Shown here piece after piece: positions 1-64,000 of a stretch of DNA of 64,000 nt. The stretch's first letter is position 1; each line of letters begins with the position of its first letter. Origin of the DNA: Candidatus Woesearchaeota archaeon (GTDB taxonomy: Archaea > Nanobdellota > Nanobdellia > Woesearchaeales > WAPY01); NCBI GenBank assembly GCA_049700835.1, contig JBNAUL010000001.1, positions 370,043 to 434,042 on the forward strand, read 5' to 3'. The notes below the pieces were generated by a model. The model was not told the DNA's origin. It searched no databases and saw nothing but the letters and a program-made list of their open reading frames with translations. The position numbers were made by a program, and so were the translations under genes.

Positions 1-2
1 TA

Positions 3-242
3 GCAAACATTAGTCAACAGCTAAAAATCCTTGAGATGTTAGGAATAATAAAGAGGGAAAAGGCAGAAAATCACAACGAAAAGGGCAAACCAAAGACAAG
101 ATTTGCTCTGGCAGACGATTTTGCATACATAATACTACTTTCAAGAGACGCTGCTGACAAGAAACTCTTGAAACTCAATCCAAAACAAGCAGATTACTTC
201 AAAAATCTCATGCTCTTGGAAAAAAGCAACATTGAATCATGA
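3..242 (+). CDS. Winged-helix (ArsR-like) transcriptional regulator, 5' truncated by the window edge
   Basis: Frame is open from nt 3 (ANISQQLKILEMLGIIKREK...GKPKTRFAL), a typical recognition helix plus wing pattern. Confidence 0.7.
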   Translation, partial: ANISQQLKILEMLGIIKREKAENHNEKGKPKTRFALADDFAYIILLSRDAADKKLLKLNPKQADYFKNLMLLEKSNIES

Positions 243-363
243 GAGATAGGTAATACAAAAACTTTTACCCATCATTATAATCATTATAAAATTCGCGCTC
301 TTGCTTTTCAACAAGCAAAGCAAAACAAGCAAATAAAAAACAAGCAAGCGAGGTGAAAATAGA

Positions 364-1080
364 ATGAAAAAAAATTTAGTGCTTTTGTTTTTTTTGGCAC
401 TTTTCTTGACTACAGCAACAGCACATGCAGAAGTTATAAATCCAGACAACATATCAGAAACAGCGCTTGGAAAGCACGGTACATCGCCTGCCAGGAGTTT
501 GAATGCAGTAGCAGGAAATGTAACGCAGCTTACAATAACAACACAGACAGTCACGCAGTCATGGCAAGGTTATGTCGGAAACATTTCAGGAACAATAGTT
601 TTGGACGACTCTAACAACAAAACGCTGTACGATTGGAGTTTGGCAGACCCACAGGGAGAAATCTATGCAGTTAGGACTTCAACAACGCCTGACTGGACAA
701 GTGTTGTTTGTGCAAATTCAACGCATATAAACACAGAACAGATAGCATTGAACATGGGAGACGGAGCTGATAGGATAAACAACACTTTCACAGAAGATTT
801 CAGCGGAAGCTTTTTGGTTGGAGGCGTTGTAATAAACTCAACTTCTGGCTGCAAACAAGTAGCAACTTATGTGAACGATGCAGCAGACCCTAGCAAAAAC
901 TTCAAAGAGGTTTTATTGTACGATCCAACAAACGCATTGATAATATATACTGCACTGATAAAGAAGGGCTACTCTGTAGGTTACAATGGAAACACCTACA
1001 ACTTCCAAATGATAGTTGGAGAAGACGGGCATGGAAACACAGTAGCTTCAACATACTACTTTTATGTTGAAATAGAATAA
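364..1080 (+). CDS. Secreted Thr/Asn-rich beta-strand protein of unknown function
   Basis: Sec signal peptide ending AHA; GAGGTG RBS upstream; many N-x-S/T sequons; no C-terminal anchor; motifs AGNVTQL, WQGYVGNISG and terminal YYFYVEIE. Confidence 0.7.
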   Translation: MKKNLVLLFFLALFLTTATAHAEVINPDNISETALGKHGTSPARSLNAVAGNVTQLTITTQTVTQSWQGYVGNISGTIVLDDSNNKTLYDWSLADPQGEIYAVRTSTTPDWTSVVCANSTHINTEQIALNMGDGADRINNTFTEDFSGSFLVGGVVINSTSGCKQVATYVNDAADPSKNFKEVLLYDPTNALIIYTALIKKGYSVGYNGNTYNFQMIVGEDGHGNTVASTYYFYVEIE

Positions 1081-1143
1081 AGTTAAGAGTGCTGAAAAAA
1101 ATTTTGGATTTTAATTTTTATTTTATCTTTTTATGCTTTTTAG

Positions 1144-2277
1144 TTGAACAAAAATAAAGGCAGGAAAATGGATTTAAATCTTTTGCTTAGTGCACTCACA
1201 AACTTAATTGTAGTTCTAATCATAGCAAAAATAATAGATAATTCCTTTAAAATAAAAAACTACAAAATCGCAGAGTTCTTCTCGGTTTTAGGGCTTTTTT
1301 ACTTATCTTCTTTTATAATAAGCATTTTATACGCTTTTAAATCAGTGCAGGCGAATTTTGTTGAGGTTATGGTATTTGGAACATCGTTCATTACAATAAT
1401 AACTCCACTCATAATATTTGGAGTGTATGCAATAACAAGGAAGAAGATTCACCTTTCTTTAATGATTGTGTATGCATTAATAATCTTTTTAACATTAAAA
1501 GAAGTTGATTCGCTTATAATCCTAATACATTTGATTTCTTATTCAGTATTGATATTGCTCCTTATAAACCTTTTAAGAAATTCCTTTTTTATGAAAACAG
1601 CATTCTATGGAATATTCTATTCTTTTTCTTCTATTATACTTATATTTTTAATGATGGCAAGAAACATATCAGGATATTGGTTTCTGCCAAACATATTCCT
1701 CATGCTTTCATATTATTACTTGATTCCAATATCTTACGAGGACTTTTCAAAAGCAGAGAAAAAGGAGAAAAAAATAAGTTTTTCTCTTTTAATACTTAAA
1801 TACTCTGCATTCATAACAGCACTCCTTTTCTTTTCTTTTTTAAGCACAATTGCTGTCCATGAAATAGGACATGCAGTAGTTGCAAAATTTTATAAATGTC
1901 AAGCAGAATCAGTCATTTACAGCAGGGGATTAACTCCATATACAGAGATTACTTGCCTTAACAACGAGAAACCAGCGCTGTTGATTTTAGGCGGGCTCTT
2001 GTTTACAATAATATTTTCAGTTACTCTAATGCTCTTTGGAACAGAATTGATAGTTTATTTGGGATACCTTCTTTTAGGAATATCTTTCTTGATAGCAAAT
2101 TCTGATCTCAGTACATTGGGAATGCCAAGAAGCATCTTAATAACAACAAACATATTTGCTGTTTTTGTAATTCTCATTGGAATGTTCAGGATTTCAAGGA
2201 TGTACATTGAAACCTTAGGAGAAAGCAGCGAGGAAGGAAATAAAAACGAAAGCAAAAATAAAAAGAAGGTTAATTGA
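1144..2277 (+). CDS. Polytopic membrane protein with a C-terminal M50-like (HExxH) metalloprotease domain
   Basis: About 7 N-terminal hydrophobic helices, then TIAVHEIGH in a hydrophobic segment and a later NSD. True start is probably MDLN at 1168. Confidence 0.6.
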   Translation: MNKNKGRKMDLNLLLSALTNLIVVLIIAKIIDNSFKIKNYKIAEFFSVLGLFYLSSFIISILYAFKSVQANFVEVMVFGTSFITIITPLIIFGVYAITRKKIHLSLMIVYALIIFLTLKEVDSLIILIHLISYSVLILLLINLLRNSFFMKTAFYGIFYSFSSIILIFLMMARNISGYWFLPNIFLMLSYYYLIPISYEDFSKAEKKEKKISFSLLILKYSAFITALLFFSFLSTIAVHEIGHAVVAKFYKCQAESVIYSRGLTPYTEITCLNNEKPALLILGGLLFTIIFSVTLMLFGTELIVYLGYLLLGISFLIANSDLSTLGMPRSILITTNIFAVFVILIGMFRISRMYIETLGESSEEGNKNESKNKKKVN

Positions 2278-2323
2278 AACAATTTCAGAAAATTCAGACA
2301 AGCTATATTTTGCGGATTTTAGC

Positions 2324-2337
2324 AAAACTTTTAAATA
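2324..2337 (+). promoter_or_regulatory. BRE/TATA-like promoter
   Basis: AAAACTTTTAAATA upstream of the 2413 CDS. Confidence 0.5.
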
Positions 2338-2412
2338 CAAGATAAAAATCTTAGATTTCAATAAGCAAGCAATCATATCAATTATAAAAAGTTCATAAAA
2401 GGGAGTGGCAGA

Positions 2413-4173
2413 ATGGTTAAACAAGTTAACAAACGCTCAAGAATTTCTTTCGCAGTCATATTCTCATTCTTAATCCTTCTTGCACTTTGCAGGGCTTCAA
2501 ATGCTCAGGAAGAACAATTGATAAGCAACTCAGCAAACTGGAGAGATGTTTATTCAGCATTGTTGTATGCGAGCTTAACAGGAAAGGACTCAAATTTTTT
2601 AGTCAGTAACAGGCATGCAACGCTTCTTCTCAATACACTTGATTACAGGAAGAAGGATGTTATGATTGTAAGTTCAAGCAGAAACCCTTACATCTTTGGT
2701 TACAGAGACATAGTGGCTTCCAAAGGTTTTAATGTTCAGGAATTTGTTTTCAATGATTTCAACCTTGAACTCGCAAAAATGCTAACAAATGTTACAAAAT
2801 TCATAATAGTTGACGATTCTTATGGTTACAATGCAATCTCAGTAGCGCCATATGCTGTAATAACAAATTCCTATGTGCTTTTTGCAAACAGGCAGAACAT
2901 AAATTCAGTAAATTCTTTTCTTTCAACAAGAAAGGTTGACAGCCTTATAATCTATGGGCATGTTGCAAGAGAAGTTACAAACGCTTTGAAGCAGTATAAT
3001 CCAGAAATCATAAATTATGATGGGGATAGGTTTGCAAACAACATTGAAATCGTGAAGAGATACCAAAAGATAAAACCCTCAAAACAGGCAATTTTTACAA
3101 ACGGAGAATTCATAGAAAAGGAGATAATGAGCGGAGTCAATCCTGTAATTTTCATCGGAATATACAATGTGCCTGACATAGTAAAAAATTACATTCAGGA
3201 CAGCGATTTAGAGGTTGGGGTTCTAATCGGCAATGAATTGATAGGAACAGCAACATATGTGAGGAGGCAAACAGGACTAAGTGTTTTCGCAAAGTTTGCA
3301 AGAAGCGCAAGGGCTCCTGAAAGTGCAATAAGCCCTGTTGAGGGTTTGGACATATTCTACCTTCCAAGATACATACTGAACATTTCTCTGTACAGCATAA
3401 CATATAACAAAGCAACAGGGCAGTTGGAAGTGACTTACAAGAATGAAGCAAACCTGGCAACATACTTTAAGGGCGTAATAACTGTAAGGGATTCAATAGG
3501 CAATGTTTTCGTTGTTGGAGACGAAACTCCTATATTCATCGAAGGTAACGAATACAAAACAATAATCTACCTAATCAACACAACCTTGCAGGGAAACATA
3601 ACAGCAGATGTTTATACTTTGTATGGGGAATCAAAAAATTCTCTTGAAAGGGTTTTGCAGATAACAGGGTATCCTGTGAGCTTTGTAGAAATCTTTGATA
3701 ACGCAGAAATAAACATAACAGAAATGGAATACGATGCAAGAAGAAAGGTTTTCATGATAAAATTAACCAACATTGGAAGAGTAAAGGCGTATGCAAGGGT
3801 TGAGCTTGTTGACTTAATAATAAATAACGAGAGAATAACACTTGGTTCAAAGTTGGTTGAATTGGAACCAAAAGAATCAAAATGGGTTGAGATTCATGCA
3901 GAAATGAGTGAAGAAGATTATGATTTCAACCAAATCGTTAATGTAAATGTTTATTATGGAGAACGTCCAAATGCATTGATTAAACTCATAAAAGCAAAGT
4001 TTGAATTCAAATTAAGGGGATTTGATTATCTCTACTATGGAACAACCTTGCTAATAATAATACTGATAATCTTGATACTGATTGCGCTCTTGAGAAAAAA
4101 GTGCCCAAGGTGCAAGCATAAGAATTGGAGATGGGTAAAGCATTGCAGGAATTGTGGTTATGAGTTCAAGTAG
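2413..4173 (+). CDS. Membrane-anchored surface protein with a cytoplasmic zinc ribbon
   Basis: Signal peptide; alpha/beta repeats reminiscent of cell-wall-binding repeat 2 (GDRFANN); beta-rich C-terminal half; C-terminal TM followed by CPRC...CRNC. Confidence 0.6.
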   Translation: MVKQVNKRSRISFAVIFSFLILLALCRASNAQEEQLISNSANWRDVYSALLYASLTGKDSNFLVSNRHATLLLNTLDYRKKDVMIVSSSRNPYIFGYRDIVASKGFNVQEFVFNDFNLELAKMLTNVTKFIIVDDSYGYNAISVAPYAVITNSYVLFANRQNINSVNSFLSTRKVDSLIIYGHVAREVTNALKQYNPEIINYDGDRFANNIEIVKRYQKIKPSKQAIFTNGEFIEKEIMSGVNPVIFIGIYNVPDIVKNYIQDSDLEVGVLIGNELIGTATYVRRQTGLSVFAKFARSARAPESAISPVEGLDIFYLPRYILNISLYSITYNKATGQLEVTYKNEANLATYFKGVITVRDSIGNVFVVGDETPIFIEGNEYKTIIYLINTTLQGNITADVYTLYGESKNSLERVLQITGYPVSFVEIFDNAEINITEMEYDARRKVFMIKLTNIGRVKAYARVELVDLIINNERITLGSKLVELEPKESKWVEIHAEMSEEDYDFNQIVNVNVYYGERPNALIKLIKAKFEFKLRGFDYLYYGTTLLIIILIILILIALLRKKCPRCKHKNWRWVKHCRNCGYEFK

Positions 4174-4304
4174 AGTTTTGCTTTAAGCTTTTGTCAAGCA
4201 GTTTTCGTTTGTTTTAATTTTTATAAATTTTTTATATAAACTTTTTTACTTTTTTTATCTCTTTGCCATGTGCTTAATATCAGTACTTTTAATATGCTTG
4301 GGTT

Positions 4305-4796
4305 GTGCTAATGAAACCAAAAGAGGATAACTTAGAGAGGAACAATTTTACAGGAGAAACTGGAATTAAGGAAAAGGTTCTCAAGGGATTAAAAAACTTC
4401 CTCTTTGGAGAGCATAGAATAAACAAGGTGTTCATAAAAGAAGATGTGATTATTACAATACTCGATTTTGCAAAACACAACCATCCAAAAGAATTCATTG
4501 CTTTCTTAGGAGGAAATGTAAAAAATAATTCCTTAGAAATAGACAGGCTTCTGTACCAAAGATTTCATTCTTCAACAGATTCAGCATATTTTAAAATGGA
4601 GATTCCAATAAGCGAGAATTTCTTTGGAACAGTGCACAATCACCCGAACAACTTAAACTTGCCATCATCAGAAGATCTTTTCATGTTCGGAAAATATGGC
4701 TTTATACACTTGATAGTATGCTATCCTTATTCTGAAGAGGATATTGCTGCTTATGATTTTAAGGGAGAAAGAATTGATTTTGAAATAAAAAAATAA
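4305..4796 (+). CDS. JAB/MPN+ (JAMM) metalloprotease domain protein
   Basis: PKEF...GTVHNHP...PSSED, matching the E-xn-HxH-x7-S-x2-D motif. Confidence 0.85.
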   Translation: MLMKPKEDNLERNNFTGETGIKEKVLKGLKNFLFGEHRINKVFIKEDVIITILDFAKHNHPKEFIAFLGGNVKNNSLEIDRLLYQRFHSSTDSAYFKMEIPISENFFGTVHNHPNNLNLPSSEDLFMFGKYGFIHLIVCYPYSEEDIAAYDFKGERIDFEIKK

Positions 4797-4896
4797 AAAA
4801 TAAAGAGAAAGTTTTAATTAGCCAAAGCAACTAACCAATAAAAGACACGAACAAGACATGAACTCTCTAAATTAAACTATTTAAATCAAGGGCAAG

Positions 4897-5247
4897 ATGA
4901 ATAAGAGCAAGATTATATTCAACAACCACAAAGGAATAAGAGAGGAAGAACTGCGCAAATTTTTAGCCAAGAACCATGGTAAAAACAAGGGAGAAAGGTT
5001 GTTTGTGCAAAAATTCAATTCAATTTCAGAATTCTTTTCATGCTTAAACTCTGATAAAATAATCTTTATTGAGGAAGATTTAAGAACTTCTCTCAAGGAA
5101 TTGAGAAGCGTTAAAAAGATAAAGAATGAAGACAAGAGGATTATTGCTCTTGCCATGAGAGCAGGAAGGTTGAACATCTCTTTTTTGGGATTGAAGGATT
5201 TTGAAAGCAGTAGGGATGATTTATTAAGAATAATTAACTCGCTATGA
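4897..5247 (+). CDS. Hypothetical protein
   Basis: 116 aa ORF with coding-like composition, co-oriented with its neighbours. Confidence 0.55.
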   Translation: MNKSKIIFNNHKGIREEELRKFLAKNHGKNKGERLFVQKFNSISEFFSCLNSDKIIFIEEDLRTSLKELRSVKKIKNEDKRIIALAMRAGRLNISFLGLKDFESSRDDLLRIINSL

Positions 5248-5344
5248 ACCAACAAAAGTAGTGTTCAACAAAATAACCAAAAAAATGAACTTAAAAATTT
5301 AATTTTGAACAACTACACAATAGAACAATAGGGAGGTGTTTTCA

Positions 5345-6367
5345 ATGAACATAACCTTTTTTGAAACAGAGGAATGGGAAGAGAAGAGGATAAAGGAATT
5401 TATAAAGAAGAGCTCTGTTCTAAAAAAACACAGAATAAGATTTTACAGGGAAAAAATAAATTCTGACATAATAGGCCTAGCTAAGAATTGTGAAATAATT
5501 TCAACATTCATATATTCAAAAATCAGCAAGGATGTTCTAAAGGAACTAAAAAATCTAAAATTTATAGCAACAAGGTCAACAGGATTTGATCACATAGATG
5601 TTGAGGAATGCAAAAAAAACAATGTTTTGGTTTCAAATGTTCCAAGCTATGGTTCAGTGACTGTTGCAGAACACACATTTGCCCTAATACTTGCTTATTC
5701 CAGAAAGATAGTGCAGAGCGTTGAGAGGACAAAGCGAGGGGATTTCTCAATACAGAACTTAAGGGGTTTTGACCTGCAGGGCAAGACCATAGGAGTTATA
5801 GGAACAGGAAGAATAGGAAAAGAGGTAATAAGAATTGCAAATGGTTTTGGAATGAACATCCTTGCTTATGACAAATTTAAGGATTTGAATTATGCAAAAA
5901 AGATGAACTTCAAGTATGTTTCTTTGAATCAGCTCTTGGGTTCAAGCGACATAATAACTCTTCATCTTCCATATAGCAAAGACACCCATCACATAATCAA
6001 TGAAAAGAACATAGAAAAGGTGAAGAAAGGCGCTCTATTGGTTAACACTGCAAGAGGGGCTTTGATAGAAACAAGAGCGCTTGCAAAGGCATTGACAAAC
6101 AAAATACTTGGAGGAGTATGCTTGGATGTGTTAGAAGAAGAGACTATAATAAAGGAAGAACATGAACTCTTGAGCCATGAGTTTACTCAAAAACAGCTTG
6201 CAACAGCGCTGCAAAACCTATTCCTGCTTGCAAAGGACAATGTCATAATAACTCCGCATAACGCCTTCAACAGCGAGGAAGCAGTTAATAAAATCATAGA
6301 AACAACTCTTGAAAACATAGAGTGCTTTATAAAAAAGAAGCCGCAAAATCTTGTCAACCAATCCTGA
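5345..6367 (+). CDS. D-2-hydroxyacid dehydrogenase, D-lactate dehydrogenase-like
   Basis: RSTGFDHID, VAEH, GVIGTGRIG, VNTARG, LDVLEEE, TPHNAF. GGAGGTG RBS places the start at 5345. Confidence 0.9.
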   Translation: MNITFFETEEWEEKRIKEFIKKSSVLKKHRIRFYREKINSDIIGLAKNCEIISTFIYSKISKDVLKELKNLKFIATRSTGFDHIDVEECKKNNVLVSNVPSYGSVTVAEHTFALILAYSRKIVQSVERTKRGDFSIQNLRGFDLQGKTIGVIGTGRIGKEVIRIANGFGMNILAYDKFKDLNYAKKMNFKYVSLNQLLGSSDIITLHLPYSKDTHHIINEKNIEKVKKGALLVNTARGALIETRALAKALTNKILGGVCLDVLEEETIIKEEHELLSHEFTQKQLATALQNLFLLAKDNVIITPHNAFNSEEAVNKIIETTLENIECFIKKKPQNLVNQS

Positions 6368-6713
6368 AAACCCTGAAATAAATCCTCTTGCTGTCAACTA
6401 TTTCTTTTATTCTTTTTTCTTTTTCGCTGAGTTTTGAATCTGCTGTTTTGAACTCAACAAAGACAATAGAGTCATCATTAAACTGCACCCCATCAACAGG
6501 GCTTCCTATGAACCTGAAATTGCTTGAATCATAAGGATATTTTTCTATCAGCGGAAAAAATTGTTCAGTGATCCTGCCGTATTTTGAGGACAAACTTCTC
6601 TTTTTTCTAATAATTGAAAAGAGCCTTTTGAGCAGCGCTATGTTGAAATAAAAACTAAGAAACAACAAAAAAACAATTATTGCTAAGAGCATCAAGTCAA
6701 TGCTTATTTTCAT
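6354..6713 (-). CDS. Membrane-anchored Holliday-junction-resolvase-like PD-(D/E)XK endonuclease
   Basis: N-terminal TM; G-x-x-x-EQ; FRFIGSPVDGVQF...FVEFKT. Confidence 0.75.
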   Translation of the reverse strand: MKISIDLMLLAIIVFLLFLSFYFNIALLKRLFSIIRKKRSLSSKYGRITEQFFPLIEKYPYDSSNFRFIGSPVDGVQFNDDSIVFVEFKTADSKLSEKEKRIKEIVDSKRIYFRVFRIG

Positions 6714-6857
6714 TTTTTCTTATTCTTGTTTTTTATTTTTTTATTGATTATTTTGTTGCTCATTTTATTATAAGCATTTTAATTATAAATCTTAATCAGT
6801 TGGGTTTTAGAACTTTTATTCTTAACCTTTTGATCTATTTGTTTTTTTATTTTTATC

Positions 6858-7841
6858 TTATTCCTTTTTTGAGCACTCTCTTGCATGCTGAACAGCTGTA
6901 AAAGCAGCAATATTCACCAAATCCTCATGAGACGCTCCTCTTGAGATATCGTTGACTGGTTTGTTCAAACCTTGGATTATCGGGCCAATTGCTTTAACAT
7001 GGGCTATTCTTTCAACAAGTTTATAACCTATATTTCCAGAATTCAAATCAGGAAACACAAAAACATTGGCTTTTCCCTTCAAAGGGCTGTCAGGGCACTT
7101 GCTCTTGAAAACCTCTGGCACAAAGGCAGCGTCAAATTGTATCTCTCCATCAATTATCAGTTTTGGATTTTTTTGTCTTGCAATCTCTGTTGCTCTTCTT
7201 ATCTTGTCAACAAGCTCGTGCTTGGCGCTTCCTCTTGTTGAGAAGGAAAGCATTGCAACTCTTGGTTTCAAACCTATCATGGTTGCGGATTCAGCACTTA
7301 AAACAGCAATTTCTGCTAACTGCTCCTCTGTTGGTTCTATGTTCAAAGCGCAGTCAGCAAATATTAAAGGATTGTTTTTTAAGTCTATGATGAAAAAACC
7401 AGAAGCCCTCTCAATCCCTTCTCTTGTCTTTATTATCTCAAAAGCAGGAATGAAAGGCTTTGTTCTTGAACTTAAGCCAGAGACAACTCCGTCAGCAAAA
7501 CCCTTTTTCAGGAGCATCATGCTGAAATAAACTCTGTCTTTCAACTTTTCATAAGCCTGCTCCAGTGTTATGCCCTTGTGCTTTCTCAGCATATAGTATT
7601 CATCTCTAAAACTTTCAAGACGAGGGTCATTTTCAGGTTCATAGTATTCCACATTTTTTAACTTATACCTTTTCAAGTTTTCTCTTATTTCAGAAGAATT
7701 TCCAACTACAATTGGGGTTAAGATTTTCTTCTTTGCTATTATCTTCAAAGCTTTGTAAAGCCTTTCGTCTTCATAGTCAGTAAACACTATTCTTCTCTTG
7801 TGCTTCTTTGCTTCCTTTAAAATATTTTCTGCAATCTCCAT
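6858..7841 (-). CDS. pta: Phosphate acetyltransferase
   Basis: FADCA, AMLSFSTRGSA, IDGEIQFDAA, FPDLNSGNIGYK, QGLNKPVNDISRG. Confidence 0.93.
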   Translation of the reverse strand: MEIAENILKEAKKHKRRIVFTDYEDERLYKALKIIAKKKILTPIVVGNSSEIRENLKRYKLKNVEYYEPENDPRLESFRDEYYMLRKHKGITLEQAYEKLKDRVYFSMMLLKKGFADGVVSGLSSRTKPFIPAFEIIKTREGIERASGFFIIDLKNNPLIFADCALNIEPTEEQLAEIAVLSAESATMIGLKPRVAMLSFSTRGSAKHELVDKIRRATEIARQKNPKLIIDGEIQFDAAFVPEVFKSKCPDSPLKGKANVFVFPDLNSGNIGYKLVERIAHVKAIGPIIQGLNKPVNDISRGASHEDLVNIAAFTAVQHARECSKKE

Positions 7842-7913
7842 TGTTTTTAGTAGGAATCAAAGTCGTATTTAAATATTTCAGAATATTTTAATCACTTATT
7901 AATAATAACAAAT

Positions 7914-7928
7914 CGAAAGATTTAAATA
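7914..7928 (+). promoter_or_regulatory. BRE/TATA promoter with no downstream CDS (candidate sRNA promoter)
   Basis: CGAAAGATTTAAATA, the same form as other promoters in the window. Confidence 0.5.
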
Positions 7929-7988
7929 TAAGTTATTATTTCTAAGTAGTAATAATTCAAGATTCATAATCATAGACTCTCCGCTTTT

Positions 7989-8028
7989 CCTGGCCTCTCC
8001 TTAAAAAAGGAGTGGGTCAGGTTTTTTT
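7989..8028 (+). terminator. GC-rich hairpin followed by a T7 tract
   Basis: CCTGGCCT-CTCCTT-AAAA-AAGGAG-T-GGGTCAGG-TTTTTTT; two G-U pairs favour the + strand. Confidence 0.6.
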
Positions 8029-8032
8029 ATTT

Positions 8033-8545
8033 CTAAAATTTGTTCCAATGTAAAACTTCCTCAAGTTCTCTCTTGTCGTGAGGGCTGATTTTTTCAGTGT
8101 AATAACCAAGAGAAATTATGCTTACTATTTTATAACCTTCAGGTATTTGAAGCAGGTTCATGATTTTGCTGCAGTACTGCTTTTTATCACCTGCGACCCA
8201 GCAACTTCCTATTCCAAAACTCTCAGCAGCCAAAAGAATGTTTTCTGTTGCAGCGCACCCGTCTTCAAGGTAATACTTTGTATCTTTGCATACAACAACT
8301 ATGCAGGCAGCAGAATCCCTTATAAACTTTCCGTAATCAGTTATCTCGCTTATCTTAATCAGTTTATCTGTTTCAGTTACCACTATGAATTCCCATGGTT
8401 GAACATTGTTGGCTGATGGAGCCAATCTGCCACAGTCAACAAGCTCTTCCAATATTTCCTTTGGTATAGATTTTTTGGCATAACTCCTGTAAGACCTTCT
8501 CTGCTTCAGGATTCTTGTAAACTCGTTCAATGCTTTCAAGCCCAT
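8033..8545 (-). CDS. Nitroreductase family protein
   Basis: RRSYRSY, APSANNVQPWEF, AAESFGIGSCW. RBS supports a start at MGLK (8545). Confidence 0.9.
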   Translation of the reverse strand: MGLKALNEFTRILKQRRSYRSYAKKSIPKEILEELVDCGRLAPSANNVQPWEFIVVTETDKLIKISEITDYGKFIRDSAACIVVVCKDTKYYLEDGCAATENILLAAESFGIGSCWVAGDKKQYCSKIMNLLQIPEGYKIVSIISLGYYTEKISPHDKRELEEVLHWNKF

Positions 8546-8598
8546 AGAGACCACCTTGATTAAAAAGATTTAAAAGTAAGATTAAATACTTTTTTATT

Positions 8599-9567
8599 AT
8601 GAACAAAGTTTTTTTGTTTGCAAACATTACTGGAACATTTATTTTTGATGAAAAGTTGAACATAATCACTAAAGAAATCTTTAGCAAAGAGGCAAAGAAA
8701 GAATTGTTTGACAAAAGTTATGATGAATTAGATAATTTCTTTGAAGAAAAAGAAAAGGAAATCCTGGAAAAATTCAGATATGCTATGAATAATGAACTAG
8801 TTGAAATTATAAACCTTAGAAAAAATCCAAATCTTTATGTGGGTTTGCTGAACAAATTTTTAGGGAACTTTTCAAAAAGAGATTTTTTTGAATATTCAAG
8901 GGAATTGCTCTTCAAAATGAATGCAAGAGAACTTAGCATTGTTGAAAAGAATACTATAATATCGCAAGATGTTGATTCGTTAAAACAAATTACAAAAGTC
9001 TTTAACATTCTTGTAAAAAGAATAAGGGAGTACTATTCATTTTTTTGTCCAGAACTCGTTGTTTCCATAGAAGATGACGAATTTTTGGTAGATGAACTTT
9101 ATCACAAAACTCATGAGGAAATTCTCAACGACTTGGGAAAAGAGATTGAATTGAAAGCAAAAGTAGGAGAAGAGGATTTGGTTATAGTCACTAAAATAGT
9201 AAAGTGCGCCTTTGAGGTAAAGAAACTGATAGCAATAACAAAGGAAAAGATTGAGACTGAAATTTCAGGGTACTGCCCTGAAACAGCAAAAACAGCAACT
9301 CCGTTAATCGCTGCAAAGCTGCTAAAACAGGCAGGAGGATTAAAAGAACTTGCAATGATGCCAAGCTCAAAAATACAGCTCTTAGGTGCTGAAAAAGCTC
9401 TGTTCAGGCATTTAAAAACAGGGACAAAGCCACCAAAGTATGGAATAATTTACCAACATCCTGAGGTTTTGAGGGCAGATAAAAAATTTAGAGGAAAGAT
9501 TGCAAGAAAACTGGCATCCCAAATAGCAATGAGCGCAAGAAAGGACTATTTTTCAAAATCAAAATAA
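8599..9567 (+). CDS. nop5: Nop5/Nop56 box C/D sRNP protein
   Basis: Nop domain (MPSSKIQLLGAEKALFRHL...PPKYGII); adjacent to fibrillarin. Confidence 0.88.
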   Translation: MNKVFLFANITGTFIFDEKLNIITKEIFSKEAKKELFDKSYDELDNFFEEKEKEILEKFRYAMNNELVEIINLRKNPNLYVGLLNKFLGNFSKRDFFEYSRELLFKMNARELSIVEKNTIISQDVDSLKQITKVFNILVKRIREYYSFFCPELVVSIEDDEFLVDELYHKTHEEILNDLGKEIELKAKVGEEDLVIVTKIVKCAFEVKKLIAITKEKIETEISGYCPETAKTATPLIAAKLLKQAGGLKELAMMPSSKIQLLGAEKALFRHLKTGTKPPKYGIIYQHPEVLRADKKFRGKIARKLASQIAMSARKDYFSKSK

Positions 9568-9592
9568 TAAAATCAGAACTGCAAAAAGCAAA

Positions 9593-10246
9593 ATGTTAAA
9601 GGAGATTTATCCTGGAATATTTAGGCAGGGGAAGAAATTATACACAAAGAACTTGGTTAATGGTTCTGTTTATGGAGAGGAAATTCTAAATCTTGAAAAC
9701 ATTGAATACAGGTTTTTTGATCCTTTTAGGAGCAAATTCGCAGCAGCAGTTTTGAAAGGATTGAAAAGCCCTTTGAGAGAGGACTCTATAATGCTTTACC
9801 TAGGAGCAGCCTCAGGGACTACTATCTCTCATATTTCAGATATTCTTAGTAAGGGATTTGTTTATGGAGTTGAATTCTCAAAGAGGGTTGCTTCTCAGCT
9901 CTACATTATTGCAAGAAAGAGAAAGAATATGGCTGTGTTGTTGAAAGATGCAAATAATCCAGAGAACTATTCTTGTTTTTTGTCACAAGTTGATTTTCTG
10001 TATGTAGATATTGCGCAGAGAAATCAGTACGAAATCTTTGTCAAGAACGCTTCAATGTTTTTAAAGGAAAAGGGGTTTGGGATGCTCTGCATAAAAGCAA
10101 GGAGCATAGATGTCACAAAAAAACCAAAAGAGATTTTTAAGAAAATAATAGAAAAATTAATGCAGGACAATTTTGAAGCAATTGGCAGTTTCTTGCTTGA
10201 GCCATTCCAGAAGGACCATTGCTTTATATTGGCAAGAAAAATTTAG
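9593..10246 (+). CDS. flpA: Fibrillarin-like rRNA/tRNA 2'-O-methyltransferase
   Basis: VYGE, RSKFAAA, LYLGAASGTTISHISD, DIAQ, IKARSIDVT. Confidence 0.95.
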   Translation: MLKEIYPGIFRQGKKLYTKNLVNGSVYGEEILNLENIEYRFFDPFRSKFAAAVLKGLKSPLREDSIMLYLGAASGTTISHISDILSKGFVYGVEFSKRVASQLYIIARKRKNMAVLLKDANNPENYSCFLSQVDFLYVDIAQRNQYEIFVKNASMFLKEKGFGMLCIKARSIDVTKKPKEIFKKIIEKLMQDNFEAIGSFLLEPFQKDHCFILARKI

Positions 10247-11466
10247 TCCTTTAATTGTTCAAAGAATTTAAGAAAATTTTCATATGTTTTTTTTATTCCA
10301 AAAATATTTGGATTGTCCTTTTGCTGTTTGTCTCTTTTTATTGTTTCATCAATTATCTCCAATAGAAGTTTTGTTCCCTTTGAGGCAAAATTTAATTTTT
10401 TCTTATCAAGAACATTTTGGTCTTTATTTTCGTATTTTAACTTAGGGTTTTCATCGTTTCTTTTCAACAATTCTTCAACCCTTGTTTCAAGGTAAATGAA
10501 GTCAAGAGCTTCCTTGACATTCTTAAAACATATTTTCAGCATCCAATTTGGCAGGTTTGTTGTTGTCTTGAATATGCTGTAATAAGCATCTATTGTTTTA
10601 AAGCTTTTTTCAAGCTCTTTTTCCTTCGAAACCTTTTCTGATTCTGAAAACACTCTCAGCTCGTTTAGGAGATTTTCCTTTTTTTCAGAATCAAAGAAGA
10701 GCATTGATTCAAGTTTAGATTTCAGTTTTGATGTTCTTTCTTTGAAATAATCAGGATTGTATGAGCTTGTCATCTTAAGGTATTCAAATTCTGTTTTCAG
10801 GTTTGAGCATAGAGTAAGTTCAACAACCTCTGACTGAAACTGCTCATAGAGTTTAAGTAATAAGTTGCTGTTCTCTCCAAGCTTAGTGCAATTCTCAAAT
10901 ATTTCTTTTACATTATCCTGATTTTTAAGTTCAGAGATATAAGGGAATAACTTTGTGCACAAGGAGCTGTATCTGCTGATTTCGCAAAGGGTCAATCTTA
11001 AACTATCAATTTCATTCTTAGCATATATTGCTTCACAATTTTCTTTTTTATTATTTTCCTGCTTTAATCCCTGTTCAACTCCTCTTATATTCTTAAGCAG
11101 TTCTATTTTGTTTTTTATTTCCTTGTTTCTTTCAGCATTGTCAAGCTCATCAATCTTTGAGGCTATTTCAGAAATCCGATCATTCACATAATGCTCGTCG
11201 CTGCTCTTTACAAGCCCAAGCAGATAAATCTCTAAATTAATTCCCCTGTAAATCAAGTTTTCCAGGATTTCTGATTTTAAAATATTGTTCAATCTAAAGA
11301 GAAAATCATTTATGTTCTTGCGCATAAAGGAATCCAACTTAAAATCTTTGTTCTCTAAGCAGGAGAGCTCAGAAATCATTCTATCAGCAGAAAGAAGTTC
11401 TTTTCTGAGTAGTTCAGGGTTGTTTGCAATCTTTTCAATTTCCTTGGACTCGTAATTCTCTGGCAT
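10243..11466 (-). CDS. Hypothetical helical protein
   Basis: 407 aa Glu/Lys/Leu-rich ORF with no recognisable motif. Confidence 0.7.
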   Translation of the reverse strand: MPENYESKEIEKIANNPELLRKELLSADRMISELSCLENKDFKLDSFMRKNINDFLFRLNNILKSEILENLIYRGINLEIYLLGLVKSSDEHYVNDRISEIASKIDELDNAERNKEIKNKIELLKNIRGVEQGLKQENNKKENCEAIYAKNEIDSLRLTLCEISRYSSLCTKLFPYISELKNQDNVKEIFENCTKLGENSNLLLKLYEQFQSEVVELTLCSNLKTEFEYLKMTSSYNPDYFKERTSKLKSKLESMLFFDSEKKENLLNELRVFSESEKVSKEKELEKSFKTIDAYYSIFKTTTNLPNWMLKICFKNVKEALDFIYLETRVEELLKRNDENPKLKYENKDQNVLDKKKLNFASKGTKLLLEIIDETIKRDKQQKDNPNIFGIKKTYENFLKFFEQLKD

Positions 11467-11612
11467 AATGCTTGCAATGATGTTTTAATATTTAATCTTT
11501 TCTATTAATCACTACTTGAGGATTATAAAATTTTGCATGAACAAAAAATAGAACTTTAATTTTTTGATTTTAATCATAAATTTTATTAATCCAAAACTCT
11601 TTCTCTTGAAAA

Positions 11613-13100
11613 ATGATAAAGTTTTACAATACCTTGACAAGGAAGTTAGAAGTTTTCAGACCTTTGAAGGACAAAGAGGTTGGTTTTTACAGCTGTGGGC
11701 CAACTGTATATAATTTTGCTCACATAGGAAACTTCAGGAGTTTTGTTTTCTATGACTTGCTAAAGAGGTATCTCAAATACAGGGGTTTTAAGGTAAAACA
11801 TGTGATGAATATTACTGATGTTGACGATAAAACAATAAGGAATTCCAAAAAAGAAGGAGTTTCTTTGAAAGAATTTACTGAGCGCTACACAAGATACTTT
11901 TTAGAGGACCTAAAAACAATGAACATAGAATTGCCAGACATAATGCCAAAAGCAACAGAGCACATAAAAGAAATGGTAGAACTCGTTAAAAAATTGATTG
12001 AAAAGGGCTATGCATACAAGGCAGAGGACAATTCTGTTTATTTTAACATATCAAAGTTTAAGGATTATGGGAAGCTTTCCCATTTGGATATTAAAAGTTT
12101 AAAAGCAGGTGCAAGAGTAAACTTAGATGAATACACAAAAGAGAATGTTCAGGATTTTGCTCTATGGAAGTCCTATACAGAAGAAGATGGAAATGTTTTT
12201 TGGGAAACAGAAATCGGCAAGGGAAGGCCTGGCTGGCATATTGAATGTTCTGCAATGTCCATGAAGTATTTGGGAGAGACATTTGATATCCACACAGGAG
12301 GGATTGATTTAGTATTTCCGCATCACGAAAATGAGATAGCGCAGAGCGAGGCAGCAACAGGAAAAAAATTTGTAAATTACTGGCTTCATTCAGAATTTCT
12401 GCTTGTTAATGGTAAGAAAATGTCAAAATCATTGGGGAACTTTTACACCTTAAGAGATGTTCTAAAAATGGGTTATAATCCAATGGCAATAAGATACTTG
12501 TTACTTTCAACCCACTACAGGCAGCAGTTGAACTTTTCTTTTGATGCATTGAAATCCGCTGAAAATAGCGTTGAAAGAATGTACGAATTTGCAAGGAATT
12601 TATTAGAGATCATTGACAGAAAAGAGAGAAGAAAAATTGGCAGCGAAGCAAGGGAACTTTTAAGAAAAACAAAAAAGGAATTTGAAAAATTCATGGACAA
12701 CGACTTAAAAATATCAGAAGCGTTATCTGTAATCTATGATTTTATGTCCAATGCCAACAAATTAATCTCTGAGAATAGATTGAATTCAAAGGAAGCAAAA
12801 AAGATGCATGAGTTTATCTTAAAGATAGACGAGGTTTTAGGGCTTAGAATAAATGAGGTAAAGAGCCCTGAACTCTTAACAAAAGAGCTTGAAAGCAACG
12901 AAGAGGAATTAAAAGAACTTTTAAACAGGATGAAAAACAACGGTTTTGACGAAGAACTTGCTAGAAGAATAATTATGATTAGGAACTACTTTAGAAACAA
13001 AAAGAATTTTGAACTCTCTGATTTCATAAGAAATGAACTTTCAGGGCTAAAGATCGTGCTAAGCGATACAAAAGACGGTACAAAATGGTATAGAAAATAA
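11613..13100 (+). CDS. cysS: Cysteine--tRNA ligase
   Basis: CGPTVY, HIGN, GRPGWHIEC, FPHHENE, KMSKS. Confidence 0.97.
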   Translation: MIKFYNTLTRKLEVFRPLKDKEVGFYSCGPTVYNFAHIGNFRSFVFYDLLKRYLKYRGFKVKHVMNITDVDDKTIRNSKKEGVSLKEFTERYTRYFLEDLKTMNIELPDIMPKATEHIKEMVELVKKLIEKGYAYKAEDNSVYFNISKFKDYGKLSHLDIKSLKAGARVNLDEYTKENVQDFALWKSYTEEDGNVFWETEIGKGRPGWHIECSAMSMKYLGETFDIHTGGIDLVFPHHENEIAQSEAATGKKFVNYWLHSEFLLVNGKKMSKSLGNFYTLRDVLKMGYNPMAIRYLLLSTHYRQQLNFSFDALKSAENSVERMYEFARNLLEIIDRKERRKIGSEARELLRKTKKEFEKFMDNDLKISEALSVIYDFMSNANKLISENRLNSKEAKKMHEFILKIDEVLGLRINEVKSPELLTKELESNEEELKELLNRMKNNGFDEELARRIIMIRNYFRNKKNFELSDFIRNELSGLKIVLSDTKDGTKWYRK

Positions 13101-13114
13101 TCGCAAAACAAAAT

Positions 13115-13555
13115 TCACTTTTTCAACTCCTTGCAAATCCTTTCCTTAAAAATTTTCATTTCTCCTTCTTCATAAGTTCCTTGAGGCCACAATCTTAAAC
13201 CGTCACCATAGTATCTTGGTATTATGTGAAAGTGCGCATGCTTTACTTTCTGCCCAGCAGCTTCGTAACTATTTATGCTTATGCTTATACCATCAGCATT
13301 AAGTGCTTTTTTAAGAGCAATCGCAACTATCTTCACAACTAATACAACTTCTTTTAGGATATCATTAGGAATGTCAAGAATTGTTTCAAAATGTTCTTTT
13401 GGAATTACAAGAGTATGACCTTTGTTTACAGGTGCTATGTCTAAAAAAGCAAGAACCTTCTCATTTTCATAAACCTTATAACTGTTTGTTTCATTCCTTG
13501 CAATCTTGCAAAAAATGCAGTTATCAGCTGAACTTATTGAACTCATTGAACTCAT
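13115..13555 (-). CDS. HIT family nucleotide hydrolase
   Basis: CIFCKI, GHTLVIPK, HAHFHIIPR. Confidence 0.93.
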   Translation of the reverse strand: MSSMSSISSADNCIFCKIARNETNSYKVYENEKVLAFLDIAPVNKGHTLVIPKEHFETILDIPNDILKEVVLVVKIVAIALKKALNADGISISINSYEAAGQKVKHAHFHIIPRYYGDGLRLWPQGTYEEGEMKIFKERICKELKK

Positions 13556-14061
13556 GATTTTGGAAATGCATCTGTTTTATAAAAAGATTTTTGTTTTTTT
13601 GAACATATGCAAATAAAAATACAATTTTTAATACTCTTGTGAAATTCATGGTATCTGCAATAAACCTACTTCCCTACACAATTGGAAATGATTATTGAAC
13701 TATGCTTTCAAAAGAATTTAAAAAGAATGCCAAGCAAAATGGAAGTGGTATTTTGCATGCAAGGTTGCATGCAATTAGCCTCTAATGAAAAAAGCTCTAA
13801 GGTTGCACTTCTGTTTGGAAAAAACAGTTGCCTAATAAAAATATAAAAAATATAAAACTAAAATGTTATTGTAAGGAATTGTTGCAGCAAATAAACCTTG
13901 CAGAATTTTTTAATCCTTGCTTTTCTTCTCTTCTTTGTTTTATAAAAACCAAAAACAAAAACTTTATAAGCAACCTGCTTTAACCACTTAAGCATAATTT
14001 TTTAAAATTATTATTTTAAAAAGTCCAAAATAATCATAAAACAATGTAATCATAAAAAACA

Positions 14062-15081
14062 ATGCGTGACTGCAAAATGAACTCTGAGTTAGAATTCAAG
14101 GTTTTTTACGACGAAGCTGCAAGGAAACCATCTGAAAATGTGGCAGTGAACGAATATTTCAGGAAAATGATTGAAGGGAATGCGTGCAGTTTTGTAGCAA
14201 GGATTTATAAAAACAGTAAAGGAGTAATCTTGGGCACAAATCAGAGCATAGAAGACATTAATCTTGATTATTGTTTGGAAAATAATTATGAAATTTTGAG
14301 AAGGGAAACTGAAGGAGGAGCACTAGTTTTGGATGAGGATTCTGTTCTAAGTTATTCTTTGTTTTTTAGAAAGTCAATAAACAACCACGCTTCGCCAACA
14401 GACTACTGCAAATTATTTCTTTTAGCTTTAACAAAGAACCTTAATGAAACGCAAAAAGGAAAAAATTCTGAAAAATTGGAATTCACGGTCAATGGTGACT
14501 ACTATATAAAATACTCAAAAAACAATGGCTCCTGCCTGAAAAAAGAAGAGATTCCATTGCAAAGGCATTTCTTTTATGAAAAAGATTATGTTATAGAACT
14601 GGATGCATATGTCAATGTTAAAAAGCCAAATGTTGATACAATCTCAAAAATTCTGAAATTGAGAGAGCTTTACTCAAAGAACGGGAACAAAATAATTTTG
14701 GCAGGCAATGAAGTTTATGATTTAAAAGGAAACAAATTGGATATAAGCCCAGAAGAGTTGAGAAATAATTATTCTTTAAAGAGGAGCGAAATAAAAGAAC
14801 TTGGGATAATGGAAGGGCTTGAAGAGCTTTCTATTAAAGAGGAATTCTTAAACGCACTGTTAAAAACATTCAAAGAAACATTCAATACAGAAATAGTAAG
14901 AGATGAAAGAAACATATTTTATTTTGATTATTCCATAAACACTAATGCATTTAACATTAACTCTGATTTTTTAGAGCGAAATCTTGGGCACTCCTTTGTT
15001 GATTTGTTGTGCCAAGAAAAACCATTCAGAAAAAACAATAAGAACCACAATAAGAACCGCAAGACGCTATGCAAGAAATAA
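14062..15081 (+). CDS. Divergent lipoate-protein ligase (BPL/LplA/LipB)-like protein
   Basis: ENVAVNE, VILGTNQS and ILRRETEGGALV match the LplA N-terminal motifs; the catalytic K-x-x-G is not found. Confidence 0.6.
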   Translation: MRDCKMNSELEFKVFYDEAARKPSENVAVNEYFRKMIEGNACSFVARIYKNSKGVILGTNQSIEDINLDYCLENNYEILRRETEGGALVLDEDSVLSYSLFFRKSINNHASPTDYCKLFLLALTKNLNETQKGKNSEKLEFTVNGDYYIKYSKNNGSCLKKEEIPLQRHFFYEKDYVIELDAYVNVKKPNVDTISKILKLRELYSKNGNKIILAGNEVYDLKGNKLDISPEELRNNYSLKRSEIKELGIMEGLEELSIKEEFLNALLKTFKETFNTEIVRDERNIFYFDYSINTNAFNINSDFLERNLGHSFVDLLCQEKPFRKNNKNHNKNRKTLCKK

Positions 15082-15112
15082 AACAAAATGCAAAAATAGC
15101 AAGCATTCATTC

Positions 15113-15126
15113 AAAAACTTTATATA
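15113..15126 (+). promoter_or_regulatory. BRE/TATA promoter for a leaderless gene
   Basis: AAAAACTTTATATA about 24 nt before ATG 15151. Confidence 0.55.
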
Positions 15127-15150
15127 TCAATCTTTAAATTAATCATTATA

Positions 15151-15717
15151 ATGGTTTATACAATCAAACTAGATCAGGTTGAATTCCGTTACAAGCATGT
15201 TGCCCCTATAAAACCTTTATATGAAACTCTAAAGGACTGGTTCATGGAGCACGACTATAAAGATCCTTATGGAGGGGAGAGCTACTTAGAGACATTGTAC
15301 TATGTTGATGAGTCACAATACGGTCATAATTATTGGATTTGGTGGAGGGCTTTCAAGAATATAAATTCTCAGATAAGGTTTGCGCTTAGTTTTGACATGC
15401 TTGGGTTAGCAGTAGAGGATGTTCAAGTTGTTTGGCAGGGAAAGAAATACAAGGCACAAAATGGAGAGTTCACATTTTTCATAAATGCAAGGATTGAAGT
15501 TGATTATAAAAATCAGTGGGAAAAAACCCCAATCATAAAGCCATTTATAGAAATAATGCTAAAGAGAGTTATGAAAAAGGACTTGGAAGCTTACAAGAGA
15601 GTTCTTGAAAGGGATATGAGGGAATTACACGCATTTATAAAAACATACTATATGGCTCCTCAATTCGTAAAGGAAAAGGAGAGTTATCATCCTCTTAGAG
15701 GTTATGGTTATGCTTAG
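15151..15717 (+). CDS. Uncharacterised protein, paralog 1 of 3
   Basis: Aligns by eye with 17549-18058 and 18133-18678. Confidence 0.8.
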   Translation: MVYTIKLDQVEFRYKHVAPIKPLYETLKDWFMEHDYKDPYGGESYLETLYYVDESQYGHNYWIWWRAFKNINSQIRFALSFDMLGLAVEDVQVVWQGKKYKAQNGEFTFFINARIEVDYKNQWEKTPIIKPFIEIMLKRVMKKDLEAYKRVLERDMRELHAFIKTYYMAPQFVKEKESYHPLRGYGYA

Positions 15718-15913
15718 TGCTTAGTTTGGCTTAATTATGACGCTTGATTGGAATATTATTTTTAGCATTCGTTTAATCAAAATAAACAAAAATTTTATAA
15801 ATAGCTTGTTTTTCTAAAAATCAAACAAACTCTAATTTAGAGTTTGCAGTTAATTTATATTTTGCATCGCTACTTTGATTGCCTTATTGTCTTATTACCT
15901 TATTGCTTTCATC

Positions 15914-15986
15914 GCCTCCGTAGCTTAGTAGTTATAGCGGCTGACTTGTAATCAGCAGGTCGGGGGTGCGACTCCCCCCGGAGGCT
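15914..15986 (+). tRNA. tRNA-Thr(TGT)
   Basis: Acceptor GCCTCCG/CGGAGGC; anticodon arm GCTGA-CTTGTAA-TCAGC; T arm GGGGG-TGCGACT-CCCCC; no intron, no encoded CCA; followed by a T tract. Confidence 0.93.
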
Positions 15987-16039
15987 TTTTTGTTTGTTCT
16001 AACGCAAGCATTATAAATATTAAAAAACTCTTTCTGCTC

Positions 16040-16918
16040 ATGAACAGGGAATTTTTTATAAAGAGATATGAAGAGATTGGAGGGAAATTTGTTGAGATAA
16101 CACTAAAAAATTCTTTTAGAGCAAACGCATTAAAGATTGGAATTGAGGAACTTGAACAGAGATTAGCAAACAAAGGGGTTAAACTTGAGAGGATAAAATT
16201 TGTAAATAACGGCTTCTATTACAAGAGCAGTTTTTCTCTTGGGGTAACAACAGAATATCTTTTAGGTTATTATTATTTGCAAGAAGCAGCTTCAATGGTT
16301 CCTGCAGAAGTTTTAAATCCTAAAAAGCAGGATTTGGTTTTGGACATGGCTGCTGCTCCTGGCTCAAAAACAACGCAACTGTCTGAAATCATGGGCAACG
16401 AGGGGCTTATAATTGCTGTTGAAAAGAATTCAAAGAGGGCAATTGCTCTTGAAAACAACATTGAAAGAATGGGATGCAAAAATATCTGCATAATAAACAA
16501 GAACATTTTGGACTTCAAATCAAAAGTTCTTTTTGATAAGATACTTTTGGATGCTCCATGTTCAGGCAACTATGCCGATGAAGACAGATGGTTTGAAAAG
16601 AGGGACTTAAAAGGAATCCTAAAAAATTCAGAATATCAAAAAAAACTTGTAAGGAAAGCATACGATTTGCTTAAGGAAAACGGAATTTTGGTTTATTCAA
16701 CATGTTCTTTGGAGCCAGAAGAAGATGAAGAAGTCGTTGATCATGCTCTTAAAACAGGTTTCAAAATTTTGCCAATAGAAAAGAAGATTGGAGATAATGG
16801 CATAACATCCTTTGGAAAAAAGGTTTTTGATGATAAAATAAAATTGGCGCGAAGGTTTTGGCCCTATGTAACAGGAACTCAGGGCTTTTTCATTGCAAAA
16901 CTAAAAAAAGGAAGTTAA
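16040..16918 (+). CDS. RsmB/NOP2/NSUN family RNA m5C methyltransferase
   Basis: QEAASM, DMAAAPGSKT, LLDAPCSG, YSTCS. Confidence 0.93.
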   Translation: MNREFFIKRYEEIGGKFVEITLKNSFRANALKIGIEELEQRLANKGVKLERIKFVNNGFYYKSSFSLGVTTEYLLGYYYLQEAASMVPAEVLNPKKQDLVLDMAAAPGSKTTQLSEIMGNEGLIIAVEKNSKRAIALENNIERMGCKNICIINKNILDFKSKVLFDKILLDAPCSGNYADEDRWFEKRDLKGILKNSEYQKKLVRKAYDLLKENGILVYSTCSLEPEEDEEVVDHALKTGFKILPIEKKIGDNGITSFGKKVFDDKIKLARRFWPYVTGTQGFFIAKLKKGS

Positions 16919-16919
16919 T

Positions 16920-17489
16920 ATGATAAGAGTGCTGAAAATTGATGATTTAGAAAGAGATTTAAAACCAATGTTGAATCTGCTTAAGGATTTAGGAATAAAA
17001 GAATATAATAAATTAATCAGAGAAATCTTGAAAGAAAATTCAGCAGAGAATAGGATTATAGTTATTGAAAAAGATTCAAAACGCGAAGAGATTTTTTTAG
17101 CATCAAGCAAGAATTTGGAATTGATTTTAAAAAATATTGGAGACGAGATGCTAAGTTTTGGATTAAAGATTGGAGAAATAAGGGTTGGAAAAATAAGAAA
17201 GGATTTTATTCCAGCAAGAGAATTTTTAGAGTTCCTACTTAAAAAATCTGATTTCAAAATAAATCATCTTATTGTCAATGAAAAATCAGAATGGTTGTTC
17301 ATATGCAAAAGAGATTTATTCTCTAAAGGAATTGCAAAAGAAAACAGGATTTTTGGAAATTCATTTTTGATTTTGAACAAAAACAAAGAGTGTTTGGGCA
17401 TAGGAAGACAAGGATTTTTTAAAAACAAGAGAATTGTAAAAAACATTTTTGACATCGGAGATTTTCTTAGAAGGGAAAGAGCGCATTGA
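16920..17489 (+). CDS. NIP7-like PUA-domain ribosome biogenesis protein
   Basis: EWLFICKRDLF and C-terminal DIGDFLRRE; directly follows the NOP2-type gene. Confidence 0.7.
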   Translation: MIRVLKIDDLERDLKPMLNLLKDLGIKEYNKLIREILKENSAENRIIVIEKDSKREEIFLASSKNLELILKNIGDEMLSFGLKIGEIRVGKIRKDFIPAREFLEFLLKKSDFKINHLIVNEKSEWLFICKRDLFSKGIAKENRIFGNSFLILNKNKECLGIGRQGFFKNKRIVKNIFDIGDFLRRERAH

Positions 17490-17548
17490 ATCAAAATTAA
17501 TCTCCTGTTTTTTATTTTTATATACTTTAATATGTTTTTATGCTTAAC

Positions 17549-18058
17549 TCATTCAAACCTGTACTTGTAAAGGTTCAAATAAGATTTTATGGTGCTTATC
17601 AGTCCTTGGGAATCCTCCTTTAGTTTTTCTTCAAACCCGTCTATGTATCCTTTATAGATATACTTGTCAAAAACAACTCTTAAGAAATAGTAGAAAGGAG
17701 TAGTTTCCCATCTGTTTTCGTAATCTGTATTCAGGAAAGCATCGAGAACTATGTTCAATTCTCCTCTCTGCATGTGAATTTTTTTGCCTTTTTGTTCTAT
17801 AACAACATCTTTAAGGTTGTATATGGTTATGTAAATCCTGATTTCGTTCTTGACATAATCAGTTACTTTTTTCCAAGGCATAAGCTCAATCTCAACATAC
17901 TTGCCGTTTTCTGTAACATGCTCGTGATGCCTAAGCTCTCTCTTGTCATAGCCCTTCTCCCTGAAATACTTGTCAATAATTTGGTAGAGCTCTTCAACGC
18001 TGAAAATTCCATTGTATTCAATCTTTAACTGTTCCAATACAAGGTATTTTTCTGCCAT
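17549..18058 (-). CDS. Uncharacterised protein, paralog 2 of 3
   Basis: YNGIFSVEELY...KGY...DYENRWETTPF. Confidence 0.8.
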   Translation of the reverse strand: MAEKYLVLEQLKIEYNGIFSVEELYQIIDKYFREKGYDKRELRHHEHVTENGKYVEIELMPWKKVTDYVKNEIRIYITIYNLKDVVIEQKGKKIHMQRGELNIVLDAFLNTDYENRWETTPFYYFLRVVFDKYIYKGYIDGFEEKLKEDSQGLISTIKSYLNLYKYRFE

Positions 18059-18132
18059 TTTGCTTTTACCTTGCTCTTATGATTTAGTTTTTTATTTATG
18101 GTTTTTTTTGAGCATCTGTTGCTATTTTTATT

Positions 18133-18678
18133 TTAATAAAATGTTCCTGTTCCTTCCATCTCAAGATATCTTTTGACAGCATCAAAAAACCTTAAAATTT
18201 CATAGTATAGAGGATCCATGTGCTTGAAATCAAGTTCTTGTTTTATTACTGATTTCTCAAAAACGCTTTGGAGTTTAATTAGGAAAGGGCTTTTGTTCCA
18301 TCTTGATTCTCCAAAATCATCAGGATAACCTGTTTCTACTCTTCCAGAAAATGTTAGGATCATTCTCGCCTTTATCATCTTCTTTTTCTCGCCGTCCTTG
18401 ATGACTTCAACCTCATCAATAGGACTCTCTCCAGGACCATCTCCATATAGATGCATAACAACAGTTATTATGTGCCTTACATAAGCATCTGCCTTTCTCT
18501 TAGCTTCCCATTCAAACTCAATTTCAGCTGTCTTGTACTTCATAACTTTCTCATTAAATTCAAAGCCCTTCTTTTCAAGATACTCTACCATGAACTTGTA
18601 AAGCCCTTTTAAATCAAAAATTCCTCTATAGCGGAGAACTTCAAATAGTCCTGCTCTTGAAAAATCATAGGTTGTCAT
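18133..18678 (-). CDS. Uncharacterised protein, paralog 3 of 3
   Basis: YRGIFDLKGLY...KGF...RWNKSPF. Confidence 0.8.
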   Translation of the reverse strand: MTTYDFSRAGLFEVLRYRGIFDLKGLYKFMVEYLEKKGFEFNEKVMKYKTAEIEFEWEAKRKADAYVRHIITVVMHLYGDGPGESPIDEVEVIKDGEKKKMIKARMILTFSGRVETGYPDDFGESRWNKSPFLIKLQSVFEKSVIKQELDFKHMDPLYYEILRFFDAVKRYLEMEGTGTFY

Positions 18679-18828
18679 AACACCTTTTTTTTGCTTTTAT
18701 TTATATATACAATAAAATCTCTTTATTATTTAAAAATCTTTTTCTTATTTAAAATCTTTTTGTTATTTTGCAAATAATAGATTGAACTTCATAAATATTT
18801 TTAAATACAAAATTCTTTTTTTTAAACT

Positions 18829-19449
18829 ATGAAACAAAAAAAAGAGAGTGTTTCAAAAGAAAGCAAGGAAACAAAAAATGACAATCATGAGAATGGGTTC
18901 TCACAAAATATTTCTGAACTTAAAAACCAGGTTTGTCCAATATGCCACGAGAAAACACTGACGCTTACAGAATCAGAAACAGAGATTCCTTACTTTGGTT
19001 TAACATACTTGTTCAGCATGAATTGTTCAAACTGCAAATTTCACAAATCAGATGTTGAATCTGCAGAACAAAAACCTCCTGTCAGGTACAGCATAGATGT
19101 TTCTGGTGAGAATGATTTGAAGATAAGAGTTGTGAAGTCAAGCAACGCTACGCTGAAAATTCCTAGGATAGTTGAAATCACTCCTGGCCCTGCGTCAAAT
19201 GGTTATGTAACCAATATTGAAGGCGTGATAAAGAGAGTAAAGCACATGTTTGAAGCCCAAAAAGACATTGAAGAGGATAATGACAAAAAAAAGGAATACT
19301 ACAAGCTAATAAAAAAGCTCAACAGGGTTTTGTGGGGGAGCGAGAGCATAAAGATAATCATAGAAGACCCTTCTGGAAATTCCGCAATAATCTCTGAGAA
19401 GGCAAAGGTGGAGAAGTTAAAAATCCATGCGAAAGCACAATCCGAGTGA
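18829..19449 (+). CDS. ZPR1 zinc-finger domain protein
   Basis: CPIC...IPYFG...CSNC, RVVKSS, GYVTNIEG, DPSGNS. Confidence 0.92.
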   Translation: MKQKKESVSKESKETKNDNHENGFSQNISELKNQVCPICHEKTLTLTESETEIPYFGLTYLFSMNCSNCKFHKSDVESAEQKPPVRYSIDVSGENDLKIRVVKSSNATLKIPRIVEITPGPASNGYVTNIEGVIKRVKHMFEAQKDIEEDNDKKKEYYKLIKKLNRVLWGSESIKIIIEDPSGNSAIISEKAKVEKLKIHAKAQSE

Positions 19450-19454
19450 AGTTC

Positions 19455-20285
19455 TTACCCACACTTCTTGAAAATCAATTTCCTTTCAATTAGATAATCC
19501 AAAGCCTTTGCGAAATATTTCTTTTCTGAGATTATTATCAAATCAATTTCAATTCTTGTCTGTTCCTTTGATAAAGAAAAGTTTTTGTTCTTTCTGCACA
19601 GCATTGTGCTTTTAACTCTCTTAAACATTGAGTACTCTTCTATGCTGTTCTCCTTGAATGCATAATCAAAGATTTCGTAAGAATAATTCTCAGCAAGAGC
19701 CCCCCTTATAAAACCGCTCTTGCCAGGATAACTTTCCAACGATTTATCTAAATGTTTGCCTGAACCCCACAAACCATGCTTTTCTTCATACTTTTTTATC
19801 AAACTTTCCAATTCTACGAAATTGTTTTTGTTGAAATACTCTGTTGTTTTTTCAAAATCGTTCTTTCCGGCGCTTGAATAGAGAAAAGAAAAGAATTCTT
19901 TTCTGTTGCTGTCAAGGGTTAGGTCATATTTTGCCTTCTCTATAGTTTTGTACAGCAACTCAGGATGATATTCCTTAACAAAGAGAACTTTCTTTTCCTT
20001 TTTAGAATTCAAAAGTTTAGAAAAACCTTCAATCGTTTTTGGATTTGTTGCGACAAAGAGCGCTGCGTTATAGAAATTCTTTCTTTCTATTCTTAACTTC
20101 TTTGTAATGAAATATTCATTGTTTTCAAGCTGTTGCTTCTTGCAAATGAGGTTTGAATTTCCACGCCCGTTATGCCCGTTTGTAATTTCAAAGACAGCAA
20201 TGAAACCGCTCGCTTCATAATCTTTTTTTATTCTGCTTTCTAAATCTCCAAATTCATCAATTTCCCTTTTCAAGAGTTCTATCAA
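19455..20285 (-). CDS. Hypothetical protein with a possible degenerate PD-(D/E)XK C-terminus
   Basis: 276 aa ORF; RGALAE...EIDLII near the C-terminus. Confidence 0.6.
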   Translation of the reverse strand: MIELLKREIDEFGDLESRIKKDYEASGFIAVFEITNGHNGRGNSNLICKKQQLENNEYFITKKLRIERKNFYNAALFVATNPKTIEGFSKLLNSKKEKKVLFVKEYHPELLYKTIEKAKYDLTLDSNRKEFFSFLYSSAGKNDFEKTTEYFNKNNFVELESLIKKYEEKHGLWGSGKHLDKSLESYPGKSGFIRGALAENYSYEIFDYAFKENSIEEYSMFKRVKSTMLCRKNKNFSLSKEQTRIEIDLIIISEKKYFAKALDYLIERKLIFKKCG

Positions 20286-20289
20286 AAAA

Positions 20290-21189
20290 TCACCTTAACA
20301 CATAAAAGAGTTCCTTTCTTTTAGTAGAGTGCGAAGGGTTTTTCAAACACCGGACTTCCAAATTCGGTTTTAAACAATTCTCATTTTCCATCGTATTTAA
20401 TTCTTTTTGACTTATTTTTAAAACTGCGCCGAAAAACTCATTTTCAAAATCCTTGTTTTTAGGTACAATGAATGTTATTTTGCTATCCTGTTCAAAATCA
20501 CGATTTTTATTTTCAAAAGTCTCTGAAATAATTACAAACATCATTAAACTTCTAATATATTCCTGCTTCAGGTAAACAGAATCATAGAATCTGCAGCATT
20601 CATTCTTAAACTTCCTAAAAAACGAGCTTTCGTTTAAATAGGAATTGTTCTTGAACTTGTTAAGAAACTCTTGAGAGAATTCAGGATTCACCAACATATT
20701 ATAAACAAAATTTTCTTGCTCCTCAAGAGAACCTGAGTTCTTTATTATCGCGTTTTTTACATCTTTCAAAACATTTTTGGCAAAGTTTGACATTCCAACT
20801 CTTAACATGTAACTCCTGTCATGGTCTATGTTAAAAAACTTATCAGTCAGAACTTTCTTATCAACGCTCTTTATTCTCAAGAGAAAGTCCAAGCTGTTTT
20901 CCCTTATGAAACCATTGCCTTCAATCCCGTTCATATAATAAATTATTCCTGTAAAGACCCTGTCGTCATAAAAATTAGAATATAATTTTTCCTTGTAGCA
21001 ATTAATCCTTTTTATGATTGAATCAACGCAATCATCAATGCTCTTCTCTTCACAAAAATTACTGCCTTTGGAACACCTTATCTCTGAAAGCGTAGGAACA
21101 GCATAAAGAATGAGTTTGCAATCGTTTGTTTGGTTTTCCTCGCTTTTGGATTGATAATTGTTTGCTTTGCCTCTTGCTTGAAGACGCAT
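20290..21189 (-). CDS. Hypothetical protein
   Basis: 299 aa ORF; AGGTGA RBS at its 3' end couples it to the 19455 gene. Confidence 0.65.
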   Translation of the reverse strand: MRLQARGKANNYQSKSEENQTNDCKLILYAVPTLSEIRCSKGSNFCEEKSIDDCVDSIIKRINCYKEKLYSNFYDDRVFTGIIYYMNGIEGNGFIRENSLDFLLRIKSVDKKVLTDKFFNIDHDRSYMLRVGMSNFAKNVLKDVKNAIIKNSGSLEEQENFVYNMLVNPEFSQEFLNKFKNNSYLNESSFFRKFKNECCRFYDSVYLKQEYIRSLMMFVIISETFENKNRDFEQDSKITFIVPKNKDFENEFFGAVLKISQKELNTMENENCLKPNLEVRCLKNPSHSTKRKELFYVLR

Positions 21190-21316
21190 ATTTTTAATAA
21201 AACAAAATGCTTAAAATATTTTTCTATACTCTAAATTATCCTTTTTAAAACTATTTTAAGAGTAGAGAAATATTTAAAAGTGTAATTTAATTATAGTAGT
21301 GTTTTGGGGTGGTTAA

Positions 21317-22123
21317 ATGGCTAAACCAATGAATAGTTCTGCAAAAAGGATTGGAATAATAGGAGGAACAGGAGTTTATGATGCTTCATTGTTAAAAAAT
21401 TCTGAAGCAATAAAGGTTAGCACTCCTTATGGAAGCCCTTCTGACTTGATAACCATAGGCAATTTTATGAGTAAGAAAATCGCTTTTATTCCAAGGCATT
21501 CCTTAAAGCACACAATAAATCCTACAAAAGTAAATTATAGAGCAAACATATATGCCTTGAAAGAACTTGGAGTTGAAAGAATAATAAGCATAACAGCAGT
21601 TGGCTCATTGAAAGAGGAGATAAAACCAGGAGATTTTGTTTTTACAGACCAGTTTGTTGATTTCACAAAATTTAGGAAAAATACTTTCTACGAAGGGCAG
21701 AAAGTAGCTCACATTTCAATACCAAAACCGTTCTGTGAGGAAATCAGAAGCATGATGATAAAAACAGCAAAATCATTGGGATATAATTTTCATGAGAAAG
21801 GAACTTGCGTTGTTATTGAAGGCCCAAGATTTTCAACAATAGCAGAATCAGAAATGTTCAGAAAACTTGGTTTTGATACGATAAACATGACAATGGTGCC
21901 TGAAGTAATACTGGCAAGAGAATTGGGAATGTGCTATGCAAACATTTCAATGGTAACTGATTATGATGTGTGGAAAGAACACTATGTAACACAAGATGAA
22001 GTTTCAAGAATAATGAACCAGAATGTTGAAAGCGTTAGAAACCTGTTGAAACAAATTATACCAAAAATTGATTACAAGGGAAAGTGTTTGTGCAAGAAAG
22101 CAGCAGATATTATGTTTTTGTGA
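21317..22123 (+). CDS. mtnP: S-methyl-5'-thioadenosine phosphorylase
   Basis: IGIIGGTG, TPYG, PRH, NYRANI, IEGPRFST, VTDYD. Confidence 0.92.
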   Translation: MAKPMNSSAKRIGIIGGTGVYDASLLKNSEAIKVSTPYGSPSDLITIGNFMSKKIAFIPRHSLKHTINPTKVNYRANIYALKELGVERIISITAVGSLKEEIKPGDFVFTDQFVDFTKFRKNTFYEGQKVAHISIPKPFCEEIRSMMIKTAKSLGYNFHEKGTCVVIEGPRFSTIAESEMFRKLGFDTINMTMVPEVILARELGMCYANISMVTDYDVWKEHYVTQDEVSRIMNQNVESVRNLLKQIIPKIDYKGKCLCKKAADIMFL

Positions 22124-22180
22124 ATTGAATTGTTTTGAGAATCGTTTTAATTTTTTGATTTTTTATTTTTGTTTTAAATC

Positions 22181-22726
22181 ATGTTGAAGCGCGAGGTGAT
22201 AAGAATAAAACCTATAAACTTGAAAAGTTACATAAGAAGCATTCCTGATTTTCCAAAAAAAGGTATTGTTTTCAGGGACATAACTCCTTTGCTTAAAAAT
22301 CCAAGAGCATTCAACTATGTTATAAACAAATTGGCAGAGAAGTTTAAAAACCAAAAGATAGATTATGTTGTGAGTGCAGAGGCAAGGGGTTTTATTTTAG
22401 GAGCAGCATTGGCTTACAAGTTAAAAGCAGGTTTTATTCCATTAAGAAAACCTGGAAAACTTCCTTACAAAACAATAAAGCAGACCTTTAAAACAGAATA
22501 CAGCATTGATGCGTTTGAAATTCATGAGGACTCAATTAAGAAGGGCTCAAAGGCAATAATAGTAGATGATGTCCTTGCAACAGGTGGGACAGCAAGCGCT
22601 GCTGTTAAATTAGTTAAAAAACTTGGTGGAAAAATAATAGGGGTTTTGTTTTTGATAGAGTTGAAACCTCTCAAAGGAAGAAAAAAACTAAAAGGGGAAA
22701 ATGTAATTTCTTTAATAAAATACTAA
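22181..22726 (+). CDS. apt: Adenine phosphoribosyltransferase
   Basis: IPDFPKKGIVFRDIT, EARGF, RKPGKLP, VDDVLATGGT. Confidence 0.95.
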   Translation: MLKREVIRIKPINLKSYIRSIPDFPKKGIVFRDITPLLKNPRAFNYVINKLAEKFKNQKIDYVVSAEARGFILGAALAYKLKAGFIPLRKPGKLPYKTIKQTFKTEYSIDAFEIHEDSIKKGSKAIIVDDVLATGGTASAAVKLVKKLGGKIIGVLFLIELKPLKGRKKLKGENVISLIKY

Positions 22727-22827
22727 TCTAAACTAATCTAAAAGCGCTTAAGAACAACTGCAAAAATGAATGTAAATAAAAAGGTTTAAAAAATGATTTG
22801 TTTTGCTGTTTTCAAGGGGGTAAAAAA

Positions 22828-23310
22828 ATGCTGATTGGAATAATATCTGACACTCATGACAACATAAGCGTTTTGAGAAGAGCAGTTTCAGAGATGAAAA
22901 AGAGAAAAATAAGTACAATAATTCATGCAGGAGATCTCTGCGCCCCAATAACATTGAACGAGTTGAAGGACTTTAAATTAATCTTTGCGCTTGGAAATGT
23001 TGATGGTGATGTTTTGTTGATAAAAAATAGATTAAATTTGATGAATGGGGTTTTCTTAGGATTTGGAGGGGTTGTAAATGTTGAGAACAAAAGTTTTGCA
23101 GTATTTCACGGGCATTATCCTTTTATTCTTGACTCTTTAATAAAATCGCAGGACTTTGATTACATTATTACAGGGCACACTCATAAAAAAAGGAACGAGA
23201 AAGTCGGAAAGACAAGAATAATAAATCCAGGATGCATGTACAGCACTCACGAAAACAGCTTTGCAATACTTAACCTTGAAAAAGATGCTGTTGAGTTTAT
23301 AAAACTTTAA
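22828..23310 (+). CDS. YfcE/MJ0936-type metallophosphoesterase
   Basis: SDTHDN, HAGD, GNVD, HG, GHTH, INPG; start after the AAGGGGG RBS. Confidence 0.9.
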   Translation: MLIGIISDTHDNISVLRRAVSEMKKRKISTIIHAGDLCAPITLNELKDFKLIFALGNVDGDVLLIKNRLNLMNGVFLGFGGVVNVENKSFAVFHGHYPFILDSLIKSQDFDYIITGHTHKKRNEKVGKTRIINPGCMYSTHENSFAILNLEKDAVEFIKL

Positions 23311-23335
23311 ACAGAAAAAAATAAAAGGTGATTTT

Positions 23336-23977
23336 ATGATAAAACTTCTGATTTTTGATTTGTGGGGAACAATAGTAGAAAACGGAGTTTATTCTCCGAT
23401 AAAGCAGGTTAAGAATATCTTGAGAATTGAAATTCCATTTGAGGAATATGTCATAAGGTTTGAAAAGACATTCATGCTTAACAACTACAATGATTTGTAC
23501 GAAGGGTTTAGGTTAGTTTGCAAGGAATTTAACATAAGGGAAAATCCTTACATACTTAATAAACTTGTTGGAATTTGGAATAAAAACTGGCTTATGGCAA
23601 AACCGTACAGCAATGCACTCGAAACAGTGCAGTCCTTAAAAGAAAAATACAAGACAGCGCTTATAGTCAATGCAGACAAATCAATAAACAGTTTAATAGA
23701 AAAGTATTCCCTTGAAAAATACTTTGACAAGATATACCTATCCTATCAGACCAAATTCCTTAAGGTTAACCCTGAATCTTTTAAACTTTTAATGAAGGAT
23801 TTCAATGTTAAACCAGAAGAATGCGTAATGGTAGGAGACAGCATAGATTCTGATATGAAAACTCCTTCATCTCTTGGAATGAAAACAGTTCTTGTTGATT
23901 TCAAAGATAGAAGAGAATATCCGCTAAAAATAAGAACTGTGAAGGAACTTCCTGAATTGATAAAAAACATGAAATGA
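23336..23977 (+). CDS. HAD superfamily hydrolase (subfamily IA)
   Basis: IFDLWGT and MVGDSIDSD. Confidence 0.85.
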   Translation: MIKLLIFDLWGTIVENGVYSPIKQVKNILRIEIPFEEYVIRFEKTFMLNNYNDLYEGFRLVCKEFNIRENPYILNKLVGIWNKNWLMAKPYSNALETVQSLKEKYKTALIVNADKSINSLIEKYSLEKYFDKIYLSYQTKFLKVNPESFKLLMKDFNVKPEECVMVGDSIDSDMKTPSSLGMKTVLVDFKDRREYPLKIRTVKELPELIKNMK

Positions 23978-24064
23978 AAATACTATTATAAAATTTAGAT
24001 TAATGCAAAAATTAATATTGATATGTTTTTAATAATTCTTAATTAAATGTTTAATTTTTGTTAT

Positions 24065-25021
24065 TCAAACTTGCTGTTTTTTTAAAAATTCGTAAACAGC
24101 ATTAGCAGCAACAGCACCTTCCGCAGCAGCAGTTATTATCTGCTGGAACTTATTAGAATTAGTAGTTATATCTCCTGCAGCAAAAATTCCCTCAACATTT
24201 GTGCTTTGGTCAGGATTAACAACAATGTAACCTTCATTATCAATTTTAACCCCTAAAATCTTAGCCAAATCAACAGAAGGCATTCCACCAATTTCTACAA
24301 AAAGCCCTTCAAGCTTTAATTCTTTGCTAGTGTCAAGTTTTACTCCTTCCAAACTTTCTTTGCCTAAAAGCTCAACAACGCTTGAGTTATAAATTACTTC
24401 TATCTTTGGATTTGAAAGCACAGCATCAATCAAAACAGGTTCTGCCCTTAATCTATCCTTTCTATAAATGATGTAAACTTTTGAGGCATGCTCAGCCAAC
24501 AATAATGCGCTCCTAACAGCAGCATTAGCTCCGCCAACAACCCCAACAACCTTGTCCTTATAAAATGGAGCATCACAAGTAGCGCAATAACTTATTCCCT
24601 TACCGATGAAATCATTCTCTTTTGGAATATTCAAATTTCTGCGCTTTGTTCCCATAGCAAAGATAAGTGCCTTTGCTTTGTAAATATTGTTGTCAGAGTC
24701 TCTAACATTGAATAGTGTGTAACCCTTCCTAATATCAACAACAGAGCCCTGTTTTATTTTTACCCCTAAGTCCTCTGCGTGTTGCCTGAATTTTTCCATC
24801 AATTCAAAACCGCTAATCCTTCTAAAACCAGGATAGTTCTCAACTTCATAAGCATCAGAAGCATAACCTCCAATTGATTCTCCAATAACCAATGTTTTTA
24901 ATTTGTATCTTGCAGCATAAATTCCAGCGCTCAAACCAGCAGGCCCTGCGCCAAGAATTATCAAATCGTATTCTTTTTCATCATCCTTTTTATTGATTTC
25001 CTTTAAATTAAATTTTATCAT
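24065..25021 (-). CDS. trxB: Thioredoxin reductase
   Basis: GAGPAG, ENYPG, SYCATCD, FAAGD. Confidence 0.92.
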   Translation of the reverse strand: MIKFNLKEINKKDDEKEYDLIILGAGPAGLSAGIYAARYKLKTLVIGESIGGYASDAYEVENYPGFRRISGFELMEKFRQHAEDLGVKIKQGSVVDIRKGYTLFNVRDSDNNIYKAKALIFAMGTKRRNLNIPKENDFIGKGISYCATCDAPFYKDKVVGVVGGANAAVRSALLLAEHASKVYIIYRKDRLRAEPVLIDAVLSNPKIEVIYNSSVVELLGKESLEGVKLDTSKELKLEGLFVEIGGMPSVDLAKILGVKIDNEGYIVVNPDQSTNVEGIFAAGDITTNSNKFQQIITAAAEGAVAANAVYEFLKKQQV

Positions 25022-25111
25022 AAAAAATAAGTTTTAAATAGTAATATTTAAATTTAATTGTTTTATAAAAATAAGAACAAAAAAATTCACACCTTTTGGC
25101 TAAAATCTTTT

Positions 25112-25183
25112 GCGGCTGTAGTCTAATGGTCATGACACAACCCTCCCAAGGTTGGTGTCCGGGTTCGAATCCCGGCAGCCGCA
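25112..25183 (+). tRNA. tRNA-Gly(CCC)
   Basis: Acceptor GCGGCTG/CAGCCGC; anticodon arm CAACC-CTCCCAA-GGTTG; T arm CCGGG-TTCGAAT-CCCGG. Confidence 0.95.
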
Positions 25184-25267
25184 TTAAAGAATGAATTAAA
25201 TGATTTAAACAAAAATAGTTTAAACCAATAAAAAAACTTAAATATAGGGTATTCTTAGTTTATCCTT

Positions 25268-25942
25268 ATGGGGGAGAATGAACTTAAAATTACCTACGAG
25301 TTGCTATTTGAAGTGCTGAGAAGGGAAAAAGAAAGGAAAGAACTTCAAAAAATAGATTCAAATTTTTATCATGATTTTTATGCATATTTAAAAGACAAGA
25401 AAGAGGCATTGTCAAAATTAAGTTCAATATCTGAAAGGGAGGCAGAGCAGATAAGACACCAAATAAGCAATGCACAAAACATTTTAAAGAGAATATATGA
25501 CTGCAGGGAAAAAAAGATTATTGACAAGGCTATAATAAAGGCAATGACAAAATCAGAAATCATAGACACAACAAACATGCTTGAAGAAGAAAAGGAATTC
25601 TTCAACAAGTTGGTAAGTTTGCTCATGGAAAATAGGGAGTTGATTTTTAAGATAGCATTCAGCGGGCAGAGTTTTGAGAAAAAGGAGTTAAAAGAGGAAA
25701 AAGAGGAAGCTAAAGCAGAAAGCCCTGACAAACAAGTGATTGTAAGATTTTTGGCTTCAATACCAAAATTCGTTGGTTTGGACGGAAGGATTTACGGCCC
25801 TTTCTCAGAAGAAGAAATAACAACCTTGCCAAAGAGCATAGCAAATGTGCTCTTAGAAAAGGAGAGGGTTGAATTAATAAACGCAGAAGACAACAAAAAA
25901 AGCGCAGCAGAAAAAACAGAAAATAACGAGTATGAAAATTAA
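25268..25942 (+). CDS. GINS replication complex subunit (Gins51/GINS15 type, A-B domain order)
   Basis: Helical A domain (RREK...LQKIDSNFY...RxxKI) and C-terminal B domain (VRFLASIPKFVGLDGRIYGPF). TATA AAAAAACTTAAATA at 25231-25244. Confidence 0.82.
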   Translation: MGENELKITYELLFEVLRREKERKELQKIDSNFYHDFYAYLKDKKEALSKLSSISEREAEQIRHQISNAQNILKRIYDCREKKIIDKAIIKAMTKSEIIDTTNMLEEEKEFFNKLVSLLMENRELIFKIAFSGQSFEKKELKEEKEEAKAESPDKQVIVRFLASIPKFVGLDGRIYGPFSEEEITTLPKSIANVLLEKERVELINAEDNKKSAAEKTENNEYEN

Positions 25943-26034
25943 ATATTTTTGCATTTAAAATAAGAAATTCTTATCAATTGATAAATCGCGATTTGCATTA
26001 ATTTGCAATTAAGAATGTTATTAATAATATTAAA

Positions 26035-26343
26035 TCAAACAAATTCAACCTTCTTAGCCCTTATGCCCTTGCTTTGAGTGTGCATTTTCTTACAGACAGT
26101 GCATTGATACCTTAAATCAGTTTTCTTAGTGTGCTTCTTTCCAGCCATCTTCCATTGAGTTACAGCAGGTTTAGAATACCTTCCCAAACTACCCATTCCT
26201 CTAGCTCTCCCGCGCCTCTTAGCCCTAACCTTAGAACCATAACTTAAAGACCTAGCCTTACCTTTCTTTACTTGAATAACCTTGTGCTCAGTATGTTTTT
26301 TGCAGTAAGGGCAATACCTTTTAACTGATTTTGGAATTTTCAT
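26035..26343 (-). CDS. rpl44e: 50S ribosomal protein L44e (eL42)
   Basis: MKIPK...YCPYCKKHTEH...KKTDLRYQCTVCKK. Confidence 0.95.
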   Translation of the reverse strand: MKIPKSVKRYCPYCKKHTEHKVIQVKKGKARSLSYGSKVRAKRRGRARGMGSLGRYSKPAVTQWKMAGKKHTKKTDLRYQCTVCKKMHTQSKGIRAKKVEFV

Positions 26344-26388
26344 GATTAGACATAGGGAAAAACAAGTGTTTAAAAAGTTTTCTAATTT

Positions 26389-27075
26389 TCAACCCAAATA
26401 ATTCAGGCTTTTGTCATGAACACTCTTGGCTTTGAATTCTTCGCTCTTGTTCAAGATATCCTTTATCTTTCTCTCAAAATTCTTTGCCTGCTCAAACAAG
26501 GGCTCATAATCAATCTTTAATCCTAAATAATTGTCCAATGCTTTCACTATCCTTGCAGCAGCATTGCTGTCAGGCAACTCAGAATTGGCTTCTGCAAACA
26601 GGGAAACAACATTCTTCATTTTTAAGAGCAGAGAAGCAGTAATTCCAAAAATTATTCCATTATCAAGCAACTTGATGTTGCTCTTCTCAAAAACTTCTAT
26701 CTTATGTTTTGAATAATAATAAACTCCGCTTCCAACTCCAGGAACTCCATCAAGAGTAATGACCTCCTTTACATTTGCCTTATTCATAAAATCCACAAGC
26801 CGAGAAGAAACTCTATTCTCCAAACCAGTGATTTTGTTAATTCCTTCAATAAGCAGAATCTTGTACTTTTCATTGTAATAGAAACTTATCGGCTCTACAA
26901 AATGATTGTTGTGAACTACAATTAACGGAACCATCTCGTCCATGAATAATCTACCGATCTTCTCTGTTTTCAAGTGCTCCTTCAAGAATTCCAAAGCAAT
27001 ATTTCCAACTAAACCAAAACTTGGAAAAGCGACAATTGCAACCCTTGGCTTTATTTTCCTATCAATCTGCGGCAT
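26389..27075 (-). CDS. PAC2 family proteasome assembly chaperone-like protein
   Basis: FPSFGLVGNIA, GITASLL, PDSNAAA, C-terminal YLG; GAGGTG RBS gives a start at MPQID. Confidence 0.85.
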   Translation of the reverse strand: MPQIDRKIKPRVAIVAFPSFGLVGNIALEFLKEHLKTEKIGRLFMDEMVPLIVVHNNHFVEPISFYYNEKYKILLIEGINKITGLENRVSSRLVDFMNKANVKEVITLDGVPGVGSGVYYYSKHKIEVFEKSNIKLLDNGIIFGITASLLLKMKNVVSLFAEANSELPDSNAAARIVKALDNYLGLKIDYEPLFEQAKNFERKIKDILNKSEEFKAKSVHDKSLNYLG

Positions 27076-27128
27076 TAGCACACCTCTTTTTTGTTTTTGT
27101 TTAATTGTATTTTTATTAAATTTTTCTT

Positions 27129-28004
27129 TTAAACTTGCTTTGTTGTTTTCGCTATCTCCCACTTATAATGTTCTTTATTTATTATATAATCTATACCACC
27201 TAAAAATCTTGATAATGCTTCTATTAAAATCGTGAAAATTATTTTATTAAAATTTTTTAAATTAATTTTTCTTAAAACTATTTTTATTAGCCTAACATTA
27301 TTTAAAGTTGGAACCTTATATTTATATTTTTTCATTAATTTTAAATGCCCACAAAATATTCTTCTTCTCTGGTTCAAATAATCGCTTATTCTTTCAGGTC
27401 CATGATTGTAAACAATTGCATTTTCAGCGTAAAAACCCTTTAGTCCTTTTAATTGTATTAAGTAAGCAATGAATTCTTCGTCGACTTCTATTTTATTTAT
27501 CTTATTAAATAGTTTTTTGAAAGCTATTGTTTCCCCGAATTTGGGGTTTATTTTAGAAATTTCATGATGCAGTTTCCATAAAAAATTAACTGCAAAACCC
27601 AAATAAGTGTTGCTTTTATTAGTAGGAATAGGATGAGATGCTACTATTCCAATTTCTTTGTTAAATAATGGTTTGCAAAGTTCTTCAATCATATTCTCTT
27701 TAGGAATAACATCTGCACTGCTAAGAACCAAATGCTTAAATCTTGAATTTTTTAAAAAAACATTGATTGCGAACCATTTGCCTTTTCTTTCTTTGTAATG
27801 AATTAACTTTATCTTTCTTGTTTTGTGTTTTTTTATAAACTCTTTGACTAAATCGCAAGTGCTATCAGTGCTTCCATCAGAAACAACGATAATTTCTTTA
27901 ATAAAAACATTCTTTAACTTTTGTTTAAGCAACGCGTTTAAAATATTGAGAATATTCTTTTCTTCATTATAAGCAGGAATTCCAATGCTTACAGCAAGTT
28001 TCAT
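27129..28004 (-). CDS. GT2 family glycosyltransferase
   Basis: IPAYNEE, VVSDGSTD, GK, QRRR motif. Confidence 0.9.
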   Translation of the reverse strand: MKLAVSIGIPAYNEEKNILNILNALLKQKLKNVFIKEIIVVSDGSTDSTCDLVKEFIKKHKTRKIKLIHYKERKGKWFAINVFLKNSRFKHLVLSSADVIPKENMIEELCKPLFNKEIGIVASHPIPTNKSNTYLGFAVNFLWKLHHEISKINPKFGETIAFKKLFNKINKIEVDEEFIAYLIQLKGLKGFYAENAIVYNHGPERISDYLNQRRRIFCGHLKLMKKYKYKVPTLNNVRLIKIVLRKINLKNFNKIIFTILIEALSRFLGGIDYIINKEHYKWEIAKTTKQV

Positions 28005-28085
28005 TAATTCGTGATAAAAATTTGAATAATAAAAATCTTTTGAATTTTAGAAAAGTTTTTATTTATACTTAATTTTTGTTATTTC

Positions 28086-29641
28086 ATGAGAGTACTATTT
28101 GTTAATCCCATGATTTATTTGGATTATGCAGTTCTAAGTCCTTACAGAATAATAAATTTAGGTCCATTGTATATTTCTTCTGTGCTTTTAAAAGAAGGAC
28201 ATTATCCGATTGTAAAAAATGTTTTTAAAAGAAAATTTACAAGTCTATTAAAAAAAACCAATCCTGAAATATTAATGATTNNNNNNNNNNNNNNNNNNNN
28301 NNNNNNNNNNNNNNNNNNNNNNNNNNNNNNNNNNNNNNNNNNNNNNNNNNNNNNNNNNNNNNNNNNNNNNNNNNNNNNNNATTAATGATTGATTTTGCAA
28401 AAAAAGCAAAATCTTATAATTCTAAAATAATCGTTATTATAGGAGGATATTATCCAACTTTTAATTATGATGTTTTGCTTGAAAAATACTCAAAATATTT
28501 TGATTATGTTGTACTTGGAGAAGGTGAAGAAACAGTAAAAGAATTAATAAAATCATTAGAAGGTAAAATTCCAATAGAAAAAGTTAAAGGAGTAGCATAT
28601 TCTAAGCATGGAAAAGTTGTATTTAATGGGTATAGAGATTTTGTTAATTTAAACAAATTACCGTTTCCAGCAAGATTTTTGATCAAGGACCCCGTATTGT
28701 ATGTTAGTTTCTCAAGAGGTTGCCCTCACAACTGTAGTTTTTGCGCAGTTAAAGTTTTTTATAAAAGAAGACTTCGCTTCAGAGAACCAGAAAATATTGT
28801 AGAGGAATTAAAATTTATTTTAAGAAAACTGAAAAGAAATAAAAATTATCATGTAATCTTAACTGATGAAGATTTTATTCCAAGCAATATTTTTATAAAC
28901 AATTTTAGAAATTTAATAAAGAAAAATAAAATAAATTTAACTTTTGCGTGTAGTCTTAGAATAATAGATTTTTCATATAACCTGTTTTTAAAAATGTACG
29001 AGTCTAATTTTAGATATTTTTTTTTTGGAATTCAAAATTTTAATCCTGAAATAAGAAATTTTTTTAATCAAAGCGTATCGCAAAAAGATTTATTTGCTTT
29101 CTTTAAAACTATTAAAAAAATATCTTCTGATAAAAGCAAAAAAATTAAGCTAAGATTTGCATATATTATTAATTCAGGGCATCCTTTTGAAAACAGCAAT
29201 TTTATACTAAAAAATGCACAAGATTTTTCAGCATTTCTTAAAAATAGATTGTCAAATAAAAATTTAAACATTAATCTAAATATTATATTAAATCCTCTGA
29301 GGATATGGAAGGGAACAGATTTATTTGATTATTTTCATGATAAAAATTATCTAATAAATGAAAAAGAAGACAAAAACAATGATGAAGCAGAATATGATTA
29401 TAATTATAATGATGTGCATTTTAAAGAAATTAAAAATTTATTTTACAAGGTAAAAAATATTCTGAGACCGTATTCTTTTTATAAAAATCCTATTCAAAAT
29501 AGATTTATAAGTTTTTATAAAAGTTCCTTAAGTTTTAAAAATAAAATTATTCTTATAATGCTGGTGTTCATATTTATTTTCAAAGAGAAAAATTTTGATA
29601 ATGCAATTTTAAAAGCGGTGAGACATGTCGTTGATGTATAA
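28086..29641 (+). CDS. B12-binding radical SAM protein spanning an assembly gap
   Basis: VNP...LGPLY before the gap; GGYYPTF, GEGE and SRGCPHNCSFC after it. The two halves make one protein. Confidence 0.85.
28281..28380. other. Assembly gap (N run)
   Basis: N run flanked on both sides by ATTAATGATT. Confidence 0.99.
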
Positions 29642-31070
29642 AACAAAAAAGAGAACAATTAAATTTAGTAGGTTTGATATAAAACTTAAAATTATTTATA
29701 AATTTTTATTGTTTTTGATTTTTGTAGTTTTGTTCTTAAAAACTTATTCTCCTCATTTTAAAAATCCTTATCCAATACATGTTGATGAATGGCAGCACTT
29801 AGCACAAATAGTAGCAGCAGAAAAAGGAAAAATAAACTACAATCCTTATTTTGATGAGCCGCATACGGACTTAGAATTATTTTTTCATCTGTTTTGGGCA
29901 GCATTCTTTAAAATTTTTAAATTAAATGAAGTTTTGTTCTATTCATACTTGCCAGCAATATTTTCAGTTATAACAGGTTTAACGCTTTACTACTTGATGC
30001 TTAAAATAAGCAACAGAATTTCAGCAATATTCTCATTAATAATAATGTTAAGTTGGAAGAGCACTGTAAGCTTTTTAGGATTGAAGTATTTTACTCCTCT
30101 AACAATGTCCTTTCCATTAATTTACTTGAGCATTCTATTTTTCATAAAATTATTAGAAAAGAAAAATCTTAGAAACCTTGTTTTTTTTGCTATTTTATTT
30201 TTATTAACTATTTTAATATATCCTCCTTCTGGAATAATACTTGGTTATGGATTTCTTATTGAACTTTTAATTATGAAACAAAATGAGAAGGACAAATATT
30301 ATTTATTGTTAAAAAGGATTGCCTATCTTGGAATACTGATTGTAATATTAGGACTTATATTGCTATATAAGAAAAACTTGTTGGAAAGGTTATTTATATT
30401 CAAGATTGGTTGGAGTGGTTTTGAAACAAAGTATTCCATTGCTCTATTATTTGGGATTATAACAACAATGTTTGCGATTTTTGGAATAATAAAAAACATA
30501 GAAAAAGAAAAGTTTAGAATACTAATAATTCTAACTTTGCTTTCATTATTCTTAATCTTCTTATTCAACATGTTTGATTTTACAATAATAGTTCCTTATC
30601 AAAGAGCACTCCACTACTCAGTATTGTTTTTAACTCCATTAGCAGCAATAGGAATAAAAGAATTCCTAACAATAATTTCTAAAATCTCTAAAAAAACAAG
30701 CAACATTTTAAACCTTCTTTTAGCAGTTTTAATCATATTTTTAATATTAACTTCAAGATACAGCAAGGTTGAAAATCAAGAAACTTATGAATGGAAAGTT
30801 TTAAATAAAGAAATGTATGAAAAATTGAACGCAATAAAACAAAAATACCCTGAAAACAGCATAGTAGTAATGACTCCTATTTACAACACTCCTGCAATTT
30901 ATCCTGTTGCAAGGCAAAGAGCTCAAGCAATACTTCCAGCTCAATTAGGAGCAGGTTATGGACAAGATGAGAGAATAATCGATAACATAAAGTATTATGC
31001 AGAAAACACAACAAATAAAGAAAAGGAAGAAATATTAAAGAAATGGAATGTTGGGGTTGTTTTGGGTTAA
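29625..31070 (+). CDS. GT-C-like polytopic membrane glycosyltransferase
   Basis: YPIHVDEWQH acidic motif after TM1; more than 10 TM segments; soluble C-terminal tail. Confidence 0.6.
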   Translation: MSLMYKTKKRTIKFSRFDIKLKIIYKFLLFLIFVVLFLKTYSPHFKNPYPIHVDEWQHLAQIVAAEKGKINYNPYFDEPHTDLELFFHLFWAAFFKIFKLNEVLFYSYLPAIFSVITGLTLYYLMLKISNRISAIFSLIIMLSWKSTVSFLGLKYFTPLTMSFPLIYLSILFFIKLLEKKNLRNLVFFAILFLLTILIYPPSGIILGYGFLIELLIMKQNEKDKYYLLLKRIAYLGILIVILGLILLYKKNLLERLFIFKIGWSGFETKYSIALLFGIITTMFAIFGIIKNIEKEKFRILIILTLLSLFLIFLFNMFDFTIIVPYQRALHYSVLFLTPLAAIGIKEFLTIISKISKKTSNILNLLLAVLIIFLILTSRYSKVENQETYEWKVLNKEMYEKLNAIKQKYPENSIVVMTPIYNTPAIYPVARQRAQAILPAQLGAGYGQDERIIDNIKYYAENTTNKEKEEILKKWNVGVVLG

Positions 31071-31111
31071 AAAATAAAAAAATTAAAATATTACATGAAA
31101 TTTATTAAAAT

Positions 31112-32071
31112 ATGATGAAGTTTATGAAAATTTTAAAAGTTAATATTTATGCTAAATTTATTCTGATTTTAATAGTTATTCTTATTTTTAATAGAATAGC
31201 AGTATCAGAGTGCATAGCGCCATTTTCTGGTATGCACATAAAAAATAATACAGTTTTTTGCAATGACACTTATATTCTAAATGAAAGCATATTTTTAGAA
31301 GAGAATGCGAGCTTAGATTGCAATGGAGCAGTTCTTATAGGACCTGGAACATTTTATAATGGGGAATGGAATGGGATCGCTATCATAAACATTACTAATG
31401 TTAATAATCTTGTCGTAAAAAATTGTAAGATAACAAATGTTCCTTTTGGAATCAGAGCAATAAATCTTTCTAATGAAAATGGTAAAGTTTTGATTCAAAA
31501 TAATGAATTTTATAATGTCCAAGGTGCAATAGGATTTACTAAAACAAAATTGAGAGAACTAATAATTTATTCAAATAGCATAAATTCTGAATTAGCAGGA
31601 ATATTCTTGTATTCAGAAGAGATTTCAAATGTCGATATAAGACAAAATAAATTAATAACAGAGAACTGTAATTATTATAACGCAATTCAAACTACTAATA
31701 AAGCACGCATAAATAATAATTACATGCATAATCTATGCAAGGAAAATATTTCTGAAAATTCCACAGGCATTTTTGTTGGAAATGATGGCGTAGTTGATAA
31801 TAATACAATACAAAATTTTTATATAGGCATATGGCTTGATGGTGAGAATAATAATATTTATAAAAATAATATTATAAACTATAAAAAAGCAATATTTTTA
31901 AATGAAAAATACAAAAAGAGTAACTTGATAAAAAATAATAAACTTATAAAAAAGATAGGTATTAATAATTTATTTGTCGTAGTTATATTAGTTATTTTAT
32001 TTTTATTCTCATTATATTTTTTATTAATAAGAAAAAATAAATCTGTGAATCATAAGCATTTTAATATGTGA
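31112..32071 (+). CDS. Membrane-anchored parallel beta-helix (PbH1/NosD-like) surface protein
   Basis: Signal peptide, LDCNGA, Asn-ladder repeats, C-terminal TM. Confidence 0.75.
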   Translation: MMKFMKILKVNIYAKFILILIVILIFNRIAVSECIAPFSGMHIKNNTVFCNDTYILNESIFLEENASLDCNGAVLIGPGTFYNGEWNGIAIINITNVNNLVVKNCKITNVPFGIRAINLSNENGKVLIQNNEFYNVQGAIGFTKTKLRELIIYSNSINSELAGIFLYSEEISNVDIRQNKLITENCNYYNAIQTTNKARINNNYMHNLCKENISENSTGIFVGNDGVVDNNTIQNFYIGIWLDGENNNIYKNNIINYKKAIFLNEKYKKSNLIKNNKLIKKIGINNLFVVVILVILFLFSLYFLLIRKNKSVNHKHFNM

Positions 32072-32101
32072 TAAAAATATATCTTAAGATGTTTTAAATT
32101 T

Positions 32102-33544
32102 TTATTGTATTGTATGACGAATAAATAATTTTATATAAGTTGGCATTTTTTTAATATTAAAATAATATTTTATTTTTTCTATCATTTGAAATACTGGTTT
32201 TCTTGTAAATCTTAGCAGTTTCATTTCAATCTTTATTTTTAATAAGTGAAGTTGCAGTTCATTGAAATTTTCAGTATAATAAAAATTGGATTTCTCCTTT
32301 AACCAATCATTCTCGTTAATTATACCTTTCTTTAATGCAATATCATAAAGTTCAGTGCCGGGAAAAATTGTTCCTATGTGAACTGATAAGTAATCTGGTT
32401 TAATTTTTTTGAGTAGATCTACTGTTCTAATTATATCATTCAATTTTTCTTTAGGTAACCCTACGATAATATTTGCTTCTGTTAACAGACCTGCTTTTTT
32501 TGCATTTGAAAATGCTTTAATTATTTGTTTAACAGTAATTCCTTTTTTTATTTCTTTTAATATTTTATTAGACCCAGATTCTACCCCAAAACACACGATT
32601 TCACAACCAGCACTTTTCATTAATTTAAATGTTTCAATTTTTACATTTCTGTCAACCCTTGTTAGTGCCCACCATTTAATTTTGATTTTTTGATTTATTA
32701 ATCTTTTAGAAAGTTCTTCAATTCTTTGGTCCAAATTTAAAGTTTCATCTTCTATACATATTACTTTCGGATTAATTTCTTTTTTTATTCTTTTTAGTTC
32801 TTCTAATACAAATTCAATATCAAATTTATTATTTTTGTTTTCAAAAAATTTTGTTTTGCAATAGATGCAATTAAAAATGCAACCTCTAGAAGTTAAATAA
32901 GCAATCAATCTTCTTTTATAGTTAAAATGTGCAATCCTAAAATTTTCTTTGAATTCTTCTAAATCTAAAAAAGGCAAAGAAGATAAATTTTTTATTGGCT
33001 CTCTATACGAATAAAAAATTCTATTTCCATGTTTAAAAGCAATTCCTTTTATTTTTTTTATTTTTTTATAATCAACTTTTTTTGATTTACTTAATTCTTT
33101 CAAAAGTTCAACAATTGTTGATTCACCTTCTCCAAGCACTATAAAATCAATAGGATAATTTTCTAGCAGTTGTTTAAACATAAAAGTAGCATGACGGCCG
33201 CCTATTATTATTTTAATATTTTTTTTCTTTTTTTTTATTTTTTTTATTAGTTCAATTGCGCTGTTTCTATTGTCTGAATAAAAACTAATAAGAACAAATT
33301 TTGGTTTTTCTTTTCTTAATAAACTATCAATTGATATGTTTACAATATTAAAGTCATAAAATCTACATTTGAACCCGTGTTTCTTTATTGTGCTTACTAA
33401 TCGCAGCAAACCGGGTTGGAAGTAAATTCGATTATTTTCTTTTATGTTAAAAAATTCATTTTTTACATTGAGCAATAAAATCATATTAAAAAGAATTAAA
33501 ATTTTGTTTATAAATTTTTTTAAAATCTTAACAAAACTAATCAA
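32102..33544 (-). CDS. B12-binding radical SAM protein
   Basis: GGRHATF, GEGE, SRGCIFNCIYC, FGVESGS, FPGTELY. The start may be the internal MILLL. Confidence 0.9.
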   Translation of the reverse strand: MISFVKILKKFINKILILFNMILLLNVKNEFFNIKENNRIYFQPGLLRLVSTIKKHGFKCRFYDFNIVNISIDSLLRKEKPKFVLISFYSDNRNSAIELIKKIKKKKKNIKIIIGGRHATFMFKQLLENYPIDFIVLGEGESTIVELLKELSKSKKVDYKKIKKIKGIAFKHGNRIFYSYREPIKNLSSLPFLDLEEFKENFRIAHFNYKRRLIAYLTSRGCIFNCIYCKTKFFENKNNKFDIEFVLEELKRIKKEINPKVICIEDETLNLDQRIEELSKRLINQKIKIKWWALTRVDRNVKIETFKLMKSAGCEIVCFGVESGSNKILKEIKKGITVKQIIKAFSNAKKAGLLTEANIIVGLPKEKLNDIIRTVDLLKKIKPDYLSVHIGTIFPGTELYDIALKKGIINENDWLKEKSNFYYTENFNELQLHLLKIKIEMKLLRFTRKPVFQMIEKIKYYFNIKKMPTYIKLFIRHTIQ

Positions 33545-33607
33545 TTTTTATTTTATTATATCAAATACCAAAAAATTTATAAACTTAGAATTTAGTTTAT
33601 TATGTTT

Positions 33608-33718
33608 ATGATTAAAAATAACTTTTCAGAAGCGTTGGATAAATTTGAGAGATTTAAAATTAAAATTATCAGTTATTTTTTTAGGAAAATACCTCCTTTT
33701 TTTTCACCTAAACAGTAA
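33608..33718 (+). CDS. Possible 36 aa peptide
   Basis: MIKNNFSEALDKFERFKIKIISYFFRKIPPFFSPKQ, 24 nt after TATA TTTATAAA (33576-33583). Confidence 0.3.
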   Translation: MIKNNFSEALDKFERFKIKIISYFFRKIPPFFSPKQ

Positions 33719-33774
33719 TTAAACATGAACCAAACATAAATATTTAAAGATTGTTTTTTTAATCTTTATTTTCT

Positions 33775-34974
33775 ATGAGAATCATGTCAATAATAGGAAT
33801 AGGAAGAGTTGGCTTGCCATTAGCATTAATGCTTTCTGAAAAAGGCTTTAAGGTTTTTGGAATTGATACAAACAAAAATCATGTTAAAACAATTTCTAAA
33901 GGAATAATGCCTTTTATTGAAGAAGGTGCCGAAAGAATCTTAAAAAAACATATTAACAAAAATTTCTTTCCAACTACAAATTATAAATTTATAGAAGAAA
34001 GTAATGCAATAATAATCACTGTTGGAACTCCTATAACAAATAATAAAAAACCTGATTTTAAAGCATTAAATCAAAGCATTAAAAAAATAATTCCTTTGAT
34101 AAAAAAAGGGCAATTATTAATACTGAGAAGCACTGTTTCTCCTGGAACAACTGAAAGAATAAAAAAAATTATTGAGAGCAAAAAATCTTGGAAAGAAGGA
34201 AAGGACTTCTCTATAGCGTATTGCCCTGAAAGAATTTTAGAAGGAAAAGCTCTTAAAGAATTAAGAGAAATACCTCAAATAATTGGCGTTTTTAATGATA
34301 GAGCATTCGAGCTTTCAAAAGAAATTTTTGATTTTGCTCCAATTCATTTAAAAACAAACCCAAGGTCTGCTGAACTTGCAAAACTTTTCTCAAACATGTA
34401 TCGTTATATCTTATTTGCAATTCCTAATGAGTTCTTAAAAATAGCTAATTATTATAATGTTGATTTTTATGAAGTTAGAGATTTAGTTAATTTTGGTTAC
34501 AAGAGAGCAAACATTCCAATGCCTGGATTTACAGCAGGTCCTTGTTTGCAAAAGGATGGTTTTTTCTTAGTAACAAAAGAATTAAAGCCAAAGTTAATAT
34601 TGGCTGCTCATGAAGTTAATGAAAATTTACCAGAATATTTTGTTAATGAAATAGAGAAAAAACACAATTTTGATTTTAAGAATAAAAAAGCAGTGATTCT
34701 TGGAATGGCATTTAAAGCAAACATTGATGATGCTAGAAATTCATTGAGTTTTAAATTAAAAGAAATTTTAGAGAAAAAAAGAGCAAAAGTTTATTGCCAT
34801 GATCCTTACATAAAAGAATATAATGTAAATTTAAATAAAATTCTGAAAAATGCTGATGTTGTTTTTATAGCGCAGCCGCATGATTTATATAAAAAATTTA
34901 GTTTAAAGAGATTAAGAAATTTAACAAAAAAAGGATTTGTTTTGTGCGATGTTTGGAAGTGTTTAAAAAATTAA
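33775..34974 (+). CDS. Nucleotide-sugar dehydrogenase (UDP-ManNAc/UDP-GlcNAc dehydrogenase type)
   Basis: GIGRVGLP, VGTP, RSTVSPGTT, CPER, AELAK, GPCLQKD, FKANIDDARNS. Confidence 0.9.
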   Translation: MRIMSIIGIGRVGLPLALMLSEKGFKVFGIDTNKNHVKTISKGIMPFIEEGAERILKKHINKNFFPTTNYKFIEESNAIIITVGTPITNNKKPDFKALNQSIKKIIPLIKKGQLLILRSTVSPGTTERIKKIIESKKSWKEGKDFSIAYCPERILEGKALKELREIPQIIGVFNDRAFELSKEIFDFAPIHLKTNPRSAELAKLFSNMYRYILFAIPNEFLKIANYYNVDFYEVRDLVNFGYKRANIPMPGFTAGPCLQKDGFFLVTKELKPKLILAAHEVNENLPEYFVNEIEKKHNFDFKNKKAVILGMAFKANIDDARNSLSFKLKEILEKKRAKVYCHDPYIKEYNVNLNKILKNADVVFIAQPHDLYKKFSLKRLRNLTKKGFVLCDVWKCLKN

Positions 34975-35011
34975 TAAAAATAATAAAAACTTTTTTTATT
35001 TAATTCAGAAA

Positions 35012-36148
35012 ATGAAGTTAAATTATTTTTTATCTGATATTGTTTATATGTTTAAGTTATTTAAAAAGATTTTATTGTTAAAAATCAGCGAGAAAACTAA
35101 GTTTAGAACATTACCACTGAGTTTAGCAATTTCTTTAACTTATAAGTGCAATTCAAAATGCAAAACATGTGGTATATGGCAACTTAATAAAAATGAAAAA
35201 TTAAAAGAATTAACTAGAAAAGAATTAAAGAAATTATTAAATAGCTTAAATAAGGAAGTTTTATGGTTTACTTATACTGGAGGAGAACCATTTTTAAGAA
35301 AAGATTTTTCTGAAATATTAATTTATACTGCTAACCATAACACACCTTTAGTAATTAATATTGCAACCAATGGCTTAAGCAAAACTATTTATGAAACATT
35401 AAGAACGACTTTAGAACAGAGCAATAAAAAAACTAAGTTTATAATAAATTTTTCTTTAGACGAAATTGAGAGTGGTTATAAATTTATTAGGGGAATTAAC
35501 GGTTTTAACATTTTTTTAAAAAATTATAATGAAGTTTTAAAGCTAAAGAAAAAATATAGTAATTTTATTATTGGAATAAATATAACATTGTCAAAATACA
35601 ACATTGGAAAATTTAAGAAAATCTATAATTACATACTAAAAGAATTAAAACCAGATTCTTTGTTGGTTGAACCAGCAACGATAAGATTTTCTTTAAAAAA
35701 TAAGCATATGCTTTTTGGTGCAGAAATAGATGAGACTAAAAAAATTTTACGCTTTTTAATAAAAAAAGAAGAACACGCAATTAATGAGTTAAAAGGTTTT
35801 CCAAAATTAATAAGAATAATGAGATTAAATTTTTATTTTAAATGTTTAGCAACATTGGAAAATGAAAGGCATAAAAATTATTGTACGGCAGGAATAGGTT
35901 TTTCTGAGATATTGCCAAATGGTGATGTACTAATGTGTGGATTAAGAGGAGGTCCAATTGGTAATTTAAAGGAATTTAACTATGACTTTAAGAAATTATG
36001 GTTTAGTGATAGCGCTGTTTATAAAATAAAAAACTTTCATAGAAAAAATAAAAATTGTATTTTAGCTAATCCTAATTATGTTTCTTCATTATTAAACTTC
36101 AGAGATCTTTTAAACTCATTAAAAATATACTTATTTAATAAAAATTAG
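35012..36148 (+). CDS. Radical SAM protein with a SPASM/twitch-like C-terminus
   Basis: CNSKCKTC, TGGEPF, TNG, CTAG...PNGDVLMC. Confidence 0.88.
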   Translation: MKLNYFLSDIVYMFKLFKKILLLKISEKTKFRTLPLSLAISLTYKCNSKCKTCGIWQLNKNEKLKELTRKELKKLLNSLNKEVLWFTYTGGEPFLRKDFSEILIYTANHNTPLVINIATNGLSKTIYETLRTTLEQSNKKTKFIINFSLDEIESGYKFIRGINGFNIFLKNYNEVLKLKKKYSNFIIGINITLSKYNIGKFKKIYNYILKELKPDSLLVEPATIRFSLKNKHMLFGAEIDETKKILRFLIKKEEHAINELKGFPKLIRIMRLNFYFKCLATLENERHKNYCTAGIGFSEILPNGDVLMCGLRGGPIGNLKEFNYDFKKLWFSDSAVYKIKNFHRKNKNCILANPNYVSSLLNFRDLLNSLKIYLFNKN

Positions 36149-36152
36149 AGTT

Positions 36153-37205
36153 ATGTTTAAAATGGTAAATAAATTAAGATACTTAAAATATTTTTTAGTA
36201 ATAAACACTAAAAAGGTATTTGTAGGACCTTATGAAATTCAATTGAACATTATTAATAATTGCAATTTAAGATGTGATTTTTGTTGGTTATATTCAAAGT
36301 TCATAAAGAATAGTCTTGGAAATAACAGTCTTTGGAGAAGGAAATTTATGAATTTAGAGTTGGCATATAAAATACTAAAAGAAGCTGCTGTTATTAAAAC
36401 TAATAAAATTATAATACTTGGAGAAGGCGAACCTTTGCTTCATCCTAATATTAAAGAAATTGTGAATAAAATAAAATCGTTGAAAATGAAATGCGAATTA
36501 TTAACAAATGGCACTATGTTAAATTACAAAATTGATGATTTCTTAGTTAAAAAGTTAGATAGGTTAATTGTAAGTTTAAATGCTGCAACTGCTAAAAGTT
36601 ATGAGAAAATAACTGCTTCTAAACAATTTAAATATATCTTAAATAATTTAAAGATAATAAACAAGTTTAGAAAAAAATATAAATCAAAAATGAGGCTCGT
36701 TATAAGTTATATTTTATTTAAAGATAGTTTAAAAGAGGTAGATAAAATTATAAAAATTGCAAAGAAATTAGATGCAGAGATTTACTTTAGAGAATTTATT
36801 CCTGTAAAAGAAACCCAACATCTTGCTTGTAATTTAACTAAAAATCAAATTAACGAATGGATTAGTTTTAGTAAAAAGTTAAATGTAAAAACAAATTTGA
36901 AAGATTTTTTAATGCGCTCAAAAAATAAAAATTGTTTTGTAGAACAGTGTTATATGGGATTTCTAATGACAAGAATTAAAGTTGATGGTAAGGTTGTTCC
37001 TTGTTGTAATTGTTATTCCTGGATAATTGGTGATTTAAAAAAAGAAACATTACATAAAATATGGTTCTGCAATTATAAAAAATTTAGAAATTCTTTTAAT
37101 GATCTTAATTCAAGGAAACATAATAATTGTGATTGTAATTTTTGTCAAATGAAGAAATTTAATTACTACTTAAGCAAATTTGATTTTTTAAGAATTTTTA
37201 GTTGA
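36153..37205 (+). CDS. Radical SAM protein with a SPASM/twitch-like C-terminus
   Basis: CNLRCDFC, GEPLLHP, TNG, CYMG...DGKVVPCC...CDCNFC. Confidence 0.88.
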   Translation: MFKMVNKLRYLKYFLVINTKKVFVGPYEIQLNIINNCNLRCDFCWLYSKFIKNSLGNNSLWRRKFMNLELAYKILKEAAVIKTNKIIILGEGEPLLHPNIKEIVNKIKSLKMKCELLTNGTMLNYKIDDFLVKKLDRLIVSLNAATAKSYEKITASKQFKYILNNLKIINKFRKKYKSKMRLVISYILFKDSLKEVDKIIKIAKKLDAEIYFREFIPVKETQHLACNLTKNQINEWISFSKKLNVKTNLKDFLMRSKNKNCFVEQCYMGFLMTRIKVDGKVVPCCNCYSWIIGDLKKETLHKIWFCNYKKFRNSFNDLNSRKHNNCDCNFCQMKKFNYYLSKFDFLRIFS

Positions 37206-39164
37206 GTAGTAATAAAGCAAACCTAATAATAAAATTGCAATTATTAAGTTAGAATAAGGTATAAATGTTTTTTTGAATATTCTTTCCAATAGAATACTTT
37301 TCGGCCCTCTAGAGAAAAACAGTGGAAGGTAATATTCATATAATGGATTGCCAAAAGGTTTAAAATGTATTAAAGTATAACCGTAAGTGATTTTAAAGTT
37401 TCCAATTTCTTTATCAAAAAAAACCATTTGATCATTGGGCAGTGCTTGCATTCCTGAAAAATTTATTATTAAAGATATAAAAAGAATTACATAAAATAAT
37501 CTTTTATTTATTTTTTTAAATAACATTGGCATAAAACAAAACAGCAATGGCAGAGTTAGTGCTAAGTATCTTGGGCCAAAAGAGTCACCCCCCCACCAAT
37601 ATATTATACTTGCTGCAATAAAAATATTGAATAAAAATACTAATAGTGTTAATAGAAAAATTTTTTTGTCTTTTTTTCTTAAAAGAAAAATCGATAAAAA
37701 TCCTAAAAAAGAAATTGGGGAATAAAAAAATAAACCTCTAAAAGGATAAAATAGTAATCTAATTATTTTAGACAGTATTACTAAAATAAATATTAAAGGT
37801 GAAGGAGGAAGAAAAATTCTGTCAATTTTTAGTATTATGATGTTGTCATTTTTTTCAAAAGTTAGATTATATTTACATTTTAATACATCAATTGTTTTTC
37901 CTTCATATAAATATAAGAAACTACAATCCCCAAGATCTTTTTCCGAGATTTTATAAAAATCTTCTTTAAAATATATTAATGGCATTTTTGAGTTGATGAC
38001 TAGAAAATCATTTATTTTACAAGTGTAGCCTAAATTTGATCTTTTATAATCACAATATTTTATCCAATTATTTTTGTCATTGGAATAATAAATTTCGTAG
38101 AAATCATTTCCTTTATGCATTTTTATTAATTCATAATAACTTTTATTTACAGATTTATAATCAACTTTATTTAGAATTAAAATTTCTGTTTTATTATTTA
38201 TATAAGTTTCAAGTGTTGTCTTATCTTTAAGATTTGTTGATATTTCAGTGACCATTTCTCTTTGATCATCATAAATTATTTCCAAAGAATCTTTTGGCTT
38301 TTTAAATATGTAATCAAAAATATATATTCCTCTGCTATCACCAAAATGTACAATGGGCGTATAAAAACCTGCATATACGTTTGTTTCAGGATTATAACTT
38401 AGTATTCTAAGATTTCTTAAGATGATAAATTTTGTTGGAGAATAAAGAAAAAACAAAAATAAAAAAATGAATATTATTACCAAACTTTTAATTAATTCAG
38501 AATATTTTTTTTCTATGACGAAATATAAAATGAATGGTAAAACCAAAGGCAGAACGATAATATCGGTCCAAAATCCAAGACTTAGCATCATTCCAAATAG
38601 TAAATAATTGAACTTCTCTTTTTTGATTTTGTGTTTTAATATTTGATAAAAACTTGACAACAAAAAAAAAGCACCGATATTATGTCCCATAAAGAATGTT
38701 GCTTGCGAGAATGCAATAGAACCGCAACCATAGCTTAAAATTGTAATAAACTTAATCTTTTCATTTTTTGTATACAAGCTTAAAATTTTATAAAGCAAAA
38801 CCACTGTCAGAGCTGAAAATGGTATAGACGTTATTAATAAAAACAAGAAAACTAATAATGGGTTATACTCATTATTTGTTTGGATTTCCCAACCCAATTT
38901 TTTATTAAAAATTTCTTTGTAAAAAATATAAGCAGGAATGCTAATGAACGAAATTAAAGGCGCTTTATCACAATAAACATCCCCATTTATAATAATTTTG
39001 TCATTTGTTGTGTTTGCATATTTATTTATTTTTATTGAATTATCTTCTACTATTGCTCTTGTTAAATGGATTCTAACATTTTCATTTCCTCCTTTATAAT
39101 TTGAGAATAGAGCAAAGATTATATAAAAAATTATAAATATCGCAAATTCTTTTTTTACTTTCAT
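37188..39164 (-). CDS. GT-C-like polytopic membrane protein with a large extracellular insert
   Basis: GGNE after TM1, DKAP, RGLFFYSP, WWGGDSFGPRYL; many TM segments. Confidence 0.65.
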   Translation of the reverse strand: MKVKKEFAIFIIFYIIFALFSNYKGGNENVRIHLTRAIVEDNSIKINKYANTTNDKIIINGDVYCDKAPLISFISIPAYIFYKEIFNKKLGWEIQTNNEYNPLLVFLFLLITSIPFSALTVVLLYKILSLYTKNEKIKFITILSYGCGSIAFSQATFFMGHNIGAFFLLSSFYQILKHKIKKEKFNYLLFGMMLSLGFWTDIIVLPLVLPFILYFVIEKKYSELIKSLVIIFIFLFLFFLYSPTKFIILRNLRILSYNPETNVYAGFYTPIVHFGDSRGIYIFDYIFKKPKDSLEIIYDDQREMVTEISTNLKDKTTLETYINNKTEILILNKVDYKSVNKSYYELIKMHKGNDFYEIYYSNDKNNWIKYCDYKRSNLGYTCKINDFLVINSKMPLIYFKEDFYKISEKDLGDCSFLYLYEGKTIDVLKCKYNLTFEKNDNIIILKIDRIFLPPSPLIFILVILSKIIRLLFYPFRGLFFYSPISFLGFLSIFLLRKKDKKIFLLTLLVFLFNIFIAASIIYWWGGDSFGPRYLALTLPLLFCFMPMLFKKINKRLFYVILFISLIINFSGMQALPNDQMVFFDKEIGNFKITYGYTLIHFKPFGNPLYEYYLPLFFSRGPKSILLERIFKKTFIPYSNLIIAILLLGLLYYYSTKNS

Positions 39165-39218
39165 TTTATATACCTTTTTTTATTTAAGATTTTTAAAATA
39201 AAAATCTGATGAAAATGT

Positions 39219-40682
39219 TTATAAATATTTTTCTTTAATATAATATTTAATTTTTTCAACATTTCTTCCTATTAAAATAAAACCTGTACTTTCAATAATC
39301 ATAAGAATTTTTGCTTTAAAGCTTAACGAACTTGTTATAAATTTACAAAATAAATTAAAAAAGAATGAAAAAATATTTTTGCTTTCATTAAATAAACCCT
39401 CATTACTAAGTTGAAAGATAAATTCTTTATAAATATTTTTAAGTTTTTTTTCATTTAAATCATTGTATTTATAACGCGGCCAGTTCTCTAATTTTTTAAT
39501 ATTGTATTTATGGTAAAAATAACAATTAGTAATAAAATATTTTTTTATATCTGTCCCTGGTGATGGACCTAAAATAAAAGGGTCTACAACTATTTTTAAT
39601 TTACATTTATTTCTTAAAGTTTTAATTTTTTTAATCAAGAATTCGTTATTTTTAATTATATCTACAACTCTTTCATTTTTGTTTCCAGAATTCATTATAT
39701 AAAAAAGATGAATTTCGCTTTTTTCAATAAATTTTAAATTATTAAAAAATTTATTGAGATCTTTTTTGTTTAACTCGGTATGCATAAACTTATGAAATTC
39801 AGGAGTAATGCTTTGTAAACCAAATTTAATTTTTCTGAAATTTAATAAATTTAAATCCTTGCAGAATTTGATACTTCTAATTTGATCTGCTCTAAGCATG
39901 ATATTTAAATGTAGTTTTAATTTTTTTTTACATAGTAACTCTTTTAATTCTTTTAATCTGTTTCCTGAAATTACAAAATTATCATCTACTATGCTAATTT
40001 CATTATACTTTTTATCTTCCATAACTTTTAATTCTTCTATAAAGTTTTCTAAACTTCTAAATCTTATAGTTCTTTTATAAAAATTTTTTATAGCACAAAA
40101 TCTACAATCATGAAAGCATCCTCTAGATGAAATAATTATAGGAACTTTTTTTCTTAACAAAAATCTTGCAGGAAAGGGGAGTTTGTCTAGATTCTTAACG
40201 AATTTTGGATTATTTAAAAAAACTTTTTCATTTTTATAGTACGCCATTCCAGGAATTTTTTTATATTCTGGTTTATCTTTTTTAATTTCTTCTAAGAATG
40301 TTTGTAAAAATTCTTCTCCCTCTCCGACACAAATGAAATCTATTATGCTGTGAAAATTTTTCAGAATTTTTTCATAAAGAAAAGTAGGAAAGTAACCTCC
40401 AAGAATTGTTATAATTTTCTTATTAAATTCCTTTGTTTGCTTAAGAATCTCAAAAGCTGCTTTTTGTTGTTCAATCATACATGTAACCATAACAATGTCT
40501 GGATTAATTTTCTTTAACAAACACAAATAATCAAACTTACTTATATTTATAATATGTACTTTATATCCTAATTTCATTGCCACTGCTGCTAAATAAAGTG
40601 GGCCTAAACCAATTTTAGTTTCGAAAGTAGTTAGCGTGTCGCCATCAAAACGAAACAGCGGATTAACTATTAAAATTATCAT
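39219..40682 (-). CDS. B12-binding radical SAM protein (paralog of 28086)
   Basis: VNP...LGPLY, GGYFPTF, GEGE, SRGCFHDCRFC. Confidence 0.88.
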   Translation of the reverse strand: MIILIVNPLFRFDGDTLTTFETKIGLGPLYLAAVAMKLGYKVHIINISKFDYLCLLKKINPDIVMVTCMIEQQKAAFEILKQTKEFNKKIITILGGYFPTFLYEKILKNFHSIIDFICVGEGEEFLQTFLEEIKKDKPEYKKIPGMAYYKNEKVFLNNPKFVKNLDKLPFPARFLLRKKVPIIISSRGCFHDCRFCAIKNFYKRTIRFRSLENFIEELKVMEDKKYNEISIVDDNFVISGNRLKELKELLCKKKLKLHLNIMLRADQIRSIKFCKDLNLLNFRKIKFGLQSITPEFHKFMHTELNKKDLNKFFNNLKFIEKSEIHLFYIMNSGNKNERVVDIIKNNEFLIKKIKTLRNKCKLKIVVDPFILGPSPGTDIKKYFITNCYFYHKYNIKKLENWPRYKYNDLNEKKLKNIYKEFIFQLSNEGLFNESKNIFSFFFNLFCKFITSSLSFKAKILMIIESTGFILIGRNVEKIKYYIKEKYL

Positions 40683-40756
40683 TGCTTCACCAGCTTTTTA
40701 ACTTGCTGAATAAAAATTAGCAAATTGTATATAATATAAAAAGCTTTTTAAATAAA

Positions 40757-42052
40757 ATGTTTTTTCTCTTAATCATGTATTTAAAACAGATATATTATTA
40801 TCCATATGTAATGAAATTCCCTAAACTTAAGAGAAACAAAATTATTGATTACCAACTTAAAAGTTTGAAAGAGATTATAAGACATGCTTACAAGACAGTT
40901 CCGTACTATCACAGAATTTTTAAAAAACTAAATTTAAGACCAGAGGACATTAAAAATTTTAAAGATTTAAAGAAAATTCCCATAATTGATAAAAAAGAGG
41001 TTATTAAAAACTACGAAGATTTTATATCTAAGGAATATTTGGAATTATATGATCTTAATTATTTTTTTAAGAGAATAACTTCAGGTTCCACCGGAATACC
41101 ATTTATGGTTCCTTATGATCAAAGAGGTTACGATTATGCAGAACTTGTACATTTGAGAGCTTGGTTGTATGCAGGATATAAACTACATGAAAAAATTGCT
41201 TCTTATTGGTATGAACCATTTAAAAAAAGATTCTACAATTATTTAGGTTTTATTAAAAAGGTTTACATCCCTTGTAATTTATCAGAAATAGAACAATTGA
41301 GAATTATAAAAAGAGTTAAACCAAAATGGTTAAATTATTTTCCGTCTTCTATTTATAACATGAGTAAAATAGCTGAAATTAAAGATTTAAGAAGTTTAAA
41401 AATAAAAGGAATAATAACTCATGCAGAAATTTTAACCAAAACTATGAAGAATAGAATAGAGAATACATTCAATACTGATGTTTATGATGAATATGGAACA
41501 ACAGAGTTTGTTAGAATGGCTTGGCAATGTAAAGAAAAACATTATTATCACATTGATGCAGATTCTCTTTTTATAGAAGTAATTGATAAGAATGGAGAAA
41601 ATGTTGGTTATAATAAAGGTGGTTTTATTGTTGTAACAGGATTACTTAACTATATGTTTCCTCTTATAAGATATAATATGTATGATATCGGAGAATTGAG
41701 CGATGAAAAATGTAATTGTGGTTTAAATTTGCCTCTCATAAAAGGTGTTTATGGAAGACAGGAAAACTTTATTAAATTACCCTCTGGTAGAATAATAAGT
41801 CCTCAACTTTTTATAGATGCTTTGGACAAAATTAAAGAATTAAATGGATTCCAGTTATTCAAAAAAACAAAAAACGAACTTTTAATTAATATTTTACTTT
41901 CCCAGCAAAATAAAAAAATAGAAAATAGAATAAAAAACAAAATTATAAATTGTTTGCAGAAAATTACTAATGGAGAATTAAATATCATCGTTGAGACAGT
42001 AGATAAACTTAAAAAAACTGAAAGAGGAAAAATTATTCTAATAAACTCATAA
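40757..42052 (+). CDS. Phenylacetate-CoA ligase-like (CapK-type) adenylate-forming enzyme
   Basis: AYKTVPYY, TSGSTG, YGTTE, PLIRY, GR. Confidence 0.85.
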   Translation: MFFLLIMYLKQIYYYPYVMKFPKLKRNKIIDYQLKSLKEIIRHAYKTVPYYHRIFKKLNLRPEDIKNFKDLKKIPIIDKKEVIKNYEDFISKEYLELYDLNYFFKRITSGSTGIPFMVPYDQRGYDYAELVHLRAWLYAGYKLHEKIASYWYEPFKKRFYNYLGFIKKVYIPCNLSEIEQLRIIKRVKPKWLNYFPSSIYNMSKIAEIKDLRSLKIKGIITHAEILTKTMKNRIENTFNTDVYDEYGTTEFVRMAWQCKEKHYYHIDADSLFIEVIDKNGENVGYNKGGFIVVTGLLNYMFPLIRYNMYDIGELSDEKCNCGLNLPLIKGVYGRQENFIKLPSGRIISPQLFIDALDKIKELNGFQLFKKTKNELLINILLSQQNKKIENRIKNKIINCLQKITNGELNIIVETVDKLKKTERGKIILINS

Positions 42053-42064
42053 TGAATGCAAATT

Positions 42065-43039
42065 TTAGATTTTTATATTATTTTTAAATTTAATTTTTAA
42101 GTAATTTTTGAAAGCAACGATAGTAAATGGTAAAATAACAATGTAAATTTTGTAATAACAGCAAAACATTGCTATACTTCTAATTAAAAATAAAAAAGTA
42201 TAAAAAGTGAACATAAGCATGAACATAAAAGAAAGTTCTTTTTTAGTATTATAAAATACAATGAGAAGTGTAGTAATCAAAGTGATTAAATAAAATATAA
42301 ATGAAAGAATTATTCTATGAACCCCAAAGTTTTTTATATTTTTTTCAGTTATTTCTTTATTTATATTATATTTTAATTGAGCTAATGGATCCTTATATGA
42401 TATGTATTGCGATGTGCAAATTAAAAGAATAAATGTAAAACAAGAAATTAAGTAAAAGGCATTTATTCTTTTTGTTTTGCAATAATCAAATATTAACATT
42501 CCCAACAAAAATATAATTGCTTCAGGTCTGAGCAAAGCTAGAGGCATAAGAAAAAGTACAAATCTCTTTTTATTATTCCTTATATACGAGTAGATACTTA
42601 AAGATATAAACAAAAATGTGAAAGTGTGACCAACAAAATTAAAAAAGAAATCTATTAATGGTAAGAGAAAAAATGGTAAAAGACTCAAAACAAAACTTTT
42701 GCTAATCTTATAATTTAAAAATACAGACACAGCAAAAATTATTGCATTTATTAAGGACATAACTAAAAAGTTATAAGGATAGTAAAATATTTTGTAAAAA
42801 GGATAATATATAATTATTCCACCAATGCTATTTGGTTCACCTGTACAATAAGTTCCTTTAAAATTTGATATATAGCATTCATAATCACTTTTATTATATT
42901 GTTCGTATAGAATTTTTTTAATTTGGTGGATGTCAAATTTTTTTGTAGGAGGGACTAATTCAACACTAAAAAAAGAAAGTGTAATAAAAAATATAATAAA
43001 AAAAATAAATGTATCATTAAATATTTTGTTTTTATTCAT
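42065..43039 (-). CDS. Polytopic membrane protein, GT-C-like
   Basis: About 9 TM segments, an extracellular loop after TM1, LLRPE motif. Confidence 0.5.
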   Translation of the reverse strand: MNKNKIFNDTFIFFIIFFITLSFFSVELVPPTKKFDIHQIKKILYEQYNKSDYECYISNFKGTYCTGEPNSIGGIIIYYPFYKIFYYPYNFLVMSLINAIIFAVSVFLNYKISKSFVLSLLPFFLLPLIDFFFNFVGHTFTFLFISLSIYSYIRNNKKRFVLFLMPLALLRPEAIIFLLGMLIFDYCKTKRINAFYLISCFTFILLICTSQYISYKDPLAQLKYNINKEITEKNIKNFGVHRIILSFIFYLITLITTLLIVFYNTKKELSFMFMLMFTFYTFLFLIRSIAMFCCYYKIYIVILPFTIVAFKNYLKIKFKNNIKI

Positions 43040-43872
43040 TTTCCTTTACATTTACCAACAATCAAATACCCCTCATTTATCTTTAGTATTTTATCTAATT
43101 CTATTAGTGTTTTTATTAGGATGAATTTTAAAGTTTGTTTGAATTCTTTTTTGTCTTTTATCATTATTTTTATTTTGTTTATTATGTTTTTTGGTTTTAA
43201 ATTGAGTTTAAGATAGTTTTGTTTTATTTTTATTCTTATTATTTTTTCTATGTTTAGGTTTATTTTTTTGAGGTATTTTTTTATGAGATTTATGTGGTAA
43301 GCACGAACAATGTATTTTTGCGAGTTATTGTTTATGTTTCTTAATATGAAACTTAAACCTAAGAAACTATTTTTGTTTTCTATGCTGATTATTAGAAAGC
43401 TTTTCTCTTTTAAGAACTTGCTTAGATTTTTTATTATCGTAATGACTTCTTTATTGTTTTTTACATTTGTTAGGACGTTTATGAGTATTATTAGGTCGAA
43501 TTTTTCTTTTAGTTTTAGTTTTGTTAGGTCTTGGTTTATTGTTTTTAGTCTTTTTTTGATTTGGTAATATTCTTTTTTATGATCTTTTTTTAATCTGTTT
43601 TTTAGTTCTTTGAGCATTCCTTTTGAGAAGTCAACTGCTGTTATTTTTGTGTTTTTGAATTTTAGCAGTTTTGATGTTAGCCATCCATTACCGCAACCAG
43701 CTTCTAAGATTTCTATTTCTTTATTTTTTTCTTCAAATGATTTTATTATTTTAACAACTTCTTCATAAGTTTTCTCCCTGATTAAATCACTAATATTTCC
43801 ATAATATTCTTTTGCATAGTTTTTTGAAATCTTATCAAAAAATTTGATTAAGTCTTTTTTATTCATTTTCAA
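43036..43872 (-). CDS. Class I SAM-dependent methyltransferase
   Basis: ILEAGCGNG, AVDFSKGML, KFDLII. Confidence 0.88.
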   Translation of the reverse strand: MKMNKKDLIKFFDKISKNYAKEYYGNISDLIREKTYEEVVKIIKSFEEKNKEIEILEAGCGNGWLTSKLLKFKNTKITAVDFSKGMLKELKNRLKKDHKKEYYQIKKRLKTINQDLTKLKLKEKFDLIILINVLTNVKNNKEVITIIKNLSKFLKEKSFLIISIENKNSFLGLSFILRNINNNSQKYIVRAYHINLIKKYLKKINLNIEKIIRIKIKQNYLKLNLKPKNIINKIKIMIKDKKEFKQTLKFILIKTLIELDKILKINEGYLIVGKCKGK

Positions 43873-43956
43873 AATAATAACACCTAATTTTTGATGAACA
43901 TAAATTTTATAAACTTTAATTTAAATCTTTCTATTAATAAAAACTATGCTTGAAAA

Positions 43957-44138
43957 ATGAACCAAAATTTTTCAATAAATAAAATATATTTATATTTAAT
44001 CATTATTCTTTGTTTCTTGTTGGTTTTTCCTGCTTCTCATAGTACTTTATTAAAAAGGATATCAAAGAATTGAACTATAACTATGCAGCTTATTTTGCAG
44101 GAGAATTACACAATTTATATAAGAATAATGAAAATTAA
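43957..44138 (+). pseudogene. Possible frameshifted remnant of a secreted or membrane protein
   Basis: MNQNFSINKIYLYLIIILCFLLVFPASHS (signal-like) stops at 44073; an overlapping frame continues KDIKELNYNYAAYFAGELH to 44138. Confidence 0.3.
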
Positions 44139-44190
44139 ATATATTAAATTTCCTATTTTAACCTTGCTTTAACTTTATATTCAAAAACCT

Positions 44191-45156
44191 TTAAACCTCA
44201 CCTCTCTGATGTTTTTCTTTCAACCACTCAAAAACTTCTTTCAAACCATCATCTAATCTTATCTTTGCTTCCCAACCTAAAACCTTTTTTGCTTTTTCAA
44301 TGCTTGGTATTCTCTTTTTAATATCGTGCTTAAATCCAGGAACAAATTTCACTTTGAATTGTTTTTTTACATTGCTTATGCTCCACAATTTTTTTGCCAA
44401 GTCAATTATTCTTATTGGCTCATCGCTGCTTAAATTAAAATCATTGTTCTCTGCTTTTTTGTGTTTCATTGCAAGCACTATTCCTCTGGCAATATCCTTA
44501 ACATGAGTAAAGCATCTTATTTGTTTTCCATCTCCAAGAATTTCTAAAGGATATTGATTTTTCAGAATTTTTTTTATCAAATCAGGGATTACATGCGCAT
44601 AACCAACTTCTTCTCCAGGATACTCGTTTATGCCATAGGCATTGAATGGTCTTATTATTGTGTAGTTTAGGTTGAACTCTTCCTTAAAAGCCTTGCAATA
44701 ATACTCTCCGCTCAATTTAGAAAAGCCGTAAGCTGTTTTTGGGGGTGGTATTTTGTAAATATCTTCTTCTTTGCTTGGAAATTTTTTTGTACTTTCAAAA
44801 ACCATTGATGATGAAACATAAACTATTCTTTTAACATTGTTTTTTGCAGCAGCATTAAAAACAGAAGAATTTATCTTGTTGTTTTCACTGATTATTGTTG
44901 CAGGGTATTTGTGAAAATATCCTATGCCTCCAATCTTTGCTGCCAGGTGAATAATATAATCACAATTCTTTAATGCCCTTATTGTTTGTTTTTCCCTTGT
45001 TAGATCAAGCTTTACGAATTCAATATCTTTTATTAATTTGCTTTCTCTTTTGCTGAGGTTGTCAATAACGCAAACATCATAGTTTTTCTTTTTTAGTTCT
45101 TCAACAACATGACTTCCAATAAAACCTGCTCCTCCTGTTAGAACAACCCTTTTCAT
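44191..45156 (-). CDS. NAD-dependent nucleotide-sugar epimerase/dehydratase
   Basis: TGGAGFIGS, HLAA, YGFSK, RPFNAYG. Confidence 0.92.
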   Translation of the reverse strand: MKRVVLTGGAGFIGSHVVEELKKKNYDVCVIDNLSKRESKLIKDIEFVKLDLTREKQTIRALKNCDYIIHLAAKIGGIGYFHKYPATIISENNKINSSVFNAAAKNNVKRIVYVSSSMVFESTKKFPSKEEDIYKIPPPKTAYGFSKLSGEYYCKAFKEEFNLNYTIIRPFNAYGINEYPGEEVGYAHVIPDLIKKILKNQYPLEILGDGKQIRCFTHVKDIARGIVLAMKHKKAENNDFNLSSDEPIRIIDLAKKLWSISNVKKQFKVKFVPGFKHDIKKRIPSIEKAKKVLGWEAKIRLDDGLKEVFEWLKEKHQRGEV

Positions 45157-45229
45157 TTTTTGTTGCTAAATCTTTTTATTTCATCTAATAGCAAAAGGTT
45201 TTTAAACTTTTTCCATTATTCCTTGATTT

Positions 45230-45367
45230 ATGCGTTTAGAGCGAAGCATGAAAAGGTTTTTTGGATTTTTAATTTTGGTGTTCATGTTAGTTTTTACATT
45301 AGTTATGGATGTTTTTCTATATTTTTGGGAAAGGAGAAAGGGATTTAAAATCCTTCCTGGTTCATAA
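45230..45367 (+). CDS. Small single-pass membrane protein (45 aa, absent from the ORF track)
   Basis: MRLERSMKRFFGFLILVFMLVFTLVMDVFLYFWERRKGFKILPGS; TATA AAAAGGTTTTTAAA at 45193-45206; stop is followed by the RBS of the next gene. Confidence 0.6.
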   Translation: MRLERSMKRFFGFLILVFMLVFTLVMDVFLYFWERRKGFKILPGS

Positions 45368-45384
45368 AAGAGCGAGGTGAAAAT

Positions 45385-46158
45385 TTGAGCTTTAAGATAC
45401 CTTTTAACAACAACAAAAAACTTGAAGAAGTTTTTAATAAAGTTGTTAGTAATATAGAGTTACAAACTTTATGGAAGTGTTCAAACATAACTGCTATTAA
45501 CAGGTCAGGACTAACAGACCACGGCCCTGTTCATGTTGCCATAGTTGCCAACAGCGCTTTGAGGCTTTTTAGATTATTGAGAGAAGCAAACATTGAATCA
45601 AACCTTGAAAAGGATTACAAGTTAAGTTATGAGGATGCTGAAGTAGTTGTTTTTTTAGGAGCAATAATGCATGATTTAGGAATGAGCATTCATAGAATAA
45701 ACCATCAGGAGTACAGCATTTCGCTGGCAATAAACATACTAAATCAGCTTTTAGAAGGAATTTACAACGACGAGGAAAGGATTATAATTAGAACAGAAGT
45801 TTTGCATTCAATACTCACTCACCATGCTAATTACAAGCCATTGACAATAGAAGCTGGTTGCGTTAGGGTTGCTGATGCTCTTGACATGGCTCAAGGAAGG
45901 GCAAGGATTCCATTTAATGCAGGAAAAATAGATATTCATTCTGTGTCAGCGCTATCAATAGATGAGGTTAGTATAGAAAAGGGTTCTGACAGGCCAATCC
46001 TTATAAAAATTATGATGAGCAACTCTGCTGGAATATTCCAAATTGATGAATTGTTGAAGAACAAGCTCAAGAATTCAGGGATTGAGAGCTTTATTGAGGT
46101 TTTAGCAGAAGTAAAAAATGAAAAAAGCATTATAAGAACTCATAGCTTAAAATTATAA
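45385..46158 (+). CDS. HD-domain phosphohydrolase
   Basis: DHGPVH, MHDLG, ADALD; GAGGTGA RBS with a TTG start. Confidence 0.88.
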   Translation: MSFKIPFNNNKKLEEVFNKVVSNIELQTLWKCSNITAINRSGLTDHGPVHVAIVANSALRLFRLLREANIESNLEKDYKLSYEDAEVVVFLGAIMHDLGMSIHRINHQEYSISLAINILNQLLEGIYNDEERIIIRTEVLHSILTHHANYKPLTIEAGCVRVADALDMAQGRARIPFNAGKIDIHSVSALSIDEVSIEKGSDRPILIKIMMSNSAGIFQIDELLKNKLKNSGIESFIEVLAEVKNEKSIIRTHSLKL

Positions 46159-46192
46159 TTTAATTGTCATAGTTTTTATGTAAGGTGAAAGC

Positions 46193-47359
46193 ATGAAAAT
46201 TTTAATGATTCATCCACACGATATTTATGCTGCTTCAGAACCATGGACTATAAGGATAATAGAGATTGCAAGGCGGTTTGTGAAAAAAGGGCATAAAGTA
46301 AAGTTAATCTATTTCCCATTGCCAGAAAATGAGCGAGGAACTTTAAAATCAGGATTGATCAAAGAGTTTGAGACAATTCCATTCAACAGGAGAAGATGGG
46401 CTTTGCCTTACAATATTCATAGAATTTTGAAGTATGTCAGATGGGCTGATGTTGTTCATTTCCAAAAGTGTTTTGCCCATGCTGCTCTTCCAGCATTGTT
46501 TGGAGCATATCTTTTTGGAAAGCCAGTTCATTATGATTGGGATGACCACGAGTATGCAATCTATAATTTTCAACCCCCTTCTTATACTTATGGTTTGTAT
46601 CTGAATTTTATAGAGCAAAAAATGCCAAAACTTGTGGATTCTATAAGCTATGCAAGCAATAAAATTAGGGAATTAGCACTTTCTTTGGGTTTTGACGAGG
46701 AATTCATGAGAGAAGCACATGTTGGAGCTAATTTAGAATTTTTTAATCCAAAAGTTAATCCTGAAAACATATTAAATAAGTATGGCATTGACAAGAAAAA
46801 ACACAAGCTTGTTATTTATGTAGGGCAATTGCAAGGAGGACAATATGCTGAGATGCTTGTAAGGGCTGCAAAAATTCTGCTTGATAAGAGGGATGATGTT
46901 AGGTTTATGATTGTTGGAGGAGGTTTTGATCTGCAAAGATTAAAGCATATTGCTCATGAAGAACTTTGCTTGGGAGAAAAGTTTGTTTTTACAGGTTTTG
47001 TTGTTGACGATGAAATTCCAAAACTTTTGAAGGAAGCAGATGTTGCTGTTGCTTGTTTTGAAGATAATAAGATAACAAGAGCAAAAAGTCCTTTAAAAGT
47101 TGCAGAGTACTTGGCAGCAGGAAAAGCAATTGTTGCAAGCAATGTTGGCGAGGTTCCTTTCATGCTTGCAGGAAATGGAGTTTTAACAAAGCCAGGAGAT
47201 ATTAATGATTTGGCAAGAGGCATAGAATTTTTGCTTGACAATCCAAAAATCAGGAAAAAACTTGAGATCAATGCTAGAAAGAGAGCAGAGGAAGCTTTTA
47301 ATTGGGAGATAACTGCAAACAATATTTTAGAGCTTTATCACAAAATTTTGAATTATTGA
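46193..47359 (+). CDS. GT4 family glycosyltransferase
   Basis: YVGQL, SPLKVAEYLAAGKAIVASNVG, FNWE. Confidence 0.9.
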   Translation: MKILMIHPHDIYAASEPWTIRIIEIARRFVKKGHKVKLIYFPLPENERGTLKSGLIKEFETIPFNRRRWALPYNIHRILKYVRWADVVHFQKCFAHAALPALFGAYLFGKPVHYDWDDHEYAIYNFQPPSYTYGLYLNFIEQKMPKLVDSISYASNKIRELALSLGFDEEFMREAHVGANLEFFNPKVNPENILNKYGIDKKKHKLVIYVGQLQGGQYAEMLVRAAKILLDKRDDVRFMIVGGGFDLQRLKHIAHEELCLGEKFVFTGFVVDDEIPKLLKEADVAVACFEDNKITRAKSPLKVAEYLAAGKAIVASNVGEVPFMLAGNGVLTKPGDINDLARGIEFLLDNPKIRKKLEINARKRAEEAFNWEITANNILELYHKILNY

Positions 47360-47552
47360 TTTTTTGTTATTTTTTGTTTTTCTGTTTTTTTATTGTTAAT
47401 TTTAACATTTTAATGGGAAAATCTCTAACACTTTTGGCCTTAATAAACAACCTTAATTAACAGATATCTGTATACATTTAAGTATAAAAATAGAAAAATA
47501 TTTATACTAGTTTAACTTATATTATTGATTAGGAAATTTAGGAGGGATTAAA

Positions 47553-48065
47553 ATGATAAATATAATCATTGGGCAAAGAGTTCTTGGAAATCAATCTCAA
47601 TTTAATGCAGATAAACATGTAAAAAATGAAAATCCTAAAAATATTGAGTTACTAATCAAGGAAAACAATCTTGAACATGAAAACATCATAAAAACAGTTT
47701 ATCCAACAGATGTTGATCCTCTATATCATGTTTATTCTTTATACACAAAGGGATGCACTAAAAAAGATAAAAATTATTTGATAGAAGCAATTAACAAAAT
47801 CAATTATTATTTAACAAAGGTGGATTTAGACGAGAAAAAAATAAAGAGAATAAAAGAGATTGAGTATAAAACTTTTTTTGCATTAACTTATTTTAATTTA
47901 AAATTTGATCATAAAAAAATAAAAGATGAAATCAAAAATATCAAAAAAGGACTAACAAAAAATCATGAATTAAGTAAAGAGGACATTCAAAATTTAGAGA
48001 AAGAAGTGGAAGATTATTTTAATCGTAAACCTGTGATTTTTTATAAAAAGCTGGATTTTAATTAA
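47553..48065 (+). CDS. Hypothetical protein
   Basis: 170 aa ORF with its own TATA and a GGAGG RBS. Confidence 0.65.
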   Translation: MINIIIGQRVLGNQSQFNADKHVKNENPKNIELLIKENNLEHENIIKTVYPTDVDPLYHVYSLYTKGCTKKDKNYLIEAINKINYYLTKVDLDEKKIKRIKEIEYKTFFALTYFNLKFDHKKIKDEIKNIKKGLTKNHELSKEDIQNLEKEVEDYFNRKPVIFYKKLDFN

Positions 48066-48129
48066 TTTTTAATTAAAATTCTTGCTTTAAATTATTTATT
48101 TTTAAAATTATTTGTTTTTATTTTTTAAT

Positions 48130-48891
48130 TTAATCTTCCAAGAAAATTCTTTGATAGTTTAAGAAAATGTTGTTTGAAACTTCTTCCTTAGTTAGTCCTT
48201 TAATCTCAGAGATTTTCTTAATGGTTTCCAATATAAAAGCAGGCTCGTTCTTTTTATTTTTGTACGGGCTTAACCATGGAGAATCTGTTTCTGTAAGAAT
48301 ATTGCTTAAAGGAACAATCTTTACAATGTCTTGAAAATGAGTGCTCCTTAAAATAATTGGAGGAATTGAAATATACCATTTATTTTTAATTATTTCATTA
48401 ACAAGTTTTAAACTTCCACCAAAACAATGCATAACAACCTTCTTTAAGTTAAACTTGTTAATTATTTTTATTGCATCAACTTCAGCATTTCTGGAATGAA
48501 CAATAACTGGTTTTTTTAATTCCTTTGCCAGAAGTAAAAATTCCTTAAACATCTCTCTTTGCTTTTCCCTTAAACTATAATCTTTCACCCAATGATAATC
48601 AAGACCAACTTCACCGATGGCAATAATTTTATTCTTTTGCTTTCTTATAAAATCGATTTCCTCATCAATAAATTTTTTATCAAATTTTTCTATGAATTCA
48701 GGATGCAAACCCAGAGCAGGCTTTACGATCTTGTACTCTTTTGAAATTTCAAGAGTTTTTCTATTCGTTTCTTTGTCAATTCCATTATTGATGATTGCCT
48801 TAACTCCTGCATTTACTGAATTAGAAATAACTCTTTCAAACTCTTCTTCCTTAAAGGCATCTATGTGAGCGTGCACATCAACAATTATCAT
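48130..48891 (-). CDS. tatD: TatD family nuclease
   Basis: DVHAH, GLHP, GEVGLD, HSR, HCF, ETDSP. Confidence 0.93.
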   Translation of the reverse strand: MIIVDVHAHIDAFKEEEFERVISNSVNAGVKAIINNGIDKETNRKTLEISKEYKIVKPALGLHPEFIEKFDKKFIDEEIDFIRKQKNKIIAIGEVGLDYHWVKDYSLREKQREMFKEFLLLAKELKKPVIVHSRNAEVDAIKIINKFNLKKVVMHCFGGSLKLVNEIIKNKWYISIPPIILRSTHFQDIVKIVPLSNILTETDSPWLSPYKNKKNEPAFILETIKKISEIKGLTKEEVSNNIFLNYQRIFLED

Positions 48892-48989
48892 AAAAATTGG
48901 TTTGCATTTTTATTTTATAATTCTTTCTAAATTCAATATTGAATATCATTTTGGAAAAATTTAAATAATGCTATTTATTCTTAAAAATC

Positions 48990-49421
48990 ATGAAATCAGG
49001 ACAAGCAAGTAAACAGAAGATAAAATCAAAAAAGATTAAAGCCCAAGTAAACATTGAAATAATTTTCATAATCTTAATCTTGATTGTGGGAATAACGCTC
49101 TTTCTATTGCTCTTCAACTATAAATTTCCTTCTTCTGGAAAAACGCTGTACGAAAAAGCAGTGGAAAATTTAGGCGAGAAAATTTACATATCTGAATTAT
49201 TCTCAACTAAAACTTCTCCTAGAAATAAAACTCTTGAAGTTAAGAGAATCACAAATCAAAGCATTGTTTCAGAATACTTTGTTGATGCTCAAGGAAAAAA
49301 GGAACATAAAACAGAAATTTTAAACCTTTACTGCAATAATTCAAAAATTGTTTACATTAAACTGCCAAATAATGTAAGCATAGAATACATTTCCTTCAAC
49401 ATAACAAATTTTAAGAAATAA
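48990..49421 (+). CDS. Class III signal peptide (pilin-like) protein
   Basis: KKIKA|QVNIEIIFII: basic leader, Glu at +5, hydrophobic helix. Confidence 0.7.
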   Translation: MKSGQASKQKIKSKKIKAQVNIEIIFIILILIVGITLFLLLFNYKFPSSGKTLYEKAVENLGEKIYISELFSTKTSPRNKTLEVKRITNQSIVSEYFVDAQGKKEHKTEILNLYCNNSKIVYIKLPNNVSIEYISFNITNFKK

Positions 49422-49450
49422 AATTACTTAAAAATTTTAAAAGAATTAAA

Positions 49451-50122
49451 ATGAAAGTAAAAAAGCAAATAAAAAAACAAAAAAAGAATTCAAGTTATTC
49501 AATGACAATTACTTCAACAAGCATTTTAATATTTATAATAATAGTGCAGTTAGTAATTTTTTTTCTGATCACAAAAGCTTTGATTTTGAGATATGAAAAT
49601 TCTGAAAACAAGAATTTTGAGGAATACTATTCTGTTATGAACCTTCTAATAGATTCAGAAACAAAACTTTCATCTGCAACAACAAAAAACATCTTGCCTA
49701 ATGATGAGAAATTCAATGATATGTTCATAATGATTTATGAGGAGCAAGAGCCAACAAAATTCAGGATTTACAGCATAAGTTATATAAAAATGCTCTATAA
49801 TCTTGGGATGCTTGTAAATTCAAAAATTGATGATAAAAATTTCTTTATAGCTTATTGTCCTGAAATAAATTTAATAGAAGTGTATGAATCCAATCTTAAT
49901 AATGAAATTCTGAATTTCAAACCTTCAAATTCTTATTCTGTTTATAAAACAGGAATTTCGTGCAAGAATGTAGTTGACAACAAAGAAAGGGATTTTGATG
50001 TTTTGAATGGGATTTTTTTAAAAGAAAAAACAAAGTTAAAAAGAATTAATTTCAAAATTTTAGGAGCAGAGCTTGCAAACAATATAATGAAAGAATATGG
50101 AGTAAGAGCAAATGTTCAATAA
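49451..50122 (+). CDS. N-terminally anchored protein, paralog of 50112 (DUF3179-like, tentative)
   Basis: Lys-rich N-terminus, one TM, LVNSKI...IAYCP...EVYE...DVLNG. Confidence 0.6.
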   Translation: MKVKKQIKKQKKNSSYSMTITSTSILIFIIIVQLVIFFLITKALILRYENSENKNFEEYYSVMNLLIDSETKLSSATTKNILPNDEKFNDMFIMIYEEQEPTKFRIYSISYIKMLYNLGMLVNSKIDDKNFFIAYCPEINLIEVYESNLNNEILNFKPSNSYSVYKTGISCKNVVDNKERDFDVLNGIFLKEKTKLKRINFKILGAELANNIMKEYGVRANVQ

Positions 50123-50795
50123 AGAAAAAAGAAAGGAAAAAAGAACAAAATACAAGAAGAAAATTTTTAAAAATTTGAATTCTATCTTGATATTCATCGT
50201 TTTGGGACTCTCCATTATTAATGCTCTGATTATAACAAAAATTATTACAAATGAAACACAAATTAGAATTCAGGATGAGAAAATAAGAAAACTATACGAG
50301 GAATCCTTAATAATAAATGATTTGGCAAACAAAAACTATTTAAAAAATTTAGAATTTCAACAAAATAGCACGATGTTTTATGAATTGTATGTTGTTCTGC
50401 AAGAAAACAATGAAACAAAAGCATACAATATTGGAAAGATTGCAAAGGAATACTCTTATTTTGGAAATGTGATAAACGATGCATTCAACTCTAAAAATAT
50501 TGTTTTTATGCTTTGCCCGACATTCAATGTTTTATCAGTTTACGAGCGCGAAAACTTTAATTTTAATCCTTCATACATCAGATACTCCTGCTCAAGAAAT
50601 GCCGAGTGGACAATGTTTATGAACGAAAGAGGAGATTTATACGATGTTTTGTTTGGAACTTATAGAGGAAATTATTTTGAAAAAGAAGAAAGTTCAGAAC
50701 AAAACTCATCATCAAAAAGATTAAACCCCATTCATTATAAAATCATGAACAGAAAAGGAGTTTTGAGTTTGGAAAACATTAAGATTTATGATTAA
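50112..50795 (+). CDS. N-terminally anchored protein (DUF3179-like, tentative)
   Basis: One TM; ETKAY...VIND...MLCP...VYER...DVLFG. Confidence 0.6.
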   Translation: MFNKEKRKEKRTKYKKKIFKNLNSILIFIVLGLSIINALIITKIITNETQIRIQDEKIRKLYEESLIINDLANKNYLKNLEFQQNSTMFYELYVVLQENNETKAYNIGKIAKEYSYFGNVINDAFNSKNIVFMLCPTFNVLSVYERENFNFNPSYIRYSCSRNAEWTMFMNERGDLYDVLFGTYRGNYFEKEESSEQNSSSKRLNPIHYKIMNRKGVLSLENIKIYD

Positions 50796-50809
50796 ATTAT
50801 AAATAAAAA

Positions 50810-52576
50810 ATGAAAAGCGCAATAAAATCTAAAATAAAATCAAAAACTCTTTGTGCAGAAAAATTTTTAATAATCATAGTAATGATAACCTTGTATGCTA
50901 ATTTTTCAAGAGCTGAGAACTATGTAAGCTATGAAAAATACCATGACTCCTTTTCATTATTAATAAATGATTTTACAATAGAAAAGCTTTCTTACAACGC
51001 AGGAAAAACAATAAAAGGAAGTTTTCAAATTTCAATTAATTCTAACAAAACAAAATCGCCAATAACAGAAGCATATGTCTACATTAGAGTTTTATACTCG
51101 ACAAACCAAGAAAACATTGCTTATTCAAACTCTTACTTAACCCTGCATTCTCTAGGAACAAAAATTATTGGACCTTTTTCGCTTAATTTGCAAGATAAAA
51201 AGAGGTTTGATTTTGAATTCAAACTACCTGAGGAAGCTCCTGCAGGTAGCTATGTTATTGCTGTTTCTTCAAAAATGAAAGATTTTGACATTGCAGGACA
51301 CAATGAAATACAAGGGCTTTGGGGCAAGTCAATAGAGTTTAAGGTAAACAACAATTTTGAGGATTATGTTCTGTTTGATGTTTATAACATAAAAGTTAAT
51401 GATAAAAAATTCAACTTTGCAACATTCACTCCTGAATTTTCGCAAGAGGAAGAAATAAACATTAACATTCCAATAAAGAACTTTGGAGATAAAAAGTCTG
51501 TTAAAGTTCATTACAAATTATTTATCTACAATGAGGAAAAACACAATCAATTAAAAGAATTAATAGCAAAAAATGAAATCGCTGATAAAAAGTTCATTGA
51601 TTATTTTAACAATGTTGATTCAAAAGAAGGAAATTATGATTTCTATATAAAAGACAACTATGACTTAGAAATTAATCTTGGGAGATTAGAACCAGGTCTT
51701 TACGCTATTAAGCTATATCTCCAAGACGAGAACAATTTCACTGAAGAACTTGTTTTCAGAATACCAATAAACGGAATTGATTCAAAAATCTTGTTCAAAA
51801 AATTGGATCATTTTCCAATAAAAAAGGATGAAAAAGTAATGATTGGAATTGGATTCTCTAATCCAAGCACAAACGCTGCCCTTATGACAAACCCGTTGTT
51901 AACATCAGAAACTTACACTGGAAATTTTGAAGAAATAGGAACTTCTTACAGGAGCAATGCAATAATTGAAATTAATTTAACATCAAATTCAGAGACAATA
52001 TTTAATAAAAAAATACCCGTAATAGTAACTCCGCTATATGAAGCAATAGAAACAGGATTTGTGACTGAAAAAGACATCACAAATGCTGAATTGAGAGTAG
52101 CAATCTATGATGATAATGGATTAAAGGACTTTAATGTATTAAGATATGATTGTAGTTTATTCCCTGCAAAAAATCTAAAAGTTGATTATGAAGTTAAAAA
52201 CAAAAAATCAGGGATAAACTTGCAAGTAAGAGCCAAAGACGAGTTTTGCGAAAAAAAAGTAGGTTCAAGTTATTTAATAATTAATGATGATGAAAGCATT
52301 GTTTATGCAGACACTTTTACAACTCCTATTTCAAAGAATTTTGCATTAAAGCCTGGAAATTATAAAATAATTATAAAAGTTGAAGAGAAATTGTTTGAAA
52401 AGAAATTTAAGATTGAAGGCAATACAAACACGATGCCTGAAGAACAAAATAACAACTCTAGCGAACATAGAGTCTCAGAAAGCATTGCATGGATTTTATT
52501 TAATTCATTAACTGTTGCACTCATAATTTTAATAATCTCATTTTTTGTTTATAGTAAAAAAAAGAAAGAAAAATAA
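50810..52576 (+). CDS. Secreted, C-terminally anchored multi-Ig-like surface protein
   Basis: Signal peptide ending SRA; repeated PxGxY motifs (PAGSY, EPGLY, KPGNY); C-terminal TM plus KKKKEK. Confidence 0.7.
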   Translation: MKSAIKSKIKSKTLCAEKFLIIIVMITLYANFSRAENYVSYEKYHDSFSLLINDFTIEKLSYNAGKTIKGSFQISINSNKTKSPITEAYVYIRVLYSTNQENIAYSNSYLTLHSLGTKIIGPFSLNLQDKKRFDFEFKLPEEAPAGSYVIAVSSKMKDFDIAGHNEIQGLWGKSIEFKVNNNFEDYVLFDVYNIKVNDKKFNFATFTPEFSQEEEININIPIKNFGDKKSVKVHYKLFIYNEEKHNQLKELIAKNEIADKKFIDYFNNVDSKEGNYDFYIKDNYDLEINLGRLEPGLYAIKLYLQDENNFTEELVFRIPINGIDSKILFKKLDHFPIKKDEKVMIGIGFSNPSTNAALMTNPLLTSETYTGNFEEIGTSYRSNAIIEINLTSNSETIFNKKIPVIVTPLYEAIETGFVTEKDITNAELRVAIYDDNGLKDFNVLRYDCSLFPAKNLKVDYEVKNKKSGINLQVRAKDEFCEKKVGSSYLIINDDESIVYADTFTTPISKNFALKPGNYKIIIKVEEKLFEKKFKIEGNTNTMPEEQNNNSSEHRVSESIAWILFNSLTVALIILIISFFVYSKKKKEK

Positions 52577-52730
52577 AGAACAAACAAATCAAAATAATTT
52601 GCAATCGCAAAATAACTTCCAAACAAACAATTAAAAATAAATTTATTAAGAATAAAACTATGAAATTAAATTGCTAATGTAGAATGATTGCAAAACAAAG
52701 ATAATAAAAAAGAAATTAAAACGAGTTAAA

Positions 52731-54518
52731 ATGAGGATAAAAAAACAAAGCAAACATAATGAAAATAACAAGAATAATAAAAATATGCATAAGATTTCGT
52801 TGTTTTTTATTCTACTTATCATTATTTTATTTTCTTTATTAATTTCAAAAGAAAGTTTTGCAGTGCATGTTGTTTTTAAAACTACATGGATGAATGCAGG
52901 AGCAGATTTAGATGCTAAGTGGGGGATTTATTTTACAGACCAAGATGATAATTTACTTAGGGACGGTTCACAATTATGCATTGGTGATAAAATCTTTGTA
53001 AGAAAAAAAGCAGTTGTTAACTGGTTCTTTACAGGAGGACAATTTAGTTGTCCAGAAGGTTACTTTATAACAAGTGGAGATATGAATAAACTTTATTGTA
53101 GTTCGCAAAGCCAGAGAAAATGTCCTGATGCTAAATGTAGGCCTGGACTACACCAATACCTTACAACTTGTCCATGGTCTGCTTTAAATCAGCAAGAACC
53201 TGTAGTTGGTGATGTTTGGTGGGATTATCTCGAAGATGCTAAGTATGGGGGTACTATTGGAACTATGAACGATTACAGTTGTTTGGGTCTTAAATTGCTA
53301 AATCATGTTATTGAAGGAAGTACTACATATGGTGGAAGTTACAAAAAACAAGTACTAAACATCATATGCAACGGAACAACTTCTTCAGGTGAGGATGTTG
53401 CTACAATATCAAAAGAGCCGATTGATACCGGGATTGAATTATTGAAAGAAGGAGATATTGTTTTAGACGCTTCTACCTACACAAGCATTAATGATAATGC
53501 TACCATTTATTGCATTTTGTGGCATGCTGTTGCAGCTAACAGCAATGATAATCAATGTTTGAGAACAGGTCAAGCAGGAATACCGCAAAACTATTTTCCA
53601 GTAACCCTTGAGCCAGAATATTCTTCAATAACAATTCATGTTATTGATCCTAATTTAAAGCTTGAGCTTAGCAATTTAAAACTTGAAAAGGATGAGGATG
53701 GAAATGCTATTTTGAGTTTTAAATTAAAAAATGTTGGAAAGAATGATGCAAAGATAAAGGATTTATTCATCTTGGACAAGGATGAGAACAAATTCAATTA
53801 TGATTTAATTCTTGGAGATTTTGAGATAAACAAGAACGAAGAAAAAGAAATTATCTTAAAAATGAAGAATAAGTTTTGCGAGTTGGCTGATAAAGAATTA
53901 TTCTTGAGCATAAAGTATTCTGGCAATCCAGAGATATATTGTCATGGGAAACCATACATTGGAAGCATAAAAGAAAGGATACCTTTGCAACAATATCCTG
54001 CTTATGACATAATTGTTGGAGTTATTAACAGCAGCATTTTAATAGGTAATTTAAGCGTTGGCGATTCAATTTTGTTTGAGAGCAATGAATTGGTTGAGCA
54101 GATAAACGAGTTTTTAAGAAATTGCAATTCAACTGAATGCATTGTTCCAATAAACATTTCAATTTCTAATGAAGCTTCTTTGTTAATAACAAATCTTAAA
54201 GTTAGTTATTCAGAATGCTTGTTGTTAAAGGAGTTAGTTGCGCACATGCTTGCTTGCTGGGAAAAATCTTCTTACGGAAAATCAAAAAAGGATTTCATGT
54301 GCTACCAACTTGCTGTTCCAAAGGAATGCGCTAATACTAAGATAACTGCAGAGGATGTTACAGAAATAATGCTCAGCAACGAGGTCTGCGATGTTCTGGG
54401 TTTCAGCAATAAAAACTGCGGGACAAAAGACCAGGTTGATTTTGAATTGAACAAAATAATGGAAGAAGGAGATAACATACTAATTGAATATAAAAATGGA
54501 AAGATAGTTGTTAGTTAA
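52731..54518 (+). CDS. Secreted Cys-rich protein ending in the locus-specific pilin C-terminal module
   Basis: Signal peptide ending SFA; Cys-rich N-terminal half; Ig-like LKNVG segment; C-terminus HMLACWEK...CY...C...CG-KDQ...NILIEY...IVVS. Confidence 0.75.
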   Translation: MRIKKQSKHNENNKNNKNMHKISLFFILLIIILFSLLISKESFAVHVVFKTTWMNAGADLDAKWGIYFTDQDDNLLRDGSQLCIGDKIFVRKKAVVNWFFTGGQFSCPEGYFITSGDMNKLYCSSQSQRKCPDAKCRPGLHQYLTTCPWSALNQQEPVVGDVWWDYLEDAKYGGTIGTMNDYSCLGLKLLNHVIEGSTTYGGSYKKQVLNIICNGTTSSGEDVATISKEPIDTGIELLKEGDIVLDASTYTSINDNATIYCILWHAVAANSNDNQCLRTGQAGIPQNYFPVTLEPEYSSITIHVIDPNLKLELSNLKLEKDEDGNAILSFKLKNVGKNDAKIKDLFILDKDENKFNYDLILGDFEINKNEEKEIILKMKNKFCELADKELFLSIKYSGNPEIYCHGKPYIGSIKERIPLQQYPAYDIIVGVINSSILIGNLSVGDSILFESNELVEQINEFLRNCNSTECIVPINISISNEASLLITNLKVSYSECLLLKELVAHMLACWEKSSYGKSKKDFMCYQLAVPKECANTKITAEDVTEIMLSNEVCDVLGFSNKNCGTKDQVDFELNKIMEEGDNILIEYKNGKIVVS

Positions 54519-54552
54519 ATTTAAAATGAATAATTTTTTGCATGCATTTTTA

Positions 54553-55038
54553 TTAACTTACATATTTTCTCTTCCAAGTTACTGTTATAAAATTTAATCC
54601 TGTTTTTTTAACATTGAATTCAATGTTTGCAACATTCTTCTTTCCAATTGCGTTTTGAACTAAATAAAAGAGGTTTGTTTTTTCTGGAACAATTATTGAA
54701 CCCATCTTAACCTCGCAGAGCTTTATTTCCTCGCAATAATCCGCTTCGTTCTCAATCTTTATGCAGAGTTTCTTGCCTTTTTCTTCAACTCCCTGCTCAT
54801 CAACAACATAAATCTTTTCTGTTCTGTAAGGAAAAATCAATTGTTTTGTCTCGCTGGCTTCTATTCCAGACAGGCACGTAGTTTCAATAATCTGTTTTAA
54901 CATTGCAAAGTTTTCTTTTGCTTGCAGTATTTCTTGGCTTCTAATGTGCTTTCCCATCAAGGTATAAGCTGTTATAAAAATCATGCTTCCAACCAATAAA
55001 CCAGCAACCAGCCACATCCAAACCTCAACAGTTTCCAT
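54553..55038 (-). CDS. Pilin-like protein
   Basis: AGGTGA RBS gives start METVEVWMWLVAG; N-terminal hydrophobic helix, amphipathic helix, then a Cys-containing beta region. Confidence 0.6.
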   Translation of the reverse strand: METVEVWMWLVAGLLVGSMIFITAYTLMGKHIRSQEILQAKENFAMLKQIIETTCLSGIEASETKQLIFPYRTEKIYVVDEQGVEEKGKKLCIKIENEADYCEEIKLCEVKMGSIIVPEKTNLFYLVQNAIGKKNVANIEFNVKKTGLNFITVTWKRKYVS

Positions 55039-55061
55039 TATTCTCACCTAAAATTTTTTGT

Positions 55062-55517
55062 TTATCTTATTTCAACTATTTTTTTATCATAATTATACAG
55101 AATGACTGCTTTCTTATCCCCTTCATAAAAAACTGTTGCGTTTAAATTATGTTTAGTAACTAATTCGTTATAGAGTTCGTCTTTTTTTGGCCCGCAGTCA
55201 TTTGGCAGAAATATTACATAGCAGGTTTCTTTTATAGTTCCTTCATCTCCGTGCTGTTTGCAAAGCTTTGCATGCTTTATTATTTCTGATTTTGCATCTT
55301 CGCAAGTAGCGTTTATTGTCCCAACATCTTTTATTAATTCCTCTTTTTGCTCGCAAGTTCCTGTGAGTTTGCATAAAAATTTTTGACTGCTTAGAAAATT
55401 TTTTGAAATTAGAATTACTACAAGCATCGTAACTATCGTTGCTATTAAAATAATAAAGATTAACTCAACAGACATTGTTAACCCAAATTTATTCTTTTTT
55501 ATTTTTTTGGTTTTCAT
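55062..55517 (-). CDS. Class III signal peptide pilin-like protein (minimal form of the shared module)
   Basis: KKNKFG|LTMSVELIFII; EIIKHAKLC...CY...P-x-x-C...ILYNYDKKIVEIR. Confidence 0.7.
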   Translation of the reverse strand: MKTKKIKKNKFGLTMSVELIFIILIATIVTMLVVILISKNFLSSQKFLCKLTGTCEQKEELIKDVGTINATCEDAKSEIIKHAKLCKQHGDEGTIKETCYVIFLPNDCGPKKDELYNELVTKHNLNATVFYEGDKKAVILYNYDKKIVEIR

Positions 55518-55544
55518 AAAAACACCTCTTTTAATACTTTTAAT

Positions 55545-55643
55545 NNNNNNNNNNNNNNNNNNNNNNNNNNNNNNNNNNNNNNNNNNNNNNNNNNNNNNNN
55601 NNNNNNNNNNNNNNNNNNNNNNNNNNNNNNNNNNNNNNNNNNN
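55545..55643. other. Assembly gap (N run)
   Basis: N run in a T-rich spacer, flanked by TTTTAAT on both sides. Confidence 0.97.
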
Positions 55644-56039
55644 NTTTTAATTGTTCAACCAAAATAAAAGACTTTTTTTCACAGATTTTTTATATTTTTA
55701 TAATTATTTTTTTATTAGTTTATATTTTCTTTAGACATTATCTGCTTGTTTTACATACTTTAATTTTAACTTTTCATTTTTTTTATATTGTATGCACGAC
55801 TTTATTATTCTTATTTTATTTCTCTTCTTTTGTTTTTTATTATCTTTTTTATCTTATTTATTTTTTTGCTTTTATTCTATTTTTCTTGCGTTTCTTATGT
55901 TTCTTATTATTAGCTTTTATTTCACTTTTTTATTTTGATTTTTTTCTCTTTCTAACTTTATTTTTTTTTCTTTATTGTCTTAGTTATTTTTTTCTTTCTT
56001 GTTTTTTGGTTTCTTGTTTTTCTGTTTCGAACTTTAAAA

Positions 56040-56501
56040 TTAAATTCCTACTCTTGGAGGATTTGCCATCAAATCATAAACATCCTTAAATAAGGGCCAA
56101 ATTATGAAAACAATAAAAAAGACAAGTATTATTATCATAAATAAGATTAGCAAAGTTCTTATGAATTTTGAATGAGGAGTTTCTTCTTTTTTTTCTTCTT
56201 TTAAATTCTTTGCTTCTTCAATAGCCCTTGGCTTTTCCAAAACAGAGTTCCCGCTTGTTGTTGCATTTTTTTGCATTTCATTTACGTCGATATTTTTCTG
56301 CGTTTCAACATTTTTAACGCTTTGATTTATTTTTTCATTTGCTATAATCTGAACAATTTCGTTAGCGCTCAATTTTTTTAGATTACCAAAGAAGTCTGTT
56401 TCGTAAACTTCATAATCATCGAGTTCTCCAAGAACTTCTTTTGCTTCTGACAAAGCATTAAATTCTTTGTAAGTTTTTGGATTCTTAATAATATAACTCA
56501 A
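56040..56501 (-). CDS. Hypothetical protein with a C-terminal TM anchor
   Basis: Soluble N-terminus, charged linker, one TM; overlaps the stop of 56498. Confidence 0.7.
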   Translation of the reverse strand: MSYIIKNPKTYKEFNALSEAKEVLGELDDYEVYETDFFGNLKKLSANEIVQIIANEKINQSVKNVETQKNIDVNEMQKNATTSGNSVLEKPRAIEEAKNLKEEKKEETPHSKFIRTLLILFMIIILVFFIVFIIWPLFKDVYDLMANPPRVGI

Positions 56502-58357
56502 CTTACAATCACCTTCTTTTCTTTTGAGTTGTATTCAATCAAAATGTTAGTTTTTCCTGATATCTTTGATATTGAAATCTGATCCTTGCTTCCGCATCCA
56601 AAATCAGAGTTTTGGATTATGTTGCACCACTTTCTGTTTATGATAATGTTAGTTATTGATTTTTCATCTATAATTTTATTAAAAGCATAATCTTTTGGTA
56701 TTGGTATTTCTTTGCACATTAAACCATAGTTTAATTTTCCTCTCTCGCTTCTCTCCCAACAGTCAATTATTTCATTCGCTATTTCAGGAAGCATGTTGTA
56801 AGATTTATAGTCTATTGTTAAATTTTTTATCTTCAATTTCACATTTTCAGCTTCAATTTCAATCTTTAAATCGCATTCTTCATCGCATTTTGTTTTGTTT
56901 AGTTCTTCAATTAAAGCATCCCTTATGTCTATTTCTTCTTCAGGTCTTGTTAAGTTCAATTCTTCAATGTTCCAATTTTTATCTCCTAATTTAATACTTA
57001 TGTTCTTTGCAGGCATCTTGTACTCAATAAGAAGTTGTTTAATTGATAATCTTCCAGGAGTTGCATTGATGATAATGTTAATCTCACATAAGTCTTCATT
57101 GCAATCATTAAGAGCTTCTTTTATTGAGGTAGTATTAAGGTTAACTGTAACTGTTTCTATTTCATCTGCATAAAATTCGGGCTCTGTGTTATTTAATAAG
57201 TAAACATTTATGTTTCTTGCAATTAAAAAAGTCTTTATTAAAAATTCTACAAGATTATTGTAAAACTTAAAGTCATTGTTATCTTTGCATTTTGACATTA
57301 AGTTGTAGTGCATAGAGTCAGAATCAAAAAACAAATTTCCATACGATGAGTCATTACTAAATGCCATCAAAGGATTGTTGCTAAAAAAAAATGCTTTTGT
57401 AATGTTAGAACTGCTTGTTTTTATTAAAGCACTGCTTCCAGAAAAACTCAGTTTTTCAGCATCCTTTAAGAAATCAAAGTCAACGCTTGAAGCTTCTGAT
57501 TTATTAATGCAAGTTTTAGTTGTTGCCTTTGAACTAAACTCAAGATTAAACTTCTTTGTTATTTTGTTTAATTCATTAAAGCAATTATTATCTGCATCTG
57601 CAATAAAGGCAATGCCATGGCCTGCTAAGTAATAAGCATAAGTAGCATTAATCTCTTCTTCAGAAAAATTTATTGGGTTGCAACCGCTTATGATTAAAAC
57701 AGCGTCATAATTTTTTAAAAACTCTGTTTTGAGCTCATTAGTGCTAATCCTTGTTTTATATTCTTGCTCAAAATTCTCAGTATAAAAACTTGTCATGTCA
57801 AAATTAGCAAGCCCTTGTGTTAAAACATAAGTGAGTACTCTTGGAATTCTTGTTTCTATTTTCAGATAAGCATTTATTAAACTTGCATTTTTTGGAATTT
57901 TGAATTTTAACTCAACAGGTTCTCCATAAAAAACAATCTGCCTTTCAGACAACTGATCAGAAAAAGTGCTTATTGTTTGTTTTGGATTTTCTATGAAAAA
58001 ACTTGCTTTCATCACTTCTGCTTCAGGACTTATTTTTATGCTTAAACTCTGCCTTTTGTTTTTCATAAAATCAAGAATAAAAGATTTTTCTCTGTTGTAA
58101 AAATTTTCCATAACGAATTCTTTTTTCTCAATAGGGTTTAGTTCCATTTTAGTATAGTTGCAAAACTCTGGCAATGATTTCACAAAAAATCCTCTAAAAG
58201 GAGTTATTATGCTACAGTACACTCTTTGAGAACTTGGCATTTTAAAGAACAATATTAAAGCAAGCACGATTGCCATAACTGTAATTACAACGGTGAACAA
58301 AAAATTCACAGGGATGTCTGCCCTCTTACAACTTCCTGCTTGCTTTACCTTTCTCAT
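56498..58357 (-). CDS. Large class III signal peptide pilin-like protein with nested inserted domains
   Basis: CKRA|DIPVNFLF; shared C-terminal Cys module; central alpha/beta domain. Confidence 0.75.
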   Translation of the reverse strand: MRKVKQAGSCKRADIPVNFLFTVVITVMAIVLALILFFKMPSSQRVYCSIITPFRGFFVKSLPEFCNYTKMELNPIEKKEFVMENFYNREKSFILDFMKNKRQSLSIKISPEAEVMKASFFIENPKQTISTFSDQLSERQIVFYGEPVELKFKIPKNASLINAYLKIETRIPRVLTYVLTQGLANFDMTSFYTENFEQEYKTRISTNELKTEFLKNYDAVLIISGCNPINFSEEEINATYAYYLAGHGIAFIADADNNCFNELNKITKKFNLEFSSKATTKTCINKSEASSVDFDFLKDAEKLSFSGSSALIKTSSSNITKAFFFSNNPLMAFSNDSSYGNLFFDSDSMHYNLMSKCKDNNDFKFYNNLVEFLIKTFLIARNINVYLLNNTEPEFYADEIETVTVNLNTTSIKEALNDCNEDLCEINIIINATPGRLSIKQLLIEYKMPAKNISIKLGDKNWNIEELNLTRPEEEIDIRDALIEELNKTKCDEECDLKIEIEAENVKLKIKNLTIDYKSYNMLPEIANEIIDCWERSERGKLNYGLMCKEIPIPKDYAFNKIIDEKSITNIIINRKWCNIIQNSDFGCGSKDQISISKISGKTNILIEYNSKEKKVIVS

Positions 58358-58368
58358 TTTAAGATTTT

Positions 58369-59247
58369 TTAACTTACTATTATTTTCTTTTTTTCAGCAT
58401 CGTATTCAATCATGATGTTTGTTCTGCTTGTTATTAACTTAAGATTGTATTCAATGTTGTCTTCTTCCCCGCAACCATAATCATTATTTCCAATTATATA
58501 GCATAAACCTTGCTCTTTTATTACTCTTGTTATTGAACTCTCGCTTGTTTTTTCATCTTCGCAAAACTTTGGAACAACTATTTGAAAACAGATTATATTT
58601 TTAGCATAAGAACCCTTTTTTGTTTTATCCCAACAGGCAAGGATGTGCGCAAGCAGTTCTTGTTCAAGAAAACACTCTTCGTAGGCAATTCTTGGATTTT
58701 TAACTAACAATGTTCCTGAAGAGGAATTCAATTCAAGGATTAAATTTGTTGCATTGCACTCCTCAAAATCGCTTTTCTTTAACATTATTTGTGATTCAAC
58801 ATTATCAATTACTTTAATGTGATTTGTTTTTTTGCAAAAACTAATGCTAAAGCTAATATTCGCTTCAGAAGAAAAATTAAGTGCGAGTTCTCTTATCTTT
58901 TCTGGTTTAATGTTAAAGGTTAAATTTTGTTTTTTAGAATCTGAAAAATTCAGCATTTTAAACATGCTGCCATCGTCAAACCTTTCTAAGAAAATTTCCT
59001 TTGGTTTTATTGTTCTTGTTTCAAAAGCACCTTCATATTTGCAGAACTGAGAATCCTGCCTAAATGTTTTTGGTATGAACACACTTGAATGAACATAAAA
59101 AACTGTTTTGCAATATATTTCCCTTGCAAATCCAGTTAGATTCCTTGAAAAAAGCGCTGTCAAAAACATTATGCTTATTACAACAATAACAACTGCAAAT
59201 ATTATCTGTATGCTTAACTCTCCATTTTTTAAATCAAAAATTCTCAT
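58369..59247 (-). CDS. Class III signal peptide pilin-like protein
   Basis: LKNG|ELSIQIIF; YC...FC pair after the TM; shared C-terminal module. Confidence 0.75.
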   Translation of the reverse strand: MRIFDLKNGELSIQIIFAVVIVVISIMFLTALFSRNLTGFAREIYCKTVFYVHSSVFIPKTFRQDSQFCKYEGAFETRTIKPKEIFLERFDDGSMFKMLNFSDSKKQNLTFNIKPEKIRELALNFSSEANISFSISFCKKTNHIKVIDNVESQIMLKKSDFEECNATNLILELNSSSGTLLVKNPRIAYEECFLEQELLAHILACWDKTKKGSYAKNIICFQIVVPKFCEDEKTSESSITRVIKEQGLCYIIGNNDYGCGEEDNIEYNLKLITSRTNIMIEYDAEKKKIIVS

Positions 59248-59311
59248 TTTAATCTTCTTAACTCCTCTTTTTTATTCAGCTTTAAACAATATTAAAAATG
59301 ATATTAAAATT

Positions 59312-59668
59312 TTAATTCAAAACCTTTATGTAGCAAACCATTTTTTTTGAATAGACTTTTAGCGTTGCATCTCCTTTGATAATCTCACTTAAATTAATTT
59401 TTGTTTTTTCATTGTTAAAATCCTCCTCCGTTATGTTATCTGATTTTAAGCTTAAATCAACAATGAAACAATCCTGGTCATAAGAACCTTTGTTTAAACA
59501 ATTCCTGCACAGATTTTCAAGTTTTGTTACAACTTCTAATTTTTCCCCAACAATCTTTTGTTCCTTATTGAGTTCTTGATTAGGCATGTGCTGTATTGCA
59601 AAAATCAAAAGCAGGATTATTATTACAATTGCAACCATTATCATCATGTATTTGAAAAGCTCATCCAT
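59312..59668 (-). CDS. Small pilin-like protein
   Basis: N-terminal TM; LENLCRNC...DCF resembles a reduced version of the shared module. Confidence 0.55.
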   Translation of the reverse strand: MDELFKYMMIMVAIVIIILLLIFAIQHMPNQELNKEQKIVGEKLEVVTKLENLCRNCLNKGSYDQDCFIVDLSLKSDNITEEDFNNEKTKINLSEIIKGDATLKVYSKKMVCYIKVLN

Positions 59669-59711
59669 TTTAATCTTCTTTTTATGGTTTTATAATCTTT
59701 TATTGTTTTTA

Positions 59712-61856
59712 TTAAGGAACGCCAGGAGTTGTTCCTAACTCAAACGATGTTTTAATAATGCCTTTCAAAACTACAACTCCAATTATGCTTATCATGCAGT
59801 AAATTACTGTTGCCGTTAAAACATTCTTTCCAACATTTATGTCTGTTTCAACATCGTCAAAACCATTTTCAACAATAGTTGCCAATCTTGACAACAAGAC
59901 AACAGCTTCAATCATGTAAATTCCTACCAAAACTTGGAATAAAGTTGGAGGAGTTATCTTTGCAAAGTTTATTAAATTTGTAAAGAAATTTGCTCCTTGA
60001 GTGGCTTGAGTGAATGCACTCAGCAGATTCTTCATTATCTGTTCCAGCTGCTCAAACATTTTGTAAAGAGCTTCAATAATTATTAATGTCAATGAACCAA
60101 CAATCGCTGCAATAAAAGGGCTCATTATTTTTGCCTGCATCTTAACAGAACTTACAGTTTCTGCAAGCAGATCATAAATAAGTTCTTTTATCTTTTTTAC
60201 ATTGTCAAGATAGATTGAGATTTTGCTCATTATGTTATAAACAACATGAGCACCTTTTTTAGCACTTTCAGTCATTATTAACATTATTTCTTTTAAGATA
60301 ACAGAAGGATACTCTAAAATTATTCCTTCATTACTGTCAAAAACTGCTTGTGAGAATGTTTTTCCAAACTTTTTCATCTTATCAAGAATTCTTGAGAAGA
60401 AAGTATAAATCTGCCTTTTTTTAAGGTTTAAGAGTTCATAGTTTGCTATGAATTTTTCAACAGCAATCTCAACAGGAATGTTCTCTGTGAATTGATTTGA
60501 GAGTTGAAATAAAGAAACAGTAAGGTCATCCTCAATTTCAACAACCTGATCTCTTACTCTTTTCTTTTGTATGCTTCTGCCATAAAACAAGATGAATATT
60601 CCAATTGCCAAACCAACAGGAATTGTTAAAGTTTTAAGCATGTTAGCAAGTTCGTATTCTTCTTTGACAGTGCTTGGAACTTCTGCTCCTTGAGGTAGAT
60701 TTTTTGTTTCATTGTAAAGTGGAATTGTCTTAAAGAATAAGTGTATCAATCCAGGAGACATGATTATCAAAGCAAATATTATTGATGCGTAAAGTAAATT
60801 TATAGAGTATTCTTTGCCCTTTATTTTCAGGCTGTAATGATTCTTTTTTGGAAGCCCTTTGACTAAACTGACATCAGGAGCTGAAAAAGCTCCTGGTCTT
60901 TTTGAGAGTATTCTCTGAGACATAAACCAAATCAGCGATGGCAGAACTATTATGTAGCCAAAGAACAAGTATGAAATGTTTATTGATTCTGACATAAAAA
61001 CGCTCATCATAGGAAAAGCCAACAAACCAACTAAAGGAAGCATCAAACCAAAGGTGTTTATAATCAGCACAGGCATCTTTAAATCATGAGAATAATGTTT
61101 CATCTTTTCATAAGTGTCGTCCAAGATGGAATTCAATGTTTTATCAAGAATTCTTTCTTGGTCTTCCTTTGTTTGTTGCAGGACTACTGTTTGCAAAATC
61201 ATGAAAGCTTTTACAAAATCCTTATTTCTTTTCATCCATAGAGGGATGAACATTCTTGTGGCATCTTCGATAGAATTAACCTTCTCGCTGTCCAACAACC
61301 AAATTATTGTCTTTAAGTCCTTTCCCAAGCATCCTGAAAGGTGAGAAGCGGCAAATAGAACAGCATTTTCAAGAACAGGATTAACCCTCATGTAAATCGT
61401 CATGTAGAGTATTGCCAACAATGATTCTTCTTGGGCTTTTATCCTTGTAATCTCAGCAGAGTAGTCAGGATAGCTGTAACAGACATACGCTAAGAAAATC
61501 CCAACGAGCATCATAAAAAAAGCCATCCCCTTGTTGTTTAAAATCAAAAATGGAATTGCTCCCAAGCTTGAGAGCAAAAAAGCCATAATTGAACCTGCAA
61601 AAACAGAACCGCTCGTTGCATTTATAGAAGCAATCTCTAAACCTTCTTCAATGCTTTTGATTTTTTTGTTCTTAAAAAACGGAAGCAATGTTGCTGAAAA
61701 ATCGCAATACTTTTCAAAGAATGTTGAGAACTTCCTTGACTCTTTCTCTTCCTGCACAAAGGTCTGATAAGTGCCTGAGATGATTTTGCTTTCAGAATCT
61801 GTTCTATCTCCTAACCTCTTGCTAACCATCTGTTCTATTTCTTCAATAGAGCTCAT
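59712..61856 (-). CDS. Type IV pilus membrane platform protein (TadC/ArlJ, T2SS F family-like)
   Basis: Two helical cytoplasmic domains (NPVLENAV and NIPVEIAV), each followed by TM clusters; located among pilin-like genes. Confidence 0.75.
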   Translation of the reverse strand: MSSIEEIEQMVSKRLGDRTDSESKIISGTYQTFVQEEKESRKFSTFFEKYCDFSATLLPFFKNKKIKSIEEGLEIASINATSGSVFAGSIMAFLLSSLGAIPFLILNNKGMAFFMMLVGIFLAYVCYSYPDYSAEITRIKAQEESLLAILYMTIYMRVNPVLENAVLFAASHLSGCLGKDLKTIIWLLDSEKVNSIEDATRMFIPLWMKRNKDFVKAFMILQTVVLQQTKEDQERILDKTLNSILDDTYEKMKHYSHDLKMPVLIINTFGLMLPLVGLLAFPMMSVFMSESINISYLFFGYIIVLPSLIWFMSQRILSKRPGAFSAPDVSLVKGLPKKNHYSLKIKGKEYSINLLYASIIFALIIMSPGLIHLFFKTIPLYNETKNLPQGAEVPSTVKEEYELANMLKTLTIPVGLAIGIFILFYGRSIQKKRVRDQVVEIEDDLTVSLFQLSNQFTENIPVEIAVEKFIANYELLNLKKRQIYTFFSRILDKMKKFGKTFSQAVFDSNEGIILEYPSVILKEIMLIMTESAKKGAHVVYNIMSKISIYLDNVKKIKELIYDLLAETVSSVKMQAKIMSPFIAAIVGSLTLIIIEALYKMFEQLEQIMKNLLSAFTQATQGANFFTNLINFAKITPPTLFQVLVGIYMIEAVVLLSRLATIVENGFDDVETDINVGKNVLTATVIYCMISIIGVVVLKGIIKTSFELGTTPGVP

Positions 61857-61857
61857 T

Positions 61858-63309
61858 TTAACAACACTTCACTTTTTCACATGGTGGTGGTGGTGGTGGA
61901 TCAACTAAATGTTCTAAAAATACATGTGCTTTTATTACAAACTTTAAATTTTTGAATTCAGCGCTTCCAACAGGATTTTGATATTTATAATCAATGCACC
62001 TTATATCGGTAACAAACTCGATAGTGTGATTTTCTCCAAAACCATGGCATGGATTTCCAACTTTTGCTAAGCAATACTTGTCACATCCAGTATAAACATA
62101 ATCATCTGGATGCAATGGTGGCGGTTGGTAAGGAATTTGAACTTTACCGCAAGAAGGTTCTGGTTGTTTGCACTCAGGGAATGTTGACACTTCTGTATCA
62201 TCAGGATCATCAATATATTTTTCCTTGTAATTTCCTATAAAATTAAAATTGCTCTTTCCACATTGTCCTGAGACGCAAGGAATTTCAGGAATAAAAACAG
62301 AACCTCCCTCACATTTAGGACCCACTCTGTTAGGATCTAACCAATCGCACCCACTATCGCAAGTCCACCTATAACATTTATCAGGGTATTTAGCGCATTC
62401 TTCTGGGTTTGAATGACATTCATCAGGACAATAAGGCGGAGGACAAGGATTGCAACAGCAGATAAAAACTGTTCTGGCATATTTACAAAATATTGTATAA
62501 TTACAATCCACAAAATCATCCTTTTCTTTAAATCTCTTTTCTAAATCCTGAACAGAGAGTTCAACTATTTGATCTATTGTTTGCTCAGCAACAGCAGGTC
62601 CTTTTGTGCAGATGCTTCCTCCTATTCCTTGAACAAGTTCTTCTGCTTGGCAAGTATACTTGCTTAAAACAGCATCATCATTCCAAGCTTTTATTACTCT
62701 ATATAAGTACCAAAATCTTAATGGGTAAACAGTTATTGTATAAGAATGAACAACCCTTCTTTGCTCTTCATCTAAAGCAGACAACAAAATTCCTTCTTCT
62801 CTTCCAGAGCTGCTTACATCAAAACTCTCATCAGCCCTTGCAATATTGTTGTTTGGAGTTATATCTGGCAAATCAACCCAAACATTTATTTCACCCACAG
62901 TTCCTGACTCGTTGATTATTATTTTTCCAAAATTAACTCCTTTAACATTTGTAAGATAAGAATTACACTCACCTCTTGCATAAGTTTTAATGTTGCTTTT
63001 TACCTTCTCAAATTCAGGAGTTATTGGCTGTGCATAAACAACCCAATAACAATTAGAAGCTCCTCCGCAATTCAAAGCACTAATATAAGCTGCTCTTGTT
63101 GATGATTCTCTCAGCGCATGAAAAGCAAAATCCTTAAGCATCTCTCCATAACTTCCTAAGTAACCTCTTTGCAATTCTTCAGTGTAAGGTCTTTTTTCTT
63201 TAGCAGTTAAACTTATCAAATAAAACAAAATAAGCACTAAAACTATGAAAAAGATAGTCAAATAAGCAGATGCTTTCTTGATAAACTTTTTTGATTTCAG
63301 AACTACCAC
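61858..63309 (-). CDS. Cys/Pro-rich pilin-like adhesin candidate
   Basis: IKKA|SAYLTIFF; very Cys-rich C-terminal half ending PPPPPPCEKVKCC. Confidence 0.7.
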   Translation of the reverse strand: MVVLKSKKFIKKASAYLTIFFIVLVLILFYLISLTAKEKRPYTEELQRGYLGSYGEMLKDFAFHALRESSTRAAYISALNCGGASNCYWVVYAQPITPEFEKVKSNIKTYARGECNSYLTNVKGVNFGKIIINESGTVGEINVWVDLPDITPNNNIARADESFDVSSSGREEGILLSALDEEQRRVVHSYTITVYPLRFWYLYRVIKAWNDDAVLSKYTCQAEELVQGIGGSICTKGPAVAEQTIDQIVELSVQDLEKRFKEKDDFVDCNYTIFCKYARTVFICCCNPCPPPYCPDECHSNPEECAKYPDKCYRWTCDSGCDWLDPNRVGPKCEGGSVFIPEIPCVSGQCGKSNFNFIGNYKEKYIDDPDDTEVSTFPECKQPEPSCGKVQIPYQPPPLHPDDYVYTGCDKYCLAKVGNPCHGFGENHTIEFVTDIRCIDYKYQNPVGSAEFKNLKFVIKAHVFLEHLVDPPPPPPCEKVKCC

Positions 63310-63574
63310 CTCTTTTTTTAATTTGCATTCTTTTATTATTTTTTTGTTATCTTTATTATTATTTTATTATTTTTGTTCTTATGCTAATTTGATATTTTGA
63401 TTATTTTAACTCCTTTCTATTCAATGAATATTTTACTTAAATCTTCTTTTACTTTAGCTATTATTTTATTTTTAACTTATTTTTTATTAATCCATTTTTA
63501 CACTTTTTTATTTTTAAGATTTTATTTTTGTTTTTGCTTTTTTTTTATTTTGTTTTTTTTATTTATCAGTATTT

Positions 63575-64000
63575 TTAGCCCCTTGCAACCATTAAACTTC
63601 CTTCTCCTCTTTTTGAAGGACTGCAAGGCAAAGGATAAACAAAATCATAACTCATAAAATCTTTATCAGGAATTTTCTTCTCAGTTCCGTTATAAGAAGA
63701 GGTTATGTAGAGCGATTTATAAGTTATTTCAACATTCTTTGCGATTTGGTCCCTTAAAGCAGTAGGATTGTCAACATTAACTCTTATCATTTGGCCTCCT
63801 GTTTCTTCGCAAAGTTTTTTTACGCTTTCTTGCCATCTTTTAGGATCATTAAGAAAGAGCTGTGGAGGAACAAAAAAATAAACTCTAACACCATTCTCTT
63901 TTGCTGCTTTCAATCCAAGCTCTGCATAAGCAGGAGTGTTTCCAGGAGTATTGTGGCAACATCCGCCACAAAACAGCATGCGCCTACCATAATATACTAT
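63575..64000 (-). CDS. C-terminal part of a vWA-domain protein (start outside the window)
   Basis: Frame open to nt 64000; AAKENGVRVYF...LCEETGG is the typical vWA C-terminal pattern. Confidence 0.65.
   Translation of the reverse strand: MVYYGRRMLFCGGCCHNTPGNTPAYAELGLKAAKENGVRVYFFVPPQLFLNDPKRWQESVKKLCEETGGQMIRVNVDNPTALRDQIAKNVEITYKSLYITSSYNGTEKKIPDKDFMSYDFVYPLPCSPSKRGEGSLMVARG

Follow-up and report, generated by a model that had tools for sequence, protein, structure and literature searches.

Does the minus-strand gene cluster that reaches the end of a 64-kb stretch of woesearchaeal DNA (the window, meaning the whole stretch analyzed) encode a type IV filament (T4F), and what is the Cys-patterned C-terminal module that several of its products share? 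A preliminary description had proposed an undescribed DPANN type IV filament, whose subunits have a common assembly core and display variable cargo, possibly for host attachment. The open reading frames (ORFs) at 52731, 55062, 56498, 58369 and 59312, encoding proteins A, C, E, F and G, indeed have the coordinates and lengths (118 to 619 aa) given there (Table 1). We suggest, with a probability of about 0.6, that positions 54553-64000 of the minus strand are a conserved operon of a very divergent T4F-like system of DPANN archaea.

Table 1. Features of the cluster, numbered along the window; "loci" are the 27 related loci described in the text
Feature	Coordinates	Strand	Extent	Description
Upstream genes U143, U223, U227, U588	48990..52576	+		Apparently co-transcribed with A
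A	52731..54518	+	595 aa	Predicted Sec-type signal, Cys-rich N-terminal region, CARDB-like beta-sandwich, second sandwich, C-terminal module
A, sandwich end and module	54123..54515	+	residues 465-595	Module HMM, E 6e-43
B	54553..55047	-	164 aa	Pilin-like, without module; 14/27 loci
C	55062..55517	-	151 aa	Basic leader and hydrophobic helix, then reduced module; 13/27 loci
C, reduced module	55065..55349	-	residues about 57-151	
D	56040..56501	-	153 aa	Conserved soluble N-terminal domain, Lys/Glu-rich linker, C-terminal membrane helix; 6/27 loci
E	56498..58357	-	619 aa	KRAD leader and helix, Y-C...F-C loop, N-terminal beta domain, middle, second sandwich, module
E, sandwich end and module	56501..56887	-	residues 491-619	Module HMM, E 2e-45
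F	58369..59247	-	292 aa	KNG|E leader, helix 8-53, Y-C...F-C loop, jelly-roll sandwich 76-191, module 194-292
F, sandwich end and module	58372..58758	-	residues 164-292	Module HMM, E 8.5e-45
G	59312..59668	-	118 aa	Leaderless hydrophobic N-terminus and small Cys-containing domain
H	59712..61856	-	714 aa	Polytopic, all-helical membrane protein
I	61858..63309	-	483 aa	KKA|S leader and helix, 6% Cys, Pro-rich C-terminus
J	63575..64000	-	C-terminal 141 aa only	Gene extends beyond the window

A, E and F share an undescribed C-terminal module

A, E and F end in a common homologous segment of about 130 aa, with 36% identity between F and A across 133 aa (BLASTP E 2e-27), 30% between F and E across 196 aa (E 9e-23) and 32% between E and A across 199 aa (E 7e-18). 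The module proposed from its motif, E(L/I)...CW...CG...NI(L/M)IEY...VS, is thus real: in 128 aligned segments, the 'CW' Cys, the second, the third and the 'CG' Cys are each 98-100% conserved, and NILIEY and the terminal V-S are likewise conserved. A search of 1.84 billion cluster representatives with the module profile gave 128 matches at E<=1e-3 and 83 at E<=1e-10, confined to DPANN archaea as far as named records go and nearly always C-terminal (the module ends no more than 5 aa from the C-terminus in 111/125 proteins). It had no match in Pfam, NCBIfam or the PDB sequences, in keeping with its designation as undescribed. Within the window, the iterated HMM found A, E and F (Table 1) and no further protein at E<=10. 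The module would be an extracellular alpha/beta domain of about 100 aa, probably held by two disulfides. N-glycosylation sequons (1.38 vs 0.52 per 100 aa) and Cys (2.56% vs 0.93%) are both more frequent in 12 cluster proteins than in 13 housekeeping proteins, in keeping with an extracellular character of the former.

Reduced versions of the module had been proposed for C and G. For C this was borne out, as the C family, once its membrane helix had been taken out, aligned to the module profile across 92 columns (hhalign probability 96.5%, E 7e-10 to 8e-10). The G family, in contrast, reached a probability of just 0.6-0.9% against the module, and its profile-profile match to C depended on the membrane helices (91.6% with them, 3.1% without); the likeness of G to the module is a local helix-Cys resemblance only.

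The module lies distal to variable beta-sandwich domains

In the predicted structure of F (mean pLDDT 84.9; >90 across residues 80-292), the module adopts an alpha-beta-alpha-beta3 fold and is separated from the N-terminal helix by the sandwich. Foldseek searches with this model returned CBM11, CBM6, BcsB, Cry domains and viral jelly rolls (E 3e-5 to 3e-4); pilins, with which a comparison had been proposed, were absent from these fold matches of F. Such a C-terminal position, with one or more beta-sandwiches between helix and module, contradicts the idea of the module as a shared assembly core, and so does A, a module protein in which a Sec-type signal takes the place of a pilin helix. The N-terminus of A, where a brief hydrophobic run precedes S-F-A|V (relatives have V-L-A|V and S-M-A|V), would represent such a Sec-like signal. 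A lacks the helix entirely, and the module alone therefore cannot define a pilin. Relatives of A are 81% (P0049) and 38% (P0088) identical to it, and its module falls in the F-type clade of the module tree.

The picture of swappable cargo between helix and module survives in part. Different domains do occupy this place in E and F, but not in A, given its Sec-like signal. A few architectures are new combinations, namely A, the P0055/P0061/P0069 group and the lineage-specific middle region of the window's E (residues about 170-400). Most module proteins, however, belong to conserved length classes (about 180, 300 and 670 aa), and the module tree splits into E-type and F-type clades that follow architecture (support 98/90), with 12 changes of architecture label as opposed to a shuffled mean of 26.2.

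The operon is conserved and in some relatives adjoins a T2SSE ATPase

The gene order J-I-H-G-F-E-D-C-B recurs in 27 related loci of Woesearchaeota/Nanoarchaeota and Aenigmarchaeota, all collected by way of H. Identity to the closest relative, L001, is 91% for H, 74% for E, 72% for G and 66% for F, the F sandwich being 51% and its module 71% identical. I is a conserved partner upstream of H, G directly follows H in 19/26 loci, and the distance from H to the start of a following module ORF is 174-1540 bp in 18/27 loci (18/23 of those with at least 1.6 kb after H). A T2SSE ATPase gene lies near H in 6/27 loci, at no fewer than three places on the H tree; it ends 19 bp before the H-like gene in L027 and is convergent to H-G-F in L011, L014, L020, L023 and L024. 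The tight linkage of the module genes to H, a platform-like membrane protein, supports the preliminary description. In 21/27 loci there was no ATPase within 10 kb, and the 64-kb window contained neither a T2SSE ATPase (tblastn) nor a peptidase A24, the prepilin peptidase family (Pfam).

H had been called TadC/ArlJ-like, with all five genes flanking it. The position is correct, since none of the five is more than 7 kb from H and all are on the same side of it; the family of H is indicated indirectly. In two Aenigmarchaeota orthologues, L025 and L026, the top Pfam match was T2SSF (PF00482; E 0.0013 and 0.0018, respectively), with two stretches in each that cover profile positions 2-124 of 125, and L027 matched at E 0.1, the matches lying below the Pfam gathering score (19.1 vs 25.2 bits); all three match the H profile full-length (E 1e-173 to 5e-101). 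The ESM Atlas neighbors of H (scores 0.95-0.96) include a cluster with the automatic name 'GspF domain-containing' and two others in which 21-22% of the members carry T2SSF. The window's H and the other 21 members of its alignment (A3) gave no T2SSF match even at E<=10. Comparison of the H model with the PDB in Foldseek gave nothing below E 0.24, a PilC-containing pilus-machine model appearing first at rank 27 (probability 0.38), and hhalign detected no internal repeat in H. Taken together, H is probably a very divergent T2SSF (GspF/PilC/TadC/ArlJ) platform protein.

A is the last gene of a plus-strand operon converging on B. The upstream genes of this set were found in L001 only among the 27 loci; U143 has an N-terminus like those of F and E without the module, U223 and U227 are paralogues with an N-terminal membrane helix, and U588 combines a Sec signal with a C-terminal anchor. 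The window also holds a large glycan-biosynthesis island.

N-termini of the cluster proteins

An N-terminal hydrophobic segment is present in 98/125 module proteins, most of which begin with basic residues ahead of a hydrophobic helix, with the leader consensus K-(G/A)-(D/E)-(I/L)-(S/A)-(I/V). The strict class III motif, taken from the FlaFind rule, fits just 36/98 of them; the loose [KR][GAS] rule fits 81/98, as compared to 50/96 controls with an N-terminal hydrophobic segment. G and most B proteins have no leader whatever. B proteins share the conserved N-terminus ME(S/T)VEVWMW, with Glu at +2 and +5, and B orthologues either start exactly at M-E-S-V-E or have a KKGQ, KKGT or KRAM leader preceding E-S-V-E; these variants likely mark a processing site, which would place the conserved Glu near the mature N-terminus. 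B also matches ComGD weakly (E 0.007; 16.8 bits vs a cut-off of 70). The full-length J orthologue in L001 (379 aa) starts with a class III-like leader, KKAQ-SAEF. D, which is devoid of Cys, probably has an accessory role as a tail-anchored protein on the cytoplasmic side. A Pfam pilin N-terminal family was matched by none of 32 cluster proteins at E<=1, so that their status as pilins is inferred.

A T4F-like system and alternative explanations

The undescribed DPANN filament originally envisaged is supported in part: the module is undescribed and, among named records, DPANN-confined, and H is linked to T2SSE ATPases in some loci, but no known pilin family is matched. In the arrangement that we propose, H would be the membrane platform, and J, I, G, F, E, C and B would be pilin-like proteins, held in the membrane via the N-terminal hydrophobic helix behind a short basic leader and presumably polymerized or docked through that helix, possibly after cleavage by a class III peptidase; ATPase and prepilin peptidase would be encoded elsewhere in the same genome. 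The module would be the distal C-terminal domain of one paralogous pilin-like subfamily, serving as a conserved structural or docking end-piece. C would represent the minimal form (helix and module), F this form with the jelly-roll, CBM-like sandwich added and E the form with further domains, and the module would also have been copied onto the Sec-secreted multidomain protein A. The inserted sandwiches are likely ligand-binding parts that may bind glycans, and the cluster proteins might have a role in host attachment.

Alternatively, the proteins could be ordinary surface glycoproteins or adhesins with an uncleaved N-terminal signal-anchor helix, with A simply secreted, the module a disulfide-stabilized structural domain of a cell-envelope family and H inserting or organizing them without polymerization. 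The missing pilin-family matches, the weakly specific leader motif, the absence of ATPase and peptidase from the window, the module on Sec-type A, the adjoining plus-strand operon for Sec/anchor-type surface proteins and the lack of a significant fold match for H all fit this explanation. We nevertheless consider it unlikely, given the recurrent T2SSE ATPase beside H or H-G-F, T2SSF as the top, sub-threshold match for three H orthologues with a concurring Atlas lead, the seven small helix-first proteins after a platform-like gene (compare gspF-K and comGB-GG) and the leader that in the B family is either present or precisely absent.

It is more doubtful still that a T4F machine operates here without a long pilus, as a short pseudopilus or a bindosome-like surface assembly of the kind proposed for the Sulfolobus Bas system, keeping F, E and A on the surface of the cell so as to capture nutrients or glycans rather than to attach to a host. 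The CBM-like central domain of F, the several different helix-first proteins in one operon with no obvious abundant major pilin, and the glycan-biosynthesis island are consistent with such an assembly; however, the ligand is putative only, no substrate-binding-protein family was detected, and a major subunit could be G, a small protein and the best conserved one beside H. Finally, chance or compositional likeness in an AT-rich genome, or spurious ORFs, for which the low GC content (0.26-0.34 in the window, favoring many long ORFs) and an assembly gap inside the cluster might be invoked, is ruled out by the pairwise homology of A, E and F, the 83 library matches at E<=1e-10 and the L001 orthologues at 66-81% identity in conserved gene order, with the confidently predicted F fold likewise opposing it.

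Comparison with known systems

The T4F-like system that we favor resembles gspF-gspGHIJK of type II secretion and comGB-comGC-GG of the competence pilus, each of which has a series of small pilin-like genes downstream of its platform gene, and B weakly matches ComGD; these systems are bacterial, and the likeness is one of gene layout.

Archaeal T4F loci comprise an ATPase, a platform, a class III peptidase and pilins, according to a survey that builds on the classification of Makarova et al. 2016 and whose main text contains no occurrence of Woesearchaeota (Sivabalasarma & Albers 2026, PMC13705601). As in the loci described there, a platform-like polytopic protein of the DPANN cluster is followed by several small proteins with basic leader and hydrophobic helix, and a T2SSE ATPase adjoins in some relatives. 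Unlike in those loci, H lies under the Pfam T2SSF detection threshold, the pilin-like proteins match no known family, the ATPase is usually outside the locus, and the platform and pilin-like genes are arranged in an ordered operon across 27 loci. DPANN 'dark matter' signal-peptide proteins beside FlaI/TadC have been predicted to be divergent pilins (Makarova, Wolf & Koonin 2019, PMC6393860); we apply the same reasoning to unannotated DPANN proteins and arrive at the same prediction, whereas the Cys-patterned module, its classes and the present operon appear to be absent from that description.

Among bacterial modular pilins, Streptococcus sanguinis PilB carries a vWA module and PilC a lectin module, and the tip of the filament is where subunits of this kind are expected (Raynaud et al. 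2021, PMC8179133). F and its relatives likewise appear to be helix-first subunits with extra, probably ligand-binding domains, the F sandwich being lectin-like. Further work on bacterial modular pilins is reportedly that of Shahin et al. 2023 (PMC9934059). In PilB/PilC, a complete pilin module precedes the grafted functional one, whereas the DPANN proteins have their variable domains between the helix and the conserved module at the C-terminus, and a canonical pilin fold was not detected in them. A, in turn, recalls PilY1/PilC, the tip adhesins of bacterial type IV pili (PMC8179133), as a non-pilin with a conserved C-terminal 'carrier' domain and variable N-terminal domains; the PilY1 carrier is a large beta-propeller (IPR008707) and the DPANN module an alpha/beta Cys domain of about 100 aa, so that the likeness is one of arrangement only.

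Gene layout

Besides housekeeping genes of archaeal type, the window, which derives from a low-GC archaeon, encodes Nop5, fibrillarin and a PAC2 factor for proteasome assembly; the proteins most closely related to its own carry the name Candidatus Woesearchaeota. On the minus strand, nine of the ORFs considered here (B to J) follow one another in the same direction at 54553-64000.

ORFs of the cluster, in window coordinates
ORF	Position	Strand	Length	Remark
J	63575 to window end	-	partial	truncated
I	61858-63309	-	483 aa	
H	59712-61856	-	714 aa	
G	59312-59668	-	118 aa	
F	58369-59247	-	292 aa	
E	56498-58357	-	619 aa	
D	56040-56501	-	153 aa	
C	55062-55517	-	151 aa	
B	54553-55047	-	164 aa	
A	52731-54518	+	595 aa	convergent with B; last gene of a second operon beginning at 48990

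The unusually long, A-rich D/C spacer contains a scaffold gap (~100 N, at about 55546-55643); in the closest related locus, L001, D and C are 74 bp apart. The second operon (48990-52576, plus strand) encodes surface proteins, with A as the last, and among the 27 related loci described below was seen only in L001. Of the plus-strand genes upstream of A, U143 has an N-terminus like that of the F/E family (BLAST E-value 1.6e-8) and lacks the C-terminal module of that family, U223 and U227 are paralogues, and U588 combines a Sec signal, weak CARDB/MG2-like matches and a C-terminal anchor. Protein I contains 6% Cys and has a Pro-rich C-terminus with a poly-Pro run and C-C at the end; its orthologue in L004 (8150-9973, 607 aa) carries a Hint/intein-like insert (PF01079, E-value 4.5e-7). 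Protein D is Cys-free, with a conserved soluble N-terminal domain and a C-terminal membrane helix.

Elsewhere in the window, region 28000-44000 has a GC content of 0.21-0.26, compared to 0.30-0.35 on either side. Its products include a UDP-glucose dehydrogenase, a methyltransferase, a beta-helix protein, large membrane proteins and, from the radical SAM superfamily, a SPASM protein and several B12-binding ones; it resembles an island for the biosynthesis of surface glycans and may have been acquired. A terminator scan found 10 candidates against 4.6 expected; a sigma-70 promoter scan, based on a model not applicable to archaea, remained at chance level (52 against 49 expected).

A Cys-patterned C-terminal module

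Proteins A, E and F have a C-terminal segment of ~130 residues in common (E-values 2e-27 for F against A, 9e-23 for F against E and 7e-18 for E against A), and E and F additionally share their first ~115 residues (2e-8). A profile built from the three modules and run over 1.84 billion cluster representatives retrieved 128 proteins at E<=1e-3, 83 at E<=1e-10 and six at E<=1e-30. Four Cys residues are conserved at 98-100% across the 128 aligned segments, with C-W, C-G, N-I-L-I-E-Y and a V-S at the end as further anchors. The motif pattern given in the preliminary description proved accurate. Protein C bears a shortened version; with the membrane helix removed, its family matched the module profile at an hhalign probability of 96.5% (E-value 7e-10). 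In contrast, the G family reached only 0.6-0.9%, and a module is not demonstrable in G by this comparison. The module had been ascribed to A, E, F, C and G, and this assignment therefore holds for four of the five genes, in C in reduced form. An apparent kinship between G and C at 91.6% dropped to 3.1% once the membrane helices were removed, and B and D were rejected as module relatives by hhalign comparisons of the families.

In Pfam and NCBIfam, A, E and F had no match and the other proteins had noise only; PDB sequence searches with the module gave nothing below an E-value of 0.4, and the ESM Atlas yielded no usable match to the F module. The earlier suggestion that the module is undescribed is thus upheld with respect to Pfam, NCBIfam and PDB sequences; we also found no description of the module or the operon in the open-access literature. 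While 38 of 42 long module homologues lack a Pfam family, the remaining four comprise three repeat or Cys-rich outliers (P0114, P0155, P0169), which we regard as false positives, and one marginal Hemopexin match. Named family members are "hypothetical proteins" of Woesearchaeota, Nanoarchaeota or Aenigmarchaeota, with one exception labeled Deltaproteobacteria; the latter sits on a 4.5-kb contig, and we take its label to be a binning error. Cluster members of ten distant module matches likewise carry "hypothetical protein" names only; among them are one from Aenigmarchaeota and the one labeled Deltaproteobacteria. A homologue search with the F alignment yielded five proteins, none with a Pfam domain, and reached no further than a single-sequence search. 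The module is a real, unannotated domain family within a conserved DPANN operon.

Architectures of module-bearing proteins

In 111 of 125 family proteins the module ends within five residues of the C-terminus, and protein lengths cluster at 170-210, 280-315 and 650-740 aa. When the window proteins were compared to the family by BLAST, F had whole-length orthologues, E had orthologues that resemble it over its first ~170 and last ~230 residues, and A had three relatives. The middle regions of 29 long proteins fell into four BLAST clusters, with 21, three, three (A-like) and two members (window E and P0050).

A module tree was computed from 59 segments, excluding proteins that have no N-terminal hydrophobic segment, segments covering fewer than 110 profile positions or with a domain E-value >=1e-10, and the three outliers. 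The tree split into an E-type clade (22 long, three mid-length, two F-length and one short protein) and an F-type clade (21 F-like, four long, four short and two A-like proteins) with support 98/90, and the architecture label changed 12 times along it, compared to a mean of 26.2 upon shuffling (0 of 200 shuffles as low). The family is therefore mainly the product of an ancient duplication into E and F, whose architectures have been conserved. More recent combinations are few, namely A and the P0055/61/69 group, and were built on the F-type module; the notion of swappable cargo is correct in part but was overstated.

The operon in related genomes

Searching with H gave 47 homologues at E<=1e-3, most of them 44-60% identical, none annotated and none with a Pfam domain; a search with the H alignment had the same reach (48 proteins, again without any Pfam domain). 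Scanning a single genome per species provided 27 loci, which by database label belong to Woesearchaeota (13), Nanoarchaeota (two), "archaeon" (two), "uncultured Methanosarcinales" (seven), "uncultured archaeon" (one) and Aenigmarchaeota (two). Four of the Methanosarcinales-labeled loci (L003, L005, L006, L015) are represented in the H tree, where their proteins fall within Woesearchaeota; we therefore treat these labels, which also apply to L013, L022 and L024, as unreliable and probably wrong.

The gene maps show a recurring order J-I-H-G-F-E-D-C-B. G follows H in 19 of the 26 loci having a following gene, and a strong module ORF lies 174-1540 bp downstream of H in 18 of 27 loci; among the nine loci lacking such an ORF, four extend less than 750 bp beyond H and five at least 1.6 kb (L009, L013, L016, L019, L027). 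Within the fetched stretches of the 27 loci, we counted G in 21, F in 19, B in 14, C in 13, I and E in ten each, J in nine, D in six (placed between E and C, or else immediately following H) and A in one. The Aenigmarchaeota (L025, L026) have a core of H, G, a short F and C.

A gene for a T2SSE ATPase lies within 10 kb of H in six of the 27 loci. It adjoins the H-like gene in L027, 19 bp upstream, and is convergent on H-G-F, within two genes, in L011, L014, L020, L023 and L024; these ATPase-linked cases occupy at least three positions in the H tree. The proposed linkage of module genes to a type IV filament platform and ATPase is thus borne out in relatives, although neither a T2SSE ATPase nor a peptidase A24 gene was found in the 64-kb window itself. 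In the five loci with the convergent arrangement, the ATPase is followed by a conserved set of genes encoding a ~145-aa coiled-coil protein, a ~200-aa protein and three paralogous ~190-aa membrane proteins, none of which belongs to a Pfam family and which could be additional components of the machine. In L014 (7147-9828), the gene immediately upstream of H encodes a UDP-glucose dehydrogenase and is split by a LAGLIDADG-domain intein.

H as a probable divergent platform protein

H had been described as TadC/ArlJ-like, and direct tests on the window protein did not bear this out. The T2SSF profile (PF00482) matched neither window H nor the 21 other members of its alignment at E<=10, a Foldseek search of the H model against the PDB gave nothing below an E-value of 0.24, and hhalign of the two halves of H detected no internal repeat (probability 0.5%). 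The best hit of a PDB sequence search with the H profile, a CTD kinase subunit at an E-value of 0.0053, was judged to be due to chance.

Indirect evidence agrees with a platform protein. T2SSF is the top Pfam match of those in L025, L026 and L027 (E-values 0.0013, 0.0018 and 0.1), in each case over two stretches and below the 25.2-bit gathering score; two PF00482 domains above that score were found neither in H nor in any orthologue tested. In the Aenigmarchaeota orthologues the two stretches span the whole T2SSF profile, and these proteins match the H profile end to end (E-values 1e-173 to 5e-101). The AlphaFold model of H (pLDDT 78.4, pTM 0.74) contains helices only, arranged as long helices and bundles in two series that resemble each other. 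ESM Atlas neighbors at 0.95-0.96 are archaeal clusters, one auto-named "GspF domain-containing", and in two of the neighbor clusters 21-22% of the members carry T2SSF. From this evidence and the ATPase linkage in six loci we regard H, with fair confidence, as a divergent member of the platform proteins.

Pilin-like features of the cluster proteins

An N-terminal hydrophobic segment is present in 98 of 125 module-family proteins. Proteins of families C, E, F, I and J begin with a basic leader whose last residue is G, A or S and which runs into a hydrophobic helix; the sequence here reads K-(G/A)-(D/E)-I-S-I in F and E, where it is well conserved, and K-K-A-Q-S-A-E-F in J. B orthologues either start exactly with M-E-S-V-E-V-W-M-W or have a KKGQ, KKGT or KRAM leader before E-S-V-E. 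Because the leader is either present or the protein starts at precisely this point, the pattern points to a putative processing site, with a conserved Glu near the predicted mature N-terminus. The operon layout also resembles that of platform-plus-minor-pilin operons.

Leader patterns were less decisive across the family. A strict class III pattern of the FlaFind type fits 36 of the 98 proteins, and a loose [KR][GAS] rule is satisfied by 81 of 98 and by 50 of 96 control proteins as well; all 22 G orthologues lack a leader. None of the window proteins matched a pilin family in Pfam or NCBIfam, B giving a ComGD match at an E-value of 0.007 only.

The cluster proteins contain 1.38 sequons per 100 aa and 2.56% Cys, compared to 0.52 and 0.93% in 13 housekeeping proteins, and by this composition look extracellular. 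Their evolution is also faster than that of H: identity to the L001 counterpart is 66-74% for F, G and E and 91% for H.

The main idea of the preliminary description, a DPANN type IV filament whose subunits share an assembly core and display variable cargo, possibly for host attachment, stands in part: the module family is real, the operon conserved and the system best read as very divergent type IV filament-like, yet none of 32 cluster proteins matched curated pilin N-terminal families at E<=1. For such a system, processing of the pilin-like proteins, assembly into filaments, binding of ligands and attachment to a host are inferred.

Predicted structure of F and possible role of the module

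A model of F, calculated from a 30-sequence alignment, has a mean pLDDT of 84.9 and exceeds 90 over residues 80-292. A helix (residues 8-53), predicted at lower confidence (57-83), is followed by a beta-sandwich (76-191) and the module (194-292), which is folded as a helix, a strand, a second helix and three strands. In a Foldseek search of F against the PDB, the sandwich alone gave matches (E-values 3e-5 to 3e-4), among them CBM11, CBM6, BcsB and a hyaluronan-binding module, but also Cry-toxin domains and viral coat jelly rolls; no pilin was among the matches, and comparison to viral structures returned generic jelly rolls only. By predicted fold, the middle domain of F would thus be a carbohydrate-binding-module-like jelly roll. 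It has no Pfam match and, at 51% identity to L001, is the fastest-evolving part of F.

These results argue against the module being an assembly core packed on the N-terminal helix, as had been suggested, because the sandwich intervenes, the linker is predicted at low confidence and A carries the module without such a helix. A bolder and rather unlikely reading is that the module is a docking ("carrier") domain by which a single DPANN filament would display interchangeable binding domains, both within the pilin-like C, F and E and on a Sec-secreted A that would dock module to module. The conserved H-G-F core operon, extending from Woesearchaeota to Aenigmarchaeota, would then encode an episymbiont host-attachment organelle missed by current arCOG/Pfam-based surveys of type IV filaments (T4F). 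We put the probability of this reading at about one in five.

Implications and comparison with known systems

A life spent attached to hosts is assumed for DPANN archaea, yet a 2026 survey of archaeal type IV filaments (PMC13705601) reports ordered loci to be rare among them. The cluster, with a platform-like gene and seven helix-first proteins in an ordered operon, recurs at 27 loci in two DPANN phyla, and standard screens would miss it because its components fall below family thresholds. It provides a specific candidate, open to test, for a surface or attachment structure of DPANN archaea, and our analysis defines a new small Cys-stabilized domain family and offers a set of predicted lectin-like domains. 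Should pilin status fail, a well-defined DPANN surface protein family would still remain.

Makarova, Wolf and Koonin (PMC6393860) had argued earlier that unannotated DPANN signal-peptide proteins encoded beside FlaI/TadC are diverse pilins. Sivabalasarma and Albers 2026 (PMC13705601) describe ordered T4F loci as rare in DPANN, and Woesearchaeota are not mentioned in their text. The closest functional analogies are bacterial modular pilins and the "carrier domain" idea for PilY1 (PMC8179133). Modular pilins, as defined by Raynaud et al. 2021, consist of an entire pilin module at the N-terminus and a functional module attached behind it at the C-terminus, whereas the F model runs from helix to jelly roll to conserved module, with the variable part internal. 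The display of PilY1 on bacterial pili would, by analogy, follow the same logic as the docking proposed for A.
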